Origin: Candidatus Moraniibacteriota bacterium
GTDB taxonomy: Bacteria > Patescibacteriota > Minisyncoccia > Moranbacterales > UBA1568
Direction of reading: 5' to 3'
Assembly: GCA_903893925.1 (NCBI GenBank)
Contig: CAITOC010000010.1
Span: forward strand, 1-59,473
Length of the DNA stretch: 59,473 nucleotides
In this document: positions 1 to 59,473 of the stretch, piece by piece
Layout of the letters: each line of letters starts with the position of its first letter
Numbering within the stretch: position 1 is the first letter of the stretch
Translations under genes and position numbers: made by a program
Notes under the pieces: generated by a model
Databases searched by the model: none
The model's input: only the letters and a program-made list of their open reading frames with translations
What the model was told of the DNA's origin: nothing

Positions 1-294
1 GCCTCGCAAAGACGGACTTCGCTCCCCGTCCGTCTCTGCGAGGGTGAGTCTGCGAACCCGTGGCAGTCCAGGATTCTGGTCCTGTGGCTTGCGAGCGACT
101 GGACTGGATTGCTTCATCTCCAGAAGATGGTTCGCAAAGACAGGAGGAACAAAATCTCTGGATTGCTTCGGCCTCCGAGGCCTCGCAAAGACAGACTTCG
201 TTTCCGTTCCCAACTCGTTAACCTGTGAACTCGTGAACAGCCTAGCCATTTTCCGTTCCCGTCCCCGCATTTTACAGTTTTCACTTTCAACTTT

Positions 295-1128
295 TCACTT
301 GAGTTCCTTCCAATCGAATCCCCACGGATCGGTCTTCCGTCCCGGTGCGATGTCACTGTGACCGAGCACATACTTGATGTGGTATTTTGATTTCAACGAG
401 GCGATGAGTGACCGGAGACTCGCATACTGTGCCGACGTCGGCGAGTCGGTGTCCTTTTCGATCACTTCGATACCGATCGAGAACGCATTCACTCCGGTGC
501 GACCATCGGGCATCTTGGACACGCCCGCATGATACGCGACATTGATATCTTCAACCAGCCGATACACTGCCCCCTTCCGGTCGATCAGATAATGAGGTGA
601 CACGCCGTTCTGTTTGTATTCCGCGATCACGCCCGACACCGAATAGGGATCATTCCCGAGAGCGTCGTACGAAGAATGGACGATAACCGTATCGATAGTT
701 CGCGATGTTCGTTTCTCATATCCGAATGACACGAGATGATCAATGCTGGAAATACTGGCCTTGTCCACGTTCCCTTTTCCTCCAATTTCTCCCCCTTGCC
801 CCCCTTTTATCTCATTACTCGCTATTGTTCCATCCGTCGGCGCCCCGTTCTCCAGCTTTCCTGCCGCCGCATCCGCAGATGAAACGCTTCCAGCCGGCCC
901 ATTTTCATTCCCATTTATTCCCCTTTCAACCCCTTGTGATCCCGCATCTGGCATGACATTACCATCCGAAGTCTGAGCCTCGATTGGCCGACCACTCTGA
1001 TCCGATTCGGGAGCATCCGACAAAATCACAGCCGGCCCATTTCGCATGCCCGATATCAATATCGTACCCATGCCAGAAAACGCGACAAGGATCAAAACGA
1101 GAACGACTTTTTTCGGTGTAGAAAGCAT
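295..1128 (-). CDS. N-acetylmuramoyl-L-alanine amidase (Amidase_2 / AmpD-PGRP fold) with N-terminal membrane anchor and G/N/A-rich linker
   Basis: ORF 295..1128(-). The C-terminal half carries amidase_2-like motifs (TVIVHSSY, HYLIDRKGAVYRLV, AYHAG, FSIGIEV, LGHSDIAPGRKTDPW). The N-terminus has a hydrophobic helix. Confidence 0.8.
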   Translation of the reverse strand: MLSTPKKVVLVLILVAFSGMGTILISGMRNGPAVILSDAPESDQSGRPIEAQTSDGNVMPDAGSQGVERGINGNENGPAGSVSSADAAAGKLENGAPTDGTIASNEIKGGQGGEIGGKGNVDKASISSIDHLVSFGYEKRTSRTIDTVIVHSSYDALGNDPYSVSGVIAEYKQNGVSPHYLIDRKGAVYRLVEDINVAYHAGVSKMPDGRTGVNAFSIGIEVIEKDTDSPTSAQYASLRSLIASLKSKYHIKYVLGHSDIAPGRKTDPWGFDWKELK

Positions 1129-1156
1129 GCTGTAAGTATACCACGCCTCCTCTTCT

Positions 1157-1193
1157 CCGAAGACTAAACCTTCGGAGAAGGTTTAGCCTTCGG
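1157..1193. repeat. Palindromic hairpin, family CCGAAGnCTAAACCTTC (17-bp stem, 1 mismatch)
   Basis: Arms 1157-1173 and 1177-1193 pair. A second full copy lies at 13224-13260, a half copy near 3988-4010 and a relative at 19147-19177. This copy sits in a divergent intergenic region, so it is not simply a terminator. Confidence 0.6.
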
Positions 1194-1288
1194 ATGAAAC
1201 ATGGAGTTGAAGAATACCGTCGTCTAAGGTACTATCGACATGTTGGTGACATAACTTTCAAATCAGCCCTCTTCTCATCGATACGGAC

Positions 1289-2944
1289 ATGAATCGCTTC
1301 GACCACCCGATATTCGACAAAAAATATATTCCCTTCATTCTTCTCGGCCTGATCGTCGTAGCGGGGATATTTTTGCGTACCTATCACTTCGCCGACTGGA
1401 TCCGATTCAACGACGATCAGGCCCGCGATGCGACCTTTGTCCATGGCGTCCTGTCGGGAAGAAAGGATCTCCCCCTTCTCGGACCGAACGCCTCGGGGAC
1501 ACGGTTCCGACTCGGACCACTCTTTTACTATTTCCAATCCGCCTCGGCATGGACCTTCGGTGACACGCCCGTGACGCTGGCATACCCGGATCTCTTCTTC
1601 TCTATCCTCGCGATACCGATGCTCTTCTTGTTCCTCCGAAAGTGTTTCTCCGACCGGATCAGTCTGGTCGTCACCGCATTGTCGGCAGTCTCCTCATACG
1701 CGGTCGAATACTCCCGCTTCGCCTGGAATCCAAACTCGCTCTCATTCTTCACGATCTTTTTCCTCTACGCCCTATCGGAAACGGATACCGAAGATCGGAA
1801 GAGGAAACTGTCGTGGACGATCCTCTCCGGCATCGCGCTTGGCGTCGGCGTCCAACTCCATACGCTTTTCCTCCTCGTCGCTCCGTTCGTACTGATCGCC
1901 TTCTTCCTACTCACATTCAGGAAACAACCGAGTATCTGGAAAACGACAACGATCATAGTCGCGGTCGCCCTCTTCCTGAATGCCCCGCAACTTTCTTCCG
2001 AAGTACAGACCGGTGGCGAAAATACCCGGGAATTTATCACCGGTATCATCATGGAATCGACCCCGATTCGATTGCTTCCTGAATATGCGGTGGTCGACGG
2101 CGTCTGCCAAGTCCGAAACAATGCGATGATTATCTCGTCTTCCGAAGGACTCGAGGACTGTCACTTAGCCGGCTTCCGCTCCCGATTGGCTGCCGAAGAA
2201 AAGGCGCTCGGGACCTTCGGACGCATCATCGCCTTGTCCGGACTCGCGCTTAGCACGCTGTTCTCGGTCGGCGGATATCTTCTCCTCCTTTGGCGTGCGC
2301 ATCGCGAGACTGATCCGAAGAAAAGACGCTTTCTGGTCCTCGTAGCGGTCTATGCGATTGCCGCCTTCCTCATCTTTATCCCCTTCGCGACCGAGATGAC
2401 CTCGCGCTATTTCCTGGTCGTGGAATTCGTCCCATTTCTCTTCCTCGCGCTCTGGTTCGAATCCGCCGAAAAACGATTCGCAAAAATCGGAGTGAGTATC
2501 ATCGTGGCGGTCATCATTATTCTCTCATTTCTGAACGTGCGCACGCTTTTCGAGACCTTTGCCTCATACGAAGGGGCACATCCAGAACGTGTCGTCGCGC
2601 CGGAGAGCGTCACCGTCTCGGACATCCGATCGATCGCCGGATACATACGAGTCCACGCCGGAACATCGGATACGGTCTATGTCGACGACCGAAGCGGAGA
2701 CTTGTTCGGCATGATCAAAGGCCTTTTCTACTTCCTCGATCCGTACGGCATCACAATCAAGACATTGAACGAAAATACCCGGATCGCTCCCGATTTTCCC
2801 GTCTTCTCGATCGATCTTTCGAGTATCTCCAAAGACGAGGAGCTCCTCCTTGAGCGATCCTCAAAAGAAAAACTTGCCGACTACCATATCACCGACAGCG
2901 CGACCTTTGGCCGCTTCACGGTGTTTGCTTTCGGACGGAACTAA
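1289..2944 (+). CDS. Polytopic GT-C type membrane glycosyltransferase (ArnT/PMT-like, GT39/GT83-type)
   Basis: 551-aa ORF with about a dozen hydrophobic segments. After TM1 there is an acidic loop (FNDDQARD) of the kind seen in ArnT/PMT enzymes. The family call is from pattern memory only. Confidence 0.55.
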   Translation: MNRFDHPIFDKKYIPFILLGLIVVAGIFLRTYHFADWIRFNDDQARDATFVHGVLSGRKDLPLLGPNASGTRFRLGPLFYYFQSASAWTFGDTPVTLAYPDLFFSILAIPMLFLFLRKCFSDRISLVVTALSAVSSYAVEYSRFAWNPNSLSFFTIFFLYALSETDTEDRKRKLSWTILSGIALGVGVQLHTLFLLVAPFVLIAFFLLTFRKQPSIWKTTTIIVAVALFLNAPQLSSEVQTGGENTREFITGIIMESTPIRLLPEYAVVDGVCQVRNNAMIISSSEGLEDCHLAGFRSRLAAEEKALGTFGRIIALSGLALSTLFSVGGYLLLLWRAHRETDPKKRRFLVLVAVYAIAAFLIFIPFATEMTSRYFLVVEFVPFLFLALWFESAEKRFAKIGVSIIVAVIIILSFLNVRTLFETFASYEGAHPERVVAPESVTVSDIRSIAGYIRVHAGTSDTVYVDDRSGDLFGMIKGLFYFLDPYGITIKTLNENTRIAPDFPVFSIDLSSISKDEELLLERSSKEKLADYHITDSATFGRFTVFAFGRN

Positions 2945-3178
2945 CGCCGAATGAACGCCCGTATTCCTGTTTGCCCTTCCGGAGCTAAGCTCCGTCCCAA
3001 CAGATCACTGATCCTTCATTTGGTATAAGCGACCAGCAAAAACCGCCCCGGCAGACCGGAGCGGTTTCACCTCGTAGAACCGTGCGGACACGGTCACGAG
3101 GCATGCTTTCAACCCCATAAAATTTCGAGTACGAAACCACGGGATATGCTTTCGACTTGTGACGTTATGGACTTTTGA

Positions 3179-3451
3179 CTACTTTTTCTTCTTGCTCGAA
3201 TGCGAGGCGATGAGTGCCGATGCGGCACCGAGGGCTGCGGCAATGCCCGAAGCGATGGCGATCGCCTTCTCCGGATTCTTCCGGATATAGGAATCAGCCT
3301 GTTTCACGGCTGCATCCGCCTGCTTCCGGATTTTCACGGCCTCCTTCTCGACGGCCTTGAGTCCCTTCTCGATCTCCTTCTCAAACCCCTTCTTCACATC
3401 CGACACGGTCACCGCCTTTTTCGTCTTCTTCGCCACGACTTTCTTTGCCAT
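3179..3451 (-). CDS. DUF883 / YqjD-ElaB family tail-anchored protein
   Basis: ORF 3179..3628 trimmed to the internal ATG at 3451 (MAKKVVAKK...). The C-terminus ADSYIRKNPEKAIAIASGIAAALG resembles the YqjD motif ADEYVRENPW..GIGAAIG. Confidence 0.65.
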   Translation of the reverse strand: MAKKVVAKKTKKAVTVSDVKKGFEKEIEKGLKAVEKEAVKIRKQADAAVKQADSYIRKNPEKAIAIASGIAAALGAASALIASHSSKKKK

Positions 3452-3506
3452 ACGGTTATACTTACTGTTTATCGATTTATGAGTATCGTACCGATTGATG
3501 CGACGT

Positions 3507-3851
3507 CTATTTTTTCGCTCTGGAAAATGCCGATACGATGATCGCCGCCACAAATACGAGCACACCGACCACGATCTCGCCGATACCGGGCAGACCGTAG
3601 AGGAAATCGAGAAGGCTCGCGAACCCACTGAACAAAAACCAGATACCGAATGCTCCCAAAAGAATCACAAATGCACGACGAAGCACGGTGCTCACCACCT
3701 CGTCAACCGCGGAAGCGATGCTCGAGGTGACGCTTTCCAAAAGATTTTTCACACCACCAAATATCGTATCGAAAAGGAGTGCCGAACCAAATATACTCTC
3801 GCCACCCTCACGTTTTGTCTTGTTCCCTTCCGGGACAATGTCGATTCTCAT
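3507..3851 (-). CDS. Small membrane protein (two C-terminal TM helices), possibly YqjE/holin-like partner of the DUF883 gene
   Basis: ORF 3507..4034 trimmed to the ATG at 3851, because an extended -10 box lies at 3886-3894. Two hydrophobic helices are present (FVILLGAFGIWFLFSGF and IVVGVLVFVAAIIVSAF). Confidence 0.5.
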   Translation of the reverse strand: MRIDIVPEGNKTKREGGESIFGSALLFDTIFGGVKNLLESVTSSIASAVDEVVSTVLRRAFVILLGAFGIWFLFSGFASLLDFLYGLPGIGEIVVGVLVFVAAIIVSAFSRAKK

Positions 3852-3885
3852 ACGTTTGTGTCCGTTCGAATCCCTTACAAAGTCC

Positions 3886-3894
3886 AGTATAGCA
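3886..3894 (-). promoter_or_regulatory. Extended -10 box TGCTATACT
   Basis: The reverse complement of agtatagca lies about 35 nt upstream of the ATG at 3851. The same 9-mer recurs upstream of the FKBP and SDR genes. Confidence 0.4.
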
Positions 3895-4079
3895 TGAAAA
3901 CGACCCGACTTCAAGAGGGCGATGCGTACGATTCGACGGCATTCGTCGCCTATCAAAATCACGACATGAACAAACGCATCATCCTGCTTTTCGAAGGCTA
4001 AACCTTCGGAAGAGAATCTCAAAAGACTTCCCATTCAATGTCGGTTTCTGCTACACTGTCGATAACAAATCGATCGGAT

Positions 4080-7000
4080 ATGAACAGCGGACGGGTTGCC
4101 ATCATTCCCACTCTTCTCACGCTCTCTTTTTTTGCGCTCTCAATTCCCTCTTTTGCCGACACAATATCCACTCCGGACGACGATGCACCGATTGCGGACA
4201 CGGGAGCGTCTTTTCCGAAGACAGACCCTGCCCTTCCGGTCGAAGATATCGATACGAAGGATGCCGTGATTCTTCCAACAGTGGCGGACGAACCGACACT
4301 ACCCGAACCGGGAAAGCCAGCCGGTGAACCTTCCGCCGATTCAGTTGAGGTCGTACCTGAAAGCGACCCATCTTCTGCCCATGAGTCGCTAAACGAACCA
4401 GCTTCATCCGCAGAGCCTCCGGTCGAAATTCCAGCATCAGAGCCAAAAATGACTCCTCCGGTCGAAGAAACGCCGACAGAAATTCCTCTCGGGACGGAAG
4501 AAGCCGATACTCCCCCGCCGGCCGGGCGCATGATGATGGCCCCGGCTATGCTGTTTGCAGCCGATTCCCCACCGGACACCATCATAAGCGAGGTGCAGAT
4601 AGCCGGTGATGACGCGAATGATGATTTTGTCGAACTCTACAATCCAGGCGATGCGGCATATTCATTGAAAGGATTTGAACTCCGGCGAAAAACCAAGGGT
4701 GATTCGACCCCTACTGGATCATTGTTTCATGCATTCTCGGATTCCGACAGCATACCGGGAAACGGATACTTTCTGTGGGCAAACAAAGATGGCACAGCGG
4801 CGTTCATCGCGATTGCCGACGTGATAAGCAAGAACAAAACATCTCCCGCATTGACCACGGATAACAGCCTTGCCCTGTTCAACTCGAGCAAAACGATGAT
4901 TGCCGCGCTTGCTTGGGGTTCGGGTCATACCAAGCCGTTTACGGCATCAAAAAATACGAATCCCGGAAAAAATCAGAGTCTCGTCTACGATGCCGATAAG
5001 GATTCCTGGTCGATTTCAGATTGTCCGACGCCGACGAACAGCAAAGGCGAAACACCCGATCCAAGCCCGGCCTGCAAGGATTCCGACCCGCCTCCTCCCA
5101 TCGGTACGATCGTCATCAACGAATTTCTCCCGTATCCGAACGCTGGTGAAGAAGAGTGGATCGAGCTTCGTAATACCGGGGTCGAGGAAATCAAACTTGC
5201 AGGATGGAAAATCCAAGACGCCTCAGGAAAGACGTATGCGTTTCCAAAAGCCACGGTCATCGCGGCTGGAGGATTCCTCGTTATCGATGGTTCAACGTCA
5301 TCCATCGCTCTCAATAATGCCGGAGCGGAAAGCGTCATCCTTCTGTTTCCAGACGGAAGTACTGCGGACTCGATATCTTATGACGGAACCGATCAAAACG
5401 TCGCATTCGCACGCACGGACACGGGAACATTCCTCCAGACACATACCCCGACCCGGGGTGCCATAAATGTCTTTGATCCCGAACCGGAGAAAGTCACGCC
5501 TCCTCCCATCGGCACAGTCATCATCAACGAATTTCTCCCGTATCCGAACGCTGGTGAAGAAGAGTGGATCGAGCTTCGTAATACCGGCGATACGGAAATA
5601 TCCCTTGCCGGATGGACGATGAAAGATGCCTCTTCAAGTGCCGGGTATACGTTCCCGGCAGGGACAGTCATAGTTGCGAACGGGTTTTTCATCCTCGGTG
5701 CGGAAACCTCGCTTATCGCACTTAATAATACCGGAGCCGAATCCGTCACGTTATCGTTCCCGGATAAAAGTGTCGCCGACACATATTCCTATGATGGAAC
5801 CGGGCAAGGAGCCACGTATGCACGCACGGACACGGGAACGTTCCTCCTCACGCATATACCGACTCCCAAAGCGACGAATACTTTTGATCCCGAACCGGAG
5901 AAAGTCACGCTTCCGCCGGTCGGCACAGTCATCATCAACGAGCTGTTCCCGAATCCGGCACAGAAGGGCGAGGAGAACGAATGGATCGAGTTGCGCAATA
6001 CCGGAAACATACCCGTCGCACTCGTCGGATGGATACTCCGGTCCGGATCCGGGAAGTTCACCTGGACGAACGACCTGTCGGCGACCCTCCGTGAGATTTC
6101 CGCGAACGGCTACCTCGTCATTGACCGTGCACTTTCGAAACTCGCGCTTCGCAATACCGACGGGGCCGTGACCCTCCTCGCGTCCGACGACATGACGACG
6201 ATGGATTCCGTCTCGTATGGTACGGCGATCGAGGAAGCCTCGTACGGACGGACTCTCTCCGGGACGTTCCGATGGAGCACGACCCTCACGCCGGGATACG
6301 AGAACGTATTTGGCACCGAACCGAAAGCAAAGAAGGCCTCCATTCCGAAGCAGGGGTATGTGAACGCATTCATACCGTTTTCGACGGACGGAAACAAGAA
6401 GAACCTGAAGTATGTCTGGGATTTCGGCGACGGTCACAAGAGTTACCTCGATACGACAAGCCATCGATATGAAAAGACCGGGACCTACGAGGGCACGCTC
6501 ACGACGAGTGACCGCATCGAAGAAACAGTGAGGACGTTCACGATACGGATCGAGAAATACCCGAGGCGCGACCTGCATCTGACCGAGCTTGCTCCCAACC
6601 CGGCCGGGACGGATACCGGCGCCGAGTGGATCAGGATCCGAAACGACGACGTGAAAAAAATAAACCTCTCCGGCTGGATCATCGCCACCGGCTCTGACAA
6701 GGAAAAACTCGTGAATCACGTCATCACTTCGAACCGTTCCCTCGCTCCCGGCGAAGAAATCGCTCTCACGCACGACGATGCGAAGTTCACCCTTCCCAAT
6801 CGGCAAGCCATCATCGAACTGCGTCGACCCGACGGCAAGACCGTACAAACAGTCTCGTATGATGTGGAAAAGGACGTCGCCGAAAATGCCATCTATACCG
6901 AAGTCGGCGATGACACCTGGACCTGGTCGGTTCCGTCGATGAAAGACGTGGACATCGCTCCGGCACCGGAAGAAACGACTGCCGAAACCGTGACGGACAC

Positions 7001-7223
7001 GGCACCATACGAACCAGGACTCTCCGTCGACCCGGATTCGGACCGGCTCACCTTCGGCGAGTTCGTCTCCCTCGGCACGCCATACGATCCCGATCTTCCC
7101 GACGCCCTCCCCCGCGTCCTCGGCGCTTCGGATGAACGACTCCGAAGTGATATGTCATCCTCCGAATCATTTCTCGACTCGCTGTTCCGGGCGCTCAACG
7201 GGTTCATGACGGGAACGACGTGA
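4080..7223 (+). CDS. Secreted surface protein with five lamin-tail domains (LTD) and one PKD domain
   Basis: Signal-like N-terminus from the ATG at 4080 (MNSGRVAIIPTLLTLSFFALSIPSFA). LTD signatures repeat (VIINEFLPYPNAGEEEWIELRNTG x2, INELFPNPA..NEWIELRNTG, ELAPNPAGTDTGAEWIRIRN, FVELYNPG). A PKD motif is present (WDFGDGHKS..HRYEKTGTYEGTL). Confidence 0.85.
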   Translation: MNSGRVAIIPTLLTLSFFALSIPSFADTISTPDDDAPIADTGASFPKTDPALPVEDIDTKDAVILPTVADEPTLPEPGKPAGEPSADSVEVVPESDPSSAHESLNEPASSAEPPVEIPASEPKMTPPVEETPTEIPLGTEEADTPPPAGRMMMAPAMLFAADSPPDTIISEVQIAGDDANDDFVELYNPGDAAYSLKGFELRRKTKGDSTPTGSLFHAFSDSDSIPGNGYFLWANKDGTAAFIAIADVISKNKTSPALTTDNSLALFNSSKTMIAALAWGSGHTKPFTASKNTNPGKNQSLVYDADKDSWSISDCPTPTNSKGETPDPSPACKDSDPPPPIGTIVINEFLPYPNAGEEEWIELRNTGVEEIKLAGWKIQDASGKTYAFPKATVIAAGGFLVIDGSTSSIALNNAGAESVILLFPDGSTADSISYDGTDQNVAFARTDTGTFLQTHTPTRGAINVFDPEPEKVTPPPIGTVIINEFLPYPNAGEEEWIELRNTGDTEISLAGWTMKDASSSAGYTFPAGTVIVANGFFILGAETSLIALNNTGAESVTLSFPDKSVADTYSYDGTGQGATYARTDTGTFLLTHIPTPKATNTFDPEPEKVTLPPVGTVIINELFPNPAQKGEENEWIELRNTGNIPVALVGWILRSGSGKFTWTNDLSATLREISANGYLVIDRALSKLALRNTDGAVTLLASDDMTTMDSVSYGTAIEEASYGRTLSGTFRWSTTLTPGYENVFGTEPKAKKASIPKQGYVNAFIPFSTDGNKKNLKYVWDFGDGHKSYLDTTSHRYEKTGTYEGTLTTSDRIEETVRTFTIRIEKYPRRDLHLTELAPNPAGTDTGAEWIRIRNDDVKKINLSGWIIATGSDKEKLVNHVITSNRSLAPGEEIALTHDDAKFTLPNRQAIIELRRPDGKTVQTVSYDVEKDVAENAIYTEVGDDTWTWSVPSMKDVDIAPAPEETTAETVTDTAPYEPGLSVDPDSDRLTFGEFVSLGTPYDPDLPDALPRVLGASDERLRSDMSSSESFLDSLFRALNGFMTGTT
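7113..7189 (+). repeat. 77-nt direct repeat (copy 1) forming the present 3' end of the LTD gene
   Basis: 7113-7162 is identical to 8936-8985 (50 nt), and 7173-7189 is identical to 8996-9012. The pair flanks the ilvC-like gene. Confidence 0.85.
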
Positions 7224-7247
7224 CTCCAAATACTGCTGAAACATTGA

Positions 7248-7284
7248 AAGCGGGAGAGCAATTTCTCTCCCGCTTTCGGTTTTT
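7248..7284 (+). terminator. Rho-independent terminator after the LTD gene
   Basis: Stem AAGCGGGAGAG / CTCTCCCGCTT with loop caattt, followed by TCGGTTTTT. Confidence 0.55.
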
Positions 7285-7301
7285 ACGATCAGAACAATGT
7301 C

Positions 7302-8783
7302 TCAGCCGACATACAGATCTTCTTTCGGAACCAGTTCCAGGCATGTTGCAAGCGACGAGTGAACCGGGTGACCGACAAAGAGCTGGAAAAGAGGCGATCC
7401 AAGAACGCTTTCCGGATTGTTACTGAAATCTTGCAGTACGTCTCCCCAAAGAGAAGACATGAATCGTGGACCCCATTTTTTGGCACCAAGCTGAGCCGTC
7501 GGAGAACAACTGTGAACCATGAAACCCACACCTTTGGCATGCATGAGCGGATTGAGCGACTTGATAGCCTCGATGATCGACTCAAAACAAACTTCAGTCC
7601 ACCAGTGACCATGATCGTGGAGCACATCAACCTGCGCCATCATGATACCGGCGTACAGCCCTGCGACCATCGGGTCGATTACCTTCTCGAAATTCTCACG
7701 GTTCTGGCGGACCCGTTCACCGACAGCCCACATCTCACCGATATCGACCCGCTCCATTGGATGTTCCCTGAGTTGATTCCCGCGCTCGACAACCTCCCGG
7801 ATTTCGTCCCCGGATTCCACCGAAGCGTAGATATCCTCAATCAGTTCCTTCGCCGGACCGTATACCGAAACATATGCCCTGGCAAATATTTTCTGCTCGC
7901 TTCCCGGGAGACCACTATAGAGCCCCAGCAGTCCGCCATGCCGAGAAATGCGATCACTGATCGGACCGGTAATACTTTCTACAGCCAGATTGAACGCCTC
8001 TTCCTCACTGAAGCCAAGTTCGATGAAACGTCGATACGCCATTTCAGCGAGCGCCCAAACGGCGCCAAGCAAGATAGCCCGCTCGCCGGTCAGATCACTC
8101 AAGAACTCCTTCCTGAGCGTCGTAAAGGAACTCAGCGGTGCACCGAGCTGAATTGCCCATGCGATTGCCACATCCAGAGCGCCACCAAGATCGCACTCCA
8201 CCGCGATAGAGCACGGGATACCGGCCCCATTCGTTTCACGACCCTGTTCATACCACAAACGGACGGACGTTCCTACCCCCTTGGGACAGACACCGATCAC
8301 ACTGATGTTGTCCGGGAAATATTCCCCGACGCTCAGCAGGTGACCGAGCAGGAATCCATGCGCGAGACCGAGAATAGCCCCCAATCGCAACGCCGCGAAT
8401 ATCTTCTTATACAGCCGGACTTGCTCCGAATCCGGGATAAGCAATATCACGAAATCGGATTCCGCGATAACGGCGAATGTCTCACCGAGCGTGCCATCCT
8501 TTTCCGTAAAGCCTGCCGCCCTTGCCTTCTGCCGGGAGCCGCTTTCTTCGGGAAGGCCGACTTTTACGACGATACCGGAGCCGACGAGCGATTCGCGAAG
8601 ATTCAGCGCATGAGCGTGTCCCTGCGAACCGAAACCGATAACGGCGATCTGTCTGATTCCTGCCGCACGGAAAACACGGGTCGCGGTGGGGAACATGTCC
8701 CTGCCGCCGACGACGATCCATTCAGCCGCTCCGGGAAACACGAGTTTCCGCATCGGGAAGATATTTGATTGAAAATGATTCAT
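7302..8783 (-). CDS. ilvC: Ketol-acid reductoisomerase, long class II (plant-like) form
   Basis: Start set at ATG 8783, preceded by AGGAGG with a 9-nt spacer. Motifs: VIGFGSQGHAHALNLRES, LGLAHGFLLGHL, VCPKG, SDLTGERAILLG. At ~493 aa it has the length of a class II enzyme with a duplicated C-terminal domain. Confidence 0.85.
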   Translation of the reverse strand: MNHFQSNIFPMRKLVFPGAAEWIVVGGRDMFPTATRVFRAAGIRQIAVIGFGSQGHAHALNLRESLVGSGIVVKVGLPEESGSRQKARAAGFTEKDGTLGETFAVIAESDFVILLIPDSEQVRLYKKIFAALRLGAILGLAHGFLLGHLLSVGEYFPDNISVIGVCPKGVGTSVRLWYEQGRETNGAGIPCSIAVECDLGGALDVAIAWAIQLGAPLSSFTTLRKEFLSDLTGERAILLGAVWALAEMAYRRFIELGFSEEEAFNLAVESITGPISDRISRHGGLLGLYSGLPGSEQKIFARAYVSVYGPAKELIEDIYASVESGDEIREVVERGNQLREHPMERVDIGEMWAVGERVRQNRENFEKVIDPMVAGLYAGIMMAQVDVLHDHGHWWTEVCFESIIEAIKSLNPLMHAKGVGFMVHSCSPTAQLGAKKWGPRFMSSLWGDVLQDFSNNPESVLGSPLFQLFVGHPVHSSLATCLELVPKEDLYVG

Positions 8784-8935
8784 TATGAAGCGCCTCCTGT
8801 TTTTCGACACGGATAAGACCGTGCCTCTGTTAACGAAAAGACCAAGCCCCCGCTTGATTGCAGGAAAATCCTAACAAAAAAGCCTCTCTCCGTCAAGTAA
8901 AAGCACTCGAGCTTAAAGTTTCATTCTTTCAGCCT

Positions 8936-9079
8936 CGCGTCCTCGGCGCTTCGGATGAACGACTCCGAAGTGATATGTCATCCTCTGAGTGGCCTCTCGA
9001 CTCGCTGTTCCGACTGTTGAATTCAACCTGTCTCGAAACCTGGCCGGGGCGACATGACTCTATCCGCGTTATCTATTGA
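8936..9079 (+). pseudogene. Displaced alternative 3' end of the LTD gene (copy 2 of the 77-nt repeat, open to a stop at 9077-9079)
   Basis: Translates as RVLGASDERLRSDMSSSEWPLDSLFRLL...VIY*, matching the present LTD C-terminus RVLGASDERLRSDMSSSESFLDSLFRAL. It has no start codon or upstream gene body. Confidence 0.6.
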
Positions 9080-9090
9080 GAGAGACATAT

Positions 9091-9127
9091 AAAAAAGCCG
9101 CGGTGCTGTTGACCTAACGGCTTTTGT
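9091..9127. terminator. Bidirectional hairpin terminator (A-run / AAGCCG..CGGCTT / T-run)
   Basis: Stem arms 9095-9100 and 9118-9123, flanked by aaaaaa and ttttgtt. It lies after the displaced LTD end (+) and after the 9136 gene (-). Confidence 0.45.
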
Positions 9128-9135
9128 TCCTGACC

Positions 9136-9747
9136 CTACAGAAGGGCCAATGGGAGGCACGACGGGATTTCAATGCAGTGACCGTTCAGACAGACATCCG
9201 TCCAGTTTACCTCAGACGACGTCGGCTGTTTCACCACCAGACAAACCGTCACCAACCGGTCACCCGTACGAAGGTTGATGGGAAATCTGAATTTCCTGTT
9301 TCCCTTGAGAGCGAGCGGGAGGCGCGATGCGACCTCGACCCAACCTGTCTCGTTCAGATGTATCAATACCGAACTATTATGCCCTCTTCGCGGAGCCTCG
9401 ACGATAATCTCCCCGGACGCCAAGACGTCCCCTTTCCTGACAACACTCGGCTGTGAGACAAAAGCGTCACGCAATCCGTTTGACCAGTCCCCGATCCTCC
9501 CATGGTTTTCGAGACAGCAGGGTTTTACATACGGGAAAGCATCTTCCCAGCCCGGTGTTTCGAGCGCTGCGAGCGCTCCAATCCGGACATACACGATCTC
9601 TCTCAAGTTTTCTCCTTTGCTGGTGAATATGATTCCGATGAAATCCGGGCGGTCTTCGGGAGATTGCGCCCGTATGACACAATCCTTTCCCTTGTGCGTA
9701 CCGGAAACCACCCGATATATGATGCTGTCTTTCCTGATTATTGACAT
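9136..9747 (-). CDS. Hypothetical protein (203 aa, no recognisable domain)
   Basis: ORF with a GGAGGG RBS 5 nt upstream of the ATG at 9747. No TM segment or known motif was recognised. Confidence 0.6.
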   Translation of the reverse strand: MSIIRKDSIIYRVVSGTHKGKDCVIRAQSPEDRPDFIGIIFTSKGENLREIVYVRIGALAALETPGWEDAFPYVKPCCLENHGRIGDWSNGLRDAFVSQPSVVRKGDVLASGEIIVEAPRRGHNSSVLIHLNETGWVEVASRLPLALKGNRKFRFPINLRTGDRLVTVCLVVKQPTSSEVNWTDVCLNGHCIEIPSCLPLALL

Positions 9748-9922
9748 TTTCCCTCCTTTTTCTGGTTGCGTTTCGTTTCAATATTTCAATTCCACATTCT
9801 GGCACGATGACGTTCCGGTTTTGGAAAGAAACATCATAAGCCTTTCAGGGGTCATACGCAATATATGGTTCTGACCGATACGACCGCAATGAAAATTTTT
9901 CTTGCGTTCCCGTCTTCATCCT

Positions 9923-9973
9923 GCTCCCCTGCCGGAGGGGAGCTCCCGAGTCTTCGAGGGTGAGGGGTGGGAG
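9923..9973 (+). repeat. G-rich two-hairpin repeat GCTCCCCTGCCnGAGGGGAGC..GAGGTGAGGGGTGGGAG (copy 1)
   Basis: A near copy lies at 13417-13467. The first hairpin is GCTCCCCT/AGGGGAGC. A partially complementary CCCTCACCC follows at ~10001. Confidence 0.5.
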
Positions 9974-10066
9974 ACTTTCTGAAGAGGCAGACAAGCCGGC
10001 CCTCACCCTATCCTCTCTCAAAGAGAGAGGTGGAAGAATATCACAGTATTCTATTTCTAAACCCCA

Positions 10067-10558
10067 CTAACCGTATAATCCATTTTTCAGTGCTTGCCGT
10101 TCTTTCAACAGCGCCGCGATGAAAATTTTCTCGGGAAGCGACGTGTTGGGATGTTCAGGACCGACATCATGATAGATGAAGTCCTCTTCGGTCGCGAGCA
10201 ACGCCTCTTGAACCTTGGTATTCTGCGCCACTTTCTCCCGGATGAACTCCCGGATAAGTTGCTGATGTTCCGAAGAATTATATTCGTACCGTTCCCCCTG
10301 CCAATAGACGAACGCCGGGACGTCTTTTCGAATGAACTTCGTCACTTCCCGGCCTTTCTTCATCGCCTGCATCCCCTTCATGGCAAAAACCTCGTTTCGC
10401 GTCTTCTCATCCTCGAATTTGATGCCTTGCAGTGCCGCCTCGACACACGGGAATGTGATCCCTTCGATCGTAAACGGGGTATGAGCGAGGTTGGACAGTA
10501 TCTTCGCCCGCCAGTCTTTCGAATCGGACCGGATATTCACTCGTGCTATGGTCATCAT
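10067..10558 (-). CDS. NADAR (YbiA/DUF1768)-like domain protein
   Basis: ORF trimmed to ATGATG at 10558/10555, preceded by GAGGAGGG. LSNLAHTPFTIEGITFPCVEAALQGIKF resembles the YbiA motif FSNFAAWPIKVDGKTWPTSEHYFQAQKF, and ALLAT resembles ALLLAT. The usual E-H pair reads V-E-A here. Confidence 0.5.
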   Translation of the reverse strand: MMTIARVNIRSDSKDWRAKILSNLAHTPFTIEGITFPCVEAALQGIKFEDEKTRNEVFAMKGMQAMKKGREVTKFIRKDVPAFVYWQGERYEYNSSEHQQLIREFIREKVAQNTKVQEALLATEEDFIYHDVGPEHPNTSLPEKIFIAALLKERQALKNGLYG

Positions 10559-10920
10559 TCCCTCCTCTTTTGCGTTTATTGCGGTTATTAATGAATAACG
10601 CATGATAGCAGACGAGCGGAGACTGTCAACGGATGAGGCGACCTCGAAGTAAAAAACCGCAACTGGAATATCAGCTACGGTCCTTACGACTATCCTCCGG
10701 GTTTTCATTCGATCGCGAAAACGGTGGACGTTCTCCAATAGCCTTCCTCGTCCTGGGGAAGAAACCACATGTTTTTCCCGAGAGAAAGGTAGAGAATGAC
10801 ACACCGACTGAAAGGAAGCGGCTTATTATCACGGACGATGGTCCGTATGCCGTTCTCATCCGCCGTGCCAAACCGATACCACAAAAAAAGAGACCCAATG
10901 CGGGTCTTTTTTTTCCTAAT

Positions 10921-10952
10921 GAGCGGGTAACGGGAATTTCGTCCTCGACGCC
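10921..10952 (-). repeat. Copy of the last 17 nt of tRNA-Gly(CCC) plus 15 nt of the tRNA-Gly-associated module
   Basis: gagcgggtaacgggaat matches 11150-11166 and 11348-11364. It is preceded by a copy of the tRNA's downstream terminator hairpin (10888-10915). Confidence 0.7.
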
Positions 10953-11154
10953 CTATCTCAGAATAAACTACCCCGTGGCAAGCCGCGAGGTATCCTCCGA
11001 CTTGTCATCCCGGACTTGATCCGGGATCCAGTCCCACTCCGTGAGACATATCCGCGGCAAGCCGCGAGGAATTAACCCTAAAAGAGATTAAATCTCTAGG
11101 CGGGCCGCCCTGTGGGCGAGCCTCGCTCAAAATTTTCTCCGAAAATTTTGAGCG

Positions 11155-11299
11155 GGTAACGGGAATTTCGTCCTCGACGCCTGCTGACGTCTCGTTGTCC
11201 AGGGCAGCGCTGAATGCTTCCTATCCGGTCGCATTCATCGACGCTCGACTGCGGCGCCTCCGCTTGCGTCTCGCTTCTGCCCGTTCGATTCCCGTTACC
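11155..11299. repeat. 145-bp stem-loop element bounded by 12-bp inverted repeats made of tRNA-Gly T-arm/acceptor sequence
   Basis: GGTAACGGGAAT at 11155-11166 pairs with ATTCCCGTTACC at 11288-11299. The interior 11167-11246 is almost identical to 20966-21045. Confidence 0.6.
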
Positions 11300-11348
11300 A
11301 CAAAGAAAGCAAAAGAGGCCCGATGCGGGTCTCTTTTGCTTTCCTATG

Positions 11349-11419
11349 AGCGGGTAACGGGAATCGAACCCGTGTCCCTAGCTTGGGAAGCTAGTGTACT
11401 ACCATTGTACTATACCCGC
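11349..11419 (-). tRNA. tRNA-Gly(CCC)
   Basis: The reverse complement is GCGGGTATAGTACAATGGTAGTACACTAGCTTCCCAAGCTAGGGACACGGGTTCGATTCCCGTTACCCGCT. It folds as a cloverleaf with anticodon loop TTCCCAA and has no encoded CCA. Confidence 0.9.
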
Positions 11420-11771
11420 CTTCGCTAAAGCTTCGGCAGGGCTCTGCCCGCCTTCGCTACGCTTTGGCGTGGCAAGCCCGCCTTATTCTGCTGTGAGCTC
11501 GGTGCTACCAACTATTCTACCCGCCTACGCTACGCTTCGGCGTGGCGATGCCCGCCACTCACTATTGCTTCCCACGTGGCAATGTCCTCCCTTTCATCAC
11601 TTAACCCGCTCGTTTATCACGTCGTTCTCGAACGACGTGACGAGACTGCAATATTGTAGCACGGAGAAACGTCTTGTAAAGAGCGCTTTCTTTCGGAAAG
11701 AAGCGGGGATATGCTTTTCAAAGCCGGGTTCCCATGCTACGCTGACACTGTAATATCACTCGAAAAACCAC

Positions 11772-13187
11772 ATGCATTCGTTCTTCACTCGCGGCCGCAT
11801 CATTGCGATAGCCGTCGTTGTCGTACTCGTCGTCTTTGGTGGACTCTTTTTTTGGTACGCGATGACTCACAAGCAGCAGATGGCTATCGGCGGACTGGCT
11901 ATGTTCACCAAGGTTACCGACCTGCTCCCGATCGCACCGGATACGAAAAAAGAGATCGACACCGTCAATACCCTCGTCTCCGCGTTCACGAAAACCGACG
12001 GGCAAACGCATACCTTCCTCCTCATGTTACAGAACAACTATGAACTCCGCCCAGGTGGCGGTTTCCTCGGCCAGTACGGCGTACTCAAGGTGAAAGACGG
12101 ACAGATTGTCTCCTTCTTCGTCGAAGACGCGAACTTGCTTAGTGAACGGATGACAGCGAGTATCACTCCGCCATATCCTTTCATAAAATACATCGCCACC
12201 AAGCGTTGGTCATTCCGTGATTCGAACTGGAGTCCGAGCTTCCCGGAGAACGTCACGAAGGCGGAATACTTCTATCACCTGTCTGGCGGACGTGAATCAT
12301 TCGAAGGTGCCATCGCGATCAATGCCGACGTACTCAACCACCTCATCGGCGTGACCGGACCGATCACCCTTCCCGGCTTCGGCACCTTCACAAGCGATAA
12401 TGCGGCGATGGACCTCGAAGCAGACGTCGAGAAGAACTACCTCGGCCCAGATGTCCCGGCCGAACTCAAACAGGCCCGCAAGAACGTGATGAAACAGCTC
12501 GCCGCGCAGATCGTGAGCCACATCTCGAGTCTCGGCGACCTGAAAAAAATCTCCGATCTCGGACTACAGGAACTACGTGACAAGAACGTACAGCTGTATT
12601 TTACCGACACAACACTCCAACAACAGGTCGCGGACGTCCACTGGGACGGCTCGGTTTCCAAGGATTGGAACCAGGACTACCTCATGGTCGTCGATGCGAA
12701 TATGGGCTCGCTCAAAAGCGACTTTTACATGAAACGTTCGCTCGACTATGTCGTAGACTTTACCGCCGACAAGCCGACGGCGACCTTGACCTATACATAC
12801 GACCATACGGCGGCGCGTGGCGACTGGCGGACAAGCGACTACCACACTTGGACACGAGTGCTTGCTCCCAAGGGGTCTGTCTATGTCGAGGGAAGTCGGG
12901 TGAAGACCGGTGGCGTTTCCTCGGCGGACTCGGCTGATTGGAACAAGACCGTTTTCAGTTATAAAGTGGACGCGGTGATGGGCCAGACGCTCCCGACCGG
13001 CATCAGCTACACACTCCCTGACACCATCACTGCCGACAACTACCAGCTCCTCATTCAAAAAGAGTCCGGTACAGGCACCATCCCGGTCACGGTTACCGTG
13101 AAGACGAAAGACAAGACCTATACCCAAAAAGCCGACCTCACCAAGGATCTCCGATTCTCCTTCCAGACGACCGGTCAGAAGCAATAG
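11772..13187 (+). CDS. DUF4012 domain membrane-anchored protein
   Basis: N-terminal TM helix. NNYELRPGGGFLGQYGVLKVKDGQIV matches the DUF4012 core (ELR..GGF.G.Y) as I recall it. Confidence 0.75.
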   Translation: MHSFFTRGRIIAIAVVVVLVVFGGLFFWYAMTHKQQMAIGGLAMFTKVTDLLPIAPDTKKEIDTVNTLVSAFTKTDGQTHTFLLMLQNNYELRPGGGFLGQYGVLKVKDGQIVSFFVEDANLLSERMTASITPPYPFIKYIATKRWSFRDSNWSPSFPENVTKAEYFYHLSGGRESFEGAIAINADVLNHLIGVTGPITLPGFGTFTSDNAAMDLEADVEKNYLGPDVPAELKQARKNVMKQLAAQIVSHISSLGDLKKISDLGLQELRDKNVQLYFTDTTLQQQVADVHWDGSVSKDWNQDYLMVVDANMGSLKSDFYMKRSLDYVVDFTADKPTATLTYTYDHTAARGDWRTSDYHTWTRVLAPKGSVYVEGSRVKTGGVSSADSADWNKTVFSYKVDAVMGQTLPTGISYTLPDTITADNYQLLIQKESGTGTIPVTVTVKTKDKTYTQKADLTKDLRFSFQTTGQKQ

Positions 13188-13223
13188 ACGGACAACAAAG
13201 AGCAGTTAACAAATCGTAGGGAA

Positions 13224-13260
13224 CCGAAGTCTAAACCTTCGTCGAAGGTTTAGACTTCGG
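13224..13260. terminator. 17-bp perfect palindrome (CCGAAGTCTAAACCTTC gtc GAAGGTTTAGACTTCGG) after the DUF4012 gene
   Basis: The arms pair perfectly around the triloop gtc. A T-run follows ~20 nt later (13275-13281). It belongs to the same family as 1157-1193. Confidence 0.5.
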
Positions 13261-13416
13261 AGAATCTTCGGAAGAGAAGAAGTCTTTTTTCGGCGTCCGT
13301 AATAGGCTGATTCGGGGTTGAAACTTATCCCAAGGAATGCTACGCTCGATATGGAATATTAAGACTCCCAGTTATCTGTTATTAGTTCTCTGTCGGGAGT
13401 TCTTCCCATACTGCCC

Positions 13417-13467
13417 GCTCCCCTGCCTGAGGGGAGCTCCTCGGTTTTGCGAGGTGAGGGGTGGGAG
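13417..13467 (+). repeat. G-rich two-hairpin repeat (copy 2)
   Basis: gctcccctgcctgaggggagctcctcggttttgcgaggtgaggggtgggag; compare 9923-9973. Confidence 0.5.
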
Positions 13468-13560
13468 TAAGTTCCCTGTTATCTGTTGCCCGCTCGTCCT
13501 TGCGAACGGGTCCGCGCACTCCGCCACGGAGATGTCGCGGATAAGTTGTCAGTTAAATAT

Positions 13561-15303
13561 ATGCCTTACGACCTCTCCACTGTCCGCCACTCCCTTGCGC
13601 ACATCCTCGCAATGGCCATTCTCAAGCGTGATCCGGGGGCAACACTCGGCACCGGGCCCTCGACCGAGGACGGTTTTTTCTACGATATCCTTTTTTCTGA
13701 GGGACAAAACGTCTCTCCAGACGATTTCAAGTCGATCATCGAAGATATGCGCTCGATCGTGAAAAAGAAGCTCCCGTTCGTCCAAAGATTACTGACCGCG
13801 GATGAAGCTCGGGAGCTCTTCAAAAAAAATCCGTTCAAGCTCGAAATCATCGGTGAAGCCGAGTCACGTGGCGAAGACATCACCATATTTGAGACGGGCG
13901 ATTTCGTCGATCTGTGTGCCGGACCGCATGTCGAGAACACGGGCGACATCGATTTACTCTCCTTCTCACTCAAGGGTCTTGCCGGTGCGTACTGGCGTGG
14001 CGACGAGCAGAATCCGATGCTGGTCCGTATCTCGGGGTTCGCCTTCGAAAACAAGTCCGCCCTCGTCGCGCATCTCGCTTTGCTCGAAGAAGCCAAAAAA
14101 CGCGATCACCGTAAACTCGGAAAGGAACTCAATCTCTTCACCATTTCCCCGCTCGTGGGCGCGGGACTTCCGCTCATGCAGCCCAAAGGCATGATCATCC
14201 GCCAGAAGATCGAAGATCTTCTCTGGAAACTCCACGAGGACAAGGGCTATTCACGCGTCTGGACCCCGCATATCGCGAAGGAAGAGCTCTATGTCACGTC
14301 CGGACATGCCGCCAAGTTCGGCGACGAACTCTTTCGCGTCACAGGCAAGGAAGAACAGTTCATCATGAAGCCGATGAACTGCCCGCACCACATGCAGATC
14401 TTCGCGGACAACCGGTTCTCGTATCGCGATCTCCCGGTCCGCTATTTCGAGCCGGCTACCGTGTATCGTGACGAAAAATCCGGCCAGCTCGGAGGCCTCA
14501 CCCGCGTGCGTGCCATCACCCAAGATGACGGTCATCTTTTCTGTCGTGTCTCACAAATCAAGGAGGAGGTCTCGACTATCGTCTCGATCATCCGGGAATT
14601 TTACACGATCTTCGGACTCATGGACGGGTATTGGGTCTCACTCTCGGTCCGAGGCGAGGATAAGGAAAAATACCTGGGCAGTGATGAGGCATGGGACAAT
14701 GCCGAGAGCGCGCTTGAGAACGCTGCCAAGGAGAACGATCTCAATTACAGACGGGTCGAGGGTGAGGCCGCCTTCTACGGACCCAAGCTCGACTTCATGT
14801 TCAAGGACGCCATCGGCCGGGAATGGCAACTCGCTACCATTCAGTGCGACTTCAACCTGCCCGAGCGCTTCGACCTCTCGTTCACGAACGAAGAGGGCGT
14901 AGCCGAGCGTCCGGTCGTGATACATCGTGCCATCTCGGGTTCGCTCGAGCGGTTCATGGGTATCATGATCGAGCACTATGCCGGTGCATTCCCCTTCTGG
15001 CTTTCCCCGGTCCAAGTCGATATCCTCCCGATCGGTGAGGCTCATCAGGCGTACGGAGCCGAAGTCACGACACTCCTCAAGAAGGCCGGTATCCGTACCG
15101 AACTCCATGCTGAGAACGAATCCCTCGGCAAGCGCATCCGCAATGCCAAAGTCGGCAAAGTGCCGTACTATATCGTCTTAGGCGACGCGGAAGTCACGAG
15201 CCAAACCGTCACTCTCGAAAGCCGCACCGACGGCAAGATCGGCGAACTCTCCCACGACGACCTCCTTACGCGATTTGCAAAGGAAAATATCCCCGCTGCC
15301 TGA
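13561..15303 (+). CDS. thrS: Threonine--tRNA ligase lacking the N-terminal TGS domain
   Basis: ORF trimmed to ATG 13561 (MPYDLSTVRHSLAHILAMAI). Starts at the editing-domain HxxxH motif. Class II core motifs are present (FIMKPMNCPHH, LTRVRAITQDDGHLF, GEAAFYGPKLDF). Confidence 0.92.
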   Translation: MPYDLSTVRHSLAHILAMAILKRDPGATLGTGPSTEDGFFYDILFSEGQNVSPDDFKSIIEDMRSIVKKKLPFVQRLLTADEARELFKKNPFKLEIIGEAESRGEDITIFETGDFVDLCAGPHVENTGDIDLLSFSLKGLAGAYWRGDEQNPMLVRISGFAFENKSALVAHLALLEEAKKRDHRKLGKELNLFTISPLVGAGLPLMQPKGMIIRQKIEDLLWKLHEDKGYSRVWTPHIAKEELYVTSGHAAKFGDELFRVTGKEEQFIMKPMNCPHHMQIFADNRFSYRDLPVRYFEPATVYRDEKSGQLGGLTRVRAITQDDGHLFCRVSQIKEEVSTIVSIIREFYTIFGLMDGYWVSLSVRGEDKEKYLGSDEAWDNAESALENAAKENDLNYRRVEGEAAFYGPKLDFMFKDAIGREWQLATIQCDFNLPERFDLSFTNEEGVAERPVVIHRAISGSLERFMGIMIEHYAGAFPFWLSPVQVDILPIGEAHQAYGAEVTTLLKKAGIRTELHAENESLGKRIRNAKVGKVPYYIVLGDAEVTSQTVTLESRTDGKIGELSHDDLLTRFAKENIPAA

Positions 15304-15338
15304 AACCACTGCAAAGAAAAGCAGCGAGTCATTAAATA

Positions 15339-15375
15339 AGAGACGAGGCCTTTCAGAGAGGTCTCGTCTCTTTTC
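15339..15375. terminator. Bidirectional hairpin terminator inside the islet
   Basis: AGAGACGAG..CTCGTCTCT followed by TTTC. On the minus strand it is followed by TTATTTAAT. It lies between the thrS stop and the 15393 gene stop. Confidence 0.5.
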
Positions 15376-15392
15376 AATAGAGTCTCGTCTGC

Positions 15393-16079
15393 TTATTCAT
15401 CCAGCCTGAACGTTCCCACTATTTCCTCCATAGTCCTCAAGCTGTCCTGATCATTTTCAGTGAATGCCAAATGAAAAACATAAAATTGATCACTGTTCTT
15501 GAAAATAATCGCCGAACGAGGTGAAGAATCAGTCGTGCCCAAGGAAAGATATTCTTTGCCGATAAGATTGCCCGCCTGAAATACGAAACTTTGCGTCCCA
15601 ACTTCTTGGGTAAATCCAAGCGAAACTGCCAGCTGATCGATATCCGTATCGGTTTTTTCATACATGATCATTCCCACCAGTCGAAAATCCTGTGGTCGCG
15701 ACTCCTCTGCATATTCAATAGAATCCTTATTGGACCAAAAAACTGAACTGCCTTGCTTGGCCTTTTCTCCGTTTCCAAGATCGACTTCCGTCAAAGCGGT
15801 CGTGTCAGCATCATCGGCAAAGATGTGCCAGTCTTTGGGATAATTGAGGCTATAGGAAAACGCCGAATTTTGATACGCTTGCCAATCGGATTCGCTTTTT
15901 GCATTTGTCAAACTCGGATTTTTGTAATCTTGCGTAAAACCTTCCTGGGTCAATTGCTGTTTTATTTTTTTATTTTTATACACTCCAAACAAGCCAACAG
16001 CTAAAATAATCAACACCGCCAAAGCGATACCGATGACTATTCTTTTTTTGGTGAAAATCTTTTTTATTTCAAATTTCAT
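15393..16079 (-). CDS. Hypothetical membrane-anchored exported protein
   Basis: 228-aa ORF with an N-terminal TM helix (IVIGIALAVLIILAVGLFGV). It lies in an AT-rich segment. No domain was recognised. Confidence 0.6.
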   Translation of the reverse strand: MKFEIKKIFTKKRIVIGIALAVLIILAVGLFGVYKNKKIKQQLTQEGFTQDYKNPSLTNAKSESDWQAYQNSAFSYSLNYPKDWHIFADDADTTALTEVDLGNGEKAKQGSSVFWSNKDSIEYAEESRPQDFRLVGMIMYEKTDTDIDQLAVSLGFTQEVGTQSFVFQAGNLIGKEYLSLGTTDSSPRSAIIFKNSDQFYVFHLAFTENDQDSLRTMEEIVGTFRLDE

Positions 16080-16089
16080 ATTGCAGGTT

Positions 16090-16123
16090 AGGAGTTCGAC
16101 TCCCTATAGGGAGTCGAACTCCT
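16090..16123. repeat. 15-bp-stem palindrome AGGAGTTCGACTCCC tata GGGAGTCGAACTCCT
   Basis: A second copy lies at 34644-34679. The arm AGGAGTTCG is shared with the ~90-nt repeat family. Confidence 0.6.
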
Positions 16124-16145
16124 TTATTTCTTTTTATCGTAAGTT

Positions 16146-18050
16146 TTACCACGTGCAAGTGGTCGTGCCGTCCGAGGTAAAGACCCATGTCGTCGATCCA
16201 CCCTTACAAACACACGTCCGATACCCACTCGTGAGTGCAATCGTTCCATCATGTGTCGCATCGCACGCATACGGTTGCGCCGATTCCTTTTTCAATTTCA
16301 CTTCCCCATTGACATCCAACGTCGCAGCCGGAGAAGTGGTGCCGATGCCAACGTTGCCAGCATTCGAAATATACATTCTATCGTAGTACGCACCTGATGT
16401 GTAGGTCGCAAATTTTACCGCATTAGCACCAGATACCCGCATATCACCATCGCTGGCAAGCCAACCAAAATATGTCCCCGGTACAGAATATCCGTCATAT
16501 TTCAGCATCACATGATCTGTGCTATCTGGTGATTCTAAGTAAATACCTGTCATTTTATTACCTGAGGCTGCTTTGGCTTGGAATGGGAATGTACCTCCTT
16601 TATCTGGTGAAACCAAACCTATTATTATGCGCCCATCATCAGCAATATCAAAAAATTTCGTCCCACTGGGTGTATACCCCTCAAATAGATGCCCAGTCTG
16701 CGCAACTCCCATGACTGTTTTCAATATTGGGTTAGTTTGGAAGAGGGTTCCAGTAACAGTAAGTTCTGGCACACCAACGCTACCCGCTATTTGTACGCCA
16801 CCATCAGTGCCGCTGGTTGCAGTCGCGGCCCCAGCAACATTGTTTGTATAAACAGTGAGAGAGAGAAGTCCCGCGCTGTCTTTTTTTTCTAAATAAACAT
16901 TTGCTCCAAATTGAGTCGCGCTAACCAATGGGCCAAGCGTGGCATTTCCATTAATTGCAGTGGCCAAATTGACAGCACACGCAGAGTTAGACCCCGCACT
17001 AACACACTGAAAGGATGTCCCCTCAGTAAGGGCTATTGATGTTCCATTAACGGCAGTCTGAAAAATTTTCCCCCCGGTGCTACTGTAATCGACAATAGTG
17101 TAGAATCGTCGCCCTACACCACCTGCAAGTTTTAATGCAGCACCAGTTGTATTCGTTGTGGATTGCGACCATGCGGATTGACCCATAAGCATAGTAGCGG
17201 CAGGCGGCACATCTGAGGCGACTGCTCCGCTGACAATCGCATTGCCCCGGACGTCTAACTTCGCTCCAGCTGCTGTCGTCCCAATCCCTACATTTCCAAG
17301 ATTAACCAAATTCTTTCCATTCAAATCAATTGCTCCAGTTGCGCCGGAATATGGAATCGCTCCGACCTGGCCAGCGGTGAGGCCGGTGATTTTCGAACCA
17401 TCCAAAGCTGCATATGCCCCGGTCAAGTTGTCAGCGATGAATGTCTGACCAGTCGCCCAGTTCAAAATCCCACCCAAGGCTCCACCCGTTGTCGAGAGTT
17501 TGCCAGACAATGAACTATCCAGACCGCTGATTTGACCAGTTTGCAAACCGGTGATTTTCGAACCGTCGAGTGCTGCAAATGCGCCGGTCAAATTATCAGC
17601 CGAAAAAGTCTGATTGCTCGCCCAATTCAAAATACCAGAAAGAGCACCGCCACTCGGGGAAAGTTTTCCAGCCAATAATGCGACCAGTCCATCTACCTGA
17701 TTTACGCTCACATTTCCCGATTGAGAATTATTTGAGGCTATTATCTTTTCCTGAATTAAATCATCCAAGCCACGAATTTTACTTGTTCCTAATCCACCAT
17801 CTTTTACAGCTTGATCATCAATTGAGCCTTTCTTGAGATGAAAACTTGAAAAAACTCCTTTCCAATCATCGCTTTTTTTCTTGATTTCCGAGAGCACATA
17901 TTTTTCCGCATTCTTCTTGACCGCATCCGCTTCAATTTTTGTAAAATACGTTTTCCAATAATTTTTGGCAGGCGCGCTTTCTGCTGCTCGTGCATTCATC
18001 CCAAACACCAAAAAACCGGCCCCGAAAAAAATCAGCGCCAGCCTGAGCAC
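16146..18050 (-). CDS. Secreted tail-fibre-like repeat protein
   Basis: GTG start at 18050 followed by a signal-like LRLALIFFGAGFLVFGMNARA. Tandem ~48-aa repeats (GKLSxxGGALxGILNWAxxQTFxADNLTGAxAALDGSKITGL). GNVGIGTTxxxAxLDVxG motifs recur as in phage fibre / endosialidase-associated proteins. The C-terminus is Cys-rich. Confidence 0.65.
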   Translation of the reverse strand: MLRLALIFFGAGFLVFGMNARAAESAPAKNYWKTYFTKIEADAVKKNAEKYVLSEIKKKSDDWKGVFSSFHLKKGSIDDQAVKDGGLGTSKIRGLDDLIQEKIIASNNSQSGNVSVNQVDGLVALLAGKLSPSGGALSGILNWASNQTFSADNLTGAFAALDGSKITGLQTGQISGLDSSLSGKLSTTGGALGGILNWATGQTFIADNLTGAYAALDGSKITGLTAGQVGAIPYSGATGAIDLNGKNLVNLGNVGIGTTAAGAKLDVRGNAIVSGAVASDVPPAATMLMGQSAWSQSTTNTTGAALKLAGGVGRRFYTIVDYSSTGGKIFQTAVNGTSIALTEGTSFQCVSAGSNSACAVNLATAINGNATLGPLVSATQFGANVYLEKKDSAGLLSLTVYTNNVAGAATATSGTDGGVQIAGSVGVPELTVTGTLFQTNPILKTVMGVAQTGHLFEGYTPSGTKFFDIADDGRIIIGLVSPDKGGTFPFQAKAASGNKMTGIYLESPDSTDHVMLKYDGYSVPGTYFGWLASDGDMRVSGANAVKFATYTSGAYYDRMYISNAGNVGIGTTSPAATLDVNGEVKLKKESAQPYACDATHDGTIALTSGYRTCVCKGGSTTWVFTSDGTTTCTW

Positions 18051-18073
18051 GGTTTTGGATTTTCTACCTTTTA

Positions 18074-18091
18074 AGAGAGAGAGAGAGAGAG
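18074..18091. repeat. (AG)9 dinucleotide microsatellite, 24-41 nt upstream of the tail-fibre-like gene start
   Basis: agagagagagagagagag counted directly and anchored by the translation of ORF 17965..18156. Confidence 0.9.
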
Positions 18092-18273
18092 GATTTCATA
18101 TATATAACATTCAGGAGGATTTGGATAATACGTACCTCAAATATAGCATGTTTTGAACGGTTGCTCAAACTGCAGTGGCAACCGTGTCAGTGGCAACCGC
18201 AGTGGTCACACAGGGAACGCATCGAGCAGTTCACTGGAATAGGAAAACTCGTAACCGAGCGAGCCGAGCTACA

Positions 18274-18609
18274 TCATTGGGAATGAAACGAAAGGAGCGT
18301 CTCTCGCAACTTTGGCAGATCTTCCTTGCAAGTCTGCCACACGAATATCGCATCCACACCGGTGTATTCGTGTATGAGAATATTCCTCATACCGATGATA
18401 TCCCGAAATGGGATCTCGGCATGTTCCTGCTCAAATAAACGACTCAAACGATTCGTGGCTTCCCCAACAATCATAAGCTCCCGAATGGTCGCGTCTATAA
18501 GGAGATCGGATTTCAAGAAATCCTCGGATTCGACGCCATTCAGATACTTCTCGATTTTCCCGATTGCCTCGAGGATATGCCCGATATACAACGTGTCGTT
18601 CTTTTTCAT
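18274..18609 (-). CDS. hepT: HepT (DUF86) family toxin
   Basis: 111 aa. IIGMRNILIHEYTGVD fits the Rx4HxY motif. It overlaps the upstream MNT gene by 4 nt. Confidence 0.8.
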   Translation of the reverse strand: MKKNDTLYIGHILEAIGKIEKYLNGVESEDFLKSDLLIDATIRELMIVGEATNRLSRLFEQEHAEIPFRDIIGMRNILIHEYTGVDAIFVWQTCKEDLPKLRETLLSFHSQ

Positions 18610-18917
18610 ACGTTTTTCTCGTATACCGACTCTGCATACGAAAGTACATCATCGCGAATGAATTTACTGAGCGCTGTCGGCGTAGCGATATCGACTTTCT
18701 TCTGCAGTCGATTGGAAAAATACCGGTGTATGCCGGCATATTCGAATAATCCGATCCGAGCAAGCGGAGTGAATTCGATCAGCAAATCAACATCGCTATC
18801 CTCACGCGACGTGCCATTGGCGTGCGATCCAAACAAAGATACCTTCCGTATATCATCCCGAAATTCGCTTTGTTCGACTGCTTCCCTGATTTTTTCCTTG
18901 AGTTCCTGTTTGCTCAT
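18606..18917 (-). CDS. mntA: MNT nucleotidyltransferase antitoxin
   Basis: ORF trimmed to ATG 18917 (MSKQELKEKI). LFGSHANGTSREDSDVDLLIEF fits the GSxxxGxxxxxSDxD nucleotidyltransferase motif. Confidence 0.8.
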   Translation of the reverse strand: MSKQELKEKIREAVEQSEFRDDIRKVSLFGSHANGTSREDSDVDLLIEFTPLARIGLFEYAGIHRYFSNRLQKKVDIATPTALSKFIRDDVLSYAESVYEKNV

Positions 18918-19012
18918 AGAGATTCCATTCGATACTGCCAGTATCCGACATTTTTGGAGAAAAATCAATATATATACCTCGGAGCAGAGCCCTGAGGTAT
19001 GTCTCGAATGAA

Positions 19013-19130
19013 CCAAACCGTCACCCTCGAGAGCCGTGCCGACGGCAAGATCGGCGAACTCTCCCACGACGACCTTCTTACGCGATTTGCAAAAGAGAAC
19101 ATCCCGGGAGCCTGCGTTCCCCTGAAATAA
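19013..19130 (+). pseudogene. Displaced 3' fragment of thrS (last ~38 codons, own stop)
   Basis: 19013-19105 aligns with 15201-15293. It translates as QTVTLESRADGKIGELSHDDLLTRFAKENIPGACVPLK*, against QTVTLESRTDGKIGELSHDDLLTRFAKENIPAA* in the live gene. Confidence 0.8.
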
Positions 19131-19146
19131 AACCCGTGTAAAAGAT

Positions 19147-19177
19147 AAGACTCAACCCTCGTCGAAGGTTGAGTCTT
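19147..19177. terminator. Bidirectional hairpin terminator (probable original thrS terminator, also serving the FKBP gene)
   Basis: AAGACTCAACC..GGTTGAGTCTT, with T-rich tracts on both strands. Confidence 0.5.
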
Positions 19178-19261
19178 TAAAGTCCTCTACAAAACAGGGT
19201 CGTGAGAGATTCCCTGTTATCTGTTATCTGTTATCTTCTCCCTGCTAACGGTCATCTATTC

Positions 19262-19930
19262 TTATTTGATCGACAAGAGTTCGACATCGAAGATGAGTGT
19301 CGCATTCGGCGGGATAGAGCCCTGGCCGCTCGCTCCATACCCGAGCGATGCCGGGATGGTCAGTTTCCGCTTCTCCCCGACTTTCATATCCAAAAGACCC
19401 TGGTCCCACCCTTTGATCACCATGCCCTGTCCGAGCGTGAACTGAAATGGGGTCCTCCCTGGATTGAGGCTCGAATCGAACTTCGTCCCGTCCGTGAGTG
19501 TCCCCGTATAATTCACGGTGATCGTATCACCGTTCTTCGTCTTCGCATCTCCTGTCCCGTCGGCCGTCTTCTCGATCTGCAGTTCGGTAACCATAGGACT
19601 TGTCTTATTGGTTGATGTCGTCGTATCCGTTCCATTTCCTCCCGATCCGCCGTTGTCAGATGGTTGTGGCACGGGTTGTTCTCCGGAACCACTCCCACTG
19701 TCGGCCGAAACCGTATTCCCGTGTCCGATATCCGTCACCCCGGTGGTACCGGCACTCCCCGCCGCCGCCCCGATCGACCGCGATGCTTGCCCGGTGGTTT
19801 TCACCTCGATCGTACTCCGATTGCCTTTCGATTCATCCGGGAGCAGCCGGCCTTTCCCGGGTGTCCCGACCAGTATCCAGACGACCACAGCGAACGCAAT
19901 CACTCCCAACAAAAGAAATAGTCTGTTCAT
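19262..19930 (-). CDS. FKBP-type peptidyl-prolyl cis-trans isomerase, membrane anchored with G/S/T-rich linker
   Basis: The C-terminal domain reads [71 protein letters not shown]. Confidence 0.85.
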
Positions 19931-19954
19931 ACGCGACTCTTAATATCATAGGAC

Positions 19955-19963
19955 AGTATAGCA
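19955..19963 (-). promoter_or_regulatory. Extended -10 box TGCTATACT
   Basis: It lies 25 nt upstream of the FKBP ATG (19930). Confidence 0.4.
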
Positions 19964-20023
19964 TGAGTTCTCTATAATTAAAATACACGCGGGAAGATTG
20001 GTTCTTCCCGCGTGTATATTTCT

Positions 20024-20797
20024 TCATAATCCGGAATGAGAAGCACTGTTCATCGCCAATTCTTCATACTTGAAATGAGGATCCTTGGTGACATTCCGAC
20101 TCACCTTTTCAGCTATCTTCTTTGGCAATATCCCTATGATATCAGCGTTTTTCAACACAACCTCGGCGATCACGACACTCTCCAACGGCTCGAGGTATTG
20201 GTCAACGTACCAAGTGAGTCCTCCGCCGTTCGGACCGGGGTCACACGGAACCTCGTACCGAATCTTCTCGATTCGTTTGTCCTTCGCCGTTTCCCAGAGA
20301 AATTCGAAGACTGCTTCTGAAATCGCCACGTCCCCCTCTTCCGGCGCGGATCCCTTGCTTGGATTCCTATTCAGGAAACGAACACCGCCGGTATCTTTGA
20401 AACGGACTTCCTGATCGGCGATGGTTATCACACCCTCTTTGATTTCCGCATCAAGATAGGTTCCCTCGGTAGGAGTCGTGTTTTCATCGACCGTCCATAT
20501 CCTTCCACTATCCCGACTTGTCGCATATCGTATCATCTCTTCTCGGACGCTGTTCTGTGCGCTAATAAGCAAATCATACGCATCGGATTCTATCTCGATA
20601 CTCCACGTTTCAGCCTCTCCAGGCGCGAGCCTTTCTATATGGACAGCGATGCATTTCGCGCCTCGCTTATAGAAACTGAAATTGTTTTCATTCACGGTCA
20701 CGTATCCGAGTCGAACCGACATCCCATCAGACAATCCTATCGGCAATTCCGACAGCGCATATTTCTTCCTGACCTTCGGCATCGTATTATCCGACAT
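20024..20797 (-). CDS. CYTH-like (triphosphate tunnel) domain protein with central insertion
   Basis: ORF trimmed to ATG 20797, preceded by AGGAGG with a 6-nt spacer. RKKYALSELP..VRLGYV, KIRYEVP....GLTWYVDQYLEPLESVVIAEVVL and VTKDPHFKYEELA parallel the CYTH pattern (ERKFLV..QGYL, KTRY..WEVDVF.G.L.LAEVEL, VTGDPRYYN). Confidence 0.6.
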   Translation of the reverse strand: MSDNTMPKVRKKYALSELPIGLSDGMSVRLGYVTVNENNFSFYKRGAKCIAVHIERLAPGEAETWSIEIESDAYDLLISAQNSVREEMIRYATSRDSGRIWTVDENTTPTEGTYLDAEIKEGVITIADQEVRFKDTGGVRFLNRNPSKGSAPEEGDVAISEAVFEFLWETAKDKRIEKIRYEVPCDPGPNGGGLTWYVDQYLEPLESVVIAEVVLKNADIIGILPKKIAEKVSRNVTKDPHFKYEELAMNSASHSGL

Positions 20798-20953
20798 CTC
20801 AGTCCTCCTTTGTTGACGAATTGATAAAGAATCTGACTTCCCTCTCCGACAGGACACGGTATCGCGAAATGACGCGAACGTCAAGAAAAATCGCATACCG
20901 AACATTCTTCTGCCCGTTCGATTCTCATTACCGTAAGTAAACAAAAGAGAATT

Positions 20954-21045
20954 GGTGATGGGAATTTCGTCCTCGACGCCTGCTGGCGTCTCGTTGTCCA
21001 GGGCAGCGCTGAATGCTTCCTATCCGGTCGCATTCATCGACGCTC
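20954..21045 (-). repeat. 92-nt tRNA-Gly-associated module (3' 12 nt of tRNA-Gly(UCC) plus 80-nt conserved cargo)
   Basis: It differs from 11155-11246 at 3 positions by my alignment. Two of these track the acceptor/T-stem difference between the two tRNA-Gly genes. Confidence 0.7.
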
Positions 21046-21180
21046 AATCCTATATGTATCGCGGGTGATGGGAATCCTCCTCCCCCGTTTTGCTTCTGCA
21101 AAACTCCTCCGGAGCCAGGGTTTCTAGAAAGCGAAATCGTTCGCTTTCTAGAATACCCTTCGATTCCCATCAACTTAGAC

Positions 21181-21217
21181 AACAGAAAAGGACCCCTCAG
21201 AGGGGTCCTTTTCTGTT
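21181..21217. terminator. 17-bp-stem bidirectional terminator downstream of tRNA-Gly(UCC)
   Basis: AACAGAAAAGGACCCCT cag AGGGGTCCTTTTCTGTT. Confidence 0.6.
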
Positions 21218-21221
21218 GCTG

Positions 21222-21294
21222 AGCGGGTGATGGGAATCGAACCCACCTCTCGACCTTGGAAGGGTCGCATAATAAGCCACTATACGACACCCGC
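21222..21294 (-). tRNA. tRNA-Gly(UCC)
   Basis: The reverse complement is GCGGGTGTCGTATAGTGGCTTATTATGCGACCCTTCCAAGGTCGAGAGGTGGGTTCGATTCCCATCACCCGCT, with anticodon loop CTTCCAA. The D-stem is AT-rich and weak. Confidence 0.88.
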
Positions 21295-21371
21295 TGACTT
21301 TTTCCGGGCGGGCACAGGGACCCGCCCCCACGCCCATTTCTCCCCTTACCCCCGTTTCTCCCTTTTTCCCG

Positions 21372-22127
21372 TCATTTCGAAGCTTGCGCTGCCACTCCCG
21401 GTCCCGTCAATCCTGCGAACGGATCGATATGGATATCCTTTTCCTCGATACCGATACCGAGCAAAAGCGCCTTCATCGCATCCGCGAATGCCGGTGCACC
21501 TATCACATAATAGAGCGACTCCTTCCATTCTGGCAAGTGTTTCTCGATCATGTCCGCGGTGATACGACCGCGTTCCTCGCCTTGAAGCGAAGCGGGCTCG
21601 GTTTCGGCTGACAATGTGAACACATAGGTGAAATCCGGAAGAACGATCTTACTGATCTCATTATGGAACGGGATATCCGTAAGGTACCGATTCGAAGCGA
21701 ACAGGGCGTATTTCTTGGGGTCATGCTTCGCGACGGCCTCCAAGAGCATCGCGCGCGCCGGAGCCATGCCGACCCCGCCCGAAAGGATCGCTATCGGACG
21801 CATATCCCCTTCCGGTATGGTCGCATGCCCAAGCGGACTACCGACCGAAATGACATCACCGACCTTCAGGTCCCACATCGTTTTTTTGAATCCCGTCACG
21901 CCCTCGCGCATCACGAACACCAACGCGGTCTCACTCGGTGCGGAAGCGATTGAAAGCGGACGCATCCCCGATCGGATATCCGGCTCCACGAGTCGTTCCA
22001 CAGGGATCCTCAGCATCGCGTACTGCCCCGCGAGGAACGTATATCCTTCCGGTTTCGAAAAATAAAATGCGTGCGTCCGCTCAGCGACCGTTTCGACCTT
22101 CTGGAGCGTGATAGGGAAAAATTCCAT
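21372..22127 (-). CDS. Ferredoxin-NADP reductase-like FAD/NAD(P)-binding oxidoreductase
   Basis: RPLSIAS (RxYS-type FAD motif), GGVGMAPARAML (NAD(P) GGxGxxP motif), 251 aa. Confidence 0.75.
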   Translation of the reverse strand: MEFFPITLQKVETVAERTHAFYFSKPEGYTFLAGQYAMLRIPVERLVEPDIRSGMRPLSIASAPSETALVFVMREGVTGFKKTMWDLKVGDVISVGSPLGHATIPEGDMRPIAILSGGVGMAPARAMLLEAVAKHDPKKYALFASNRYLTDIPFHNEISKIVLPDFTYVFTLSAETEPASLQGEERGRITADMIEKHLPEWKESLYYVIGAPAFADAMKALLLGIGIEEKDIHIDPFAGLTGPGVAAQASK

Positions 22128-22245
22128 ACGAATATCCTTATTTTATATGTCGACAAACCAATATACATGGGAATACTCCGAAATGTACTACGTTCACGGG
22201 ACTATTTGTTTTCCTGGCAAACAAAATGTCATATCACTCAATTTG

Positions 22246-22316
22246 TCGGGGCACTCGGAATCGAACCGAGACTACCTACTCCCAAGGCAGGCGTACTACC
22301 ACTATACTATGCCCCG
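22246..22316 (-). tRNA. tRNA-Pro(UGG)
   Basis: The reverse complement is CGGGGCATAGTATAGTGGTAGTACGCCTGCCTTGGGAGTAGGTAGTCTCGGTTCGATTCCGAGTGCCCCGA, with anticodon loop CTTGGGA. Confidence 0.9.
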
Positions 22317-22380
22317 ATAAATAAATCGTCACATAATCAGGTCTAACCGTCACTATACCAGACTTATTTGCCACGAGTTT

Positions 22381-22477
22381 GGAATCGCCCCGCATACGCG
22401 GGGCGCCCGGCGAATGCCCGGGCGAACCGAGACTACCTACTCCCAAGGCAGGCGTACTACCACTATACTATGCCCCG
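22381..22477 (-). pseudogene. Disrupted duplicate of tRNA-Pro(UGG): 55-nt identical 5' part, 37-nt double-hairpin insert in the T-loop, non-pairing 3' end
   Basis: 22423-22477 is identical to 22262-22316. The insert cgccccgcatacgcggggcgcccggcgaatgcccggg occupies 22386-22422. The downstream CCAAACTCGTGGC cannot pair with the T-stem or acceptor 5' strands. Confidence 0.7.
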
Positions 22478-22570
22478 TTCGCTCTATCTCCTTCGCATAT
22501 ATCAGATGACCTTCAGGTGAGGCTTGCCCCGAGGGTGGCCCGGCACTCTTTCCAGTCTACGGACTCTCCG

Positions 22571-22604
22571 GAAAAAAGCAACATCCCGCCCTTGCGGACG
22601 GGAT
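22571..22604 (-). terminator. Rho-independent terminator downstream of hup
   Basis: On the minus strand: ATCCCG..CGGGAT hairpin followed by GTTGCTTTTTT. Confidence 0.45.
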
Positions 22605-22685
22605 ACTGCCCTATCTTCTGTGTTCGGTTCAACGGAACCGGCCGGTGGAACATTTCTCCAGCCGATTCTCCCCGATACAAAACGT

Positions 22686-22967
22686 CTACTTGACCGCTTC
22701 CTTGAGGGTCTTACCGGCGGTGAATTTCGGAACGGTCATGGCCGGGATGGTGATCTTGGCCTTGGTCTGCGGGTTGATACCCTCGCGAGCCGCACGGTTC
22801 GAGACACGGAACGTGCCGAAACCGGTGATGGTCACCTTGTCGCCCTTGCGGAGCGAGTTCGTGATCTCATCGACGATCGTCTCGATGACGGCCTCGACGT
22901 CCTTCTTCGAAAGGTCGAGCTTGCCGACAACTGCTGAGACGAGCGCGTCTTTGTTTACGTTTGCCAT
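22686..22967 (-). CDS. hup: HU family DNA-binding protein
   Basis: 93 aa. MANVNKDALVSAV..., GFGTFRVSNRAAREGINPQT..I.IPA...PKFTAGK. Confidence 0.92.
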   Translation of the reverse strand: MANVNKDALVSAVVGKLDLSKKDVEAVIETIVDEITNSLRKGDKVTITGFGTFRVSNRAAREGINPQTKAKITIPAMTVPKFTAGKTLKEAVK

Positions 22968-23092
22968 TGTTGTTCACCTGCCTTTCTAGGATCGCGTCCC
23001 GACCGGGGTCGGGAACTGTGTAGGATTACCTCCACGTACCATTCTATCTTTTCGCTGAAAAAAAGCAAATCAGGGCAAACTTGTCAATATTC

Positions 23093-24616
23093 CTATCGGG
23101 CGAATTCGATTGCTCGCGTCTCACGCATGACCACAACCCGGATCTCTCCCGGGTACTTCAGTTCATCCTGGATCCGATCAGCGATCTCGCGCGCGAGCTT
23201 CGACGCGCCAAGATCGTCGGTTTTCCCCGGATTCACGAATACGCGCACTTCGCGACCGGCCTGGATGGCGTATGACTTCTCCACGGCTGGGAACGAGTTG
23301 ATGAGCGCTTCGAGCTCCTCGAGTCGTTTGAGGTACTTCTCCGCGGTTTCCTTGCGAGCTCCGGGGCGACTGGCCGAGATGATATCCGCCGCCGTGACGA
23401 TCGAGGCCTCGACAGAGGTCTGCGGATACTCGTCGTGATGGCTTTTCATTGCGTCGATAACTTCCTTTTGGACATTGAACTTCTCGAGAATGCGAATACC
23501 GATATTCACGTGCGTCCCTTCGATCTCGTGATCGACTGCTTTGCCGATATCGTGCAACAAGCCGGCTTTCTTGGCTATCGCCACGTTCGCGCCAAGCTCG
23601 GCTGCGAGCGCCCCGGCGATATAGGATACTTCGAGAGAATGGAGGAGGACGTTCTGCTTATAGCTGTACCGAAACCTGAGCCGCCCAAGGATATAGAGGA
23701 GCTTCGGATGAAGTCCCGCGACACCAGCCTCGTAAGCAGCCGCCTCTCCAGCCTCTTTGATCTTCTGATCGATGTCCCGTCGGGCCTGCTCGACGGTTTC
23801 CTCGATACGGGCCGGGTGGATGCGCCCGTCGGCGATAAGCTTCTCGAGTGCGACACGAGCCACCTCACGGCGTACTGGATCAAATCCCGAGATTACGACC
23901 GACTCCGGTGTATCATCCACGATGAACTCGACACCGGTCTCCTTTTCGAGCGCGCGGATATTGCGACCCTCCTTGCCGATAATCTTTCCCTTAATGTCGT
24001 CGGATGGGATTGTGACGGTCGTCGTCGTAAATTCCGAAACGTGCGAACGGGAATACTTCTGGATGACAGTCGCCATGAGATTGAGCGCCCGCTCCTCGAC
24101 TTGGTCCGCCCCTTCCCGTTCGAGCTTCACGATACGTGCGGCGACGGCATCCCGGCTTTCCTCCTCAACGAGACGGAAGACTTCTTTGCTCGCATCTTCC
24201 TTGGAAAGGCCGGCGATATTTTCAAGCCGTTTCAATTCCTCGTTCCGAAGCCGTTCGGTTTCCGTCTGGATCGTCCGAATCTCATCTGCCTTTTTCAGAA
24301 GCGACTGTTTTTCTCGATCCGTTTCCTCGAGGCGCTTCTCAAGTTGTTCTTCTCGTTTTTCCACGCGTCGCTTCTGTTCACGGAATTCCTCTTCCTTCGT
24401 CTGTGATTCCCGCTTCGCCTCATCGAGAATCCCGACCGCCTTGTTCTTGGCGTCGAGCGTTATGTCCGCGACTTTCTTTTCTGCCTCCTGAATCATCTTC
24501 TCCGCCTGGCCTTCGGCGGTGGACAGACTTCCTTTAGCCATCGACTGCCGTGTAAAATACCCCAAGATGGCACCGACCGCAAGGGTGCCGGCAACGATCA
24601 AAAACGTGCTTGTCAT
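23093..24616 (-). CDS. rny: Ribonuclease Y
   Basis: N-terminal TM helix, long coiled coil, KH domain (GKIIGKEGRNIRALE) and HD domain (LLHDIGKAVDHE). Confidence 0.92.
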   Translation of the reverse strand: MTSTFLIVAGTLAVGAILGYFTRQSMAKGSLSTAEGQAEKMIQEAEKKVADITLDAKNKAVGILDEAKRESQTKEEEFREQKRRVEKREEQLEKRLEETDREKQSLLKKADEIRTIQTETERLRNEELKRLENIAGLSKEDASKEVFRLVEEESRDAVAARIVKLEREGADQVEERALNLMATVIQKYSRSHVSEFTTTTVTIPSDDIKGKIIGKEGRNIRALEKETGVEFIVDDTPESVVISGFDPVRREVARVALEKLIADGRIHPARIEETVEQARRDIDQKIKEAGEAAAYEAGVAGLHPKLLYILGRLRFRYSYKQNVLLHSLEVSYIAGALAAELGANVAIAKKAGLLHDIGKAVDHEIEGTHVNIGIRILEKFNVQKEVIDAMKSHHDEYPQTSVEASIVTAADIISASRPGARKETAEKYLKRLEELEALINSFPAVEKSYAIQAGREVRVFVNPGKTDDLGASKLAREIADRIQDELKYPGEIRVVVMRETRAIEFAR

Positions 24617-24837
24617 ACGGAAAGAGGTTCCCGAAAGAGACAGTAGGAGGATAGAGCCGGTTATTCAGCCATCCTCGTCGAAAAACATGAAGAAAAGGAA
24701 TCCGGGAGATGCCCTGGAAAGTTTCGTATAGCCAAACGATAAGAGAATCCGCTTCCTTTCATACGCTTCCGTCCGCTGCCACAAAGGGAGGATACAAATA
24801 GTTAGATGCGGATTCATGATAGCCGACGGGAAACCTT

Positions 24838-24867
24838 TTGTCAAAGCGGAACGTACAATGGTATACT
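24838..24867 (+). promoter_or_regulatory. Promoter: -35 TTGTCA, 18-nt spacer, extended -10 TGGTATACT
   Basis: -35 at 24838-24843, TGGTATACT at 24859-24867. It overlaps the two upstream in-frame ATGs of the gpmI ORF, which argues for a downstream start. Confidence 0.5.
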
Positions 24868-24911
24868 GTGAAATATCGACTCCACAACATTACAAAACTA
24901 AGAAAAAAACT

Positions 24912-26486
24912 GTGTATCGACCGTTCGTACTCATCGTGCTCGACGGATGGGGAGTAAGCAATGTTACTCAAGGAAACCCGATCCGAGAAGCGAAGCTCCC
25001 CACCTTTGAGAAACTCAACCGATTCTATCCGTTTACAACCCTTCAAGCCTCCGGCATCTCGGTAGGACTTCCCTGGAATGTGGTCGGGAACAGCGAAGTG
25101 GGACACATGACCCTCGGTGCCGGCCGGGTCATCTATCAGAGCCTCCCGCGGATAGCCCTCTCCATTCAGGATGGAAGTTTTTCACGCAACCCCGTTCTCC
25201 TCGCCGCTATTGAAAATGTAAAGAAGCGCGGTGGCCGTTTTCATATCATGGGACTCCTCAGTGCTGGATCGGTCCATTCGAACAAGGAACACCTCGACGC
25301 CGTTCTCAAATCAGTAGCCGACGAAGGAATATCCGAAGCGTTCGTACACGTCTTCACAGACGGGCGTGACTCCTCCCCGACCGACGGAGTGGTCCAGATC
25401 CAGATGCTCGAGAAACACATGCGTCTCCTGGGAACAGGACGTATCGCTTCGATTATCGGTCGCAACTGGGCGATGGATCGAAACAATAACTGGGATCGGA
25501 TCGAGAAGGCCTACCGTATGCTTACCGAAGGGAAGGGCGAGCATACGACCGACGGTGCACTCTACGTTGAACAGTCGTACGCCAAGGGCATAACAGATGA
25601 GTTCATCGAGCCCGGCATCGTCTGTGACGCAAACGATGAACCGATCGGCCTCATTCGGGAAAAAGATACCGTTCTCTTCTTCAATTTTCGTGAAGACCGC
25701 GCCCGCGAAATCACCAAGGCGTTCGTCCTTCCGGGATTCCAAAATTTCGAACGAGCGAAGGATCCCGATATCCATTTCGTGACCATGACCGAATATGAGC
25801 GGGATTTGCCTGTTTCCGGCATCCTCTTCCCACCGGAAACGGTCTCAAACTGTCTCGGAGAAATCCTTTCGAACGCCGGGAAGAAACAGCTCCGGATAGC
25901 CGAAACCGAAAAATACGCCCACGTCACCTATTTCTTCAATGGTGGCAAAGAACGCGCTTTCCCCGACGAAGACCGGCTCCTCATTCCCTCTCCGATCGTC
26001 TCCCGTTTCGATGAGGTGCCGGAAATGAGTTCCGGAGAGATAACGGACACCCTCGTCCATACGATAGAGGGCGGAAAATATGATTTCATCCTCACTAACT
26101 ACGCGAATCCGGACATGGTGGCCCACACCGGAAACGAGACGGCGACCATCGAGGCAGCCGAATCGATCGATCGGTGTCTCGCGCTCCTTGTCCCGGCGAT
26201 CCTACGGGCCGGTGGAGCACTCATGATTACCGCCGATCACGGGAACGCCGAAGAGCTCAAGAATTCGGCGACCGGCGAGGCCGACACCGAACATTCCCTC
26301 AATCCCGTCCCCCTCTGGTACATCACGCCTGACAATCACCGGGAAAAGGATGCCGACCTCATGATGCGCGAACAAAATGAGGTTCGTGGCCTTCTCTCCG
26401 ACGTTGCGCCGACGATTCTCGAGATCATGCAGATCCCTCAACCGGCGGACATGAACGGCTCGAGTCTCCTGCCGATACTGCAATAA
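24912..26486 (+). CDS. gpmI: 2,3-bisphosphoglycerate-independent phosphoglycerate mutase
   Basis: RPFVLIVLDGWG, GNSEVGHMTLGAGR, ADHGNAE. The ORF opens at 24816. I prefer GTG 24912 (giving MYRPFVLIVLDGWG) because of the promoter at 24838-24867. ATG 24816 or 24858 remain possible. Confidence 0.9.
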   Translation: MYRPFVLIVLDGWGVSNVTQGNPIREAKLPTFEKLNRFYPFTTLQASGISVGLPWNVVGNSEVGHMTLGAGRVIYQSLPRIALSIQDGSFSRNPVLLAAIENVKKRGGRFHIMGLLSAGSVHSNKEHLDAVLKSVADEGISEAFVHVFTDGRDSSPTDGVVQIQMLEKHMRLLGTGRIASIIGRNWAMDRNNNWDRIEKAYRMLTEGKGEHTTDGALYVEQSYAKGITDEFIEPGIVCDANDEPIGLIREKDTVLFFNFREDRAREITKAFVLPGFQNFERAKDPDIHFVTMTEYERDLPVSGILFPPETVSNCLGEILSNAGKKQLRIAETEKYAHVTYFFNGGKERAFPDEDRLLIPSPIVSRFDEVPEMSSGEITDTLVHTIEGGKYDFILTNYANPDMVAHTGNETATIEAAESIDRCLALLVPAILRAGGALMITADHGNAEELKNSATGEADTEHSLNPVPLWYITPDNHREKDADLMMREQNEVRGLLSDVAPTILEIMQIPQPADMNGSSLLPILQ

Positions 26487-26717
26487 GAAAGGAGGTCACC
26501 AGCATGCCCCGTGACCGATCCTCCAGCTGGCGGGGAGGTTTTACGGGGTCACCAGCCTGCCCCGTAGTCGCATTACGACAGTACAGAGTCACCCGCCCTC
26601 ACTATTGTTTCGTCGTGGAAGAGAAAATCAGGAACGGAAGATGAGACTCGTACAGAAGTAAATTGATTTATTCCAGTTTGCTATTCCGGAGCTATGCTCC
26701 GTCTCAATGCGGTGCTG

Positions 26718-26807
26718 ATACCAAATGAACTGAATCACTGTTACGTTCAGGAGTTCGCCCCGGCATTCGCGGGGCGGACTCCTCCGGTAGCGATATACAA
26801 CACATCA
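26718..26807 (+). repeat. ~90-nt hairpin repeat family, copy A
   Basis: ATACCAAATGAACTGAATCACTGTTACGTTCAGGAGTTCGCCCCGGCATTCGCGGGGCGGACTCCTCCGGTAGCGATATACAACACATCA. An inverted ATTTGGTATC at 26833-26842 mirrors its 5' end. Confidence 0.8.
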
Positions 26808-26844
26808 AGTTATTTCGGCATAATTTAATTAATTTGGTATCACT

Positions 26845-26874
26845 AAAAAACTCCGGCATATACCGGAGTTTTTT
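26845..26874. terminator. Bidirectional terminator between convergent gpmI and clpP
   Basis: AAAAAA CTCCGG catata CCGGAG TTTTTT. Confidence 0.6.
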
Positions 26875-26992
26875 AGAATTCTTTTTTCAGGCCTCTCCCT
26901 TTCCTCGGGCGGGTTCCCGACCCCGTAGAGACGGTATATGCCCCGTCTCTCCACCGACTTTCGACTTGATAGACTTGTGCCTGTTCACTTCT

Positions 26993-27577
26993 TTATGAAA
27001 TCACCTTGTCGACGATACCGTATTTTTTCGCTTCTTCGGCCGTCATGAAGTAATCGCGTTCGGTATCATGTTCGATCTTGGCAAGCTTCTGTCCCGTATG
27101 CTTCGCAAGGATACGATTCAGCCGGTCTCGGGTCTTGAGGATATGCTTCGCATGGATCTCGACTTCCGTCGCCTGCCCCTCCGCACCCCCAAGCACCTGG
27201 TGAATCATCACCTCTCCGTTTGGCAAGATCATACGCTTTCCCTTGGCGCCCGCCGAGAGCAGAAGTGCTGCCGCGGATGCCGCCATACCGACGCATATCG
27301 TCGAGACGGCAGGCTTCACATATTGGATCGTATCGTAAATCGCGAGCGCCGCCGTGACCGACCCGCCCGGAGAATTGATATACAGACGGATATCCTCCTT
27401 CCGGTTCTGCGAATCGAGATAGAGAAGCTCCGCGATGACCGTATTCGCCACGGCATCGTCGATCGGCGACCCGAGAAAGATGATCCGATCCTGCAACAGT
27501 CGGGAATAGATGTCATACGCCCGTTCGCCGAGGCTCGTCTTCTCGACGACTATGGGGACGAGATGCTGGTTATTCAT
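26993..27577 (-). CDS. clpP: ATP-dependent Clp protease proteolytic subunit
   Basis: 194 aa. [36 protein letters not shown]. Confidence 0.93.
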
Positions 27578-27590
27578 ACATTTGGATGTT

Positions 27591-27680
27591 ATACCAAATT
27601 AACTAAATCCCTGTTACGTTCAGGCGTTCGCCCCGGCATTCGCAAGGCGAACTCCTCTGATAGCGATATTCAACACATCA
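27591..27680 (+). repeat. ~90-nt hairpin repeat family, copy B (between tig and clpP)
   Basis: ataccaaattaactaaatccctgttacgttcaggcgttcgccccggcattcgcaaggcgaactcctctgatagcgatattcaacacatca. The reverse complement of its 5' end, extended into the flank, gives TGGTATAAC about 11 nt upstream of the clpP ATG. Confidence 0.8.
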
Positions 27681-27693
27681 CATTCCTTCGATA

Positions 27694-28983
27694 CTACAAC
27701 GTTTCCAAATACACGAGGACCTTCTCATTACGTGAGCGCTCGCGAATGGCTGCATAAATCGCGGTCAGATCGAGGTCCTTTTCCGCCTGCTTGACGCTCT
27801 TCGCGTATGCGAGCACTTTGTTCATCTCCGCCTCGATTTCCTCGGTCGCGACATCGATGTCTTGCTCCTTCGCGATCGATTCGAGTGCGAGCTGCGACAA
27901 GATCCGCTTCCCCGCCTGCGGGCGCCACTCGGTTGACAAATCTTCCTCGGTCTTTCCCATACGGGACAGATAATCCTCAAGGGAAAGGCCGGTCATAGCC
28001 GCCTGTTGTCCGAATTCGGAGATCATACGCCGAAGTTCACCCTCGATGAGGACATCGGGAAGTTCGGCCTTCGTCTCGGCAACGATCGCATCGAGGATCT
28101 CGGTGCGATGTGTTTCCTTGCGCTGTTCGTCCTTCTCCGAGTGCATCCCTTCGCGGACACTCGCACGCAACACTTCAAGGTTTTCGAACCGTCCGAGCGA
28201 CTGCGCAAACTCGTCGGTGAGCTCGGGAATCTCCTGCTCCTGCACGAGGAGGAGCTTCACGGCGAATTCCGCGGGTTTCCCGGCGAGCGTCTTCTCGTGA
28301 TACTCGTCTGGGAATGTGAGCGTGAATGTCTTTTCCTCGTCAGCTTCCATACCGATGACCGCATCCTCGAAACCCGGAATAAACGCGCCCGATCCGAGTA
28401 CGATCGGGTGCTTGCGTCCCGTCCCGCCCTCGATCGGCACCCCGCCACGACTCACGGTGAAGTCGACCTCGACCGCATCACCATCCTTGGCGGCACGGTT
28501 CACGGTCACAAGCTTCGCCCGGCTTCGCGCGACGCGTTCAAGTTCCTTCCCGATTTCCTCTTCGGAAACCTCCGTTTTGTCCTTCGCATACTTTGCGTTT
28601 ACAGAGCGTGCGGCCTTCTCCCATCCGCCGAGCGCCGCTTCCGGCATGATATCGGTCGTCACGGTGAAACACAGGGATTCACCCTCGTTCACGTCATCGA
28701 GACGGATTTCCGGCTTGCCGATCGCATCCACCTTGGCCTCGTGTATGACCTTCGGAAACAGGTGGTCGATCGCATGTTCCGCCCCTTCGATGAGGACGGT
28801 CGCCTTGCCGAGTTTTTTTTCCAGGACCTCACGCGGGATCTTTCCGGACCGGAAGCCTTCGATCTTCACGCTCTTGGAAAGGTGTTCGACCGCGTGTCCG
28901 ATTTCTTCTTGCCATTCCTCCCACGGGATCGAAACAGAAAGTTCCGCCTTCGACTTGGGAAGTCGTTTCACCGAGACATCCAT
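27694..28983 (-). CDS. tig: Trigger factor
   Basis: ORF trimmed to ATG 28983 (MDVSVKRLPKSKAELSVSIP). The FKBP-like middle domain (FIPGFEDAVIGM) and overall layout are typical. Confidence 0.9.
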   Translation of the reverse strand: MDVSVKRLPKSKAELSVSIPWEEWQEEIGHAVEHLSKSVKIEGFRSGKIPREVLEKKLGKATVLIEGAEHAIDHLFPKVIHEAKVDAIGKPEIRLDDVNEGESLCFTVTTDIMPEAALGGWEKAARSVNAKYAKDKTEVSEEEIGKELERVARSRAKLVTVNRAAKDGDAVEVDFTVSRGGVPIEGGTGRKHPIVLGSGAFIPGFEDAVIGMEADEEKTFTLTFPDEYHEKTLAGKPAEFAVKLLLVQEQEIPELTDEFAQSLGRFENLEVLRASVREGMHSEKDEQRKETHRTEILDAIVAETKAELPDVLIEGELRRMISEFGQQAAMTGLSLEDYLSRMGKTEEDLSTEWRPQAGKRILSQLALESIAKEQDIDVATEEIEAEMNKVLAYAKSVKQAEKDLDLTAIYAAIRERSRNEKVLVYLETL

Positions 28984-29026
28984 ACGCGAAAAATAAGTAA
29001 GAATGAAAAACCACCATCCGTCGTCG

Positions 29027-30283
29027 CTATTCGGCAGCTTCGGCAGTATCCGTCGCTTCAGGAGCTTCGACAGCCTCTTCGGCCACGACCGGAACCCCGG
29101 TACCCGAGACATCGATACGGCATCCGACGAGCTTCGCCGCGAGCCGGACATTCTGTCCGCGCTTGCCGATAGCGAGTGAGAGCTGATCCTCGGGAACGGT
29201 CACCTTGGCACGCTTGCCGTCCGCATCATCCTCGGAGATCTCCACCGAGACGACCTTGGCCGGACTCATCGCCGCGATAATGAACTTCACCGGGTCCTCG
29301 CTCCATTCGATGATATCGACCTTCTCGCCACCAAGTTCGTCGATGACCGCCTGCACGCGCGTCCCACGCTGACCGACGCACGAGCCGATCGGATCGACGC
29401 CTTCCTGATTCGCGGAAACCGCGATCTTGGTCCGGGAGCCGGCCTCGCGTGCGATCGCCTTGATCTCCACGGTACCTGCGGTGATCTCGGGAACCTCAAG
29501 TGAGAAGAGGTGACGGATCATGTCCGGATGCGAACGCGACAACACGAGTCCGGGACCCTTGGATTCCGCCTCGACACGGACCAGATACACCTTGATATGC
29601 TGTCCGATACGATAGCTTTCGGTCTCGACTTGTTCGGACGGGAACAGGATGCCGACCGACTTGCCCAAGTCGACATAGATGTTCCGACCCTCGATACGCT
29701 GGATGATGCCGTTGAGCACTTCGCCCTCGTGATCCTTGTATTCCTCGAACATCACCTCGCGTTCCGCCTCGCGCAGGCGCTGGATGACGACCTGTTTGGC
29801 CGTCTGTGCCGCGACACGACCGAAGTCTTCGTGCGACGGGAGTTCGATCTCGATGATGTCTCCGACTTTCGCCGTCTTCTTGATAAGCTTTGCGTCTTCG
29901 AGCGTCAGATCTCGCTCGGGGTTGTACCGCGGAAGACGGTCCTCGTCCACTGCCTCGTCGACGACGGGAGCGACGACTGTCGTTTCTTCATCGGTCTCTT
30001 CGGTTTCCTCCACAAACTCGCGGGTCGTCTCGTCGACGACTTCCTTTACGAGGAAGAAGCTCGCCGTCTTGGCGATCTCGTCAAACTGCGCACGGATGAC
30101 CTGGCTCTTCTTGCCGTAGTCGCGCTTGTATGCGACGGCAAGCGCCGCCTCGACCACTTCGAGCACCTTCTCCTTCGGAAGACCCTTCTCGTCCACGATC
30201 TGCATGATCGCACTGCCGAACTCACCGAGCCGCCCCGAGAGACTCTGCTCCGGTTCCGGAGCCGCTTTCTTTCTTGTTGCCAT
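29027..30283 (-). CDS. nusA: Transcription termination/antitermination factor NusA
   Basis: ORF trimmed to ATG 30283. S1 and KH regions are present (GIIQRIEGRNIYVDLG, IGSCVGQRGTRVQAV, LAIGKRGQNVRLA). Confidence 0.92.
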   Translation of the reverse strand: MATRKKAAPEPEQSLSGRLGEFGSAIMQIVDEKGLPKEKVLEVVEAALAVAYKRDYGKKSQVIRAQFDEIAKTASFFLVKEVVDETTREFVEETEETDEETTVVAPVVDEAVDEDRLPRYNPERDLTLEDAKLIKKTAKVGDIIEIELPSHEDFGRVAAQTAKQVVIQRLREAEREVMFEEYKDHEGEVLNGIIQRIEGRNIYVDLGKSVGILFPSEQVETESYRIGQHIKVYLVRVEAESKGPGLVLSRSHPDMIRHLFSLEVPEITAGTVEIKAIAREAGSRTKIAVSANQEGVDPIGSCVGQRGTRVQAVIDELGGEKVDIIEWSEDPVKFIIAAMSPAKVVSVEISEDDADGKRAKVTVPEDQLSLAIGKRGQNVRLAAKLVGCRIDVSGTGVPVVAEEAVEAPEATDTAEAAE

Positions 30284-30504
30284 AGTGTTACTGATATTGT
30301 CACGCTTCCGAATATATCGGAACGCGACACTGTTTAATGACGTATGAATCACACGGAAGCAAGTTGGAGACGGGTCTCTTTTTGAACCGAGAACGGCCCT
30401 CTAAAGAAAAAAGTCCGCTCGCGCGAACTCCGTCACCATCCCTATCCGTATGACCACAGTATAGGGCGAAACGGGACTTCTGTCAAATGGCTGAAGTATG
30501 GATA

Positions 30505-30574
30505 ATACCAAATGAACTGAATCACTGTTACGTTCGGGAGTCGGACTCCTCCGGTAGCGATATACAACACATCA
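30505..30574 (+). repeat. ~90-nt hairpin repeat family, copy C (hairpin tip deleted)
   Basis: ataccaaatgaactgaatcactgttacgttcgggagtcggactcctccggtagcgatatacaacacatca. Confidence 0.8.
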
Positions 30575-30748
30575 CGTTTTATCGGAATACGTTCCACTTG
30601 CAACAATCTTACAAGACCATTACCGGAGCTCACCCCGCCCTTCGTGAAGAGCATGGCGAACTCCGCTCAGATTATTTAGTTGAATAATGCCTTTTAAAAG
30701 CCATAATCCGTCAATTTTTGTCCGATTTTCCATTTTCTCACACATTGA

Positions 30749-30777
30749 TTGACTTTTCCGCATATTCATGCTACAAT
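30749..30777 (+). promoter_or_regulatory. Promoter: -35 TTGACT, 17-nt spacer, extended -10 TGCTACAAT
   Basis: TTGACT at 30749-30754, TACAAT at 30772-30777. It lies about 95 nt upstream of the ATG at 30871, which has an AAGGAGG RBS. Confidence 0.55.
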
Positions 30778-30870
30778 ACCCTGTTACGGTTCTTCGTGCC
30801 CGCCTTCGGACACCACGTAACGGGCACGTTAAAATTTTCATCAAACATCATATAAACACAAGGAGGCTAT

Positions 30871-31830
30871 ATGCCATTCGGATTAGACGTTAATGATATC
30901 GACCTGATTTCAGCATGGGATCTGATTCAACTCTCCATGAAGGCGCTCAATTGGTTAAAAAACACCAAAGAGAAAGTCCCGACGGCCGAAGGAAATCCAG
31001 AAGACGTTTTCCTCAAGGGGACAGCTGATCCGGAGATGCTTCAGTATCTGCTGACACTCTGCAAGAAGGGCACCGACCTGTTCTTGTACGCCCTCATGGG
31101 CCGACTCACCGAGAAAGAAGCGAAAGGATATACGTATTCAATCCTTCGTTTCCCGAATCGGTTACGGGAAGAGACCGTCCATGCGTCCCCGAAGGGGATT
31201 GGATTCGGTGTCGAACCGAAAAAAGGGAAGGAACAGAAAAAAACCATCGACCCGAGGGGGACGGGAATGGATTCACGCGTCCTCTATCTCGAACAGCAAT
31301 ATGAGATGTGGATGCGACTCGTAGACGATGGGAAGACCAAGGATGAAGCCTATGCGTATATCATCGACGTCCTCAAGAAAGGCCAGTTCCTCGATCGGGA
31401 AACCCTCGAAGAGAAGGCGAAAAAAATCTGGGACGAGCTGGTCGAGGCTTTGAAAGACAAGGAGCCGATGATCAATACGATGATTTATCGCACCATTCTC
31501 GGTGACGAGTATGAATGCGTACAGCGGGCAGGCGGATCATTCAGAGATACCTGTCTCAAGAAACTCGGACGGACGAAGGCTGAAAAGGAAGAGAAGTGGA
31601 AAACCGAAAGGAGAGAAATATGGTTGACCGCGATTTTTGGAAAACCTTCGAACAAAAAACGTCCGGCAAGGATAGCTGCTGGAGGATCAAAATGGGAAGG
31701 AATCAAAAACAGGATGCTTGAAATGCAATCGGGGCCGATCATGGGGCGCAAGGGGTTCATCCCGTTGGCATTTGCGATTTTTGTCGTCATCATGATTCTC
31801 TTCGAGTTCTTGTCACATTGGAAACATTAA
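30871..31830 (+). CDS. Hypothetical tail-anchored protein (helical, K/E-rich, single C-terminal TM)
   Basis: 319 aa, with an AAGGAGG RBS. The C-terminal helix is GFIPLAFAIFVVIMILFEFL. No known domain was recognised. Confidence 0.6.
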   Translation: MPFGLDVNDIDLISAWDLIQLSMKALNWLKNTKEKVPTAEGNPEDVFLKGTADPEMLQYLLTLCKKGTDLFLYALMGRLTEKEAKGYTYSILRFPNRLREETVHASPKGIGFGVEPKKGKEQKKTIDPRGTGMDSRVLYLEQQYEMWMRLVDDGKTKDEAYAYIIDVLKKGQFLDRETLEEKAKKIWDELVEALKDKEPMINTMIYRTILGDEYECVQRAGGSFRDTCLKKLGRTKAEKEEKWKTERREIWLTAIFGKPSNKKRPARIAAGGSKWEGIKNRMLEMQSGPIMGRKGFIPLAFAIFVVIMILFEFLSHWKH

Positions 31831-31852
31831 TCGAACACAAAAATTATTGAAA

Positions 31853-33070
31853 ATGGCAACGAAAGACATAACAACATGTGCGACCCCGGCAGAAGCTGGA
31901 ATCGATATCGAGATAGGTCTCCTGATGACGTACATAAAGGAGGCGGCAAGAATTGCCGTTGAAAAGATCAAGGCGCAATTCTTCGTGATAAAACTCTGGT
32001 TGGCTGTCATCCTTCTCGGATACAGTCTCTTGTGCTTCACTGCCTCATATCATGAGTGGCATGGGATACCGGCACTGCTCTTCGTACTCCTCACACTGGG
32101 GAATGCGATCGTCGCCTTCTCTGCGAAAGGAATCGGCTACAGTGGGAGTTCAGGAGCCATCGTGAACGGGACGCCGGGAATGACCATCGGTCAGCTCCTC
32201 ACCGCTCCGTTCACCGATGAAAAATGGCCAGACTTCAAAACCAAAGACTTCCTGACGGCGGGGCTTGAGATGACGAAGAAGTTCTGGCTCGCCCAGTTGC
32301 ACCTGACAATCGTTGCTGGTCTGGTAGCGGAGTTCTCCGAACTCGTCACCCTCCATTCGATGGCCGGGGTAATAGTCATGCTTTTGCCGATTATCGTTCT
32401 TGTCGCTTTCTCCCTCACGGAAAAGGTGACGGAAACAAAGTGGTACAAGCGGATCGTCATCGGTATGTCCGTCCCGACACTCATTGTCGGGCTCGTGATG
32501 GCGATTTACCCGCTGACCCGCACCGAATCAATGGCGGAAAAGATCCAGAAGGAAAACGCTGTAAATAAGGACCTGGCCGCCGAAGAACGGCTCCAGGCGA
32601 TCTGGAAGAAGGTCCACGGGAATAAGGGGAGAAAAGGGGTGATGACAAAGGATGAGGAAATCGCCGTTAACAAAGCGGTGAACGAATCCGGCTCAGTGAT
32701 CAGCGCGATTAATACTCCTTTCACAAGCAGTTCCAAAAAAACATTCAGCGTGACCATCAAGGATCTCGGGTCGCATTCGTATCCCGTCCCGAACGGCACA
32801 TGGACGTTTCGACTCGTCGACGCAAGTCCGATAGTCTACGTCTATATACCGGATGCAAGCAGTAACACGGGAAAGAAAGCGGTGAGAAATGATCTGAAAG
32901 ACCCGTCGTACACGCTTGTTGCGGGAAATGGAACAGTGAACGGTGGTAAGATAACGGTGGCTGACGGGAAAGTCGCCTTTCGGCTTCGCGTCCCTCCAGA
33001 TACTGAAGAAAACCTGAAAACGGGAAACTTCAAGATCGGCGAATCGACGGTCAACGTCGCATTCGAATGA
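31853..33070 (+). CDS. Hypothetical polytopic membrane protein with C-terminal beta-rich soluble domain
   Basis: The ORF opens at TTG 31847; ATG 31853 is preferred. There are about 6 hydrophobic helices, then a coiled segment, then a ~110-aa T/V/G-rich C-terminal domain. Confidence 0.6.
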   Translation: MATKDITTCATPAEAGIDIEIGLLMTYIKEAARIAVEKIKAQFFVIKLWLAVILLGYSLLCFTASYHEWHGIPALLFVLLTLGNAIVAFSAKGIGYSGSSGAIVNGTPGMTIGQLLTAPFTDEKWPDFKTKDFLTAGLEMTKKFWLAQLHLTIVAGLVAEFSELVTLHSMAGVIVMLLPIIVLVAFSLTEKVTETKWYKRIVIGMSVPTLIVGLVMAIYPLTRTESMAEKIQKENAVNKDLAAEERLQAIWKKVHGNKGRKGVMTKDEEIAVNKAVNESGSVISAINTPFTSSSKKTFSVTIKDLGSHSYPVPNGTWTFRLVDASPIVYVYIPDASSNTGKKAVRNDLKDPSYTLVAGNGTVNGGKITVADGKVAFRLRVPPDTEENLKTGNFKIGESTVNVAFE

Positions 33071-33076
33071 CAACGG

Positions 33077-33120
33077 AAAAAACGGCCCGGGAGCAACTAC
33101 TCCTCGGCCGTTTTCTTTTT
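33077..33120. terminator. Bidirectional terminator between the unknown operon and the pilin operon
   Basis: AAAAAACGGCCcgGGAG..CTCCtcGGCCGTTTTCTTTTTT. Confidence 0.6.
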
Positions 33121-33139
33121 TCCGTAGATATGGAATGGC

Positions 33140-34093
33140 TTATGCCGTTCCCGAAAGGAGCGCGGTGACAGTGCGGACAACGATGAGTGACAAGACGATG
33201 ACCGCGATACCCATGATTGCGAATTTCACGATACTCTTGGCCGTTTCGGCACGTTTCTCGTCACCTGCGGCGGCAAAGAACATGAATCCGCCGATGACGA
33301 GCATGATCATCGCGAGCAGTCCCGAAACGCCGAGAAGGAAGTTCAGGAGACCCTGGACGATTTCGACCACGGACTTGGCGCTGCTCACCTCGGTCGGCAC
33401 CTGCGCACTCCCCCATCCGAGTACGTCGCCGACCGCCTTAAGCAAAGACGGTGCGACCACGCCGATCGCGAGGCCGATCATCGCCGCGGTAATCATCTTC
33501 TTGGCAGTACCGATCTTCTTCTCATCGCCGGCCGACGTGATATAGAAGATGCCACCGAGCACGAGGAAGAGCAGTGCGAGCCAGACGATGATACCCTGGA
33601 AGGCCGTGAGGAACACCGCCGTCGCCCCCTGGACGGTATCGAATGCGAGTGGATTCGTGAATGTGACGGAAGAAGTGCCTCCGCCCGTCGTGCCGGTTCC
33701 GCAACATATCTGGCTCGCCGAAGTGCAGGTTCCCGATTGTATCGTCAGGCCTCCCGTACAGGTAGTCCCCGTCTGGCATGTCCCCGTACAGGCACCGCCA
33801 ACAGTCCCATAGGTGGCATCATAATTGGCATCGGGGACGGTAGCGAGAGGCGTGGCCGTCACGCCATATTGGAACTTCGGACGACCGGAACACTGTGAGT
33901 TACAAAGCTTCTGCGTATCCTCGAAAGAGGAAGAGTCTACCGTGGTGCCATCGGCCTGCACACAGGCGCAATTCATTCCCGCCGGCATGGTTGCCGCGAA
34001 AGCGGTCATCGGGACGACACCTGAGAAAAGAAAAACGAGCGAACCAAAAAGAAAGAAAGCAGAGCGAACGGATGATGGGATATTTGTATGCAT
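33140..34093 (-). CDS. Fused double T4SS-type (TrbC/VirB2-like) pilin with Cys-rich N-terminal head
   Basis: Signal peptide, then a Cys-rich ~130-aa region (CACVQADGT..CNSQC..), then two tandem two-helix pilin units, each centred on an (S/A)AGDEK(K/R) loop (YITSAGDEKKIGTAKK and FFAAAGDEKRAETAKS). Confidence 0.7.
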   Translation of the reverse strand: MHTNIPSSVRSAFFLFGSLVFLFSGVVPMTAFAATMPAGMNCACVQADGTTVDSSSFEDTQKLCNSQCSGRPKFQYGVTATPLATVPDANYDATYGTVGGACTGTCQTGTTCTGGLTIQSGTCTSASQICCGTGTTGGGTSSVTFTNPLAFDTVQGATAVFLTAFQGIIVWLALLFLVLGGIFYITSAGDEKKIGTAKKMITAAMIGLAIGVVAPSLLKAVGDVLGWGSAQVPTEVSSAKSVVEIVQGLLNFLLGVSGLLAMIMLVIGGFMFFAAAGDEKRAETAKSIVKFAIMGIAVIVLSLIVVRTVTALLSGTA

Positions 34094-34151
34094 ATTTTTT
34101 GATAAAACGTCCCGTAAGAAACGACTGCGAAAAAATATCGACTGGTATCAA

Positions 34152-34583
34152 TCAATAGGTCGTCGTCGAGGAACTTGCCGTGACGAGTTGCTCTATGGTG
34201 TAGACGACTACATAACCGAGGAGCGCGACCGCGACACCGATAATCGCATATTTGATATTCCCTTTTGCTGCTTCGGTCCCCTTCTCATCACCACCGGCCG
34301 TAAGGTATTGGAATCCGGCCACCACGAACATGATGATGGCGATAAATCCGAGCATGCCGAGGAGCCAGTTCATGACATTGGTAATCACCTGTCCCGCCGA
34401 CGTTTCCGGCAGGCCGGTCGACGTGCCGGAGGGGACGCAGACTCCGCCCATGGCAGTACTGTTGGCATCGCAGGTCACCGCGGCAAGAGCGCCGTGCGAT
34501 GCGAGGACCGCCGATACGAGGACCACGAGAGACAGGATACGAAGGCCGATCAGTCTGAGTGTTTTGGTATGATATACGTTCAT
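34152..34583 (-). CDS. T4SS-type (TrbC/VirB2-like) pilin
   Basis: ORF trimmed to ATG 34583 (signal MNVYHTKTLRLIGLRILSLVVLVSAVLASHGALA). Core NVMNWLLGMLGFIAIIMFVVAGFQYLTAGGDEKGTEAAK. Ends ...SSSTTTY. Confidence 0.7.
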   Translation of the reverse strand: MNVYHTKTLRLIGLRILSLVVLVSAVLASHGALAAVTCDANSTAMGGVCVPSGTSTGLPETSAGQVITNVMNWLLGMLGFIAIIMFVVAGFQYLTAGGDEKGTEAAKGNIKYAIIGVAVALLGYVVVYTIEQLVTASSSTTTY

Positions 34584-34643
34584 ATTTTTGTCTTCGATCG
34601 TCATCGACAGATGAAACTTTTTTGCTTGATCGATCCTGTACGC

Positions 34644-34679
34644 AAGGAGTTCGACTCCCTCTTGGGAGTCGAACTCCTT
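34644..34679. repeat. 16-bp-stem palindrome AAGGAGTTCGACTCCC tctt GGGAGTCGAACTCCTT
   Basis: Same arms as 16090-16123. It lies between two pilin genes. Confidence 0.6.
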
Positions 34680-34810
34680 ATAGGTGGTATACGGCAAACC
34701 AAATTATTTTAGCATGGGAGCGATCTTCCCATTCATCATACCGCACGGACAAAAAAAGACAACCCCGCTCATGCGGAGTCGCCCTCTTTTCTTGTTGTTG
34801 CCGACCGGAA

Positions 34811-35212
34811 TCAGTAACTGGTAGTGGCGGTGTTGGCTCCGAGGAGTCCGACCACCGTGTTGATGACCACATACCCGACAAGCGCCACGACGACAGCGAT
34901 GATGGCATACGTCATCATCGTCTTCGCCTTCTCGGTCTTTCCCTCGTCGCCGGCGGCGGTAAGATAGAGGATGCCCGCTATGACGAAAGAAATGATCGCA
35001 CCGATGCCGAGGATTCCCAGCACCCAGTTCATGACGGTAGTCAGGATCTGGCCGATGGAATTCTGAGTCATCCCACTGGAACTTGCCACGGAACTATATG
35101 AACTTCCGGTTCCGGGAACTGTTCCGAATCCATTTGTTTGTGCAAAAACCGATACCGGCGCCGCGAGTGTCGCGACGAGAACGCCATATCCGATTTGTTT
35201 CATTGATTTCAT
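34811..35212 (-). CDS. T4SS-type (TrbC/VirB2-like) pilin
   Basis: ORF trimmed to ATG 35212, preceded by AGGAGGTGA. Signal MKSMKQIGYGVLVATLAAPVSVFA. Core VMNWVLGILGIGAIISFVIAGILYLTAAGDEGKTEKAK. Ends ...NTATTSY. Confidence 0.7.
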   Translation of the reverse strand: MKSMKQIGYGVLVATLAAPVSVFAQTNGFGTVPGTGSSYSSVASSSGMTQNSIGQILTTVMNWVLGILGIGAIISFVIAGILYLTAAGDEGKTEKAKTMMTYAIIAVVVALVGYVVINTVVGLLGANTATTSY

Positions 35213-35255
35213 GCGTTCACCTCCTTTCCGTTTTGTGATTGTTTCGACGCGTTCA

Positions 35256-35540
35256 TCATACCATATCCGCAAGGGTCCGAACAATGATGAGCGCCGTAGC
35301 GACTACCGCCACGCCGATGACCGAATAGATCATAGCCTGCTTCGCCTGTTTCATGGCCGACTCGTTTCCTTGGGACGCAATGTAGAGAAACCCGGACACC
35401 GCGAATGAAAGCATCCCGACCACCCCGACTGCACCAAGGATGAATCCGAGTATGTTCGAGATGATCGTCGAGATCGGGACCGCGTCCTCGATCACGCCGG
35501 CGGCATGAACGACGGTCACGAACGAGAGAAATGCATGCAT
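35256..35540 (-). CDS. Short T4SS-type pilin paralogue
   Basis: 94 aa. ISNILGFILGAVGVVGMLSFAVSGFLYIASQGNESAMKQAK followed by a second helix. Confidence 0.65.
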   Translation of the reverse strand: MHAFLSFVTVVHAAGVIEDAVPISTIISNILGFILGAVGVVGMLSFAVSGFLYIASQGNESAMKQAKQAMIYSVIGVAVVATALIIVRTLADMV

Positions 35541-35546
35541 ACTTTT

Positions 35547-36968
35547 TTAGTTTCCGGCAGCCTTTTTCTGAAGCGGTACGATCTGGTTCGCCGCCAGGGA
35601 AAGTGCCTGTTCGACGGTCGTTCCTCCACGATTGACCGACTCGATCATATCCGCAAGAATGCTTTCCATGGTTTCCGTATCCCCCACGCGCCAATCTTTG
35701 GCAATCAGGTTCCCGAGAGCGAACGGCGAAAGCCACGGGTCGGCTTTCTGCGCCTCGATAAGATCGCGACGGGCAGCTGGCTGTCGGGCTTTGTCGAGAA
35801 ATGTCTTCGTAGGGTCACTTGCGAGCGTCTTCTCGGCGGTGGATGTCGTGGCAAGCGCATTCCGAACCGTCATCTTGTTCCCAAGATGCGGAAACGCGAG
35901 GTAATGCAGGAACTGCCAGGATTCATGTACGCGGACACTGTCATACGAGTCCGTCGAAAGACCGGATTTCTTCCCGCCGGTATCCGGCTCGTTCTTATGC
36001 TTCGCCACGACCAGCACCCAGTAATTCGCATAATTCGACGGCGTAGCGCCGGAAAGCTGAGGGAGCGGTGCCACTCCGAAGTTGAGTTTGGCGTTTTTCT
36101 TCTTGATCGCATCGATCTGCCACGAATAGTTGGCCATCATCGCAAGATTCCCTTCGGAAAACGCATCGACGGAATAGTGTTGGTTCGCATTCCAGGAATA
36201 CTGGCTACTCCCGAGCTTGGCAAATTCCTCATAATAGGCAAGGGCCTTCTGCAAAGGTGTCGCGGTCAGATTCGCCTCATCGGAAAAGCCGTTGACCGAA
36301 GTCGTCATTCCATATTGGGTCGCGAGCGCGAGCAGAATGTCCGTCGACCGATTGATATTTTTTGCCGTTCCGAGCGAGATAGCCGACTGGCGTATGTTTC
36401 CGCTTCCATCGATGGAGTCGAGTCGCTTCGCATCGGCGACGACCTCATCCCATGTCGATGGCGGTGATGCGATACCGGCCGCATTGAACAAATCCTTGTT
36501 GTAGTAGAGTCCGAGCGAATCGACCGACATCGGGACGCCATAGACTTTCCCGCCGACGATAAAATCATTCGCCACCACATCGACGAACGCATCACGAAAT
36601 TCCTTCTCGGAAATCTCGTATGCAGGCGCCGGAGCGATGAGATTTTTGAACAGCGGAAGCCAGGAACTCCTGATAAGGAATACGTCCGGGCCATTTCCTT
36701 CGGCAAATGCCGTGAGCAAGTCAGCCCGATACGTCTCGGCCGTCATCTTCCGATACGATACGTTTCCGACATGAGCCGATCCGATCTTCTGCTGATAGTC
36801 GTTCATGATCGGCTGGTACGAATCGGAATCGTCGAGGCTTCCCCACACTTCCAGATTGACCTTATAGGAAGGCGGGGCGACGACCGTCCCACATCCGGAA
36901 AGAAAGAGGGCCGAAGCGAGAATCGGGAATGCGGAAACGATGCGAAGGACCGTTATGGATTTTTTCAT
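35547..36968 (-). CDS. ABC-transporter-type extracellular solute-binding lipoprotein (family 1, sugar type), no cognate permease or ATPase nearby
   Basis: Lipobox LFLSGCG. GPDVFLI, YGVPMSVDSLGLYYNKDLF, STWDEV. Its stop is 6 nt from the start of the next pilin gene. Confidence 0.8.
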   Translation of the reverse strand: MKKSITVLRIVSAFPILASALFLSGCGTVVAPPSYKVNLEVWGSLDDSDSYQPIMNDYQQKIGSAHVGNVSYRKMTAETYRADLLTAFAEGNGPDVFLIRSSWLPLFKNLIAPAPAYEISEKEFRDAFVDVVANDFIVGGKVYGVPMSVDSLGLYYNKDLFNAAGIASPPSTWDEVVADAKRLDSIDGSGNIRQSAISLGTAKNINRSTDILLALATQYGMTTSVNGFSDEANLTATPLQKALAYYEEFAKLGSSQYSWNANQHYSVDAFSEGNLAMMANYSWQIDAIKKKNAKLNFGVAPLPQLSGATPSNYANYWVLVVAKHKNEPDTGGKKSGLSTDSYDSVRVHESWQFLHYLAFPHLGNKMTVRNALATTSTAEKTLASDPTKTFLDKARQPAARRDLIEAQKADPWLSPFALGNLIAKDWRVGDTETMESILADMIESVNRGGTTVEQALSLAANQIVPLQKKAAGN

Positions 36969-36971
36969 AGG

Positions 36972-37514
36972 TCATTTGGTCACGAGAAACGCATAGTGAA
37001 ACGCTCCGACGGGCAACTCGCGCGTCTCGGAAAATCCCGCTGCAGCGAGCAATGCGCGAAGTTCGTCCTGAGAAACGCGAGAGTCCTCGTCGGGACCGAT
37101 ATTTCCGATCGAGACCGGCCCCCATTCCATAATGATCGCATGTCCGCCGGGACGGATAATCCGTGCGATCTCACGAATCATGATGTCGCGTTTCTCGTTT
37201 TGGAACAGGACGTCTTTCGCGATTACCCAATCGACACTCGCCGGAGCGAGACCGGATCCGTTCGCCTTCTCGAGATTCGCCCGCTTCGTCACGATATTAC
37301 GGATTCCTTCCGTCTTGATCCTACTCTGTATGGCTTCCAAAGCCGATGGCAGGACATCGATCGCGATCACCTTGCCCTCGTCGCCCATCACCTTGGCGAA
37401 TTCGATGGAAAAATATCCGGCACCGCAGCCGAAATCGACCACCACACCATTTGGTTTTTCCGGTAGGGAACGGATGACCTCTTTCGGATCGACAAATGCC
37501 TTGGACTGGATCAT
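36972..37514 (-). CDS. Class I SAM-dependent methyltransferase
   Basis: ORF trimmed to ATG 37514. VVDFGCGAGYFS (motif I), VIAIDV, IIRPGGHAII. Its stop is 3 nt from the SBP start. Confidence 0.8.
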   Translation of the reverse strand: MIQSKAFVDPKEVIRSLPEKPNGVVVDFGCGAGYFSIEFAKVMGDEGKVIAIDVLPSALEAIQSRIKTEGIRNIVTKRANLEKANGSGLAPASVDWVIAKDVLFQNEKRDIMIREIARIIRPGGHAIIMEWGPVSIGNIGPDEDSRVSQDELRALLAAAGFSETRELPVGAFHYAFLVTK

Positions 37515-37767
37515 AGAGTTTGGTTTCGATATTTCGGAAGACGCATCCGTCCCGCAAGCCGCTCCGACACTTCCATGACCGGATAGTGGACACGTTCTCT
37601 CAAATATAGTACAACAAATAAAGGCGAAATGAAAGGGAGAACGCTTCTCCAACTTCGTAAAGCCGCAAGAGCTTCGCTGAGTTTCAATGGTCTTCTCAGC
37701 TTCCTTGAGAAAAGGGTTGAAAAGGGAGAAATGGGATTCCAAGCAAAAGGGAAAGGGCTCCCGTTTT

Positions 37768-37874
37768 CTGTTGACTGTTCGTTATCGGTTGTTAGTTGTT
37801 AGTTGTGCATTGTTAGTGGTTAGTTATCAGTTGTTAGTTGTTAGTTGTTAGTTGTTAGTTGTCAGTTGTCAGTC
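37768..37874 (+). repeat. Degenerate heptanucleotide tandem array (GTTAGTT / GTCAGTT units, about 13 units)
   Basis: ...gttagttgttagttgtgcattgttagtggttagttatcagttgttagttgttagttgttagttgttagttgtcagttgtcagtc, ending 8 nt before tRNA-Ser. Confidence 0.8.
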
Positions 37875-37882
37875 AAAATATT

Positions 37883-37969
37883 GGAAAGGTGACCGAGTGG
37901 TTGAAGGTACCGCTCTCGAAAAGCGGCAGGCCTGCAAGGGCCTCGAGGGTTCGAATCCCTCCCTTTCCT
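37883..37969 (+). tRNA. tRNA-Ser(CGA)
   Basis: GGAAAGGTGACCGAGTGGTTGAAGGTACCGCTCTCGAAAAGCGGCAGGCCTGCAAGGGCCTCGAGGGTTCGAATCCCTCCCTTTCCT. It has a long variable arm and anticodon loop CTCGAAA. Confidence 0.9.
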
Positions 37970-38072
37970 CAAGTGAACATCATGAACGCGGGAAAGGAGA
38001 AAGCGAACTGCTTCGCTTTCGGGAGGGATGAGAAGGGATTTTTCTTGAAAGGAAAATCCCCGGCCCGAAGGG

Positions 38073-38092
38073 GAATCCCTCCCTTTCCTCAA
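38073..38092 (+). repeat. Exact 20-nt copy of the tRNA-Ser 3' end (T-loop half to +3)
   Basis: gaatccctccctttcctcaa matches 37953-37972. A degenerate third copy lies at 38214-38229. Inverted partners lie at 38021-38029 and 38150-38158. Confidence 0.8.
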
Positions 38093-38232
38093 AAGCGAAT
38101 GACCGTCCCGATCATATTGGGGCGGTTATTCGTTTCTTGTGAGATGGAAGAGGGATTCGAAGGGCAAAGAAAACGTGAACGGTTTCACGTTTCCGGAACC
38201 CCGGCCCGCAGGGGAATCTCTCTCCTCAATAA

Positions 38233-38506
38233 ATAAAAAATGGGATTGCGCGTTGCATCGCAATCCCATACCAACTTACAGACCTCAATCTCCCGCCGGA
38301 TTTTCGTGGTTTTTCGGCTGGATTCCGTCTACGAAAATTCCGCCTTCAATCATGCGGGGTGCTATTTAAAGGACGACTCCATCTCGCCCGGAGACAAGAC
38401 TTCTCAGTCTCGCACCTATCCTCTGCACGCATAACCTAGCGTTCGACCGCCGAAAGGGTTTCGAACCCCTTCTGCCCTCAAACCCAGAACGTTGTTATCA
38501 GTCTGC
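38233..38506 (-). ncRNA. Candidate ~270-nt small RNA of unknown class
   Basis: Minus-strand promoter-like TTGACA-17 nt-AATAGT (38513-38541). Strong minus-strand terminator (hairpin 38241-38268 plus T6). Internal hairpins are present (for example CGGAATTTTCGT..ACGAAAATCCG). There is no ORF of 60 aa or more on that strand. Confidence 0.3.
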
Positions 38507-38571
38507 AAAACAACTATTGCAACTCCTAAAACGCATGTCAATATTCCCGACTTCCCAACACGTCGTTTTCA

Positions 38572-38580
38572 TGCTATACT
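38572..38580 (+). promoter_or_regulatory. Extended -10 box TGCTATACT
   Basis: It lies 50 nt upstream of ATG 38631. It sits inside the longer ORF-track call, which supports the trimmed SDR start. Confidence 0.45.
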
Positions 38581-38630
38581 GTACTTGTAAACGGCTACAT
38601 AAAGCCAAAATAAACCGTAAGACAGAAACT

Positions 38631-39428
38631 ATGTCGCAGAAAAAGATAGGAGAGCTGTTCGATTTCACGGGCAAGACCGTCGTGGTGACCGGTGGCGCCA
38701 ACGGTATCGGGTACGGCATCGCGAAACGGTTCGCCGAAGCGGGCGCGAACGTGGTCATCTCGGATATCAACAAGGAAGCAGGCGAAGCCAAAGCCGAATC
38801 CCTCGGCACGGAATTCGGAGGTAAGGCCCTCTTCGTGAAAACCGATGTCTCATCGGAAGAAGACGTGAAAACGCTCGTCGCCAAGACACGCGAAGCATTC
38901 GGAAGTCTCGATATCATGATCAACAATGCGGGCATCTTTCCGACCTCGACGGTCCTGTCGATGGAAGTCGGTTTCTGGGACAAGGTGCAGGCGGTGAACG
39001 GCCGCGGGGTATTCCTCGGTTGTCGCGAGGCCGCCAAGGCGATGATCGAACAGGGTTCCGGCACGATCATCAACATCGCGTCGATCGATGCCTTGCATCC
39101 GAGCATGGTGGGACTCGCGGCCTATGACAATTCCAAGCACGGCGTCTGGGGTTTCACCAAGAACCTCGCGCTCGAGCTCGCCCCGCACAAGATCCGCGTG
39201 AATGCGATCGCTCCCGGGGGCGTGTCGACCGAAGGTGTTGCGGCCATGAGTGAGGGCGGCGCGACCGTGTCGGACGAACAGATGAAGGCGTTCCTCAACG
39301 CTATCCCGATGGGACGCTATGCCGAGCCCGACGAGATGGCGACCGTCGCCCTCTTCCTCGCGAGCGATGCGGCCAGCTACCTGACCGGATCCATCATCGT
39401 CGCCGACGGCGGATCTCTCATCGCGTAA
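38631..39428 (+). CDS. SDR family oxidoreductase (FabG / glucose-1-dehydrogenase-like)
   Basis: VVVTGGANGIGYG (TGxxxGIG), NNAG, YDNSK (YxxxK), 265 aa. Confidence 0.85.
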   Translation: MSQKKIGELFDFTGKTVVVTGGANGIGYGIAKRFAEAGANVVISDINKEAGEAKAESLGTEFGGKALFVKTDVSSEEDVKTLVAKTREAFGSLDIMINNAGIFPTSTVLSMEVGFWDKVQAVNGRGVFLGCREAAKAMIEQGSGTIINIASIDALHPSMVGLAAYDNSKHGVWGFTKNLALELAPHKIRVNAIAPGGVSTEGVAAMSEGGATVSDEQMKAFLNAIPMGRYAEPDEMATVALFLASDAASYLTGSIIVADGGSLIA

Positions 39429-39447
39429 GGTCAGAGCATCGGTATGC

Positions 39448-39485
39448 AAAACCACCCCGTGCCATACGGCACAGGGGTGGTTTTT
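39448..39485 (+). terminator. Rho-independent terminator after the SDR gene
   Basis: AAAACCACCCCGTGCC atac GGCACAGGGGTGGTTTTT. Confidence 0.65.
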
Positions 39486-39567
39486 GATTTCCATTCGAAA
39501 CCGCGTATCTTCACGGAGGGGTTCAATGCCAGGGTTAAGACATTGTTCCATGCGATGGAATAGGTTG

Positions 39568-39600
39568 AAGAAAAAGCGGGACACACAACGTGCTCCCGCT
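39568..39600 (-). terminator. Rho-independent terminator after the SulP gene
   Basis: On the minus strand: AGCGGGA..TCCCGCT followed by TTTTTC. Confidence 0.5.
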
Positions 39601-39661
39601 TTCTTCGTATACAAGATTCCCCACTCTGACCCTCTCCAAGAGAGCAAAGGGGCACTGAATG

Positions 39662-41293
39662 TTACGGTTTCTCCTTCGGCTCGATGCCGAGGAATTTGAG
39701 CGCATCCTCGGTCTTGGGAAATATCAGACCGTCCTTTTCGAGCCGGTCATATCCCTTGATACCGGTCTTGAGCGTTTCTAATACGTTCGGATCGATGCTC
39801 GAAAGGATCACCTTCTGCCCGCGTAACTCGATGACGGAGATGATCTCATTGAGTGTCTCGACGCCGTCGAGGTCGATGAAGAACACCTCGCGCAGGCGCA
39901 GGATGATGTACTTGTACTGCGTCAGACCCGACTCGAACCGGCTGATATGCGCCCGGCTGTTGAAGTACACGAGTCGTCCGCGGAAAGAATAGAGCAAGAC
40001 GTCGTGGCTCTCTTCGATTTCTTTTCCTTTCCCATCCTTGGAGCCGTCCGTATCACCGGTATCCGATCGGTTTGCCCGCATGTCGAAGCTGCCGTGTGTC
40101 ATCTTGTCGATGGAGACCAGGAGTGAGAGCACGACGCCGAGCAATATGCCGGTGATCGGATCCTCGACGACCGTGACGATCGCGACGACCATCGAGATCC
40201 AGAAGATGGTCTTGTCGAAACGGTAGAAGCGGAAGAAGTGCTCCGTCTCGACCATCTGGACCGCGACGAAGACCAGGATAGCGGCGATGACCGTCATCGG
40301 GATGAACTGGAAATACCGCAGAAGGAACAGCGAGATGATCGCGACGGCTACAGAGTTGATGATCGCGGATGTCTTGTGATCCGCGCCGGTTTTGACATTG
40401 AGCGATGTACGCGCCAAGGCAGCGGTCGCCGGCATCCCGCCGAAGAGACCTGAAATGACGTTCGCAAGACCGAGACCGAGCATCTCTTTGCGTTCGTCGT
40501 GTTTCGTCTTGGTCATGCCGTCGGCGATCTTGGCGGAGAGCATCGTCTCGAGAATCGCGATAAGAGCGATGACCAGGGACGCTTTCAGAAGCGCCGCCGA
40601 GTAGAAAAAGTGCGGCATCGTGAACAATTGGAAGTTCATATCTCCGTACTTCATACCGAGCGTCTCGAGCGATATCGGTATGGAATGTGCCTGACTGAGA
40701 TAGCCGAGCGCGATACCGATCGGCGCGAGGAAGATGGCGCCCGGAAGTTTCGGTACGAATTTCTTGAAGGCGATGAGTCCGGCAAGGAAGACGAGGAAAA
40801 TCGCAAAGGCCGGAAAGGAGATGTCGGGGATGTGACGGAACGACTCGAGCAGGTTCTCGGAGAACTTCTCATGGCTCGGGAGTCCGTGGAGACCGAGCGC
40901 GAAATTGAACTCATTGAGTCCGATGATAAACGCGACCCCGAGCGTGAACCCATGGATGACGCTCGACGGGACCAAGATAAGATAGCGCTCCAACCGGAGA
41001 AAATACGCTGCAAGGATAACGATGCCCGCGACGATGGCCAACATCGGCACGCTCCCGATCCCTTGCGCGAAGACGAAGGTCGCAATGATGCCGGAAAGTG
41101 CCCCGGTCGGCCCGACGATATTGAAATTGCTCCCGCCGAAGGCGGCTGCTACGAGTCCCGCCCAAATAGCGGTCACGATACCGATGAGCGGCGTGACGCC
41201 GGACGCCACCGCGAGCGACACGGACAGCGGTATCGATATGAGCGACACCGTCAGACCCGACTTGAGGTTCCGTTTGATATTCTCGGTAAGCAT
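39662..41293 (-). CDS. SulP family inorganic anion transporter with C-terminal STAS domain
   Basis: Polytopic N-terminal region (GLFGGMPATAALARTS), then a STAS-like tail (YIILRLREVFFIDLDGVETL). Start is ATG 41293 or GTG 41326. Confidence 0.85.
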   Translation of the reverse strand: MLTENIKRNLKSGLTVSLISIPLSVSLAVASGVTPLIGIVTAIWAGLVAAAFGGSNFNIVGPTGALSGIIATFVFAQGIGSVPMLAIVAGIVILAAYFLRLERYLILVPSSVIHGFTLGVAFIIGLNEFNFALGLHGLPSHEKFSENLLESFRHIPDISFPAFAIFLVFLAGLIAFKKFVPKLPGAIFLAPIGIALGYLSQAHSIPISLETLGMKYGDMNFQLFTMPHFFYSAALLKASLVIALIAILETMLSAKIADGMTKTKHDERKEMLGLGLANVISGLFGGMPATAALARTSLNVKTGADHKTSAIINSVAVAIISLFLLRYFQFIPMTVIAAILVFVAVQMVETEHFFRFYRFDKTIFWISMVVAIVTVVEDPITGILLGVVLSLLVSIDKMTHGSFDMRANRSDTGDTDGSKDGKGKEIEESHDVLLYSFRGRLVYFNSRAHISRFESGLTQYKYIILRLREVFFIDLDGVETLNEIISVIELRGQKVILSSIDPNVLETLKTGIKGYDRLEKDGLIFPKTEDALKFLGIEPKEKP

Positions 41294-41608
41294 ACTATTC
41301 TTATGATTGGCGTACCATATTGGCACTACGAATAAACGAGGCGATAACGGGACAAAACAAAAAGACCTCCCGACGCCGGAGTCCTTCGCGAGAAGATTGC
41401 CGGTCCCGAACGGTCTTTATCCTTCAAACAACTCTGCTTTCTTTTTTCCCGTACTTGGGAAACGGAAGTCGATGCGCTCTAGGATAACACATGTTCAAAA
41501 GAGGGTAAAGCACCTCAAGTAATTGCTTGACAACAAAATCGCGCGGGAGTAAAAAGGCAGAAGTTGCCCATGCACCGTTCATTACAAAAAAACAAAAACC
41601 GGAAGACC

Positions 41609-42025
41609 ATGACCCCATCCCAAACATCAGAGCATCCGTGCATCGCTTCGATAAATTTCGGACGATGGAGCGATCGTATACGGTACGGAGACCCGGACGC
41701 ACTCTCCCACTTGTATGCCGACGAAGCGACCTTTCACCCCACTCTGTCGGACCAATTCGCACAGGGACGAAAAGAGATCGCGGAATATTTCTCGTACTTC
41801 CTGGAACTGCGACCGGTCGCATCACTCGTCGAGAGTAAAATCAAGCTCCTGGCAAACAAGACACTGTGTCTCCATTCGGGAATCTACCGATTTGATTTCA
41901 ATCCCTCCAAGGAAACCTCGCACTACGTAAAAGCCAGGTTCTCATTCCTCTGGGAATATCATGACGGCGATTGGCTCATCACGCACCACCACTCCTCCGC
42001 GACTCCGATGCTGTCAAAGTCTTAA
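41609..42025 (+). CDS. NTF2-like (SnoaL/DUF4440-type) small protein
   Basis: ORF trimmed to ATG 41609. ..YADEATFHPTLS...GRKEIAEYF.....RFSFLWEYHDGDWLITHHHSS fits the NTF2-like pattern. TTGACA-17 nt-TAAAAA lies at 41527-41555. Confidence 0.55.
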   Translation: MTPSQTSEHPCIASINFGRWSDRIRYGDPDALSHLYADEATFHPTLSDQFAQGRKEIAEYFSYFLELRPVASLVESKIKLLANKTLCLHSGIYRFDFNPSKETSHYVKARFSFLWEYHDGDWLITHHHSSATPMLSKS

Positions 42026-42165
42026 GATTTTCGGGTTTCCAAAGATAAGGGCCTCTGCACGAAAGCGGGGGTTCTTTTTTAAATGCAGTATAAATAATCA
42101 CTTCCCCTCTTTTTCCTTTACATAGCGGGGTTTCCGTGATAAGCTAGGGTTGTTTCATTCCCTTT

Positions 42166-42699
42166 ATGGAAGGATTGTTTTCATCATCGTACGCGATGTG
42201 GCTCACGCTCGTCGCCCTCGGTCTCGGATTGTTCGGTTTCCTCTCGGCTATCGTGCTCTTTTTTCGCTTTCAAAAGCTTAAAAAGGGCCTTTCCGGGATT
42301 CTTGAAGGGAAATCCGGCGCTGATCTCGAAGATATCATCCTGAAACAGAAGGAAGGGCTCGATACGGCAGATGAGGAAATCCGAAAACTCTATGGGATTG
42401 CCGAGCAGCTGTATCGGCTCGGACAGGAGAGCATTCACAAAACCGAGTTATTGCGGTTCAATCCGTTCAAGGAAACCGGCGGGAACCAGAGTTTCGCCAT
42501 CGCCCTTTTGAATGGAAAGAACACCGGATTCGTCATTTCGTCGATTCATACCCGCGAAGGGACCCGCGTCTATGCCAAACCGGTCGAGAACGGTGCCGAA
42601 GTGAAAGAATATCCGCTTTCGGAGGAAGAAAAGCGAGCTATCGGTCTGGCTATACGGAAACAGTCCGCTGCATTCACCAAAAAAACGACGGGAAACTGA
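42166..42699 (+). CDS. DUF4446 family protein
   Basis: N-terminal TM helix, then LLRFNPFKETGGNQSFAIALLNGKNTGFVISSIHTREGTRVYAKPV, the DUF4446 core as I recall it. Confidence 0.6.
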   Translation: MEGLFSSSYAMWLTLVALGLGLFGFLSAIVLFFRFQKLKKGLSGILEGKSGADLEDIILKQKEGLDTADEEIRKLYGIAEQLYRLGQESIHKTELLRFNPFKETGGNQSFAIALLNGKNTGFVISSIHTREGTRVYAKPVENGAEVKEYPLSEEEKRAIGLAIRKQSAAFTKKTTGN

Positions 42700-42723
42700 C
42701 CGAATCATACTTAAAACAGCATC

Positions 42724-44502
42724 ATGAACGAAACGACACCAGAAGAAATCGTCGGCCCACTCCCTCAGGTATCCATCCCGGCCACAGTTACCGTGAAGGC
42801 TTTTTCCGATCGTCTGGACCTCCCGGTCGGACGGGTCATCACGGAACTCATGAAAAACGGCATCCTCGCGACTATCAATGAGGAAATCGACTTCGAGACC
42901 GCAAGCGTCATCGCGTCCGACCTCGGATTCGAGGCTGTACCTGCCGAAGAAGCAGGACAAGGAGACAAACCGCTCGACCTCGAAGGACTTCTCACTCTCT
43001 GTGCCGCAGAAAAAGAGGGCGACCGGAAACTCCCCGCGCGTGCGCCGATCGTGACCATTCTCGGACATGTCGACCACGGCAAAACGACACTCCTCGATAC
43101 GCTCCGCAAAGCGAGCGTCGCATCAGGCGAAGCCGGTGGCATCACCCAGCATCTCGGTACCTATCAGGTTCGCAAACGAGGGAAGCTCATCACGTTCATC
43201 GACACGCCAGGTCACGAAGCCTTCTCCGCGATGCGCAAACGAGGAGTCTCCATCGCCGACATCGCCATCCTCGTCGTCGCTGCCGATGATGGCATCCAGA
43301 AGCAGACCAAGGAGGTCATCACGTATCTCAAGGAGCGCGGACTCCCCGTCATCGTCGCCATCAACAAGATCGACAAACCCGAAGCGAACATCTCCCGTGT
43401 GAAGCAGGAACTCGCCGAGAACGATATCCTCATCGAGGAATACGGCGGGAAGATCCTTTCCTCCGAGATCAGCGCCAAGCAAAACATCGGTATCGACTCT
43501 CTCTTGGAAAATATCATCCTCCTGACCGACGTCGAGGAATTCGTCGCCGATGCCAAGCGTGACGGACTCGCCGTCGTCCTCGAAGCCCATCTCGACAAAC
43601 AGAAAGGCCCGGTCGCGACCGTACTCGTCCGGACCGGGACACTCAAAGTAGGCCAGGATATCATCGCCGGATCAGCGTTCGGACGTATCCGTCGTATGGA
43701 AGACTATACCGGAAAGAGTATCGAGACCGCCGGACCGTCGGTACCAGCTGTCATCTATGGCTTCCACGAAGCTCCGCAGACCAATGACGTCGTCTCGGTC
43801 GCGAGTGGCAAATCCTCGGCACGCGCCCGTTCCCAGGCAGTCGTCTCGGCAAAGGGGTTCAAGGCAAAGTCCGAAGAAGGCGACGAACGGAAAAAACTTT
43901 CGTACATCCTCAAAGCCGACGTCCAAGGATCACTCGAGGCCATCGGACAGATCCTCGGTACCATCGTATCCGACGAAGTCACGCTCGAGGAGATCTCGTC
44001 CGACGTGGGTGCGGTCACCGAATCCGACGTGAAGATGGCGGCCGGCGCCGGCGCGGTCATCTTCTCCTTCAACGTGGAACCGACTCCGGTCGCCAAACGA
44101 CTCGCGGAGAAAAACGCCGTCTCCATCGAGACCTTCAATATCATCTACAAGCTCGTCGACCGGGCGAAAGAACGCCTCGCCGAGCTCTTGCCACCGGAGA
44201 CTATCAGGACCGATTTCGGCCTCCTTTCGGTGCTTGCGGTCTTCAAGACCGGCAAGCGCGACCAGATCGTCGGCGGTCGTGTCAGCGAGGGGAAAATTTT
44301 GCGTAATTCACAGATCGAGATCCGTCGCGATAGCGAAATCATCGGCCAGGGGAAACTTCTCAATCTCCAACAAAACAAGCAGAATGTCGACGAAGTCGGC
44401 CAGGGGAACGAGTGCGGGCTTGTCTTCGAAGGCGGAGAAAAGGTCAAGGAAGGCGACACACTTGCCTGCTACAAAGAAGAGACTCGTCGTCGCACGCTCT
44501 GA
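42724..44502 (+). CDS. infB: Translation initiation factor IF-2 (short form, no long N-terminal extension)
   Basis: G-domain motifs [21 protein letters not shown]. The C-terminal region is typical of IF-2. Confidence 0.93.
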
Positions 44503-44603
44503 AAACATCAGGTATTCTCATTTTCAAGGAGCCTGAAATCCTCTCGGGTATTGATGTCGTAGACCTGTTTTCCGTCACAATTTGTTGGCTGTAATCAGTT
44601 CTA

Positions 44604-44689
44604 ATACCAAATGAACTGAATCACTGTTTCGTTCAGGAGTTCGCCCCGGCATTCGCGGGGCGAACTCCTCTGGTAGCGATATAACACAT
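44604..44689 (+). repeat. ~90-nt hairpin repeat family, copy D
   Basis: ataccaaatgaactgaatcactgtttcgttcaggagttcgccccggcattcgcggggcgaactcctctggtagcgatataacacat. A 14-bp stem AGGAGTTCGCCCCG/CGGGGCGAACTCCT is present. Confidence 0.8.
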
Positions 44690-44729
44690 TAGGTTGTTTC
44701 GGTATAAGTTGTCAGTTGTCAGTCTTCCT

Positions 44730-46253
44730 ATGAACTCTTCCTTCATCCCGACGCCGGTCCTCGGTATCCTCGATACGCTGAAAACAAGCGGTTATCAGGC
44801 GCATATCGTCGGTGGCTGTGTCCGAGACCTCTTCTTGGGACGCGAGCCGAAAGATTGGGATATCACCACGGATGCGAAGCCCGAGAAGGTCCTTACCCTT
44901 TTCCCGGACAGTTTCTACGAGAATGATTTTGGTACGGTCGGCGTCAAAGTCGAGCCCTTCCATAAGGATCGCCGACCGGATCGCGAGCACGACGTAATCG
45001 AGGTCACGACGTATCGGACGGAGTCGTCCTATTCGGACCGGAGACGGCCCGACCACGTCGAGTTCGTCACGTCGCTTACGGAAGACCTTTCCCGACGTGA
45101 TTTCACCATGAATGCGGTCGCCCTCGAAGTCAGGAACCAAGATTCCTCGTCCGAAGAAAAAAGTCGTCCGGTCGACATCGTCGATCCCTTTCACGGACAA
45201 GACGATATCCGGGATCGGCTCATCCGGACCGTTGGGAACCCGGAACAACGCTTCGGTGAAGATGCTCTGCGCATGATACGGGCCATACGGCTCTATGCCG
45301 AACTCCGCGAACCAGGAGTGGAGAATGGAAAAGGCTGGGAAATCGACGAATCGACCGTCGCGGCAGCAAAAAAACATGCCGGACTTCTTTCTCATGTCTC
45401 ACGGGAGCGTGTCCGGGACGAGTTCTCGAAGATTATCCTTTCCGGCAGTCCAAGTGAAGGCGTGGAACTGCTTCGGACGACCGGCCTTCTCTCCGACATC
45501 GTTCCCGAACTCGAAGAAGGGGTCGGCGTCGGACAGAACCTGCACCATACCTTCACCGTCTATGAACACAATCTCCGTGCATTGGAACACTGCCCCTCAC
45601 GCAAGCTCGAAGTCCGGCTCGCCGCACTCTTGCACGATATCGGCAAGCCCAAGACAAAACGCGGGGACGGCTATCGTTCGACCTTCTACAATCACGACCA
45701 TGTCGGAGCCCGCATGACGCGTGCGATCCTTGTCCGACTCCGATATCCCGTCGCGGTGATCGAGAATGTCACGATGCTCGTGGACAATCATCTCTTTTAT
45801 TACAATGTCGGCGAAGTGACCGAAGCATCGGTCCGACGACTCATCCGACGCGTCGGGCTCGAAAACATGAAGGATCTCATGGATGTCCGGATCGCAGACC
45901 GGCTCGGATCCGGGGTTCCGAAAGCGAAGCCGTACAAGCTCCGCCATCTCGAATACATGATCGACAAGGTTTCCAAGGATCCCGTCTCAGTAAAGATGCT
46001 TGCGGTGAACGGCTCGGATCTCATCAAGGAGCTCGCTCTGGCGCCCGGACCGAAAATCGGCGCCATACTCGACGTACTCCTTTCGGAAGTAATTGAAGAT
46101 CCGATACAAAATACCCGCGAGATTTTGCTTGGGAGAGCGAAAGATCTTTCAAACGAGAATCTCGAAACACTTCGCGAACGGGCGAAGGAAGTCATCGAGG
46201 AAAAACGCGATGAGGACGATAAAGACATCAAGAACCGACATAAGGTGGCATAA
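44730..46253 (+). CDS. cca: CCA-adding tRNA nucleotidyltransferase with HD domain
   Basis: ORF trimmed to ATG 44730. HIVGGCVRDLFLGREPKDWDITT, RRDFTMNA, LLHDIGKP. Confidence 0.85.
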   Translation: MNSSFIPTPVLGILDTLKTSGYQAHIVGGCVRDLFLGREPKDWDITTDAKPEKVLTLFPDSFYENDFGTVGVKVEPFHKDRRPDREHDVIEVTTYRTESSYSDRRRPDHVEFVTSLTEDLSRRDFTMNAVALEVRNQDSSSEEKSRPVDIVDPFHGQDDIRDRLIRTVGNPEQRFGEDALRMIRAIRLYAELREPGVENGKGWEIDESTVAAAKKHAGLLSHVSRERVRDEFSKIILSGSPSEGVELLRTTGLLSDIVPELEEGVGVGQNLHHTFTVYEHNLRALEHCPSRKLEVRLAALLHDIGKPKTKRGDGYRSTFYNHDHVGARMTRAILVRLRYPVAVIENVTMLVDNHLFYYNVGEVTEASVRRLIRRVGLENMKDLMDVRIADRLGSGVPKAKPYKLRHLEYMIDKVSKDPVSVKMLAVNGSDLIKELALAPGPKIGAILDVLLSEVIEDPIQNTREILLGRAKDLSNENLETLRERAKEVIEEKRDEDDKDIKNRHKVA

Positions 46254-46497
46254 GGACCGTAGGGAGTCGAAAGTCCGTAAAGTCTCTAAGAGCCTATCCC
46301 AATAGGGTCTAAGCCGAAAATACGGTTTGTCGTCTGAAATCCGAAAATTTCGGCTGTAAACCCTTCAAACCTCCTCGGGTTAGTTAGTAGCCCTCGACGA
46401 TTTTTAGTGTTTTTCACCCAGAGGGTGACCAACCTCTGGTTGGCGCTCAAACGAAATGTACGGATTTCAGTTCTCCCCTTCCATTTTTTCGGAAACC

Positions 46498-46506
46498 TGC
46501 TAGAAT
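46498..46506 (+). promoter_or_regulatory. Extended -10 box TGCTAGAAT upstream of tRNA-Pro(CGG)
   Basis: It lies about 49 nt upstream of the tRNA 5' end. Confidence 0.4.
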
Positions 46507-46554
46507 GGGACCTGTCGTCAAAAATACCTGATTTCTCTTTCAATAAGGGAAAAT

Positions 46555-46625
46555 CGGAGTGTGGTATAGTGGTATTACGCACGATTCGGGTTCGTGTAAT
46601 CCGGGTTCGATTCCCGGCACTCCGA
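46555..46625 (+). tRNA. tRNA-Pro(CGG)
   Basis: CGGAGTGTGGTATAGTGGTATTACGCACGATTCGGGTTCGTGTAATCCGGGTTCGATTCCCGGCACTCCGA. Anticodon loop TTCGGGT, acceptor CGGAGTG/CACTCCG. Confidence 0.85.
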
Positions 46626-46651
46626 CATTTTTTCCGGCGACACGCAACCGT

Positions 46652-46966
46652 ATGAAAATCACCGTAGACAGCCTCCCTGCCGATCCAGTCACGACGCTTC
46701 GCCGACTCGGGTATGCCTTTCAAAGGAAGGAGGGCGTCGAGATGAGTTTCGTCAGACCACTCGCACAATCAGGCTTTCCCCGTTTCCACTGTTATGCGAA
46801 AGTTGAAGGCGTTGGACTCGTCATCAGCTTCCACCTTGATCAGAAGAAGGAAACGTATGGTGACACGACCCGGCATCACGGAGAATACGAGGATGAAGGA
46901 CCCCTTAAGGAAGAAGCTGCTCGGATAATCGCATCACTCGGTCCAAGTGCTCGTATCACGGGCTGA
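46652..46966 (+). CDS. Hypothetical small protein (104 aa)
   Basis: ORF 46559.. overlaps the tRNA, so it was trimmed to ATG 46652 (MKITVDSLPADP...). No domain was recognised. Confidence 0.5.
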   Translation: MKITVDSLPADPVTTLRRLGYAFQRKEGVEMSFVRPLAQSGFPRFHCYAKVEGVGLVISFHLDQKKETYGDTTRHHGEYEDEGPLKEEAARIIASLGPSARITG

Positions 46967-47088
46967 TGCTAAAGAACCTGATTTGTTCTCTGTTGCTACC
47001 GGAGGAGTTCGCCCCGGCATTCGCGGGATACGTTGTGAGGAAGAGTGGCGTAGAGGATGCCGGACAAGTCTCGAGAGACATGTATATT

Positions 47089-47172
47089 GCCGAGGTGGCG
47101 AAATTGGTAGACGCACCAGGTTTAGGTCCTGGCGGGAGCAATCCCTTGGGAGTTCGAGTCTCCCCTTCGGCA
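47089..47172 (+). tRNA. tRNA-Leu(UAG)
   Basis: GCCGAGGTGGCGAAATTGGTAGACGCACCAGGTTTAGGTCCTGGCGGGAGCAATCCCTTGGGAGTTCGAGTCTCCCCTTCGGCA. It has a long variable arm and anticodon loop TTTAGGT. Confidence 0.9.
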
Positions 47173-47182
47173 CACAATTTTG

Positions 47183-47217
47183 AAAACGGTCCCAAGCGAA
47201 GTGCTGGGGACCGTTTT
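47183..47217. terminator. Bidirectional terminator (tRNA-Leu on +, 906-aa gene on -)
   Basis: AAAACGGTCCC..GGGGACCGTTTT. Confidence 0.6.
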
Positions 47218-47242
47218 CATATCAACATCATCGTAGCATCTG

Positions 47243-49963
47243 CTATCTCCGCCTCGTCTCATCGTCCGCCGGAGCATTCGGGATAAGTGAGAACACGAAT
47301 CCGACCGTGAAGAGAAGGAGTCCGCCAGAAAGTATCATGCGGATTGCAAACGTCAAAGCTGGTGGGACGTATCCGGACAGAGCGGCATAGAATTTCTTCA
47401 CACCGGAATCAGCCGCCGTGGGGAACGCGATATTCGTCACCTGAACGGATTTCGACACCGTAACTTCCGCAGTCTTCGTAGCATCGATACCCCAGATGTT
47501 CTGAAGGGCAAGCCTCGTCGAGGCAGGTTGCGCCAAGACAGCCGAGACAGAGATATTGGCGACATCACCCGTATTCCCGCCAGAAGTCGAGGTATTATTG
47601 ATCTCCATCACAGCCCACTCCGGCTCGACATGCCCATTCACCTGCCATTGCCTGGTAGAAATATTGCCGGCAAATGACGGGACGAACCGTGCCTTCATAT
47701 GGATGCCGGCACTAGACGCCTTTTCGAAGAAATTCTCGCTATAATCATCGTTTGTCGCTCCATTGAGACCGACGTACTGCCCAAGATAACGTGGCCACAA
47801 GAGAGTCTTGTCGACCGATTCAATCACGATGTCTGGATTGACGATATTGAACATACGAGTCAGCGTGACCGCCTTTCCAGTCGACGTATTCACGGCATCG
47901 AGCTTCACGTTGATAGTCGTTCCAGCCTCACCGGTGACCGCAAAGAATGCCTTGGACCCGTCCGTACAGTCAGGAGAGATGGACGTATCGCAGGCCAGGG
48001 ATTTTCCATCGATCTGCCAGCTGAAATCCTTGAGGTCATTGGCCGTATTGTCTATCTTCAGACCGATAATCTCGTTTTTCATGACCCGGCACGAAATTCG
48101 GTCCAGGTTCGTCATAGCATCCTGTGCCGTCTGCGGATTTGTGACGTAGTCGCTGCATATCTCATGCCCAAGCGAGACCGCTGTACCTGAATCGTTCGCC
48201 GTCGCCGCATACGAGCGGATTTTTTTGTCGGAATTGGAAACCTTGATGATGACATCGCTATGACCCGTCCGGTCACCTTGCGAATTGAAATTCTCCGTCG
48301 CCGTCGAGGTGATCCGCATATAGACCGGATTGGACGAAGCGAACGCTCCCAGGATGCTGTCACCCATATTGAGCGGTATCGAGATCGAATTCAGACCATT
48401 CCCCTTGGACACAGAAAGGAGCCCGGCGGATTTCAAGGAGCCCGTAATATCCGTCGGGTTGTTCATACCGGCGATATCGCTCAATTCCACTTTCCATTCA
48501 TAGGTGACTTCGGAATCAGCCTTGCTGGAATTCGTAATAGAAGCGGTCGCCGTAACCGTGTCCCCCGATTTCTCGCCCGTCTTGTCATTCGTCGGGTTAT
48601 CCGGCGTGGCCGACACGTCGAGCTCTATATTCTTCGAATTCGTCTGTCCGGCACCAAGTGGGTCGACAAGGTTGTCCTTCAGACACTTATTGAAATCGTT
48701 CCGACCCATGCTGGTAGTGGGAATAGTCACGGCATATCCTTTGATCGAAGCAGTGTAACTTCCCGTGTGAACGACCCGACACCCGTCTCCGGAGAACGCC
48801 CACATGATCATCATTGAGGAATCGTCGTGTTTCGTCGAAAGCATGGATGTCCCTTCCACGACGAGGCCGATCTGGTCGCCTTGCTGATAATTCCAGGTAA
48901 ACGTATCGCGACCGAGACCGACGACGTTCGCCTCGTCCTTGTTCCCGTTTTTAGCCGTGTCCGGATCGGCAGGATTTGTCCCCCAGAATCGTTCCTCTCC
49001 CGCCGTGAACCTTCCGTCTCCGGTAGTGTATCCGTCCGCATCCGGAAACAGATGCGAACATTTGTCCGCCGGCGGAGTAGCATTCCCCTGACAGGTCATA
49101 TTATTCTCGACCGCCGGATCGTACACGTAATTGAAAACGGGGTTTCCCGTACTGGGATCCGTATACGGTGCGACACGACGCTGCACGGTGTCCGAGAGGC
49201 CGAAGGTGCCGGATGCGACCGACGGATTGACACAACGGGTCAATTGCGTGCCCGTACAAGACGGTGTGCCGTTATCACTGCAGTTTGGCGGACCGTCGAT
49301 CTGATAAGCCGCGGTCGAAGAATTGTCGGCTGCGATATTTTGCACCGCCGAAAGACACGACGCCTGATATCCGTCCGTACCACAAGTAAAGATAGCAGGC
49401 GAAGACGACAACGGACCGAGTTCATAGAAAGTCCCGTTCGAAGGATCCTTGATATAGCACCAGGAGTTGTCGACCGACGTCTTGTCACCTCCGCCATAGG
49501 GGGCTTTGTATCCGTCATCATCGTCTGCCCCGGGCAGAAACCGGTTCACATCCGCTCCATCGTTTGCAAGCATCCGCATCGCCTCGGTTTTCCAGTCCTC
49601 AGGGTTGTTTGATCCACCTTTCCGTTTCAGGAACCAGGTAAAATACAACTGATTGGTCGGATTCGAAAAGTACAATGGGAACGCCTTGGCTGTGACTTTC
49701 TGTCCTTCTTTCGGATCCGACGGGCTGAAAGAAAGTGATACCTCCGGCGAGTATGCCTTCGTAGATGCGACATTAAAACTCTCGCCGACATTCTGAACCG
49801 AACTCTGATCGACGTGAAAGGTGCTTAAAACATCACCTATAACACTCGATGTTGACGGAATGGAAAGCGCGAACACGGATGCGACCGGAAAGACCTGTCC
49901 TAGAAGAAAAACGGCGGCTATTCCTGCGGAGCATATTTTCCGACAAAGCGTGTTCTGTTTCAT
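47243..49963 (-). CDS. Large (906 aa) secreted surface protein with C-terminal TM helix and terminal basic cluster
   Basis: ORF trimmed to ATG 49963 (signal MKQNTLCRKICSAGIAAVFLLGQVFPVASVFA). The middle is Cys-rich. The C-terminus is ..SGYVPPALTFAIRMILSGGLLLFTVGFVFSLIPNAPADDETRRR. No known domain was recognised. Confidence 0.7.
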   Translation of the reverse strand: MKQNTLCRKICSAGIAAVFLLGQVFPVASVFALSIPSTSSVIGDVLSTFHVDQSSVQNVGESFNVASTKAYSPEVSLSFSPSDPKEGQKVTAKAFPLYFSNPTNQLYFTWFLKRKGGSNNPEDWKTEAMRMLANDGADVNRFLPGADDDDGYKAPYGGGDKTSVDNSWCYIKDPSNGTFYELGPLSSSPAIFTCGTDGYQASCLSAVQNIAADNSSTAAYQIDGPPNCSDNGTPSCTGTQLTRCVNPSVASGTFGLSDTVQRRVAPYTDPSTGNPVFNYVYDPAVENNMTCQGNATPPADKCSHLFPDADGYTTGDGRFTAGEERFWGTNPADPDTAKNGNKDEANVVGLGRDTFTWNYQQGDQIGLVVEGTSMLSTKHDDSSMMIMWAFSGDGCRVVHTGSYTASIKGYAVTIPTTSMGRNDFNKCLKDNLVDPLGAGQTNSKNIELDVSATPDNPTNDKTGEKSGDTVTATASITNSSKADSEVTYEWKVELSDIAGMNNPTDITGSLKSAGLLSVSKGNGLNSISIPLNMGDSILGAFASSNPVYMRITSTATENFNSQGDRTGHSDVIIKVSNSDKKIRSYAATANDSGTAVSLGHEICSDYVTNPQTAQDAMTNLDRISCRVMKNEIIGLKIDNTANDLKDFSWQIDGKSLACDTSISPDCTDGSKAFFAVTGEAGTTINVKLDAVNTSTGKAVTLTRMFNIVNPDIVIESVDKTLLWPRYLGQYVGLNGATNDDYSENFFEKASSAGIHMKARFVPSFAGNISTRQWQVNGHVEPEWAVMEINNTSTSGGNTGDVANISVSAVLAQPASTRLALQNIWGIDATKTAEVTVSKSVQVTNIAFPTAADSGVKKFYAALSGYVPPALTFAIRMILSGGLLLFTVGFVFSLIPNAPADDETRRR

Positions 49964-49977
49964 AACGTTTTCAGGAT

Positions 49978-50640
49978 TTATCGTATGACGAGGATAAGGA
50001 CATCGGACAGGAAGAGTATGAGCCATGCGGACGCCCAGGAGTAGGAGACGGATCTCGTATAGTGTGCGACGAATCCGGACGCAAGCGAGGCAAAGAGGAG
50101 TGGGACATCTTGCCAGGTGATTCCCCTTCCGGACACGGCCAGAAAGGAAGCAAAGAGTCCTGTCTGAAAGAATACTGCCCAAAGACCAGCGTTCCTGAGC
50201 CAAAGAATCAGCACGAATCCCCGGAAAAACACCTCGTAAAGAAACGAGATCGCCCCGACCAACACCACCTCATAGAAGAGGAAAAATGGGAATGATGTGC
50301 GAATCACTGCCGGAAGACGATACGATGCCGCAACCGGAAAAACATGGAACAAGACATACCAAATCGAGAGAATCGGGACGACAGCCAACAAGACGGCAAC
50401 GGGTCCGTACCGACGGATACTTCCCTGAAAACCGAGAGCGGAGAGTGGCTCTCGCAGTACGAGTCGTACGAAGAATATCGGCAATGCGACGAAAAAGGCC
50501 ACGCCGAGCAGGACGGATTGTATCGTCACATTCAACCGTGCATCCGCCGGGAAAAACGCATAGATCGCGAGTGTCGCCACGGCGAACAGTCCCGTCAGCA
50601 GGGACTTCTTCCATCTGGAAAGGAGAGGGAGTATATTCAT
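49978..50640 (-). CDS. Divergent CPBP (CAAX protease / Abi) family intramembrane protein
   Basis: Start set at ATG 50640. FLYEVFFRGF fits motif 1 with only one of the two Glu residues. AHYTRS sits where motif 3 HxxxN/D is expected. The motif 2 His was not seen. About 6 TM helices. Confidence 0.55.
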   Translation of the reverse strand: MNILPLLSRWKKSLLTGLFAVATLAIYAFFPADARLNVTIQSVLLGVAFFVALPIFFVRLVLREPLSALGFQGSIRRYGPVAVLLAVVPILSIWYVLFHVFPVAASYRLPAVIRTSFPFFLFYEVVLVGAISFLYEVFFRGFVLILWLRNAGLWAVFFQTGLFASFLAVSGRGITWQDVPLLFASLASGFVAHYTRSVSYSWASAWLILFLSDVLILVIR

Positions 50641-50651
50641 ACGTTTATTCC

Positions 50652-50660
50652 AGTATACCA
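50652..50660 (-). promoter_or_regulatory. Extended -10 box TGGTATACT
   Basis: It lies about 11 nt upstream of ATG 50640 and overlaps the longer ORF-track start, implying a near-leaderless transcript. Confidence 0.4.
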
Positions 50661-50701
50661 ATTCTTTCCTTATTTTTGAAGAAGAAGACCGCTTCGTTCA
50701 T

Positions 50702-51226
50702 TCACTTCGCCACGTCAGTCGTCTTCGTCGGCACCTTCAAAAGCCGGAGGAGAAACGCCGCAATCGCCTCAAACGGGATAACTTCTCCGATGATCGGTAT
50801 ACCCGAAAGAGCACCGGCTGCAAGCAAAATCCCCTCACGTTTCAAAAAAAGCTTTGATCGTTCGTAAAATGGGAGGTGCTGCGAATTTGGATCGAGGTAG
50901 ACGATTATCGTCTGTACTGCTGTAAATCCGAATGAGATAACCCAGGAAACGCCGGGAATCCATCCGAGTGCGAACGAGAGGAACCATTCGAGTAGTCCTG
51001 TTACGACGCCGAGCAGCATGGTCGTCGTCGATAATTTCCCGATTCCGGAGGCGCCGGCAACTTGAGGCAACGGTTTCCTGTTGTTCAATCGGGGAAGTCT
51101 CTCTTTCGAAACCGGATCCGCGGACGGTCGTGGACGAGATTCGTTCATATCCGACGAAGGGAGCCGGTCTTTCGAGGCCGCTTCGTCACGAGAAGCCGTT
51201 TCCTGTATATACAAACGATCAGTCAT
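50702..51226 (-). CDS. Hypothetical membrane protein (3-4 TM) at the distal end of the T4SS-like operon
   Basis: ORF trimmed to ATG 51226, downstream of the VirB4 stop at 51243. Hydrophilic N-terminus, then TMLLGVVTGLLEWFLSFALGWIPGVSWVISFGFTAVQTIIVYL. Confidence 0.55.
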   Translation of the reverse strand: MTDRLYIQETASRDEAASKDRLPSSDMNESRPRPSADPVSKERLPRLNNRKPLPQVAGASGIGKLSTTTMLLGVVTGLLEWFLSFALGWIPGVSWVISFGFTAVQTIIVYLDPNSQHLPFYERSKLFLKREGILLAAGALSGIPIIGEVIPFEAIAAFLLRLLKVPTKTTDVAK

Positions 51227-51242
51227 ACGGTCGTATTCCGGA

Positions 51243-53711
51243 TCAATAGGCCGAGCCCTCCGTCTCGTCGAATTCCTTCTTCGCCGCTTCGATCTCAAGC
51301 ATCTGGCGCGGATCGGTGGTGATGACTTGATCTTCGCTATAGGAGGCGATGACCTTGATCGCGACATGCTTCGTTCCCGCAAAGAAGATGCCTTCGCCCA
51401 CATTCGACTCGAGCAGGAGGAATTTTTCATGATCGGTCAGGTAGAACGTCTCGGCGATGAGATCGACCGAGGACGGCGACTGTTTCATAAGGAGTTGGAT
51501 CGACGAGTTCGTGACGATCGGCTTGCCATAGCGTGACGACATGAAGTCGCCGATATCCTGGGTGATAGTCGTCAGACCCGCATAGTATTTGCGACACCGC
51601 TTGGCGATACCGAACATGAAGGCGGCCGCATCCTCGTTTTGCATCATGATCCAGGCCTCGTCGACCACGATCATCCGCCGTTTGGTCTCGGCACGGATCT
51701 CGTTCCAGATGAACTGCAAGATGACATACATGGCGATCGGACGAAGTTCGTTTTCGAGATCGCGGATATTGAACACGACCATCTGATTGTCCATAGAGAC
51801 ATTCGTCTGATGGTTGAGGAACCCGCCGAACACCCCGTCGGTATACCGTTCCAGACGCATCGCGAGCGACTCGCCTCCCTCGAGGTTGCGCAGTACGGAA
51901 TAAAGATCGGACATGGTCGGGAACGATGTCGCGGTAAGCGCCCGAAAATCCGAAAGTTCGGTGATGTCGCGGATCGCGTATGTCTCACGGATCGCACGGT
52001 CAAGGACGGAATCCTCTTCCGGCGACACCGCCCCGAGCATGAGGTGCAGGAGACCGATCAGGTTGGCGATATGACTTCGGAACACGCCTTCGTCATCGTC
52101 ATTCTTGTTGATCTTCGGGAGGTCGAACGGATTCAAGTGTGCGTCGGATGAAAGCGATATCCCGAGGAATACGCCACCGACGGTATCGCACAAATGTTGA
52201 TATTCATTCTCCGGATCGATGATGATCACGTTGGTACCGAACATCATGGATCGCAATACCTCGAGCTTGATCGTATAGCTTTTTCCGGCACCGGACTTCG
52301 CGAAAACGACCATGTTCGCATTCTCCATCTTGAATCGGTCGAACAAGACGAGTGAATTGTTGTGACGATTGATGCCATAGAGAATTCCCTCGTTCGACGA
52401 GAGATCGGACGAGACGAACGGGAATGTCGTCGACAAGGGTGCGGTATTGAGGTTGTTCGCGATATCGAGCGTGTCCATACCCAAAGGCCGGGTCGAGACG
52501 AATCCCTGATCCATCCGCAACACGGCCGGCTTCGAGAAGACCAATTGGGCCTCAAGGATAGCCTCGATTCCCTGTGAGAGCTCATTAAGTGCCTTCTCAT
52601 CTTTCGCGTAAACGGTCATATAGACCCCGAAACGGAAGAATTTTTCCGTTCCCTGCTGGAGACTGTCGCGGAGTTCCTCGATATTTTGCAGTGCCGATTC
52701 GAGGACGGGATCGCGGATCTTCCCATCTTGAGATTCAATGGAGATTTGTGACTGGACCTGGGTCGCGGACCGGCGCAAGTCCTTCATGATCTCGCGCGTG
52801 TCGATCGGATGGATAAAGAACGAGATGTCCATCGGCGCATCCATATTGATGATGGACGAAAACCAGTTCGTTCCGAGGTATTTCGGATACGCCACGATGA
52901 AAAGCGTCCGGGCAAGCACGTCACCGACCTGTATGGAGGCTGGGGACAATCGGATAGCGGGCGGAGCAATCAGATCCTTCAAGGTCGCGATGCCCTGATT
53001 ATAGAGATCGCTGCTCTCGGAATGCTGTGTATTTCCGGGAAGCGAAAAGGTCGGCAGACCGAAACGCTTCGAAGCCGCTGATTTGGCTTTTTGAGCAACC
53101 AGTTGAGGCGCGACATACGACTCATGTGGCGTACTCGGTGGGGCGGACTGAGCAGTGGACTCCGTAAAACGTTCCGATGCAGCCATCGGAGGCTCATGAG
53201 TAATCGACGTTTGGGTATTCCATGCACCATATTTCGGAGCCGTCTCTTTGCCGGTTGGACCCGATACCATCGGTGCGGCTACCGACGAAGCAGGAACAGT
53301 GGGATTGGGAGCGACATACGCGGGAGCCGGGGAAGAAACAGGGCTCGCGGGAGCGAAAGCGGCATACGGATCGACGGCAGTGACCGGAGGCACATACCCG
53401 GTCGAACCAGAAGAACCGGTTTGCGGTGAAGCGTTCCCTCCCGTGGCGGATGACTGCAAACGATTTCCATTATCGGAAGCGCCTCCATACGGGTTTGCTG
53501 GCGGAAAGAACGGGTCCTGCGAACCGAAACCGGACGAATCTGCGGTCGGAAAAAATCCGGAGAGTCCCAAGACATGGGTTTCCTGAACTGGATGAGCAAC
53601 CGGCCCCGTGGAAACAGTGCTGACTGGAACGACACTTTCACGCACGGAAGACTCCGCCCGATCAGAATGGCGCTCTTCCCTGTCCGTGAATACGATGCTG
53701 TGCTTTTTCAT
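51243..53711 (-). CDS. virB4: VirB4/TrbE/PrgJ-type T4SS ATPase with ~250-aa P/S/A-rich N-terminal extension
   Basis: ORF trimmed to ATG 53711, 5 nt after the upstream stop. Walker A VVFAKSGAGKSY, IIIDPENEY, Walker B-like MIVVDEAW, ITQD. The N-terminal-domain pattern is IQVGDVLARTLFIVAYP. Confidence 0.85.
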   Translation of the reverse strand: MKKHSIVFTDREERHSDRAESSVRESVVPVSTVSTGPVAHPVQETHVLGLSGFFPTADSSGFGSQDPFFPPANPYGGASDNGNRLQSSATGGNASPQTGSSGSTGYVPPVTAVDPYAAFAPASPVSSPAPAYVAPNPTVPASSVAAPMVSGPTGKETAPKYGAWNTQTSITHEPPMAASERFTESTAQSAPPSTPHESYVAPQLVAQKAKSAASKRFGLPTFSLPGNTQHSESSDLYNQGIATLKDLIAPPAIRLSPASIQVGDVLARTLFIVAYPKYLGTNWFSSIINMDAPMDISFFIHPIDTREIMKDLRRSATQVQSQISIESQDGKIRDPVLESALQNIEELRDSLQQGTEKFFRFGVYMTVYAKDEKALNELSQGIEAILEAQLVFSKPAVLRMDQGFVSTRPLGMDTLDIANNLNTAPLSTTFPFVSSDLSSNEGILYGINRHNNSLVLFDRFKMENANMVVFAKSGAGKSYTIKLEVLRSMMFGTNVIIIDPENEYQHLCDTVGGVFLGISLSSDAHLNPFDLPKINKNDDDEGVFRSHIANLIGLLHLMLGAVSPEEDSVLDRAIRETYAIRDITELSDFRALTATSFPTMSDLYSVLRNLEGGESLAMRLERYTDGVFGGFLNHQTNVSMDNQMVVFNIRDLENELRPIAMYVILQFIWNEIRAETKRRMIVVDEAWIMMQNEDAAAFMFGIAKRCRKYYAGLTTITQDIGDFMSSRYGKPIVTNSSIQLLMKQSPSSVDLIAETFYLTDHEKFLLLESNVGEGIFFAGTKHVAIKVIASYSEDQVITTDPRQMLEIEAAKKEFDETEGSAY

Positions 53712-53715
53712 AGAA

Positions 53716-54402
53716 TCAACGGTTGGAAAGTTCCACTTGATCGATATTTCGCATGATGGTCGTCGTAAAGACCGAAGGATTGTACGTGTTGTACAAAAGT
53801 TCGATAAGCTCCTCGGTGCCAAGCATGCTCGTCCGGACACCGGTACCCGAAAGCGCGGCGGAAACCTGTTCGGCCCGTTGCAAAAGCTGGTTCCGATATG
53901 TCTCGAACTCTCCACCGGGAATCACCGTACCCGTTTTCGGCTGAAGCATTCCGGTCAGCTTCCCTATCAATCCACCATCTTGTGTTTCCGACGGAGCGAA
54001 TGGGATTACGACATAAAAGAATTTCGACATGATATTCGATACCTCGGTCAGGCTTTGCACGAAATTCCGGTACTCCGAGATCTGAAATCGAAGCAGTTCG
54101 TTTTCCTGATGTTTTTCCTGCTCCGCGAGAGACTCAAGGTACGGCTCGATATGAAACCGCCTGGAATGCACCACGATCTGAAGCGGGAAATCGAGCGAGT
54201 TTAGAAATCCTTGATACTGCCCGATGATGGCATCCTGTTCTTCGCTTGATTTAAGATCGAAGTTGATGGAAGAAGCAAGTAAAACACAACGGATCGATCC
54301 GTTGCGAAGCACGATGACGCCGTCGCGTACGTCCTTGACGTCCACGTACTTCTGCGTGCTCGATGCGTCCGACACGGTTTTTTTCGGCGTAAGAAATTCC
54401 AT
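53716..54402 (-). CDS. Stand-alone protein resembling the N-terminal domain of Gram-positive VirB4/TraE ATPases
   Basis: DVKDVRDGVIVLRNGSIRCVLLASSINFDLKSSEEQDAII parallels the N-terminal pattern of VirB4-like proteins (I.dG.i....g.y..ile..pinf.l.seeEq). Confidence 0.5.
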   Translation of the reverse strand: MEFLTPKKTVSDASSTQKYVDVKDVRDGVIVLRNGSIRCVLLASSINFDLKSSEEQDAIIGQYQGFLNSLDFPLQIVVHSRRFHIEPYLESLAEQEKHQENELLRFQISEYRNFVQSLTEVSNIMSKFFYVVIPFAPSETQDGGLIGKLTGMLQPKTGTVIPGGEFETYRNQLLQRAEQVSAALSGTGVRTSMLGTEELIELLYNTYNPSVFTTTIMRNIDQVELSNR

Positions 54403-54585
54403 AGATTCCGTTTATATTCATTTCTTCGTTCCTCAACTCGTGACTTCGTTCCCGTTGTAAGTAATAAGTGGTCAGTTGTCAGTTTTTTGACTTTCGCCCT
54501 CGTAAAGCCTCTCCGACTCGGCCACGGGGCATGTTTTTGACTTGCGACCTTACGGACTTTACAGACCTTGTGGACTTTCAACTCC
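54403..54585 (-). repeat. Oriented intercistronic module (GACTT array + 35-nt conserved hairpin core + GTCAGTT heptamers), copy 1
   Basis: The core 54497-54532 matches 55169-55203 with 3 mismatches by eye. GAC starts fall at 54539, 54546, 54555, 54564 and 54573 (spacing 7, 9, 9, 9). Confidence 0.7.
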
Positions 54586-54978
54586 CTATCGTCCGTCCAT
54601 CATCTTCGCGACTCTCCGTATCTCGTCTTGGGTCACGGTCCTCGCCTGAATTGGAGTCGTCTTCTCCACTCTTTTCATTGCGACCGGAGACGGAATAGCG
54701 GTAGGTCGCCTCCACATGAGCACCTTCGGCCGAAAGAGAAAAAAGAAGGCTTGGATGACATACGAAATGAGCGGCTGACCGTTCGGTCGATAGAAGGCGA
54801 GTAGGACGAACACGATGACGATCGGAACAGCGATAATATACGTTGCCGGTCCGGGAAACAGAACCGAGACGACCAGTATGGCCGCGCCCATTCCCATCAT
54901 CCAGAACAACTGTTTCACCGTAAGCGGTCCGGCAACCTTGTCCTCGACATCTATGAATTGCGGTACATTGAACATCAT
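54586..54978 (-). CDS. PrgI family (VirB3-like) T4SS membrane protein
   Basis: MMFNVPQFIDVEDKVAGPLTVKQLFWMMGMGAA followed by two TM helices, the PrgI N-terminal signature as I recall it. Confidence 0.6.
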   Translation of the reverse strand: MMFNVPQFIDVEDKVAGPLTVKQLFWMMGMGAAILVVSVLFPGPATYIIAVPIVIVFVLLAFYRPNGQPLISYVIQAFFFLFRPKVLMWRRPTAIPSPVAMKRVEKTTPIQARTVTQDEIRRVAKMMDGR

Positions 54979-55002
54979 AACATGAAATCGAATGATGAAG
55001 AT

Positions 55003-55011
55003 ATTGTATCA
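55003..55011 (-). promoter_or_regulatory. Extended -10 box TGATACAAT
   Basis: It lies 24 nt upstream of the PrgI-like ATG (54978). Confidence 0.4.
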
Positions 55012-55120
55012 GTAAACTTTCTCGAATCACCCCGCCGCACACGCTTTACACTTTTTGTTTTTCACTTTCCATTTCCTTATTCCCAATCTTTACTGACTTT
55101 CGACTTTATGGGCTTTTAAC

Positions 55121-55261
55121 GTAGTCTTCATTTCCTCGTCCCCGTTGTCAGTTGTCAGTTCACTCTCGACCCCGTAAACCTCTCCGACTCGGTCACGGGG
55201 CATACTTTCGACTGTATAGACTTTATTAACTTCGTAGACTTTCAACTCTGTTCCCTTGTTC
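55121..55261 (-). repeat. Oriented intercistronic module, copy 2
   Basis: cccgttgtcagttgtcagtt...ccccgtaaacctctccgactcggtcacggggcat...gactgtatagactttattaacttcgtagactttcaactc. GAC/AAC starts fall at 55210, 55219, 55228 and 55237 (9-nt spacing). Confidence 0.7.
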
Positions 55262-56716
55262 CTATCCTCTCAGATCCACCGTCCTTCCCGTGTCATCATC
55301 CGGTTTCTTTTTCTCCTCGCGAATACCAACCGGATGGATATGGAACGGGTTTCTATCCGAGGACGCCAAGGGAATCAGGTTCGCGTTACCGAAAATCGGG
55401 ATCGCCGACGGCAACGTGGGACTGTGTGATAAGGAATCGTCAGCCTCATCCGTCTCAGAATCATGAATCGAAAATTTTCCTTCCTCTGATTCGATCGGGA
55501 GCGCATGACTCGAGGAAAACGAGAATGTTCCGCCGACCGGAAGATCGGGTGGCGGTTCCGGCGCAAAGGAGACGGGACGCCGGACCGGAGCCTGTGGCGG
55601 GGTCGGCAATCCGGCAATCGGAGCAGATGGAGTTGGAGGAGTGACGTTTTGGGAAGGTGCCGGAGCGGAGAACGTCGCTTCTCGTGAAGGAGCGGTATTC
55701 GGAAGGTACGTGGCGACGGTCGGTATCGGCGGAGCGGCAAATACGGGAGTATCATGAAATGGGGATGTCATGGGTCTGATCTGCGAAGGAGGCCTTCGTA
55801 CCGGCACGACGGGCCGTACTGGCACGAAATCGGACTGTGAAGCAGTCATCGGGACAGATGTCGGAACAGGTCTTGGAACAGGGATAGGCGTGACGACAGG
55901 AATTTCCCGAGGTACAGCGACTTGGGCCGGCGCTTTGGGTGCTACGGGTACCGACGCGAATCCCGGGAACACGATTTCCGTTTTTTCCGTATCGATATCG
56001 AGCGGGGCGTTCTCCTCGATCGAACGGAGGATGATATTGATCCGCTCACGTTCTTCCGAAGACAGTCGCTTCCCGTTTTCCGAATCGAAGAGGAACTTCC
56101 CGCGGATCATCGGATCATGATGCCCGACGCCGAGTTCATCGCGATAGACCCGGATCCAGTTCGCCAGGCTCGGCCGAGCCGGTTCCGACTGGTTCCGAAG
56201 CTTGATACGCTCTTTCGTTATTTGTTGCTCCCCGAGTCGCGGGTATTTCCCGATCGCGGACAAAAGCGCCAGACGCTCCATCAGACTGTCAATAATGTTC
56301 GGTTTTTCATTTTTATCTGCGGGCCTCACTGCCAAAATTTCCTTTTGGAACGATTCTATCATTCCCTGAACATTCTGCTGATCGGATTTATTTGCTGAAA
56401 AATGCGAATAAATATTATTTCCACACTCCTGGAGAGACCACTCGTGGAAGTAGAACTTTCGTACCGCTACACTTATATATGCGGTTTCTCCATCAGGAAG
56501 ACCCCACTTCTGCCCATAATTATAAATAGCCTCAGGAATTTCCCTGGCCGTAATAATGTCTTGAATCTCGGGAGGAAGGGAATCATATTTCTCCCATATC
56601 GCATCGTCCTCTTCAGAGGTAGTTCGATACTTTCCATCCCTCTCCGTAACCGAAGCAAGCATCGGAAAATAACACCACTGGTTCTCGTATTCTTTTTTGT
56701 TTATTCCACCATTCAT
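55262..56716 (-). CDS. Hypothetical protein: ~250-aa globular N-terminal part and proline-rich C-terminal half
   Basis: 484-aa ORF located between the VirB6-like and PrgI-like genes. The P-rich tracts read PVAPKAPAQVAVPREIPVVTPIPVPRPVPTSVP... No known domain was recognised. Confidence 0.6.
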   Translation of the reverse strand: MNGGINKKEYENQWCYFPMLASVTERDGKYRTTSEEDDAIWEKYDSLPPEIQDIITAREIPEAIYNYGQKWGLPDGETAYISVAVRKFYFHEWSLQECGNNIYSHFSANKSDQQNVQGMIESFQKEILAVRPADKNEKPNIIDSLMERLALLSAIGKYPRLGEQQITKERIKLRNQSEPARPSLANWIRVYRDELGVGHHDPMIRGKFLFDSENGKRLSSEERERINIILRSIEENAPLDIDTEKTEIVFPGFASVPVAPKAPAQVAVPREIPVVTPIPVPRPVPTSVPMTASQSDFVPVRPVVPVRRPPSQIRPMTSPFHDTPVFAAPPIPTVATYLPNTAPSREATFSAPAPSQNVTPPTPSAPIAGLPTPPQAPVRRPVSFAPEPPPDLPVGGTFSFSSSHALPIESEEGKFSIHDSETDEADDSLSHSPTLPSAIPIFGNANLIPLASSDRNPFHIHPVGIREEKKKPDDDTGRTVDLRG

Positions 56717-56779
56717 ACAAATCTTTTATACAGAGCCAAATTCCATCAACTACAATTTTAACTGTCTTCAAAAACGTTT

Positions 56780-59107
56780 TTATGGATTTAACCCGACCGC
56801 CCTCCAGGCGTGCTTCTGATCACCTTTCAGGTTCTTATAAGCTTCTTGCATATCCTGAATCGACCACTCTCCCGTGGTGTGAAATTTATTCTCTATGTAA
56901 CGTTGTAAATTGGCATTCATCGGCGTACTTTTATCACCATGGAAGTCCTTCATTTTCCCGATATCCGACGCTGTCATTTTATCAAAATGCTCAATATAAA
57001 CATCTTCAACCCTCCTTGTACCAAGATTGTTTGCGATTTCATGATCAATAATCGGCTTCAATCGACCTTCTTTCCTCAGTCTCCCATCGAGCTTTTCTTT
57101 CACCTGAGCCTGAAGGGCCGCGTTTTTCTTGAGCTCGGGCCTATTTAAGAGCGCCGTATACTGCGTCAAATCCATCTTCATCGCATCGCCGTCAACCTTA
57201 TCGAGAAGCGTAGCGATCGATTTGAAATCGTCTCCCAAATTGCCGACTGATTCAACGAGCTTGTCCGCTTGCTGAATAACTTTTTTATCGACCTTACGGA
57301 TAATATCAGCCTTCCCTTCAGGGCTTTTCACGGCCGCGATGGCCGAATCGAGGTCGGCCTGATTGCGGATGGCATCCTTTTTGACAAGCATCCTCGCTGC
57401 TGCCTCTCGCTGCGCCTCCGAAGCCTTCGCATGCGTCGGATGGCTGGGATCAATATATTCACGAAGCTTTGCCTCATCATGTTTCTTCTCCTCGAACTCT
57501 TTCTCAGCTTCTGCGACGTTACGCTTGTGGATTTCGGTAGCAGCACTTGCCTTTCCTGCTTTCAGTCCTTTTTCCGCTATGCTCTTCGCCTTCAATTCCT
57601 GGTCCTTCTTGCGTTCATCGGCCTTACCCATATGCCTGATAACGGCGGCCCCCTTCTCTCCTCCGATATTCTTACCGAAAAGCTGGCCTGACTTCGGAAC
57701 GTTTTTCAACGCCGCACCGGTTCCCTTGGCATATGCGCCTATCCGATTTGCCTGACCGAGTGTCCCCACTTGAAGAGTCGCCTTTCCTCCCCATTTCGCG
57801 GCATTTCTTCCGGTTTTTGAAGCGAATTTCTGCGCGGAGCCGATGACTTTGTCCGCACCCGCAATACCGAAGTTCTTCCCGACGGTGATGGACATCCAGA
57901 TGAAGATAATCGGGACAGCGAAGACGGTCAGGCTTGCCAAATTGACAGACGACGCCAAAGAAGCGGAGTTCTTGGCCGCAATCGCGTCCAAAGCCGTCCG
58001 TGTCGCATTGTCGACTTGGAACGCCTGCATGACCTTCACGGCGACAAGGAGCATGAGCGCGGCCGTCGGTCCGAAGAAGGCATTGGAAAGAAGTTTTTTC
58101 CACCAGTCGCTCGCAAGAGATGCGAACCACGGGATAGCGGTCCCGATAAATCCGATCGGCGAGAAGATCACGAGTGCCAGAAGCGTGATGGCCCGGATAA
58201 ACAGCAGTATCGAAAGCGACATGACGGAAATACCGAAGATGAACACGAAGATCGTCGCCTGTATGATCTGACGAGCCAAATCCGCGCCCCCTTTGAGAGA
58301 ACTGTCGTAACCGGTCACGCTCGGCAGAAGGACCGTCTTGAGCGAAGCGGCGGTAAAAAACGACGACGCCAGCTTGCCTCCTGCACCGGTAGCGCTTCCC
58401 GGGGCGATACTGTTGAGGAAAAAGTACATCGGCACGTTCGCCAGGTCGATGATGAATCGTGACACCGGAAAACTGAAGTTGACGAGAAGCGCCATGAGCA
58501 CGAGTTGCCACAGGAGCTTCTTGTAGTTGTAGGCCTGCACTTGGAATATCGTCGCGAACGCGATGAAGAGGATGATCAGGATGAAGAACAGGTTGAAGAA
58601 GTCCCGTACCATCTTCCACAGATCATAGACCGCTTTGAGATTGAAGAGTCCGGTAAATGCGACCGGATCGAGCACGAACTCAAGCATGGTCGACCCGATA
58701 GAAACAGTGAGTCCGGCGATATTGAATATCGTATACAAAAGAGCATTGAACACCCACATGATACTGTCTCCCAGCGAGCTTACTGCACCGGAGACAGAGG
58801 ACGTTACCGCGCCAGCTATCTCTTGGGCCGTCGATAGGTTTTCGTAGTTATACAAGACACCCGGATATTGAGCGCTGTAGGTAGTGTGACAGGTATTGCT
58901 ACACTCCAATTCCGTCTGTTTCGTCCCGAGATTTTGTATGACGGTACCATTCGCTTGCTTACATATACACGTCCCTGACTTACTAGGATCTGCGGCAGCG
59001 AAAGCAGGCATTGGAGCAATGCCTGCGAAAAGAAAAATGTATGCGAAAAAGAGCACCGAGAGAAAGGCGCCAGCAGGGAAAGAATGAATGTTTTTCTTTT
59101 TTTTCAC
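56780..59107 (-). CDS. VirB6/TrbL-like polytopic T4SS channel candidate with Cys-motif N-terminal head and ~300-aa K/E-rich cytoplasmic tail
   Basis: GTG start at 59107 with a signal-like N-terminus. CICKQANGT..CSNTC motif. About 7-8 TM helices between residues ~100 and 480. A long charged C-terminal region follows. The assignment rests on architecture and context, not a motif. Confidence 0.6.
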   Translation of the reverse strand: MKKKKNIHSFPAGAFLSVLFFAYIFLFAGIAPMPAFAAADPSKSGTCICKQANGTVIQNLGTKQTELECSNTCHTTYSAQYPGVLYNYENLSTAQEIAGAVTSSVSGAVSSLGDSIMWVFNALLYTIFNIAGLTVSIGSTMLEFVLDPVAFTGLFNLKAVYDLWKMVRDFFNLFFILIILFIAFATIFQVQAYNYKKLLWQLVLMALLVNFSFPVSRFIIDLANVPMYFFLNSIAPGSATGAGGKLASSFFTAASLKTVLLPSVTGYDSSLKGGADLARQIIQATIFVFIFGISVMSLSILLFIRAITLLALVIFSPIGFIGTAIPWFASLASDWWKKLLSNAFFGPTAALMLLVAVKVMQAFQVDNATRTALDAIAAKNSASLASSVNLASLTVFAVPIIFIWMSITVGKNFGIAGADKVIGSAQKFASKTGRNAAKWGGKATLQVGTLGQANRIGAYAKGTGAALKNVPKSGQLFGKNIGGEKGAAVIRHMGKADERKKDQELKAKSIAEKGLKAGKASAATEIHKRNVAEAEKEFEEKKHDEAKLREYIDPSHPTHAKASEAQREAAARMLVKKDAIRNQADLDSAIAAVKSPEGKADIIRKVDKKVIQQADKLVESVGNLGDDFKSIATLLDKVDGDAMKMDLTQYTALLNRPELKKNAALQAQVKEKLDGRLRKEGRLKPIIDHEIANNLGTRRVEDVYIEHFDKMTASDIGKMKDFHGDKSTPMNANLQRYIENKFHTTGEWSIQDMQEAYKNLKGDQKHAWRAVGLNP

Positions 59108-59181
59108 ACTCGGGACATCCCCAAAAAATGGAAATGCGTACCATGAAATCGGCGCCGATACGGCTTCCGAATATCATTGGA

Positions 59182-59190
59182 ATAATACCA
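59182..59190 (-). promoter_or_regulatory. Extended -10-like TGGTATTAT upstream of the VirB6-like gene
   Basis: The reverse complement of ataatacca lies about 75 nt upstream of GTG 59107. Confidence 0.3.
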
Positions 59191-59473
59191 CATTACATGA
59201 CATATAAAAAATACGTACGCTAAGCCGTATACTGGATAGACGATGTCCTATCCGATGATCCGCTTATTGAGACGAAGCTCAGAGCAAACCGGACTCGTGA
59301 TCACCTCCCCGTTCCCGTTATACTCAGTCACGTTAGAAACTGAAACCATATCAAATACGTCTGTCTTTGCGAGCCCATCCTCGGGTAGCCTGCCCCGCGT
59401 ATGCCGGGGTGGCAATCCAGAGTCCTAGACCGCTTCTCCGCCAGCTTGCGGACTCGCGGAGACGGAGGGAAGC

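Follow-up and report, generated by a model that had tools for sequence, protein, structure and literature searches.

A tail-bearing unit of a putative cassette array behind an LTD/PKD surface-protein gene in Moranbacteria

The locus examined here raises the question of why the end of a surface-protein gene should be present twice, in direct orientation, on either side of a single antisense gene of ilvC type, and of how such an arrangement could have come about. The analysis was conducted on a 59,473-nt stretch of DNA from a Candidatus Moraniibacteriota bacterium (referred to hereafter as the window), and on related contigs and lineages, which are identified by L-numbers.

The duplicated LTD gene end and the gene between its copies

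A repeat search of the window identified an 80-nt direct repeat (7110-7189 and 8933-9012), 73/80 identical (91%), that derives from the 3' region of the LTD gene. The features of the locus are as follows.

4038..7223, plus strand: LTD/PKD surface-protein gene, the body of which is fused to the tail of the first unit (Pfam LTD 1e-78 in five stretches, PKD_4 3e-12)
7110..7189, plus strand: direct repeat copy 1, within the LTD ORF, coding for ...PRVLGASDERLRSDMSSSESFLDSLFR (positions 81-160 in the nhmmer profile built for the LTD tail)
7190..7223, plus strand: K-type tail (ALNGFMTGTT, then stop), the working LTD C-terminus in this strain, with a homologous tail beside KARI in L019, L022, L025 and L020_B
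7239..7284, either strand: terminator K, a predicted bidirectional intrinsic terminator common to the convergent LTD and KARI genes (inverted repeat; dG -27.5 kcal/mol, z -7.3)
7302..8783, minus strand: cargo gene for a class II ketol-acid reductoisomerase (KARI; ilvC-like) of 493 aa (KARI_N 4e-31, KARI_C 2e-34 in two stretches)
8784..8932, minus strand: KARI upstream region, with a promoter-like site from a promoter scan at 8896-8868 (TTGACG-17-TAGGAT with TG)
8933..9012, plus strand: direct repeat copy 2, a displaced LTD core fragment (nhmmer E 1.8e-17, profile positions 81-170)
9013..9079, plus strand: Z-type tail (LLNSTCLETWPGRHDSIRVIY, then stop), silent here but the working LTD C-terminus where the site is empty (L005, L007, L008)
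9091..9127, either strand: predicted terminator hairpin that separates the Z tail from the 203-aa gene (dG -13.2 kcal/mol, z -2.5; terminator-like site at 9105-9121), kept in L046
9136..9747, minus strand: 203-aa gene without a Pfam match, the next array unit, which goes with the Z tail; L046 has a 74%-identical homolog behind a Z-tailed LTD gene

The pattern attributed to the repeat in the initial annotation, 50 identical, 10 diverged and 17 identical nucleotides, agrees exactly with the sequence, in which a mismatch at 7112/8935 is followed by 50 exactly matching nucleotides (7113-7162), a 10-nt diverged zone (CGAATCATTT versus TGAGTGGCCT) and a further 17 exact matches (7173-7189 and 8996-9012). 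By our own arithmetic, the chance expectation for a 50-nt exact match in 59 kb is ∼1e-21. The two copies mismatch at seven positions, and the same mismatches are present in every contig compared. No unusual fold was evident in the repeat when compared with shuffled sequence (z -1.0 and +0.3).

The gene caller places the LTD start at 4080, giving a protein of 1047 aa, a length found also in public contigs. Copy 1 is in frame with this gene and runs on to ...LFRALNGFMTGTT and a stop, beyond which lies a strong hairpin with a U-run at 7239-7284, in keeping with the proposal that copy 1 provides the present C-terminus and stop of the LTD protein together with a terminator of its own. The K tail carries synonymous polymorphism among strains, and the hairpin sequence of terminator K is kept beside KARI in L019, L020_B and L025_A. 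Copy 2, read in the same frame, continues to ...LFRLLNSTCLETWPGRHDSIRVIY and a stop at 9077-9079, with a weaker hairpin at 9091-9127; the different C-terminus and second hairpin that had been claimed to follow it are also present. The labels applied to the two ends, surrogate for the first and displaced original for the second, are nevertheless misleading. ALNGFMTGTT is similar to tails in use in distant orthologs (ILNGFATGKI, ILNGFAARTI and MLNSLATGTV). The tail of copy 1 is one among several homologous tail types, and is invariably found with KARI. The Z tail of the window, for its part, is orthologous to the tail that L046 uses (LLNSTLLGTSAETT, then stop), and carries a 1-nt deletion, located just before the L046 stop codon, that shifts the frame. 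The same frameshift is present in every haplotype of the species, whereas the L046 version is intact and working, which suggests that the Z tail was already silent when the frameshift arose.

Only one gene lies between the copies, and its identification as an antisense class II KARI was borne out. The predicted protein has the architecture expected of this class, with a KARI_N Rossmann domain and a duplicated KARI_C knotted domain (493 aa against ∼490 expected). It belongs to a Moranbacteria-specific clade, within which identity is 66-78%, the next matches being at 51-54%. Comparisons between lineages gave dN/dS values of 0.11-0.16 and dS values of 0.84-1.77, which show purifying selection on a protein that is old and predicted to be functional. 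At least five lineages (L019, L020, L022, L025 and the window) have a KARI gene convergent with LTD and accompanied by the K type of tail, and with dS of 0.8-1.8 between them this gene is an old resident rather than a recent islet. Indeed, L019 aligns contiguously with window positions 6417-7396 at 70% nucleotide identity, through the LTD end, the terminator and the 3' end of KARI. A motif upstream of KARI, GGAAAA.CCTA.CAA.AA..CC, is kept in L020, L022 and L025.

Variation between strains, lineages and target genes

Next, the contents of the site in close relatives were compared. Strains whose flanks are 99.2-99.9% identical show three states of the site, and in the 17 contigs read the site holds KARI in nine, AAA_33 in four and nothing in the remaining four. 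The suggestion that homologous LTD genes in relatives might end with the second version was upheld, since in three empty-site strains (L005, L007 and L008, with flanks 99.2-99.4% identical to the window) the LTD gene runs straight into the 8933-9079 version and then the 203-aa gene, without KARI. In the 10-nt diverged zone, two different alleles are found among the strains with an empty site (L005 and L007 versus L008), which would fit with crossovers at different positions. In other strains (L006, L010-13 and L030) the same slot is occupied by a single antisense AAA_33 gene, encoding a kinase. These strains have their own tail variant as well as the displaced Z tail, with 12 mismatches per 80 nt locally against a background of 0.1-0.3%.

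The architecture recurs beyond the species. In at least six other Moranbacteria lineages the LTD ortholog is followed by an array of between one and three units, with up to three tail copies between the cargo units (two tail copies at the locus in the window, L022 and L046; three in L020 and L025). The order of elements is as follows.

L020: LTD, DUF4325 and HATPase-like gene, tail copy, KARI, tail copy, Fe-ADH
L022: LTD, KARI, tail copy, Fe-ADH
L025: LTD, KARI, tail copy, 164-aa and 168-aa genes, tail copy, further content, Fe-ADH
L046: LTD (Z tail), 203-aa homolog, tail copy, NUDIX, Fe-ADH
L018: LTD, Fe-ADH
L059: LTD, NUDIX, Fe-ADH

In all the lineages the cargo runs antisense to the target gene. 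The order of units varies: NUDIX is proximal to Fe-ADH in L046 and L059 and distal in L025, and L020 has an extra unit before KARI. Tail types, and terminators with them, are linked to their cargo. The K tail accompanies KARI in five lineages (window, L019, L020_B, L022 and L025), in four of which (window, L019, L020_B and L025_A) the terminator TGAAAGCGGGAGAG... is also beside KARI, whereas L022 has kept the K tail with a different terminator. Similarly, an F tail (AAKSQTI-like, then stop) and the terminator CCGGAGTCT... accompany Fe-ADH, the F tail being silent in L020 and L022 but working in L018, while the Z tail is paired with the 203-aa gene in both the window and L046.

The left edges of the displaced copies differ by unit, lying at profile positions 18, 81, 114, 132 and 150-153; position 81, the edge in the window, is also that of the KARI-upstream copies of L020 and L022. 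In L025 the repeat between units spans the tail and terminator and not the upstream core. These unit-specific edges, together with the placement of the L025 repeat, argue against a common left crossover point. Every displaced copy does, however, include profile positions ∼153-170, coding for LFRxLN, and this stretch may be a fixed crossover core. As to other elements near these loci, an IS-type rve transposase was found ∼2 kb from the LTD start, beyond the 5' side, in L022 and L024, and an IS-like HTH ORF was identified by eye in L018.

The resemblance that had been noted between the LTD layout and an islet at thrS also stood up to comparison, the same architecture being found at thrS in the window and in another lineage. 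The two copies in the window are as follows.

15198..15302, plus strand: 3' end of thrS, repeat copy 1 (105 nt, 89% identical to 19010-19114)
19010..19114, plus strand: displaced thrS 3' fragment, repeat copy 2, with four antisense genes between the copies

Strain contigs L016 and L017 are identical to the window up to 19009, precisely the left edge of the displaced thrS copy, and then have other content. Comparison of L046 with L017 gave a dS of 0.15 for the AAA_14/DUF4143 cargo at the thrS site, against 0.80-1.06 for the flanking thrS, DUF4012 and FKBP genes, and the block of 95% identity stops ∼5 nt beyond the displaced thrS copy. The contrast between a dS of 0.15 for the cargo and 0.80 for thrS indicates that this one unit moved laterally. 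Elsewhere in the window, short repeats of a tRNA-Gly 3' end and a tRNA-Pro fragment were observed; repeats of tRNA 3' ends are a classic integrase signature.

Possible routes of unit gain and loss

The most probable interpretation of region 7110-9079 is that it constitutes one unit of a multi-unit cassette array behind the LTD/PKD gene, and that C-terminal displacement of the Rhs type describes its formation best. A unit would comprise a 3' fragment of LTD of unit-specific length with its own last 10-21 codons and stop, in most cases a hairpin terminator, then one or two cargo genes antisense to LTD and a promoter that belongs to the cargo. In the first unit, the LTD fragment would be joined in frame to the body of the gene and would form the C-terminus of the protein, those of later units persisting as silent, displaced tails. 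Recombination between two tail copies would remove a unit and join the LTD body to the tail of the next, as in the empty-site strains, while gain or exchange would involve a circle bearing a tail fragment and cargo, which would integrate through one crossover within the LTD sequence held in common and push the previous tail outward. The enzyme responsible is most likely the general homologous-recombination machinery of the cell. The bias towards gene ends could then be ascribed to selection, since only integrations via a fragment that includes the end of the gene keep the target gene intact. Within this species the KARI unit would be old, and the differences between strains (KARI, AAA_33 or nothing) would be due to deletions mediated by the repeats and to units exchanged from strain to strain. 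We infer the circular intermediate, the preference for homologous over site-specific recombination, and deletion, as opposed to insertion, as the direction of change within the species. Against this interpretation, the uniformly antisense cargo is a regularity that plain homologous recombination does not predict, and no circular form, junction read or free cassette contig was seen, the contigs with this KARI all being 20-200 kb in length.

Explanations that dispense with mobility have been weighed against this. A chimeric join of strain variants at the shared 80-nt sequence, introduced during assembly or binning, might be suspected of metagenome assemblies from a population with several co-existing haplotypes, particularly as a variant contig (L002) jumps between two other 92-nt repeats. 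It is, however, so improbable as to be negligible: the seven differences between the copies recur exactly in every contig, the same architecture is present in independent lineages at 66-78% KARI identity, and the identical KARI arrangement was recovered in at least 13 contigs of 20-61 kb, which come from different samples and follow different assembly naming schemes. A second explanation holds that LTD, KARI and Fe-ADH represent ancestral synteny, that the tail copies are what is left of local duplications in the past and that strains differ by deletions only. Although many lineages do have KARI and Fe-ADH behind LTD, at high dS, most arrays can be derived by deletions alone from one longer ancestral order, and the empty-site strains are readily read as deletions, we consider this improbable, given that near-identical strains hold AAA_33 in the slot with tails that far exceed the background divergence, that the order of units is inconstant with respect to NUDIX, Fe-ADH and the extra L020 unit, and that the thrS unit has clearly been exchanged laterally.

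The initial annotation had also suggested one recurrent insertion mechanism acting at the 3' ends of genes. Recurrent use of the site is apparent from AAA_33, the arrays and thrS, but a dedicated insertion enzyme is not, in view of the variable left edges and the lack of a recombinase in the loci scanned. Specifically, no integrase, resolvase or recombinase domain was found by Pfam in the scanned ORFs of the 59-kb window, and no recombinase family was present in the precomputed Pfam lists of ∼150 called genes of related loci. A trans-acting recombinase may be encoded elsewhere in the genome, and the units could conceivably be non-autonomous integrative cassettes moved by such a site-specific enzyme, with a core in the gene tail at about LFRxLN and an analogous site in thrS. 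This is somewhat unlikely, though several observations would accord with it: tail, terminator, antisense cargo and promoter follow one uniform order across the lineages; the LFRxLN positions are common to all displaced copies; the high-identity part of the repeat stops at one codon (...CTGTTCCG) in the window, L006 and L020 A/B; the layout is repeated at a second, unrelated gene; the tRNA-Gly mini-repeats and tRNA-Pro fragment resemble integrase footprints; and passage of the thrS unit between lineages would be easier by this route than by homologous recombination, which would be inefficient at the mere 85% nucleotide identity that their thrS genes share. Conversely, the left edges vary by unit and the L025 repeat sits to the right of the proposed core, the empty-site strains have two junction alleles, and no inverted-repeat or palindromic core conserved between lineages was found in the repeats compared, a 7-bp inverted repeat (CTTCGGA...TCCGAAG) and a palindrome (CGAGTCG...CGACTCG) being present in some alleles only. 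The repeat is also without an attC-like fold. A more elaborate version, which we regard as unlikely, is a dedicated cassette-capture system lacking a cis-encoded integrase, in which the host tail serves as an attI-like docking site for attC-like cassette tails, with a recombinase acting in trans on several anchors (LTD, thrS), and which may extend over Moranbacteria and perhaps other CPR bacteria, with movement within and between lineages. Such a system would, if real, represent a new class of gene-acquisition platform for minimal genomes.

Relation to known systems and significance

The array with tails, as favoured here, has its closest counterpart in the orphan arrays of Rhs, CDI and MafB loci (Jackson et al. 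2009, PMC2935791; Poole et al. 2011, PMC3150448), in which an intact gene is likewise followed by dissociated modules of a core fragment and an alternative tip with downstream genes. Core lengths are variable there too, the tips are old, conserved and tied to downstream genes, and the attached tip varies by strain. The model proposed for rhs, in which C-terminal displacement proceeds by homologous recombination via a circular intermediate and involves core fragments that vary in length (PMC2935791), similarly has the incumbent tip pushed downstream. However, the tips at the LTD locus are of only 10-21 codons and have no toxin domain, and the cargo (KARI, Fe-ADH, NUDIX, an AAA_33 kinase and the HATPase-like gene with DUF4325) does not consist of immunity genes and is always antisense, with its own promoter and terminator. 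The genes targeted, moreover, encode a surface protein of the candidate phyla radiation (CPR) and an aminoacyl-tRNA synthetase that is essential, instead of polymorphic toxins. Given the lack of toxin tips and the antisense, non-immunity cargo, this is not a polymorphic-toxin locus, though it works like one, and it appears to be cargo turnover, not diversification of the target protein, that matters here.

Elements with integrases are also known at the 3' ends of protein genes, including phage 21 and e14 in E. coli icd, and streptococcal ICE, IME and CIME in rpsI, rplL, fda and others. Shared features are direct repeats, one of which overlaps the 3' end of the target, an insert that brings a homologous but diverged replacement end, thereby preserving the gene, and leaves the old end at its far side, co-existence of empty and occupied sites, and tandem accretion into arrays. 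In contrast, the units described here have no integrase or excisionase inside or nearby, are of 0.7-4 kb with one to four genes, and have variable repeat edges without conserved core-type inverted repeats. Integron cassettes resemble them in forming arrays of small, mostly single-gene, miscellaneous units in one orientation, with a recombination-competent sequence at one end of the unit and gain and loss at strain level; here, though, no intI, attI or attC was found, the only Rfam matches in the window being tRNAs, and the anchor is the 3' end of a structural gene. The repeat is a copy of the coding tail of that gene and not a folded imperfect palindrome, and each cassette is transcribed towards the anchor gene from a promoter of its own. 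Finally, Campbell-type insertion-duplication, in which a circle with a 3'-terminal gene fragment integrates, is familiar from laboratory plasmid-integration genetics. It predicts exactly the product observed, namely an intact gene, an insert and a displaced 3' fragment, and explains why an essential gene such as thrS tolerates only 3'- (or 5'-)terminal fragments. To our knowledge, a natural array of this construction, conserved over multiple lineages, has not been described outside toxin systems.

The architecture was known from polymorphic toxin loci (Rhs, CDI); in the present case its cargo consists of enzymes and defence-like genes and its anchors are both a surface protein and an essential tRNA synthetase, and the array is conserved across lineages and still active at strain level. 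A duplicated gene 3' end provides a search rule for flexible genes in metagenome-assembled genomes. From what is generally known of CPR metabolism, the organism is presumed unable to make branched-chain amino acids, and the polymorphism between strains amounts to a natural experiment on the role of the orphan ilvC-type enzyme. CPR bacteria have very small genomes in which gain and loss of accessory genes are poorly understood, and tail recombination that adds, removes or swaps single-gene units without damage to the anchor gene offers a concrete route for this turnover.

Organisation of the LTD 3' end and its states among strains

The locus behind the LTD/PKD surface-protein gene (LTD gene) is a single unit from a gene-tail cassette array that is conserved and still active, and in which a unit comprises a copy of the LTD tail, in most units a terminator, and antisense cargo; the finding of the initial annotation is real, and broader than first described. 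A repeat search of the window returned an 80-nt direct repeat (91% identical), consistent with the position that the annotation had read from the sequence, in which one mismatch precedes identical blocks of 50 and 17 nt that are separated by a 10-nt diverged zone. A single gene, encoding an ilvC-like protein (KARI), lies between the two copies.

4038-7223, plus strand: LTD ORF, 1061 codons, five LTD stretches and a PKD domain, with repeat copy 1 in frame at its end
7110-7189 and 8933-9012: copies 1 and 2 of the direct repeat
7239-7284: strong hairpin with U-run after copy 1 (dG -27.5 kcal/mol, z -7.3)
7302-8783, opposite strand to LTD: KARI gene, 493 aa, KARI_N and two KARI_C stretches (class II architecture)
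8896-8868: promoter-like site upstream of KARI (promoter scan)
9091-9127: hairpin after copy 2, weaker than that after copy 1 (z -2.5)

Copy 1 reads on as ...LFRALNGFMTGTT*, its tail type being designated K (GGCGCTCAACGGG), while copy 2, in the same frame, carries the diverged-zone allele CTGAGTGGCCT and reads on to ...LFRLLNSTCLETWPGRHDSIRVIY*. Since at least 13 public contigs, derived from several samples, have the identical KARI arrangement, the structure is not an assembly artefact. Within the window, a profile search revealed no third LTD-tail copy, further copies of the two junction motifs were not found above chance, and an Rfam scan returned tRNAs only.

Contigs from strains of the same species, located through exact-protein look-ups of neighbouring genes and with flanks 99.2-99.9% identical, show three states of the site: KARI, empty and AAA_33. 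In the empty state (L005, L007, L008), LTD passes from copy 1 directly into what lies beyond copy 2 in the window, ending in ...VIY* ahead of a gene of 203 aa; the check proposed in the initial annotation, whether relatives have an LTD gene ending in the copy-2 version, thus came out in favour of the displaced-end reading. Two alleles of the 10-nt zone are present among them, GAATCATTT (L005, L007) and GAGTCGCCT (L008). The AAA_33 state (L006, L010-13, L030) has one antisense AAA_33 kinase gene (190 aa) with its own terminator, an LTD tail of which the first 26 nt are those of the window (ALNGF[M/V]TGN*), and a displaced copy of just ~30 nt. The displaced tail of this haplotype differs from that of the window at 12 of ~80 positions, compared with 2 differences in the adjoining kilobase; the block was therefore recombined in from a more distant source. 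The KARI and AAA_33 haplotypes are ~99.7% identical outside a cluster of 17 mismatches in 52 nt at 10232-10284, inside the NADAR/Phage_30_3 gene (10067-10804), and similar small clusters lie inside the LTD gene. Short-patch mosaicism is present in the population.

Tail arrays in other lineages and the age of the KARI unit

Repeat and profile searches established arrays behind LTD in other lineages, with further tail types.

Arrays behind LTD in related contigs, written in LTD orientation; semicolons separate units.
L020: LTD, tail A, DUF4325 and HATPase-like gene; tail K (157 nt, 88%), KARI; tail F, Fe-ADH
L022-24: LTD, tail K, KARI; tail F (101 nt, 80%), Fe-ADH
L025/26: LTD, tail K, KARI; tail X, 164-aa and 168-aa genes; tail X' ... 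Fe-ADH, NUDIX
L046: LTD, tail Z, 203-aa gene homolog (74%); tail MLNGFMTGTI*, NUDIX, Fe-ADH
L018: LTD, tail F, Fe-ADH
L059: LTD, NUDIX, Fe-ADH
L027/28: LTD, 178-aa gene, AAA_33 homolog (59%)

Sequence comparison ties tail types to their own terminator and their own cargo across lineages, the terminator of L022 aside. In each of the five lineages with KARI this gene is paired with the K tail, while the terminator (TGAAAGCGGGAGAG...) is kept in four of the five and differs in L022, and the F tail and terminator (CCGGAGTCT...) go with Fe-ADH, this tail being silent in L020 and L022 and the working LTD end in L018. The displaced tail of the window (tail Z) is orthologous to the tail in use in L046 (LLNSTLLGTSAETT*), and has a 1-nt deletion that shifts the frame immediately ahead of the L046 stop codon. 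This frameshift is common to all haplotypes of the window species and, we infer, arose during tail silence; the empty-site strains would therefore be secondary deletions.

The initial annotation had regarded the copy 1 tail as a surrogate end, a misleading label. Because the distant LTD orthologs P0001 and P0002 (61-64% identical) end likewise (...SESFLD[SA]LFRILNG[LF]A...), this tail is of the ordinary type for the LTD family, and a foreign origin was rejected. Window 6417-7396 aligns contiguously with L019 (70% nucleotide identity), the aligned stretch spanning the end of LTD, the shared terminator and the final 31 KARI codons. The KARI protein falls within a small clade from Moranbacteria (66-78% identity; all others at most 54%), the closest named homologs being from Candidatus Moranbacteria MAGs, and the gene is convergent with an LTD ortholog in every clade member having context. 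Divergence between lineages (dS 0.84-1.77; dN/dS 0.11-0.16) and the conserved synteny rule out recent acquisition, and on these sequence measures KARI is evidently a functional gene of long residence. For the 203-aa gene, genome contigs yielded one relative, in a distant MAG of Ca. Moraniibacteriota (L009, 65% identity) without an adjoining LTD gene, and a scan of metagenome contigs gave none. A distant AAA_33 homolog (45% identical) lies in L029 (JGI 3300045974) within a long series of small accessory genes that share one direction (methyltransferases, HD-domain proteins, glyoxalase/Ble-like, RibD_C, SelR), a series reminiscent of a cassette array.

The thrS site and other repeats in the window

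A comparable arrangement is present at thrS, where a 105-nt repeat of the gene end (15198-15302 and 19010-19114, 89%) flanks four antisense genes. Two strain contigs, L016 and L017, show no difference from the window as far as 19009, at the left edge of the displaced copy of the thrS end, and then have other content. In L046 (10579-12195), thrS is followed by an antisense AAA_14/DUF4143 ATPase gene and a displaced thrS end (109 nt, 83%). The ATPase gene shares 96% nucleotide identity with that of L017 from the window species (dS 0.15), compared with dS of 0.80-1.06 for the flanking thrS, DUF4012 and FKBP genes of the same lineage pair, and the 95%-identity block ends ~5 nt beyond the displaced thrS copy. 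By this comparison the ATPase unit was transferred laterally, and the dS disparity together with the block edge shows that units of this kind do pass from lineage to lineage as discrete entities, with the gene-tail repeat as their boundary. An empty thrS site was not found among the contigs read. The proposal of one recurrent process at gene 3' ends is sustained for the architecture, at LTD and thrS and in two lineages at thrS, and is limited to that level; confidence in the gene-tail cassette-array architecture itself is high.

Several other rearrangements and repeats were recorded. Past 19009, L016 (GCA_903994715.1) has 668 nt of novel sequence and then window 34558 onward in opposite orientation, which fits a ~15.5 kb inversion or a chimeric join, and in L031 (ERZ27313095) DciA, DnaN and DnaA come after the thrS islet, where the window has the displaced thrS end and FKBP. 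Next to tRNA-Gly(ccc) and tRNA-Gly(tcc) there is a 92-nt direct repeat (97% identical; 11155-11246 and 20954-21045); public contig L002 passes from 11246 to 20954 without the intervening 9.7 kb, which contains DUF4012, thrS and the thrS islet, and represents either a real excision/deletion variant or an assembler jump over the repeat. The 3'-terminal 18 nt of tRNA-Gly (11348-11419), each time followed by shared sequence, are copied at 10920-10952, 11149-11181 and 20948-20980, and these short copies resemble leftover att sites. At the tRNA-Gly spot, L005, L007 and L008 have six additional genes, including an acetyltransferase and an Exo_endo_phos gene, past which the genomic context of L007 and L008 is also different. 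The 5' part of tRNA-Pro(tgg) has an exact 55-nt copy (22262-22316 and 22423-22477) 107 nt upstream of the intact gene, scored by Rfam as a partial tRNA (22417-22470). Additionally, a dispersed intergenic repeat of ~100 nt with a GC-rich palindromic core (26718-26817, 27591-27690, 30503-30589, 44604-44703; palindromes at 16090-16124, 34645-34679, 38437-38471), which lacks an Rfam match and has a related copy between LTD and KARI in L022, may represent either a MITE/REP-like element or a terminator module. Tandem and dispersed intergenic heptamers (GTTGTTAGT / GTTATCT type) are at 37763-37874, 13362-13400, 19207-19236, 44694-44723 and 54454-54483, the largest block (37763-37874) being immediately upstream of tRNA-Ser.

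Movement of the units

The left edges of the displaced copies are unit-specific (positions 18, 81, 114, 132, 150 and 153 of the nhmmer model of the LTD tail). In three lineages (window, L020, L022) the copy upstream of KARI has position 81 as its start, so this edge is inherited with the KARI unit. The inter-unit repeat of L025 is tail plus terminator, not upstream core. An inverted-repeat core conserved between lineages was not found; two candidate recombinase cores, the 7-bp inverted repeat CTTCGGA-N8-TCCGAAG and the palindrome CGAGTCG-N5-CGACTCG, were rejected for want of conservation in other alleles or lineages. Fold calculation gave nothing special for the repeat, and no recombinase domain was detected in the scanned window ORFs or the gene lists of related loci. 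With regard to carriers of the KARI cassette, the phage collection yielded no similar DNA, the sole match in the plasmid collection was at chance level (123 nt, to a Streptomyces plasmid), and 14 IMG/VR matches to the 17-nt block CTCGACTCGCTGTTCCG, none longer than the 17-mer under profile search, are attributed to chance.

In the model proposed for rhs loci, homologous recombination between core copies frees a circle of core fragment, tip and intervening genes, which is inserted by one crossover in a recipient core, the incumbent tip being shunted downstream and core fragments being of variable length (PMC2935791). The features of the array listed above match this model. By analogy, a unit would be excised as a circle through homologous recombination between LTD-tail copies and would enter by a single crossover in a shared LTD segment, pushing the incumbent tail outward; selection would confine units to gene ends, because only integration via an end-containing fragment spares the anchor gene and any other would break it. 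Alternatively, a recombinase acting in trans may move the units, as the overlap of all copies at the LFRxLN codons, the antisense orientation of the cargo throughout and the tRNA-Gly 3'-end mini-repeats in the window, of a kind left by integrases, would suggest. Homologous recombination is considered the probable mechanism, with modest confidence.

The array operates in the manner of Rhs/CDI C-terminal displacement, yet it falls outside those toxin families, its tips being of 10-21 aa and its cargo antisense enzyme genes. It also differs from integrative elements, the defining integrase of which is missing from the scanned window ORFs and the related loci, and from integrons, since neither intI nor attC was found. 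Literature searches on CPR genomic islands with direct repeats and on Moranbacteria with KARI gave nothing relevant. At 33140-35284 and 51243-53915, the window encodes three T4SS-pilin-domain proteins and a TraG/VirB4-like P-loop ATPase, which may be parts of a DNA-transfer/uptake apparatus; such a putative apparatus could bear on the travel of cassettes between cells.

Follow-up and report, generated by a model that had tools for sequence, protein, structure and literature searches.

A 3.7-kb islet at the 3′ end of thrS, bounded on either side by a copy of the end of that gene, is best explained as a recombination scar that has turned into a swap site for accessory genes, rather than as an autonomous integrative element; we give this reading a probability of about one half. 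The islet lies in the window, i.e., the whole stretch of 59,473 nucleotides from a Candidatus Moraniibacteriota bacterium that was analysed. A duplicated gene end, a break in composition, the absence of a recombinase, the remnant of a neighbouring gene, a cargo polymorphism whose breakpoints coincide with the distal copy's edges, and another locus of the same kind were all observed directly.

Under this reading, DNA from a related lineage would have recombined into the resident chromosome through a left crossover within the conserved thrS gene. The incoming DNA would have consisted of a thrS 3′ end, its own terminator and the donor's thrS-downstream region, comprising two surface-protein genes, the tail of a 390-aa gene, and a HepT/MNT pair that would have destroyed the rest of this gene. 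A right junction some 105 nt upstream of the resident gene's stop codon would have displaced the original terminus, which would survive as a distal copy (copy B), with thrS remaining intact thanks to the proximal one (copy A). The first right-hand junction was probably illegitimate, and RecA-type recombination is the presumed engine of the process. Copies A and B may now serve as homology arms that gene conversion would have made partly alike and between which cargo would be swapped among strains and species, and the distal copy should be able to pair with the thrS end of a genome devoid of the islet.

Duplicated thrS terminus and foreign cargo

The ThrS protein occurs, without any change in sequence, in 297 blocks of the assembly collection. 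The earlier note had proposed that the 3′ end of its gene recurs downstream, and this is indeed the case (Table 1): the two 105-nt copies are 89% identical (self-BLAST E=2.8e-32), with 12 differing positions and a longest perfect match of 37 nt. Copy B also follows the thrS frame up to a stop of its own, as had been claimed; this stop (TAA, 19128-19130) is shifted as a result of a TGA to TGC change. Over 33 codons, 11 differ and not 10 as first counted, the same eight being synonymous and the other three non-synonymous (S/N, T/A, A/G), which corresponds to a pN/pS of 0.10. In relatives, the A and B copies of a given genome are 84-92% identical.

Table 1. Features of the thrS and LTD/PKD loci (positions in the window).
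Feature	Position	Strand	Remarks
Proximal copy of LTD/PKD gene 3′ end	7110..7189	+	
LTD/PKD-locus antisense cargo, ketol-acid reductoisomerase	7302..8783	-	
LTD/PKD displaced original terminus and native terminator	8933..9078	+	orthologous to uninterrupted gene end in L081
thrS, threonyl-tRNA synthetase, 580 aa, without TGS domain	13561..15303	+	Pfam tRNA_SAD, tRNA-synt_2b, HGTP_anticodon
Proximal thrS-terminus copy (A), functional thrS end	15198..15302	+	
thrS terminator hairpin, GACGAGGC...GCCTCGTC type	15338..15372	+	fold -24.4 kcal/mol, z -6.2
Cargo: 228-aa membrane-anchored protein	15393..16079	-	sub-threshold PsbP_2 match; GC3 0.43
Cargo: 634-aa secreted fibre-like surface protein, internal repeats	16146..18050	-	without Pfam family
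Remnant of 390-aa gene, last 20 codons and stop	18206..18268	-	BLASTN to L001, L003
Cargo: HepT toxin, RNILIHEY motif	18274..18609	-	Pfam HepT-like 8e-26
Cargo: MNT antitoxin, GSx10DxD motif	18606..18917	-	Pfam NTP_transf_2 6e-12; PADLOC PDC-S09
Distal thrS-terminus copy (B)	19010..19114	+	in 40-43-codon ORF 18999-19130
Hairpin 3′ of copy B	19147..19177	.	fold -16.6 kcal/mol, z -3.4; T-run on minus strand
CCCTGTTATCTGTTA motif	19207..19236	+	as 3′ of native thrS terminator in L004
FKBP-type isomerase gene, conserved right-hand neighbour	19262..19930	-	

The thrS ends of relatives resemble copy B (mean ~83%) more than copy A (~79%), and 8 of the 12 polarised A/B differences are derived on A. 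From these comparisons we infer in which direction import took place, the distal copy having the appearance of the resident terminus and the proximal one that of an import. The earlier suggestion of a terminus acquired from another lineage is thereby retained, while the argument then given for it is not, as mostly synonymous differences alone are no proof of import. In addition, A and B of one genome share lineage-specific substitutions and codons, which points to gene conversion. No step in divergence that would mark the left crossover was seen along the thrS body.

The islet proper (15304-19009) was first described as AT-rich from spot counts, and its GC content of 0.453 is in fact the minimum among 3.7-kb windows (mean 0.529, sd 0.019), i.e., 45.3% versus 53.3% for the window; GC3 is 0.41-0.58 in the cargo genes versus 0.63-0.71 in neighbouring core genes. 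The cargo inventory drawn up earlier holds as well, with a membrane protein, a fibre-like protein and a HepT/MNT pair that are all antisense to thrS. The 634-aa fibre-like protein displays weak matches to a tail-fibre PHROG and to PDB entries 8oml and 8ond, has only 17 homologues and exists as a 617-aa allele in other strains. As for the HepT and MNT genes (the latter called as 103 aa), they overlap by 4 nt (18606-18609) and their translations show the motifs RNILIHEY and GSHANGTSREDSDVD. This pair has the two Pfam domains, the motifs (Rx4HxY, GSx10DxD) and the 4-nt overlap of known HepT/MNT (type VII) toxin-antitoxin systems; there is nothing unusual about it, and it is only a passenger here.

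The islet also holds the end of a 390-aa gene (translation LGSLGYEFSYSSELLDAFPV*), which in L001, L003, L004, and L006 is located between thrS and the FKBP gene, and most of which would have been removed in the donor lineage by the HepT/MNT insertion. The presence of this neighbour-gene remnant indicates that the islet is chromosomal DNA of a relative and not a discrete element. The hairpin following copy A, which occurs once in the window, had been attributed to the intervening DNA; it does exist, but rather than being the cargo's own it has orthologues among the native thrS terminators of other species, the same hairpin being found 3′ of thrS in L001, L005, and L006. Similarly, the hairpin following copy B had been taken for the original thrS terminator; it is present too, but because its T-run is on the minus strand it is better read as the terminator of the FKBP gene. 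The downstream flanks of A and B carry different terminator types, each resembling the native thrS terminators of different species.

Variation among strains and a second locus

The duplication is common to the three closest species-level lineages and is found only there, which is compatible with a single ancient origin as well as with a repeated one. The site is polymorphic for its cargo both within and between species. In L086 and L085, which belong to the same species as the window, the FKBP gene and copy B match the window at 100% identity as far as base 19009. Beyond this base, the identical distal copy is abutted by a different cargo, an AAA_14/DUF4143 ATPase with 95-98% identity to its counterparts in L001 and L003. 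Between these last two genomes, identity is 96-100% for the cargo, and 87, 83, and 77% for thrS, copy A, and copy B, respectively. The higher identity of the cargo argues that it moved between lineages while the repeats stayed host-like, and the proximal terminus fails to follow the cargo in the way expected of a gene end borne by an element.

Over positions 11600-19030, L088 and L096 match the window at ~100% identity. Between codons 5 and 7, their copy B (B′) then switches to another allele and is followed by different DNA (a noncoding block, dciA, dnaN, and dnaA), which represents another thrS-end flank. This mosaic allele argues for a crossover inside copy B, visible within the homologous arm itself. 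In a third variant, besides the window-type and ATPase-type ones, the break is found at the right edge of the distal copy. As to the left edge, the junction reads TG|AACC with the window-type cargo as well as with the ATPase-type one, and with the latter a decayed thrS similarity extends ~21 nt further upstream than with the former. The high identity of the ATPase cargo stops within a few bases of this left edge in four lineages, and the window-type junction lies within ~21 nt of it.

The architecture described for thrS is present a second time in the same window, at an LTD/PKD surface-protein gene (4038-7223). At this locus, the relative L081 has an empty site, where the gene's native end is an orthologue of the distal copy, and the sequence of the proximal tail differs from that of the native tail. 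In strain L087, an AAA_33 kinase takes the place of the ketol-acid reductoisomerase, and the junction of this alternative cargo is ~45 nt away.

Pfam scans detected no recombinase family in the ORFs of the islet, in the remaining large ORFs of the window (59 kb), or in the equivalent islets of the sister species L001 and L003, and the gene tables of related contigs are likewise free of recombinases, in keeping with the earlier statement that the islet encodes neither an integrase nor a recombinase. Exact look-up of the predicted A/B hybrid proteins did not reveal any excision hybrid, in which thrS would end with the tail of copy B, and no circle or empty site of the islet was found at thrS; an allele ending in ...ENIPGA* is present on a 2.2-kb contig. 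No viral contig with the terminus sequence was found, nor was the donor sequence in genome and metagenome scans. As a separate observation, both the circle and the empty site are present for a larger, 9.8-kb block located between the 92-nt repeats R1 and R2.

Alternative readings of the islet

A classical site-specific islet, whose attP would carry a surrogate terminus and target the 3′ end of thrS, with an integrase lost or provided in trans, would account for direct repeats at both ends of an islet that leaves thrS intact. It would also explain why two unrelated cargos, and three species, have almost the same left edge of the distal copy, how the ATPase cargo passes from one species to another while its right end stays sharp, and why the composition of the cargo is unlike that of the chromosome. 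We nonetheless consider it unlikely, given that neither the islets nor the 59-kb window yielded a recombinase, that the proximal terminus is host-like (83% versus 96-100% for the cargo) and that the repeats of one genome are merely 84-92% identical. The chromosomal neighbour-gene remnant, the ~21 nt of additional thrS similarity at the ATPase-type junction, the ~45 nt between junctions at the second locus and the lack of the terminus sequence on viral contigs also speak against it. For want of an integrase, of a terminus travelling with the cargo and of strictly fixed junctions, and with this remnant inside, the analogy with tRNA-type integrative islands drawn in the earlier note finds no support, and Campbell-type or homologous recombination, which it offered as an alternative, proves to be the better half of its interpretation. 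Improbable too is an ancient local duplication in the ancestor common to these lineages (e.g., in tandem, of the end of thrS and of the downstream 390-aa gene), with later unrelated indels between the copies and no import of a terminus. Its confinement to the three closest lineages, the three derived alleles (GAG, CGT, and GCC) that the B copies of the window and L003 have in common and the close resemblance of A and B within one genome all agree with such an event, and a tandem duplication including the 390-aa gene would explain the remnant in the islet of the window as well as the intact gene outside those of L001 and L003. However, it accounts poorly for A and B flanks with terminators of different types, each matching a different species, for a compositionally foreign cargo, for a proximal tail unlike the native one at the second locus, and for the B-like copy of L088 and L096, which is followed by a native flank belonging to another thrS context.

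It is far less probable that the distal copy is kept as a gene encoding a 40-43-aa micro-protein, equivalent to the C-terminal strand-helix of the ThrRS anticodon-binding domain, which would receive its start codon and ribosome-binding site from whichever cargo lies upstream. An in-frame ATG does lie 12 nt before the repeat edge with both cargo types, with AGGT upstream, the ORF is called by gene callers, pN/pS among B copies is 0.17-0.26 and no lineage shows a frameshift. Yet no promoter-like site precedes it on the plus strand, and its stop has drifted (5 additional codons in the window, open to 99 aa in L003). Non-synonymous to synonymous changes are 12:11 when derived on B versus 5:11 on A, indicating relaxed constraint on B, and gene conversion from A accounts for the coding-like pattern; moreover, the ORF has no Pfam match, and a lone 40-aa piece of this domain would probably not fold by itself. 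Finally, an assembly chimera joining two strains at their shared thrS-end sequence has a negligible probability. The region is polymorphic in the population and the contigs of two relatives (L002 and L092) break at this site, but many independent contigs, built from different samples by two assemblers, show the arrangement of the window, which argues against a chimera; in addition, the 12 differing positions prevent the copies from being collapsed, and sister species have the same architecture.

The recombination scar, in turn, agrees with an anchor in the thrS left flank and with the insertion of a relative's chromosomal DNA, as witnessed by the 390-aa gene remnant and the orthologous terminator. 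Against it, the junctions are tighter than random crossovers predict, which leaves room for a site-specific process, and 37 nt of perfect identity is a poor substrate for frequent RecA exchange; the even divergence along thrS and the negative look-up for an excision hybrid count against it too. A wider proposal, which we find doubtful, is that copies of conserved gene 3′ ends serve as portable homology arms in these CPR bacteria, or that an unrecognised site-specific enzyme targets gene ends there. In the former case, an accessory cassette ending in a copy of the target-gene terminus could enter any related genome by recombination alone, without any integrase. The displaced resident terminus would then become an arm for the next transfer, with gene conversion keeping the arms host-matched, and several genes, such as thrS and the LTD/PKD gene here, would be the targets of a general islet system that propagates itself without integrases.

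Relation to known systems

The islet is a modestly novel variant of known processes. Site-specific islands residing at the ends of tRNA or protein-coding genes include SGI1, inserted at the 3′ end of trmE with restoration of the gene (PMC8409611), and the dusA-targeting islands, which use the 5′ end of their target (PMC4482086). The thrS islet similarly consists of an AT-rich accessory segment at the end of an intact housekeeping gene, with direct repeats of this end. It differs from these islands by the lack of an integrase, by 105-nt repeats that are 8-16% diverged, by a proximal terminus that does not co-vary, by the remnant of a chromosomal gene and by junctions that are not strictly fixed.

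Homology-facilitated illegitimate recombination, reported in natural transformation of Acinetobacter, Streptococcus pneumoniae, and Pseudomonas stutzeri (PMC3240628), resembles the proposed history in that a single anchor in a conserved gene and an illegitimate far junction lead to foreign DNA being added beside this gene with no dedicated recombinase, and its junction positions vary, as at the second locus here. This process is known mainly from laboratory crosses, whereas it is deduced here from natural footprints in uncultured CPR bacteria; furthermore, the junction falls here inside the 3′ end of the target gene, whose displaced terminus persists and would later be reused as an arm. Another case is the wzy locus of Salmonella Typhimurium, located next to thrS, where 113-bp direct repeats allow integrase-less reversible excision (PMC12074656). 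Both loci have a few kb of cargo between direct repeats of ~110 bp and no identified integrase. In Salmonella, recombination between the repeats leads to presence/absence polymorphism, and circles and empty sites have been demonstrated; its repeats are perfect, intergenic and upstream of thrS, whereas those described here are coding, diverged (89% identical) and at the 3′ end.

Displaced 'orphan' C-terminal modules are found downstream of rhs/cdiA toxin genes. In these genes, a new 3′ end and its linked genes replace the old end through recombination in their conserved upstream part, leaving it downstream as a fragment, much as proposed here. In contrast to them, thrS has a housekeeping role and its tail is conserved, and the exchanged payload is the downstream cargo instead of the tail.

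The thrS terminus, its second copy and the DNA between them

The window is a piece of the chromosome of an uncultured Candidatus Moranbacteria host (CPR/Patescibacteria), and the nearest thrS loci among species-representative genomes belong to Moranbacteria MAGs (ThrS identity 88-92%). The domains of ThrS were confirmed, and the conserved neighbours of its gene are a DUF4012 gene upstream and an FKBP-type isomerase gene downstream, on the opposite strand. The duplication of the thrS end described in an earlier note is borne out: the last 105 nt of the gene (copy A) recur at 89% identity beyond an islet of accessory genes, the cargo (copy B; self-BLAST E 2.8e-32), and B remains in the thrS frame up to a TAA. 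An nhmmer profile search found no degenerate terminus copies besides these two, and the plus strand was empty in a promoter scan upstream of the distal ORF. Eleven of the 33 aligned codons differ (not 10, as first counted), 8 of them synonymously, as already noted, and 3 non-synonymously (pN/pS 0.10), and A and B share no perfectly identical run longer than 37 nt. The hairpins after A and after B both fold well, but in the latter, initially assigned to thrS, the T-run sits on the minus strand, on the side of the FKBP gene. Two assemblers and several samples gave the whole arrangement on numerous independent contigs, which rules out the assembly chimera that had been a concern.

Coordinates of the features in the window
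Feature	Position	Size	Remarks
LTD/PKD surface-protein gene	4038-7223		second locus, which spans 4038-9078
LTD/PKD end copies	7110-7189 / 8933-9012		91% identity
Ketol-acid reductoisomerase gene	7302-8783		antisense, between the LTD/PKD end copies
thrS	13561-15303	580 aa	domains confirmed
Copy A	15198-15302	105 nt	end of thrS
Membrane-anchored cargo protein		228 aa	antisense to thrS
Secreted, repeat-containing, fibre-like cargo protein	16146-18050	634 aa	antisense to thrS
Internal repeat of the fibre-like gene	17383-17511 / 17548-17676	129 nt	
HepT/MNT pair			canonical, antisense to thrS
Remnant of the 390-aa gene	18206-18268	last 20 codons and stop	adjoins HepT stop
Copy B	19010-19114	105 nt	in frame to TAA, 19128-19130
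CCCTGTTATCTGTTA motif	13367, 13474; 19212-19233		upstream of thrS; after B
T4SS-type pilin gene cluster and VirB4/TraG-like ATPase	33140-35284 and 51243-53915		
Direct repeats	11155-11246 / 20954-21045	92 nt	3 mismatches
Direct repeat	9920-9973 / 13414-13467	55 nt	85% identity
Interspersed intergenic repeats	26712-26826, 27591-27680, 30503-30593, 44598-44710	~100 nt	76-90% identity
Palindromic hairpins, one family	1153-1193, 13224-13264, 19147-19177		terminator-like
Palindromic hairpins, other family	16090-16124, 34645-34679		terminator-like
Conserved noncoding block	59320-59473	~200 nt	at window end

The 3,706 nt between the copies have a GC content of 0.453, the lowest for that length in the window (mean 0.529, sd 0.019), in line with the AT-richness first reported, and GC3 is 0.41-0.58 in the cargo against 0.63-0.71 in core genes. 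The cargo genes listed earlier, for a membrane protein, a fibre-like protein and an MNT/HepT pair, were all confirmed, every one antisense to thrS. The fibre-like protein belongs to no Pfam family, matches a tail-fibre PHROG and the Bdellovibrio fibre adhesins 8oml and 8ond weakly, and has only 17 homologues, some bearing a Peptidase_S74 domain; it is apparently a surface protein that evolves fast. Other strains (L082, L087) carry a 617-aa allele of it, and its gene contains an internal repeat. MNT matches the PADLOC candidate PDC-S09. The remnant beside HepT comes from a 390-aa gene that is intact between thrS and the FKBP gene in four related loci (L001, L003, L004 and L006), and the islet is therefore partly ancestral thrS-downstream DNA of some genome, in which the HepT/MNT pair took the place of the rest of the 390-aa gene.

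The earlier statement that the islet holds no recombinase agrees with Pfam searches, which detected no integrase, resolvase or transposase in it, in the islets of two sister species (L001 and L003) or in the other large ORFs of the window. A scan of viral contigs with the thrS-terminus core gave 0 matches, and hence no phage or plasmid attP candidate, and a degenerate terminus pattern retrieved from metagenomes a single contig, identical to L003. The window also encodes T4SS-type pilins and a VirB4/TraG-like ATPase, possibly DNA-transfer or DNA-uptake machinery bearing on the entry of foreign DNA.

The likely resident terminus and the variation of the locus

The window contains a single instance of the A hairpin (GACGAGGC...GCCTCGTC), which is also found directly 3' of thrS in the related loci L001, L005 and L006, so that A and its terminator constitute a genuine thrS end of some lineage; the claim that the intervening DNA has a terminator of its own is thus not borne out. 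B is followed by its hairpin and by the motif CCCTGTTATCTGTTA, which also follows the native thrS terminator in the related locus L004 (position 5649). In the window, this motif is present only upstream of thrS and after B (4 matches versus 0.5 expected) and is possibly a thrS-linked regulatory site. The two flanks look like native thrS ends from different lineages; a reading based on L002 and L004, according to which the distal flank alone was native, was revised given the orthology of the A hairpin to the native thrS terminators of L005 and L006. As to the copies themselves, the thrS ends of relatives are on average nearer to B than to A, the last seven codons of B are those of native thrS in L002, and of the 12 differences that could be polarised, 8 have their derived state on A. 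These data support, with moderate confidence, the earlier proposal that B is the resident terminus and that A came with the cargo.

Among 80 CPR thrS loci, a second thrS-end copy is present only in the two closest, L001 and L003 (the latter being one genome with L081), where one antisense AAA_14/DUF4143 ATPase gene makes up the cargo (PADLOC PDC-S01, 1.9e-141). In L005, thrS is followed after 145 nt by the FKBP gene. The left edge of B falls at one place, within a few bases, in the window, L001 and L003, and A and B of one genome are mutual best matches or nearly so, with lineage-specific codons in common, a likeness that requires either gene conversion or donors of very close kinship. L001 and L003 share 87% identity in thrS, 83% in A and 77% in B, and 96-100% over a 1.2-kb stretch of cargo, this high identity ending at the left edge of B; such similar cargo between diverged repeats indicates a recent move of the cargo between lineages, the repeats being host-like. 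A 105-nt target-site duplication at insertion was rejected, as A-B divergence (8-16%) far exceeds that of the cargo between hosts (1-4%). Also discarded were a constant association of the ATPase gene with the thrS end, an 81%-identical homologue lying in another context, and circularity of L092, a 1528-nt contig with ATPase cargo, which shows no overlap of its ends and represents a piece of an L001-like locus.

Three arrangements emerged in the window's species from exact-protein look-ups, the window type being the common one. The second (contigs L086 and L085) matches the window at 100% identity through the FKBP gene and B as far as base 19009, beyond which lies an ATPase cargo sharing 95-98% identity with its counterpart in L001 and L003. 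The third, found in two samples (L088, which is the same as L083, and L096), is ~100% identical to the window over ~11600-19030 and switches, between codons 5 and 7 of B, to another allele ending GGAGCCTGA; next come the 20 nt found after thrS in L001 and L003, a noncoding repeat block and dciA-dnaN-dnaA. In this third arrangement, the crossover lies within the distal copy and brings in a thrS end of different context. There is a ThrS allele that ends ...ENIPGA, and exact look-ups of the predicted ThrS A/B excision hybrids found none. In L085 (10923-11600; GCA_903994715.1), the ATPase cargo breaks off after 668 nt and is fused, in inverted orientation, to window position 34558, in a T4SS-pilin gene, by either an inversion or a MAG misassembly.

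Possible origins of the islet

The best-supported history would combine a homologous crossover in thrS with a far junction formed illegitimately, 105 nt short of the resident stop; alternatively, a circular fragment could have entered by a Campbell-type single crossover. Either route would add the thrS end of a relative together with its downstream genes. An older event would have made the ATPase-type structure, at whose junction decayed thrS similarity lies ~21 nt further upstream; the 390-aa gene would then have been lost from the window lineage, and a later import of the window-type cargo would have been joined at the start of B, an order that would account for B being identical in both cargo types. 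The terminus copies may since have acted as arms for homologous exchange and been patchily homogenised. In this account, the architecture, the polymorphism, the breakpoints and the lack of a recombinase are observed, and the direction of import, the character of the first junction and the enzyme system at work are inferred.

Sliding identity along the thrS body revealed no divergence step marking a left crossover, and the high identity of the cargo stops within a few bases of the B edge in four lineages, more tightly than random crossovers predict, which might reflect a site-specific enzyme acting in trans. Together with the short perfect identity of the copies, these observations mean that the locus may still owe its form to such an enzyme, to a tandem duplication in the distant past or to selection for a micro-ORF. 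Against the enzyme stands a second locus with the same footprint, in which the 3' end of an LTD/PKD surface-protein gene is duplicated around a ketol-acid reductoisomerase gene. In L081, an empty site, the gene runs uninterrupted to an end that is orthologous to the distal copy and terminator, and the proximal tail is of different sequence; strain L087 carries an AAA_33 kinase as cargo there, with a distal copy ~45 nt shorter. A footprint at an unrelated gene, with junctions that are not fixed, favours recombination anchored in a conserved gene over a site-specific enzyme. A branched-chain amino-acid gene is an unusual CPR cargo.

Old 3' ends are displaced at toxin loci, which the islet resembles by analogy. 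Its footprint is also like that of SGI1-type islands at gene 3' ends, SGI1 being integrated at the trmE 3' end (PMC8409611); unlike these, the islet has neither an integrase nor an element-borne terminus, and the analogy with tRNA-type integrative islands drawn in the earlier note failed on both points. Closer in its working is homology-facilitated illegitimate recombination (PMC3240628), and the islet is similar to the Salmonella wzy locus, which is integrase-less and has 113-bp repeats (PMC12074656). The finding is real and informative, but not categorically new: the islet is best read as a flexible hotspot that is free of integrase, driven by recombination and recognisable by a displaced gene terminus, of a kind seen twice in one CPR window.

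CPR/Patescibacteria have tiny genomes with few recognisable mobile elements, and their route of accessory-gene acquisition is poorly understood. Here, surface-fibre, toxin-antitoxin and candidate defence genes are exchanged within and between species at the end of an essential gene, with no recombinase in sight, and the footprint occurs twice in 59 kb. Should the pattern be general, displaced gene termini would offer an easy way to find flexible hotspots and cargo donors in metagenome-assembled genomes, and homologous recombination, probably after DNA uptake, would be implicated as the main engine of gene flux in CPR. A duplicated gene end with AT-rich cargo does not on its own point to an integrase-type island.

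Other repeats and noncoding elements

The 92-nt direct repeats adjoin two tRNA-Gly genes, and each starts with a partial copy of the adjacent tRNA 3' end and has an inverted copy further on (MITE-like). Contig L098 corresponds to the window minus exactly the 9.8 kb between these repeats, i.e., tRNA-Gly(ccc), DUF4012, thrS, the islet, the FKBP gene and a 257-aa gene, and the reciprocal junction (circle or tandem) is present in L089. As thrS is presumably essential, L098-type genomes must have it elsewhere. The conserved noncoding block at the window end recurs inside the thrS islet in L001 (11790-12010) and beside dciA in L083 (9300-9470); Rfam searches of the window and four loci returned tRNAs only, leaving the block, possibly a small RNA or a rearrangement-mediating repeat element, without a family. 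The window further contains an interspersed intergenic repeat family. Near-identical palindromic hairpins, which fall into two families, occur at unrelated loci, and one of them lies ~90 nt from the L085 breakpoint at 34558. Finally, the 55-nt direct repeat has one copy in the thrS 5' leader and the other in front of a different gene, and is possibly a leader or regulatory RNA element common to both.

Follow-up and report, generated by a model that had tools for sequence, protein, structure and literature searches.

What is a run of about a dozen degenerate heptamers doing directly in front of a tRNA gene? The question is raised by a locus within a 59,473-nt stretch of DNA, the whole of which is called the window here. 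The heptanucleotide array occupies positions 37766 to 37874 of the forward strand. It opens with the GTT-phased, pyrimidine-rich units TTCTGTT, GACTGTT, and ATCGGTT and continues as approximately 12 units of the GTTAGTT/GTCAGTT type, ending in GTCAGTT and GTCAGTC at position 37874, for a total of about 12 to 13 units. Tandem Repeats Finder assigns positions 37788 to 37873 a period of 7 with 12.3 copies and a score of 116, and it also offers a period-21 reading of positions 37776 to 37873 with a score of 124. Sequence reading places an A/T-rich 8-nt spacer, AAAATATT, at positions 37875 to 37882 of the same strand, and AATAT-type spacers of this kind stand upstream of many tRNAs in the genome. 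The mature 5′ end of tRNA-Ser(CGA) follows at 37883, the gene extending to 37970 on the forward strand according to both ARAGORN and Rfam. An earlier, sequence-only reading of the window, which had described an array of about 107 nt and 13 heptamers ending 8 nt before tRNA-Ser, is thus borne out in period, array end, and tRNA start.

At gathering thresholds, Rfam recognizes only tRNAs in the whole window, and a consensus scan of positions 37450 to 38150 returns no sigma-70-like site; nothing in that interval pairs a −35 hexamer, at a spacing of 16 to 18 nt, with a −10 hexamer that has A as its second and T as its sixth base. The 286-nt region around the array has no structure beyond that of its shuffles (z = +0.34), and no array on the opposite strand lies within 300 nt of it. 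Immediately upstream, a purine-rich leader segment (37700 to 37765, forward strand) is approximately 95% identical to the leader of tRNA-Ser(GGA) on another contig (C76), where only 3 units follow. Most likely, the array is an unstructured, GU-rich part of the tRNA precursor leader that is removed by RNase P, and not a promoter, operator, or switch.

The array is a member of a large family. The genome consists of 1.18 Mb in 88 contigs, with 51.5% G+C and 98% completeness, and the ThrS encoded in the window is 88 to 91% identical to proteins of Candidatus Moranbacteria/Moraniibacteriota MAGs. Period 7 dominates the tandem repeats that Tandem Repeats Finder detects genome-wide, with 208 arrays against 44 and 88 at periods 6 and 8, respectively, and 76 of the 208 are built from the unit family GTNAGTT (complement AACTNAC). 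A pattern search that allowed one mismatch per unit recovers 152 GTNAGTT arrays of at least two units and 104 of at least three, the longest having 15; the ten longest in the genome include those at C70 7779-7876, C54 4839-4943, and C45 2643-2719. The same search finds 27 and 1, respectively, in the reversed genome, and 18 to 28 and 0 to 1 in three order-5 Markov simulations. The exact 21-mer made of three GTNAGTT units occurs 95 times in the genome and never in the reversed control. The most frequent phased word is GTT every 7 nt, which is essentially absent at periods of 5, 6, and 9. On their inner side, arrays usually continue as pyrimidine-rich GTT-phased units (CCCCGTT, CCCTGTT, ATCTGTT), which constitute the CTGTTAT family. 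A common flanking element was considered and rejected, as an all-against-all BLAST of 200-nt flanks returned only neighboring arrays and a few paralogous pairs.

The arrays are almost entirely intergenic, and their placement in the spacers is strongly polar. Gene calls outside the window come from a crude codon-usage ORF caller and ARAGORN tRNAs, with Pfam verification of 20 start-adjacent genes only. Polarity was scored on the 80 intergenic arrays of at least three units that have a neighbor on both sides. In 56 of these, the 3′ end of the GTNAGTT strand lies within 16 nt of a gene boundary, where uniform placement in the same spacers predicts 10.9, and the 5′ end does so in only five. The median distance to the gene boundary is 8 nt for the 3′ end versus 116 nt for the 5′ end (sign test, p = 1e-10). 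The 56 boundaries are made up of 32 opposite-strand stop codons, 19 start codons, and 5 tRNA 5′ ends, so that on the sense strand of the neighboring gene, the arrangement reads stop-(AACTNAC)n or (GTNAGTT)n-start. Eight times, the last unit contains the stop codon (AAC TGA C). The proposal that the arrays recur next to gene starts therefore holds for 24 of the 56 gene-abutting arrays, those at a start codon or tRNA 5′ end, but it captures only part of the picture, as the other 32 sit at stop codons. One cluster has a different setting: six GTNAGTT arrays, spaced approximately 40 nt apart, lie antisense inside a predicted 1191-codon ORF (23813-27388) at positions 24300 to 24528 of contig C38 of this genome (G000).

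Arrays characteristically stop 5 to 11 nt short of a start codon or tRNA 5′ end, and the distances of start-adjacent arrays range from 5 to 16 nt. These distances depend on correct start codons, which are right, as the Pfam domain alignment begins at residues 1 to 6 of the predicted protein in most start-adjacent genes. The Pfam-checked genes encode proteins of replication and DNA maintenance (DnaE, DnaX, SMC, RuvC, DprA, and a ParA-type ATPase), of translation (ribosomal protein S7, a translational GTPase, SerRS, ThrRS, another class II tRNA synthetase, the CCA-adding enzyme, YchF, and RsmH), and of energy and cofactor metabolism (ATP synthase gamma and epsilon, NifU, and the PFOR beta subunit), together with a YgjP-like peptidase and one protein without a family match. 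No functional theme emerges among these 20. Five of the 44 tRNA genes have an array that ends 6 to 11 nt before the mature 5′ end, three of them tRNA-Ser, and their presence argues against a function in translation only. Base composition at the variable position N is not different in start-adjacent and stop-adjacent arrays (p = 0.44); on these grounds, the idea of a spacer rich in stop codons was rejected. An explanation by replication strand was likewise set aside, since GTNAGTT lies on the C-rich strand in 77 of 104 arrays, the orientation of genes has the same 3:1 ratio, and in a fragmented MAG the two effects are inseparable.

The window contains several shorter arrays, and all of those reported in the sequence-only reading are present in the sequence. 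Two units, ATAAGTT and GTCAGTT, lie at positions 13541 to 13554 (forward strand), 6 nt before the thrS ATG at 13561, as the 3′-terminal part of a repeated 65-nt double-hairpin module. The module, which has nine copies in the genome, extends upstream of the thrS array over positions 13483 to 13540 on the same strand, and it has no Rfam family at gathering score. It is often followed by the 14-mer ATAAGTTGTCAGTT; two tandem copies precede a tRNA-Ala gene on contig C30, and the module is also found inside the tRNA-Ser inserts of two related genomes (G001 and G004). Three units (ATAAGTT, GTCAGTT, and GTCAGTC; 44704 to 44724, forward strand) precede the cca ATG at 44730. They had been placed immediately before that codon; they are indeed close to it, but 5 nt intervene. 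Elsewhere on the forward strand, CTGTTAT, a pyrimidine-rich GTT-phased variant, is repeated 3.3 times at 19214 to 19236, near the stop end of a minus-strand gene (19262-19930). Four units (GTAAGTA, ATAAGTG, GTCAGTT, and GTCAGTT) lie within an intercistronic repeat mosaic at 54457 to 54484, and two GTCAGTT units lie within a second such mosaic at 55147 to 55160, both on the forward strand. Short GTT-phased pyrimidine-rich runs occur at 13369 to 13395 and 13474 to 13490.

A promoter-like element upstream of thrS (13318 to 13346, forward strand; TTGAAA or TTGATA, 17 nt, TACGCT) is conserved across genera and stands approximately 190 nt upstream of the array, which therefore probably lies in the 5′ leader and not in the promoter. 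The leader carries two units in this genome and four, four, three, and none in four related species. Wherever the array is present, it ends 6 to 9 nt before the ATG, a position kept in four of the five species. The cca array and an adjoining 107-nt MITE-like repeat occur in this genome only, when compared with the two orthologous spacers recovered (G001 and G004), and the last bases before the cca ATG (ttcct) are conserved in those spacers. The 14-mer ATAAGTTGTCAGTT that the thrS and cca arrays have in common occurs 11 times in the genome in unrelated contexts: at thrS it is the 3′ end of the double-hairpin module, at cca it comes after the MITE-like repeat, and elsewhere it abuts stop codons or precedes the gene for SMC. 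It is a common array terminus and not a site specific to translation genes.

The MITE-like repeat is an abundant element in its own right. It measures approximately 107 nt, with ATACCAAAT...ATTTCGGTAT as its inverted termini and a GC hairpin at its center, and gives 69 BLAST matches in the genome, including copies in the window at 44598-44712, 26712-26826, 27591-27678, and 30503-30593. Many copies are at contig ends, and the repeat is nearly absent from sister species. A link to the heptamer arrays was considered and rejected: an array is found within 200 nt of only five of the 69 copies, and so the two families are independent.

Comparison of paralogous and orthologous sites indicates how the arrays change. 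Over 95 nt, the leaders of tRNA-Ser(CGA) and tRNA-Ser(GGA) match at approximately 95% of positions, but the first carries about 13 units and the second about 3. Along 19.6 kb of contig C38, an array of eight units here corresponds to four in the closest species, with conserved flanks. Larger differences are also seen, as two junctions with 245-nt array-bearing spacers in this genome measure approximately 10 nt in G002 and G004, and at one C38 junction the inserts of different species have similar arms and different centers. At one C38 junction, two species have GTNAGTT units and others have unrelated heptamers. In every species, the syntenic C38 DNA contains 4 to 19 arrays of period 7 versus 0 to 2 of period 6, 8, or 9, and yet the prevailing unit is AACTNAC in four species, AACAGGG in G005, AAAGAAT in G008, and AAATTCG in G002. 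The conserved property is the 7-nt step and not the unit sequence, and a conserved period with species-specific units points to a mechanism at the DNA level instead of a sequence-specific regulator. The exact three-unit 21-mer occurs 0 to 33 times in eight other species of the genus, being present in seven, and it is seldom found among the 32 genomes from other genera; most genomes give 0 for the reversed pattern used as a control.

At the tRNA-Ser locus, two species have no array and a distance of approximately 25 nt from a conserved TATAGT motif, while other species have one to four units along with partial tRNA duplications. The locus is a hot spot of rearrangement, both in the window, where the 3′ end of tRNA-Ser is duplicated approximately 100 nt downstream (38066-38090), and at the loci of relatives (L091, L093, L094, and L095). 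In G001, G004, and G008, copies of 15 to 20 nt of the tRNA 5′ end flank inserts of 95 to 130 nt that end in a heptamer array, and G007 and G008 have a truncated tRNA-Ser copy with an insert of approximately 36 nt in the T-loop.

Exact-protein look-ups find the species in hundreds of assemblies. In a strain that is 99.86% identical, the rpsL-rpsG repeat hairpin is unchanged, and two other assemblies have the same 13-unit tRNA-Ser array. The lack of length change among these three near-identical assemblies means that the arrays are not hypervariable on the shortest time scale. In one further assembly, the tRNA-Ser intergenic region is 35 nt (5 × 7) shorter, which is suggestive, being known from interval length only. 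A metagenome scan for strain variants matched only the MAG's own source contig, at 100% identity. As to the view that array length is likely to vary by slippage, whole-unit change is borne out between paralogues and between species, thrS and the C38 array included, and no length change was seen within the species as sampled by the three assemblies. One scaffold (L157; ENA ERZ18624244 scaffold_162) is interrupted precisely at the tRNA-Ser array by a gap of 100 N with duplicated array ends, so that arrays of this family disrupt or mislead scaffolding from short reads.

About a third of the arrays (35 of 104) have an opposite-strand partner within 300 nt, the other two thirds being single. In 22 of 25 pairs, the order is AACTNAC-gap-GTNAGTT, such that the arms face outward and abut a stop and a start codon. 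The two arms of a pair fold in register: each unit contributes six base pairs and a single mismatch, which falls at the free position, and folding energies are well below those of shuffles (z of −3 to −5.8 for most). The spacer between rpsL and rpsG illustrates the layout: the stop codon is followed by 5 nt, four AAC-type units, 62 nt, four GTNAGTT units, 10 nt, and the ATG. The genome also contains seven genes matching PF05635 (S23p, "23S rRNA intervening-sequence protein"), several of which are bracketed by inverted tandem arms of 7- to 9-nt units, namely ATAAAGTC/GACTTTAT, GTTAACGG-type, and AACTTAC/GTNAGTT. The AACTTAC/GTNAGTT arms surround a PF05635 gene inserted between the ATP synthase beta and epsilon genes (atpD and atpC; G000 contig C38, 27947-28515), and this insertion with GTNAGTT arms is kept in five species of the genus. 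Across 41 relatives, the number of PF05635 genes has no clean relation to the number of arrays; arrays occur without any PF05635 match in G008, and the reverse holds for G026 and G039, with 13 matches but no GTNAGTT array. A hairpin-armed layout like that of intervening sequences (IVS) is a feature of other arrays of the family and not of the tRNA-Ser array.

The explanation that we consider probable is that the tRNA-Ser array belongs to a slippage-prone, lineage-specific family of heptameric simple-sequence repeats, GTNAGTT, produced by a DNA process that advances in 7-nt steps regardless of sequence and carried in leaders and intercistronic spacers. The excess of period 7 and the length change in whole units are both those of the generic class of heptameric long simple-sequence repeats. 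Under this model, repeats with a constant GTT every 7 nt would colonize gene junctions in this Moranbacteria genus, and replication slippage or unequal exchange, with 7 nt as an inherent step, would both create the arrays and alter their length. The generating process would act at the DNA level and be indifferent to unit sequence. Arrays are presumably transcribed within leaders and intercistronic spacers, given that some lie inside the atp and rpsL-rpsG operons and another lies downstream of the thrS promoter-like element. Selection on the last 5 to 11 nt before start codons and tRNA 5′ ends may then set the bounds of the arrays. A purely neutral slippage model does not by itself account for the strict polarity, with the GTNAGTT 3′ end toward the nearest gene, or for the regular hairpin pairing.

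Among the alternatives, the arrays as a family could be outward-facing terminal arms of small foldback-type insertion elements that target CPR gene junctions, some with an S23p/Avd-like gene, with single arrays as their remnants. The outward-facing, folding pairs that abut stop and start codons speak for this, as do the PF05635 genes within inverted arms, the five-species atpD-atpC copy, and the whole inserts with like arms and differing centers that are present or absent at junctions of approximately 10 nt. We nevertheless regard it as unlikely, since two thirds of the arrays are single, their flanks have no element in common, neither a transposase nor a target duplication was identified, length change by whole units is what slippage typically produces, and PF05635 matches and arrays occur without each other in G008, G026, and G039. 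That the tRNA-Ser array in particular is the decayed half of such a foldback-type or IVS-like hairpin element, with or without a gene for an S23p/Avd-like four-helix bundle, is improbable on the same evidence. It is also unlikely that the arrays help translation to start, with an unstructured GU-rich run before the start codon serving as a standby or S1-type landing site for ribosomes in a genome that does not use Shine-Dalgarno sequences. No Shine-Dalgarno peak is found before start codons genome-wide, even though the 3′ end of the 16S rRNA keeps CCUCC; instead, start contexts have T at −1 in 59% of genes and are A-rich at −5 to −11. A landing site would fit the 19 arrays that end 5 to 16 nt before the starts, Pfam-verified, of core genes, the thrS array kept 6 to 9 nt before the ATG in four of five species, and the U/C-rich leaders that array-less orthologues have in the same place. 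It does not fit the same arrays before five tRNA genes, the larger number that abut stop codons in the complementary sense, the sister species that lack arrays upstream of the same genes, the use of different heptamers at the same site in different species, or the like composition of units in start and stop contexts.

Regulation of transcription or expression by the arrays finds far less room. The suggestion that the shared 14-mer is a promoter or operator of thrS and cca is not supported, because the thrS promoter-like element is far upstream, the cca array is absent in G001 and G004, ATAAGTTGTCAGTT recurs in unrelated contexts, the scan of the tRNA-Ser array region found no sigma-70-like site, and the start-adjacent genes are diverse; such arrays are lacking at cca and at tRNA-Ser in two relatives each and are not confined to a functional set of genes. 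More generally, an array or its terminal ATAAGTTGTCAGTT could supply −35/−10-like hexamers (TTGTNA, 18 nt, TNAGTT) or bind a regulator of translation-related genes. The fixed 5 to 11 nt to start codons and tRNA 5′ ends would suit leaderless transcripts, and T at −1 with A at +1 is frequent. This promoter mimic, worked out by hand, was nevertheless dropped, as the last unit is usually TCAGTT or TGAGTT, without the essential A at position 2, and the thrS promoter is conserved upstream. Many arrays also face the 3′ end of a convergent gene, and tRNA-Ser has no array in two relatives. We give a promoter or operator hardly any credence. It is just as doubtful that slippage of 7-nt units turns a neighboring gene on or off within the population. 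In favor of such a switch are a unit length not divisible by 3, the change in copy number over evolutionary time, and the tRNA-Ser interval that is shorter by 35 nt in one assembly. The neighbors, however, are essential housekeeping genes and tRNAs instead of surface or restriction genes, the arrays lie outside reading frames, and they are identical in length in the three near-identical assemblies of other strains. As a separate observation, −10-like boxes occur approximately 20 to 35 nt upstream of many starts.

A slippage-prone simple-sequence repeat has precedents in other phyla. The closest described system is the family of TAACTGA heptamer direct repeats found in marine Beggiatoaceae, some Cyanobacteria, and Bacteroidetes, with 169 sets in the larger BOGUAY genome and a proposed role as a ribosome standby or S1-type landing site (MacGregor 2015, PMC4679880). 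Almost every descriptive property is in common. Both consist of tandem 7-nt units, with roughly a hundred sets or more in a genome, are almost all intergenic and orientation-biased, often end a few nucleotides before a start codon without a ribosome-binding site, and precede essential genes without a functional theme. Indels in 7-nt steps between close strains are a feature of the TAACTGA repeats, and the arrays here also change by whole units. The TAACTGA unit differs from the complementary unit here, CAACTNA, by one fixed mismatch and a free position, the third of GTNAGTT. The orientation is opposite: the TAACTGA strand itself runs toward the start codon, whereas in the arrays described here CAACTNA is read after stop codons and starts have the complement, GTNAGTT, in front of them. 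The arrays described here also abut more stops than starts, a third of them are in inverted pairs, and the host phylum is Patescibacteria.

The arrays had also been likened to the short tandemly repeated repetitive (STRR) heptamers of cyanobacteria, which are known from Calothrix PCC 7601, as cited in PMC4692102. This comparison holds up, as the arrays behave as heptanucleotide simple-sequence repeats whose length changes in whole units, and like STRR sequences they form intergenic, lineage-restricted tandem arrays, approximately 100 per genome. The host phylum differs, the arrays here being from a Moranbacteria MAG, and the STRR units of heterocystous cyanobacteria differ from GTNAGTT in sequence. 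We know of no description of strict polarity toward gene ends for STRR repeats. The heptamers GGGAATC of Xanthomonas and GGGGA(C/T)T of Nostoc are intergenic simple-sequence repeats of mostly approximately four units, for which slippage with a step the size of the polymerase footprint has been proposed (Rehm et al. 2015, PMC4692102), and heptameric long simple-sequence repeats are over-represented in many bacteria (Mrazek 2007, as cited in PMC4692102). The Xanthomonas and Nostoc units are G-rich and quadruplex-capable, unlike GTNAGTT; here only the inner AACGGGG-type units of some arrays could form such structures. The heptanucleotide promoter repeats of hmw1A and hmw2A in Haemophilus influenzae are adhesin contingency loci whose copy number varies between strains and within populations (PMC12721329, PMC8262952). 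The resemblance lies in tandem 7-nt units outside the reading frame of the affected gene, and the difference in the housekeeping neighbors and the lack of observed strain-level variation here. IVS of 23S rRNA with S23p/PF05635 share with this genome the PF05635 genes within inverted tandem-repeat arms, one with GTNAGTT arms, but the elements here are in protein-gene junctions and not in rRNA, and the tRNA-Ser array has neither a partner arm nor an enclosed gene. No description of heptamer arrays in Patescibacteria was found in the literature searched. As simple repeats that change fast, the arrays are of a type described before in cyanobacteria and sulfur bacteria.

Heptamer repeats are an old and unexplained feature of several bacterial phyla, and here the question can be approached concretely, through the strict polarity with which the arrays point to gene ends and through the hairpins that run from stop to start. 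A genome of 1.18 Mb tolerates approximately 100 arrays before the starts of core genes, such as those for DnaE, S7, ATP synthase subunits, and tRNA synthetases, and before tRNAs, and arrays in such positions cannot be strongly inhibitory. If the arrays were insertion-element arms, the arms would pair on the mRNA and bring a stop codon and the next start to the base of one stem. Within essential operons, such a stem would couple the translation of the two genes that it bridges, or it would serve as a site of RNase III processing. There are practical effects as well: TTG starts within arrays inflate ORF calls, arrays supply the stop codons of their neighbors, and scaffolds are broken. Two further features of this DNA are of a different kind. 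A repeat family of approximately 220 nt has many copies here and in G005 (for example, 46311-46473 on the reverse strand of the window and 19816-20040 on G000 contig C38), and on the reverse strand of the window at approximately 33140-35540, four consecutive small genes match PF18895 (T4SS pilin) beside genes for a solute-binding protein and a methyltransferase.

Follow-up and report, generated by a model that had tools for sequence, protein, structure and literature searches.

Introduction

Patescibacteria carry a T4SS that derives from monoderm MPF-FATA conjugation machinery and usually lacks a relaxase (Quinonero-Coronel et al. 2025, PMC12102498). The same gene set recurs across the phylum, relaxases are rare, and coupling proteins (T4CPs) are encoded far from virB4 (PMC12102498). 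A split of VirB4 into TrsD plus VirB4 is the normal state of these systems, a near-origin position has been described for them, and the 2025 survey found no PrgB-type adhesin (PMC12102498). In S. epibionticum, a cultured Saccharibacterium, epibiotic growth requires the T4SS (SEML1_0006-0019) and its pilins (Wang et al. 2023, PMC10633639). For the Moranbacteria genome GCA_000990175.1, Table S3 of the survey gives the order VirB6–(unannotated gene)–VirB3–TrsD–VirB4, and coupling-protein matches at other places in that genome (PMC12102498).

Here we identify a gene cluster from a Moranbacterium of lake water (class Paceibacteria, Patescibacteria/CPR) as one more example of this published system, not a new stripped-down machine. 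The window analysed is one complete contig of 59,473 bp. We put at roughly 85% the probability that the cluster is the core chromosomal T4SS of this lineage: a vertically inherited, non-conjugative, pilus-forming machine for host interaction.

Results

Six co-oriented genes at 50702-59107, all on the minus strand, form the centre of the cluster. Their coordinates, strand, family and fold assignments agree with the names given in a preliminary description of this DNA. The same description had placed CPBP-family and 906-aa genes downstream; both lie on the same strand and belong to the same conserved block, although the CPBP-like protein proved divergent and lacks the canonical His. The relevant features of the window are:

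33140..35540, minus strand: four VirB2-like T4SS pilin genes (317-aa double pilin, 143, 133 and 94 aa; PF18895, E=4e-17 to 4e-11)
47243..49963, minus strand: 906-aa Cys-rich secreted surface protein (signal peptide; C-terminal membrane anchor)
49978..50661, minus strand: divergent CPBP/Rce1-like polytopic membrane protein, 220-227 aa (PF02517 matches among orthologues)
50702..51226, minus strand: small membrane protein, 174 aa from the first ATG, 105 aa according to gene callers (membrane helices, position)
51243..53711, minus strand: VirB4 ATPase, 822 aa (NF045971, P-loop_TraG, Walker motifs)
53716..54402, minus strand: TrsD-type protein, 228 aa, the VirB4 N-terminal domain as a separate gene (NF041427)
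54586..54978, minus strand: PrgI/VirB3-like small membrane protein, 130 aa (PF12666; two membrane helices)
55262..56716, minus strand: 484-aa soluble protein with no assigned family, lineage-conserved, between virB6 and prgI
56780..59107, minus strand: extended VirB6-like polytopic membrane protein, 775 aa (membrane helices, fold, weak HMMs)
59319..59473, no strand: high-copy repeat and assembly break (word depth rises from ~24 to >1000; many contigs stop there)

The locus matches the published Patescibacteria T4SS in content, order and setting. An MPF-FATA-affine VirB4 follows TrsD and PrgI/VirB3, a VirB6-like protein and an array of VirB2-like PF18895 pilins are present, and the gene order is identical to that of GCA_000990175.1 in Table S3 (PMC12102498). 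Both are chromosomal, ours near dnaA in one assembly, with no relaxase or T4CP beside virB4, and a VirB1-like hydrolase is linked to virB4, as reported for Paceibacteria (PMC12102498). The preliminary description overestimated the novelty of the system. Unlike the published systems, the Moranbacteria block adds the 484-aa, small membrane, His-less CPBP-like and 906-aa proteins, all four unnamed in the text of PMC12102498. The pilins lie at a distance here, and essentiality is known only from Saccharibacteria.

Kinship with Gram-positive conjugation plasmids is more distant, and the Gram-positive (MPF-FATA) affinity first proposed is upheld. The pGO1/pSK41 plasmids of Staphylococcus likewise have a two-gene VirB4 (TrsD plus TrsE), and in the PrgH-PrgI-PrgJ-PrgK set of Enterococcus pCF10, a member of the MPF-FATA class, PrgI directly precedes VirB4. 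These plasmid systems also share the VirB6-type polytopic protein upstream and the CHAP-domain wall hydrolase. Plasmids of the pCF10/pGO1 type carry a T4CP (PcfC), a relaxase (PcfG), the VirB8-like PrgL and LPXTG adhesins, none of which was found here; conversely, VirB2 pilins are present here and missing from the plasmids. The VirB4 core and PrgJ of pCF10 share only 26% identity.

Profile searches bore out the VirB4 and PrgI calls. VirB4 belongs to the NCBIfam CD1110 family NF045971 (365.8 bits against a cut-off of 325), matches Pfam P-loop_TraG at E=6e-29, and scores far under the cut-offs of the TraC-F and VirB4_CagE models. Its Walker A (SGAGKS) and Walker B (VVDEAW) motifs are intact. An N-terminal disordered extension of ~230 aa, rich in P, S and A and different among relatives, precedes the middle and ATPase domains. 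The 130-aa PrgI-like protein matches PF12666 above the gathering score (E=3e-9, 37.6 bits against 27).

TrsD and VirB4 are one VirB4 split in two. Against TrsD/TraD NF041427 the 228-aa protein scores E=3e-6; it also matches the TraC-like PF26593, and VirB4 models in their N-domain. On PrgJ, its alignment spans residues 61-134 and that of the VirB4 core residues 223-772 (E=2e-43), so that together the two cover consecutive, non-overlapping parts of PrgJ. This pattern rules out the alternative that TrsD is a paralogue of the VirB4 N-domain. The TrsD and PrgI/VirB3 genes sit directly upstream of virB4.

The motor is strongly conserved across related chromosomes. The VirB4 core is 63-83% identical to that of the best 80 genome loci, all chromosomal and from Moranbacteria/Paceibacteria; the best-matching plasmid VirB4s, which come without exception from Firmicutes or Actinobacteria, reach only 29-36%. 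The TrsD gene was found in 79/80 loci, and its product is 50-85% identical across 80 species. A split VirB4, long low-complexity inserts and weak VirB6 HMM scores might suggest decay, in which case the cluster would be a remnant without function. Every ORF and both Walker motifs are nonetheless intact, and the split is the normal published form (PMC12102498). Conservation at these levels effectively refutes the idea of a decaying remnant, to which we assign next to no probability.

Fold and position identify a likely VirB6 component. As first described, the 775-aa protein has an extracellular Cys head and a long charged tail: a signal peptide and a short four-Cys head are followed by a membrane-helix bundle (~111-446; 7-8 helices) and a charged helical C-terminal domain (~484-775, a tail of ~300 aa). 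Gene callers place its start 32 codons later. Profile matches are weak and sub-threshold, with E=1e-3 to NCBIfam CD3337/EF1877, far under the cut-off, and a Pfam TrbL match to 2/42 orthologues (E=4e-4) that the window protein itself does not share, having no Pfam match. In hhalign the protein aligned to Tn916 Orf15 with 71% probability (E=3.7e-5) and to PrgH with 1.4%, and a PDB profile search with the family returned only low-complexity or chance matches or nothing. Foldseek with the AF2 model (pLDDT 80) matched R388 TrwI/VirB6 (7o3v_G, 8rt9_F) with probability 0.99 and TM-scores of 0.48-0.51, at E-values of 0.3-0.5.

The helix bundle superposes on TrwI/VirB6 in PDB 7O3V and 8RT9 at only ~10-12% sequence identity. 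Compared with TrwI, the 775-aa protein adds a ~300-aa helical cytoplasmic tail, making it an "extended VirB6", and the four-Cys extracellular head; a VirB5 partner was not found here. The protein is thus probably VirB6-like, an assignment drawn from its fold and sub-threshold HMM matches. Of the initial VirB6 call, fold and the position beside VirB3/VirB4 were upheld, whereas HMM searches gave only weak sub-threshold matches.

The 484-aa protein is a conserved component with no family name. It has no membrane helix; residues 1-255 are folded in the AF2 model (pLDDT ~95), and residues 256-484 are disordered and Pro-rich, in keeping with the proline-rich half noted earlier. The orthologue alignment shows conserved short motifs in this tail (SFSSxHxLPxE and NPFxIxP). 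No Pfam or NCBIfam family and no PDB sequence matched; structure prediction, which linked the 775-aa protein to TrwI/VirB6, gave no credible fold match for the 484-aa model. A profile of the protein matches 976 cluster representatives at 50% identity, and its gene is always positioned between virB6 and prgI. We considered and ruled out a VirB8/PrgL-like protein or a hydrolase, as the protein has no membrane helix, no PrgL phmmer match and a mostly helical fold.

Three further genes complete the downstream part of the block. The small membrane protein has a hydrophilic N-terminus and ~3 membrane helices; a same-strand ORF with 2-5 membrane helices occupies its position in 48/49 loci, with sequence similarity in only 7. 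The CPBP-like gene was found in 46/46 loci. PF02517 matches 22/42 orthologues near the gathering score (best E=2.8e-7) and does not match the window protein itself. CPBP proteases carry the catalytic motifs EExxxR, FxxxH and HxxxN/D. These motifs are not found in the CPBP-like protein: only xE143xxxR147 is kept, the 42 orthologues share no conserved His at any position, and an invariant Gln166 stands where His is expected. E143, R147 and Q166 are its invariant residues.

The 906-aa gene begins 15 nt after the CPBP-like gene and was found in 39-40/40 loci. Its product has ~18 invariant Cys and a conserved C-terminal motif together with a membrane helix. No Pfam family matched among 33 orthologues, and the family comprises 313 clusters at 90% identity, every one of them from Moranbacteria and annotated as an unnamed hypothetical protein. 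PDB profile searches with the CPBP-like and 906-aa families returned low-complexity or chance matches or nothing. Synteny is the sole link between these accessory genes and the T4SS.

Synteny held among relatives. The order VirB6, 484-aa protein, PrgI, TrsD, VirB4, small membrane protein (where present), CPBP-like protein and 906-aa protein is collinear and co-oriented in 51/51 related Moranbacteria loci, usually with the same cca-infB neighbours. The cluster in the window is flanked by the housekeeping genes tig, nusA, infB, cca, thrS and rny, and its GC content is the same as in the remainder of the contig. Four pilin genes lie 15 kb from virB4, the distance first reported; another Moranbacteria subgroup has a pilin gene immediately upstream of prgI.

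The cluster was neither minimal nor devoid of a cell-wall hydrolase, contrary to the preliminary description. The contig breaks 366 nt upstream of virB6 inside a repeat whose depth, from reads on the window end, is 20-50 times that of its flanks. No hydrolase is present within the window itself, and the last 366 nt encode no C-terminus of a CHAP protein. A 99.9%-identical assembly continues past this point to a LysM-LysM-CHAP gene upstream of virB6 (L081:3126-4283), so the hydrolase gene is expected beyond the repeat, and a LysM-CHAP hydrolase lies just upstream in 31/37 related species. PrgK matches the LysM-CHAP proteins of relatives and L081 at E=5e-9 and weaker. The apparent absence is therefore an artefact of the contig end, and the conserved cluster begins with this PrgK/VirB1-like hydrolase and runs on through the CPBP-like and 906-aa genes.

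Within this species the linkage of virB6 to the hydrolase gene spans a repeat, and a second assembly has dnaA-dnaN-dciA there instead, with yidC-dnaA-dnaN-dciA adjoining virB6. An Rfam scan found only tRNAs, with no match in the 1.1 kb that separate virB6 from the hydrolase gene; promoter and terminator scans performed no better than on shuffled sequence, and none of the RNA runs covered the locus.

The surroundings of the cluster argue against conjugation. VirB4, PrgI, TrsD and the CHAP hydrolase are homologous to Gram-positive conjugation parts, and the cluster could be the mating-pair-formation part of an ICE that sends DNA to other cells, with T4CP, relaxase and oriT elsewhere on the replicon. 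A tyrosine recombinase gene upstream of the hydrolase gene in 9/11 relatives examined and in L081 might point the same way. UvrD/PcrA, however, is a conserved neighbour of this recombinase, in keeping with an Xer-type enzyme of housekeeping function. Position on the chromosome and gene order are constant beside housekeeping genes across ~50 species, there is no GC anomaly, and Patescibacteria have only 109 relaxases in 3,035 genomes (PMC12102498).

Searches for the missing conjugation parts gave the same picture. No T4CP, relaxase, VirB11 or VirB8-10 family was detected in the window ORFs scanned; phmmer with PcfC, Tn916 Orf21, PcfG, MobT and a MOBP relaxase found no match in the window or in 82 loci, in a screen by single query sequences that very divergent T4CPs or relaxases could escape. 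In 80 relatives, the surroundings of virB4 out to ~10 kb contain neither a coupling protein nor a relaxase. The reported absence of relaxase, VirB11 and VirB8/9/10 from the 59 kb is thus confirmed. That of a coupling protein holds for the window and for this neighbourhood and cannot be extended to whole genomes, because Table S3 lists T4CP-profile matches far from virB4 in two Moranbacteria genomes (PMC12102498). These matches, which also favour an ICE, leave some probability for a role in DNA transfer or DNA uptake. We consider an ICE improbable, in agreement with the earlier judgement that this is not a classical conjugation machine and with published descriptions (PMC12102498; PMC10633639).

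A DNA-import machine is slightly less improbable than an ICE and still unlikely. Such a machine, comparable to archaeal Ced or Helicobacter ComB, would take DNA or nucleotides from a host or the environment, which would suit Patescibacteria, a group unable to make nucleotides de novo. VirB4 resembles CedB at a far sub-threshold level (E=2e-14, 53 bits against a cut-off of 700), but among families it matches the conjugative CD1110 type best, ahead of Ced. T4SS loci of the class ABY1 adjoin comF, recG and radA, whereas the cluster studied here contains no competence or recombination genes. In S. epibionticum, moreover, competence needs type IV pili and ComEC, and a comEC deletion is viable while the T4SS is essential.

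Discussion

The evidence favours a resident host-interaction T4SS. Our results directly support the identities of the genes, their conserved collinear arrangement, their location on the chromosome and the lack of a relaxase or coupling protein nearby; we infer pilus assembly, host contact, a role that does not involve DNA, and what the accessory proteins do. In our model, the LysM-CHAP hydrolase, encoded just past the contig end, would locally open the cell wall, and the extended VirB6-like protein would form a membrane platform or channel. PrgI/VirB3 would anchor the ATPase at the membrane. TrsD plus VirB4 would act as one two-gene VirB4 motor that pulls out VirB2-like pilins and assembles a pilus or conduit reaching the host cell. 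The 484-aa, small membrane, His-less CPBP-like and 906-aa proteins may be lineage-specific accessory parts, among which the 906-aa surface protein is the most likely to act in contact or as an adhesin.

A bolder version of this model is tentative and, in our estimate, rather doubtful. The Moranbacteria T4SS might be a nine-gene unit in which the four lineage-specific members, the 484-aa, small membrane, His-less CPBP-like and 906-aa proteins, are without described counterparts in any T4SS. The 906-aa protein would then be a host-contact adhesin or tip missed by the 2025 survey (PMC12102498). The CPBP-like protein would act without catalysis, as a membrane partner or sorting factor for the C-terminal motif and helix of the 906-aa protein, and the 484-aa protein could be either a secreted substrate or an adaptor in place of a coupling protein.

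Few machines have been shown to be indispensable for epibiotic life in Patescibacteria; the T4SS is among them, and this locus leaves its general picture unchanged. A component that seems to be missing at a contig end should not be taken for a true absence. What the locus defines is a sharply conserved Moranbacteria version of the machine, with a hydrolase, an extended VirB6 and four unnamed partners that include a large Cys-rich surface protein. These lineage-specific partners are concrete candidates for the parts that mediate host contact and substrate recruitment.

A conserved T4SS-like operon

The six-gene T4SS-like operon set out in the preliminary description is real, and it belongs to a larger conserved block. 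Eight co-oriented genes occupy 47243-59107 on the minus strand, and HMM scans gave three of them, VirB4, PrgI/VirB3 and TrsD, firm assignments.

T4SS-like block and pilin genes of the window
56780-59107, minus: VirB6-like protein, 775 aa
55262-56716, minus: 484-aa protein
54586-54978, minus: PrgI/VirB3, 130 aa; PF12666, scoring over the gathering threshold
53716-54402, minus: TrsD-type protein, 228 aa; matches TrsD/TraD and N-domain of VirB4 models
51243-53711, minus: VirB4 of Gram-positive CD1110/MPF-FATA type, 822 aa; NCBIfam NF045971, 365.8 bits (cut-off 325)
50702-51226, minus: small membrane protein
49978-50661, minus: putative CPBP-like protein, 227 aa
47243-49963, minus: 906-aa protein
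33140-35540: four VirB2-like pilin genes

VirB4 is encoded in two pieces. The 822-aa protein matches Pfam P-loop_TraG (E=6e-29), carries the Walker motifs SGAGKS and VVDEAW, and begins with a variable P/S/A-rich segment of ~230 residues. Its core (243-779) aligns to residues 223-772 of PrgJ, the pCF10 VirB4 (E=2e-43), and the 228-aa protein aligns to PrgJ 61-134; the two genes thus encode consecutive pieces of one VirB4. We rejected the idea that TrsD and VirB4 are paralogues, as they align to separate, successive parts of PrgJ. TrsD/TrsE of pGO1 likewise spread one VirB4 over two genes.

The VirB6 call draws its strength from fold and position. Sequence matches alone hint only weakly at VirB6: a Pfam scan of the window protein found no family, TrbL was matched by 2 of 42 orthologues, NCBIfam CD3337/EF1877 reached E=1e-3, and hhalign paired the protein with Tn916 Orf15 over that same hairpin of membrane helices (71%, E=3.7e-5). 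An AlphaFold model built from the 42 orthologues (pLDDT 80) comprises a membrane-helix bundle (111-446) and a well-predicted helical tail (484-775). Foldseek matched the bundle to R388 TrwI/VirB6 chains (probability 0.99, TM-score ~0.5), at E-values of only 0.3-0.5. Because this predicted fold combines with gene position, we accept the protein as a putative "extended VirB6".

Its mature N-terminus (58900-59030) shares a four-Cys module, CxCxQA[ND]GT, 13-14 residues, CxxxC, with a 317-aa double pilin (33900-34010). The module directly follows the signal peptide and reads CICKQANGT...C..TC in the former and CACVQADGT...C..QC in the latter. A looser CxC...CxxxC head occurs in VirB6 orthologues of two related loci, L003 and L011, and is missing from most others.

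Conservation and lineage-specific partners

The block is conserved across Moranbacteria. The best 80 genome loci for VirB4 came from Candidatus Moranbacteria/Moraniibacteriota and related Paceibacteria, and the sequencing runs containing the locus were lake and freshwater metagenomes. The order VirB6–484aa–PrgI–TrsD–VirB4–(membrane ORF)–CPBP-like–906aa is collinear and co-oriented in 51/51 loci of the main subgroup. Where downstream sequence sufficed, the CPBP-like gene was present in 46/46 loci and the 906-aa gene in 39/40 by ORF search (40/40 by tblastn); many loci share cca and infB as neighbours. A second subgroup has a pilin–PrgI–TrsD–VirB4 arrangement instead, and at least one locus of this kind (L076) has a CHAP gene next to a VirB6-like one, both several kb downstream of virB4. 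The remaining window genes are housekeeping (tig, nusA, infB, cca, thrS, rny, gpmI, ilvC), and GC content is uniform throughout.

Four partners accompany the recognizable components. The 484-aa protein lacks membrane helices and matches no Pfam or NCBIfam family; pLDDT is ~95 over the modelled N-domain (1-255), for which a PDB fold search gave no credible match, and its tail is disordered yet keeps short motifs among orthologues. The family numbers 976 cluster representatives (50% identity, E≤1e-3). The small protein 3' of virB4 has ~3 membrane helices and diverges fast in sequence, while a same-strand membrane ORF keeps this position in 48/49 loci. The 227-aa protein, with PF02517 matched by 22 of 42 orthologues, looks like a divergent CPBP/Rce1-like protein. 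It is unlikely to be a canonical protease, because no His is conserved and the usual motif positions show just E143, R147 and an invariant Q166. The 906-aa protein, which has a signal peptide and is anchored in the membrane by its C-terminus, keeps ~18 Cys residues invariant; it matched no Pfam family, and all 313 relatives are unnamed Moranbacteria hypotheticals.

Other features of the window were recorded alongside. The two long operon gaps (54403-54585 and 55043-55261) have GACTT-rich arrays in common, with a similar core, …CCCGTTGT.AGT…CTCTCCGACTCGG.CACGGGGCAT…. A 1061-aa protein (4038-7223, plus) with five Lamin Tail Domains and a PKD domain is probably another large surface protein. Three sizeable ORFs of 634, 319 and 407 aa (16146-18050, minus; 30871-33070, plus) match no Pfam family at E≤1e-3.

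The missing hydrolase is a contig-end artefact

The preliminary description called the apparatus minimal and lacking a cell-wall hydrolase, and neither point survives. The window is one entire contig of 59,473 bp whose last ~150 nt are a repeat, where depth rises from ~24 to >1000 and many contigs break. L081, a locus from another assembly that is 99.886% identical over 15.8 kb, extends upstream past this end and encodes a LysM-LysM-CHAP protein (L081:3126-4283) ~1.1 kb upstream of virB6. A LysM-CHAP hydrolase lies on the same strand within 2 kb upstream in 31/37 related species, and the pCF10 hydrolase PrgK matches these proteins. In a third assembly, from the same species, virB6 is linked to yidC-dnaA-dnaN-dciA rather than to the hydrolase gene. 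Whichever join holds in the source strain, the system cannot be said to lack a hydrolase: the gap is demonstrably artefactual, and the block comprises nine genes with conserved partners.

Repeats and neighbours at this junction vary. Across 59319-59473, different assemblies carry either LysM-CHAP or dnaA-dnaN-dciA upstream; summed depth there is 20-50x that of flanking sequence in four lake metagenomes, and the repeat occurs only once in the window and matches no Rfam family. A separate dispersed repeat of ~166 nt (91.6% identity) has one copy in L081 (4306-4471), where it separates the hydrolase gene from virB6, and another in the window (46310-46473), on the downstream side of cca, with shorter window copies near 26712-26823, 30505-30541 and 44604-44705. 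Among 11 related loci examined (from L001-L053), nine have a Xer-like tyrosine recombinase, divergent in most loci, upstream of the LysM-CHAP gene as a conserved neighbour of the block, and five a UvrD/PcrA helicase further upstream. Both are probably housekeeping genes, and the recombinase might pass for an ICE integrase.

A probable host-interaction system

The absence of a coupling protein and relaxase from the window held up. Neither turned up among the window ORFs scanned, nor did phmmer queries with PcfC, Tn916 Orf21, PcfG, MobT and a MOBP relaxase find any in the window and 82 loci.

Published work describes the same system. Quinonero-Coronel et al. 2025 (PMC12102498) found VirB4 in 2,417 of 3,035 Patescibacteria genomes, mostly in one clade nested in MPF-FATA, usually near TrsD, PrgI/VirB3, VirB6 and VirB2-like pilins and often close to dnaA. 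T4CP homologues were common but distant from virB4, relaxases numbered only 109 across the 3,035 genomes, and VirB1 homologues were linked to virB4 in Paceibacteria. Their Table S3 lists genes 293 (VirB6), 295 (VirB3), 296 (TrsD) and 297 (VirB4) of Moranbacteria GCA_000990175.1, with T4CP-profile matches hundreds of genes away; gene 294, left without annotation there, stands where the 484-aa family would be expected. Wang et al. 2023 (PMC10633639) showed that S. epibionticum cannot grow as an epibiont without the homologous cluster and its pilins, for which they proposed protein export or some other function not involving DNA. According to a 2025 review, comEC deletion ends competence and leaves viability unaffected.

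The earlier view that the locus is unlikely to be a classical conjugation machine is largely right and, given this work, essentially the published one; the system itself is not novel. What is new is modest: the outline of a Moranbacteria block of nine genes, four of them conserved partners without a name, a CPBP-like partner without catalytic His residues, and a hydrolase gap traced to the contig end. With a probability of roughly 85%, we read the system as a vertically inherited, pilus-forming T4SS for host interaction.
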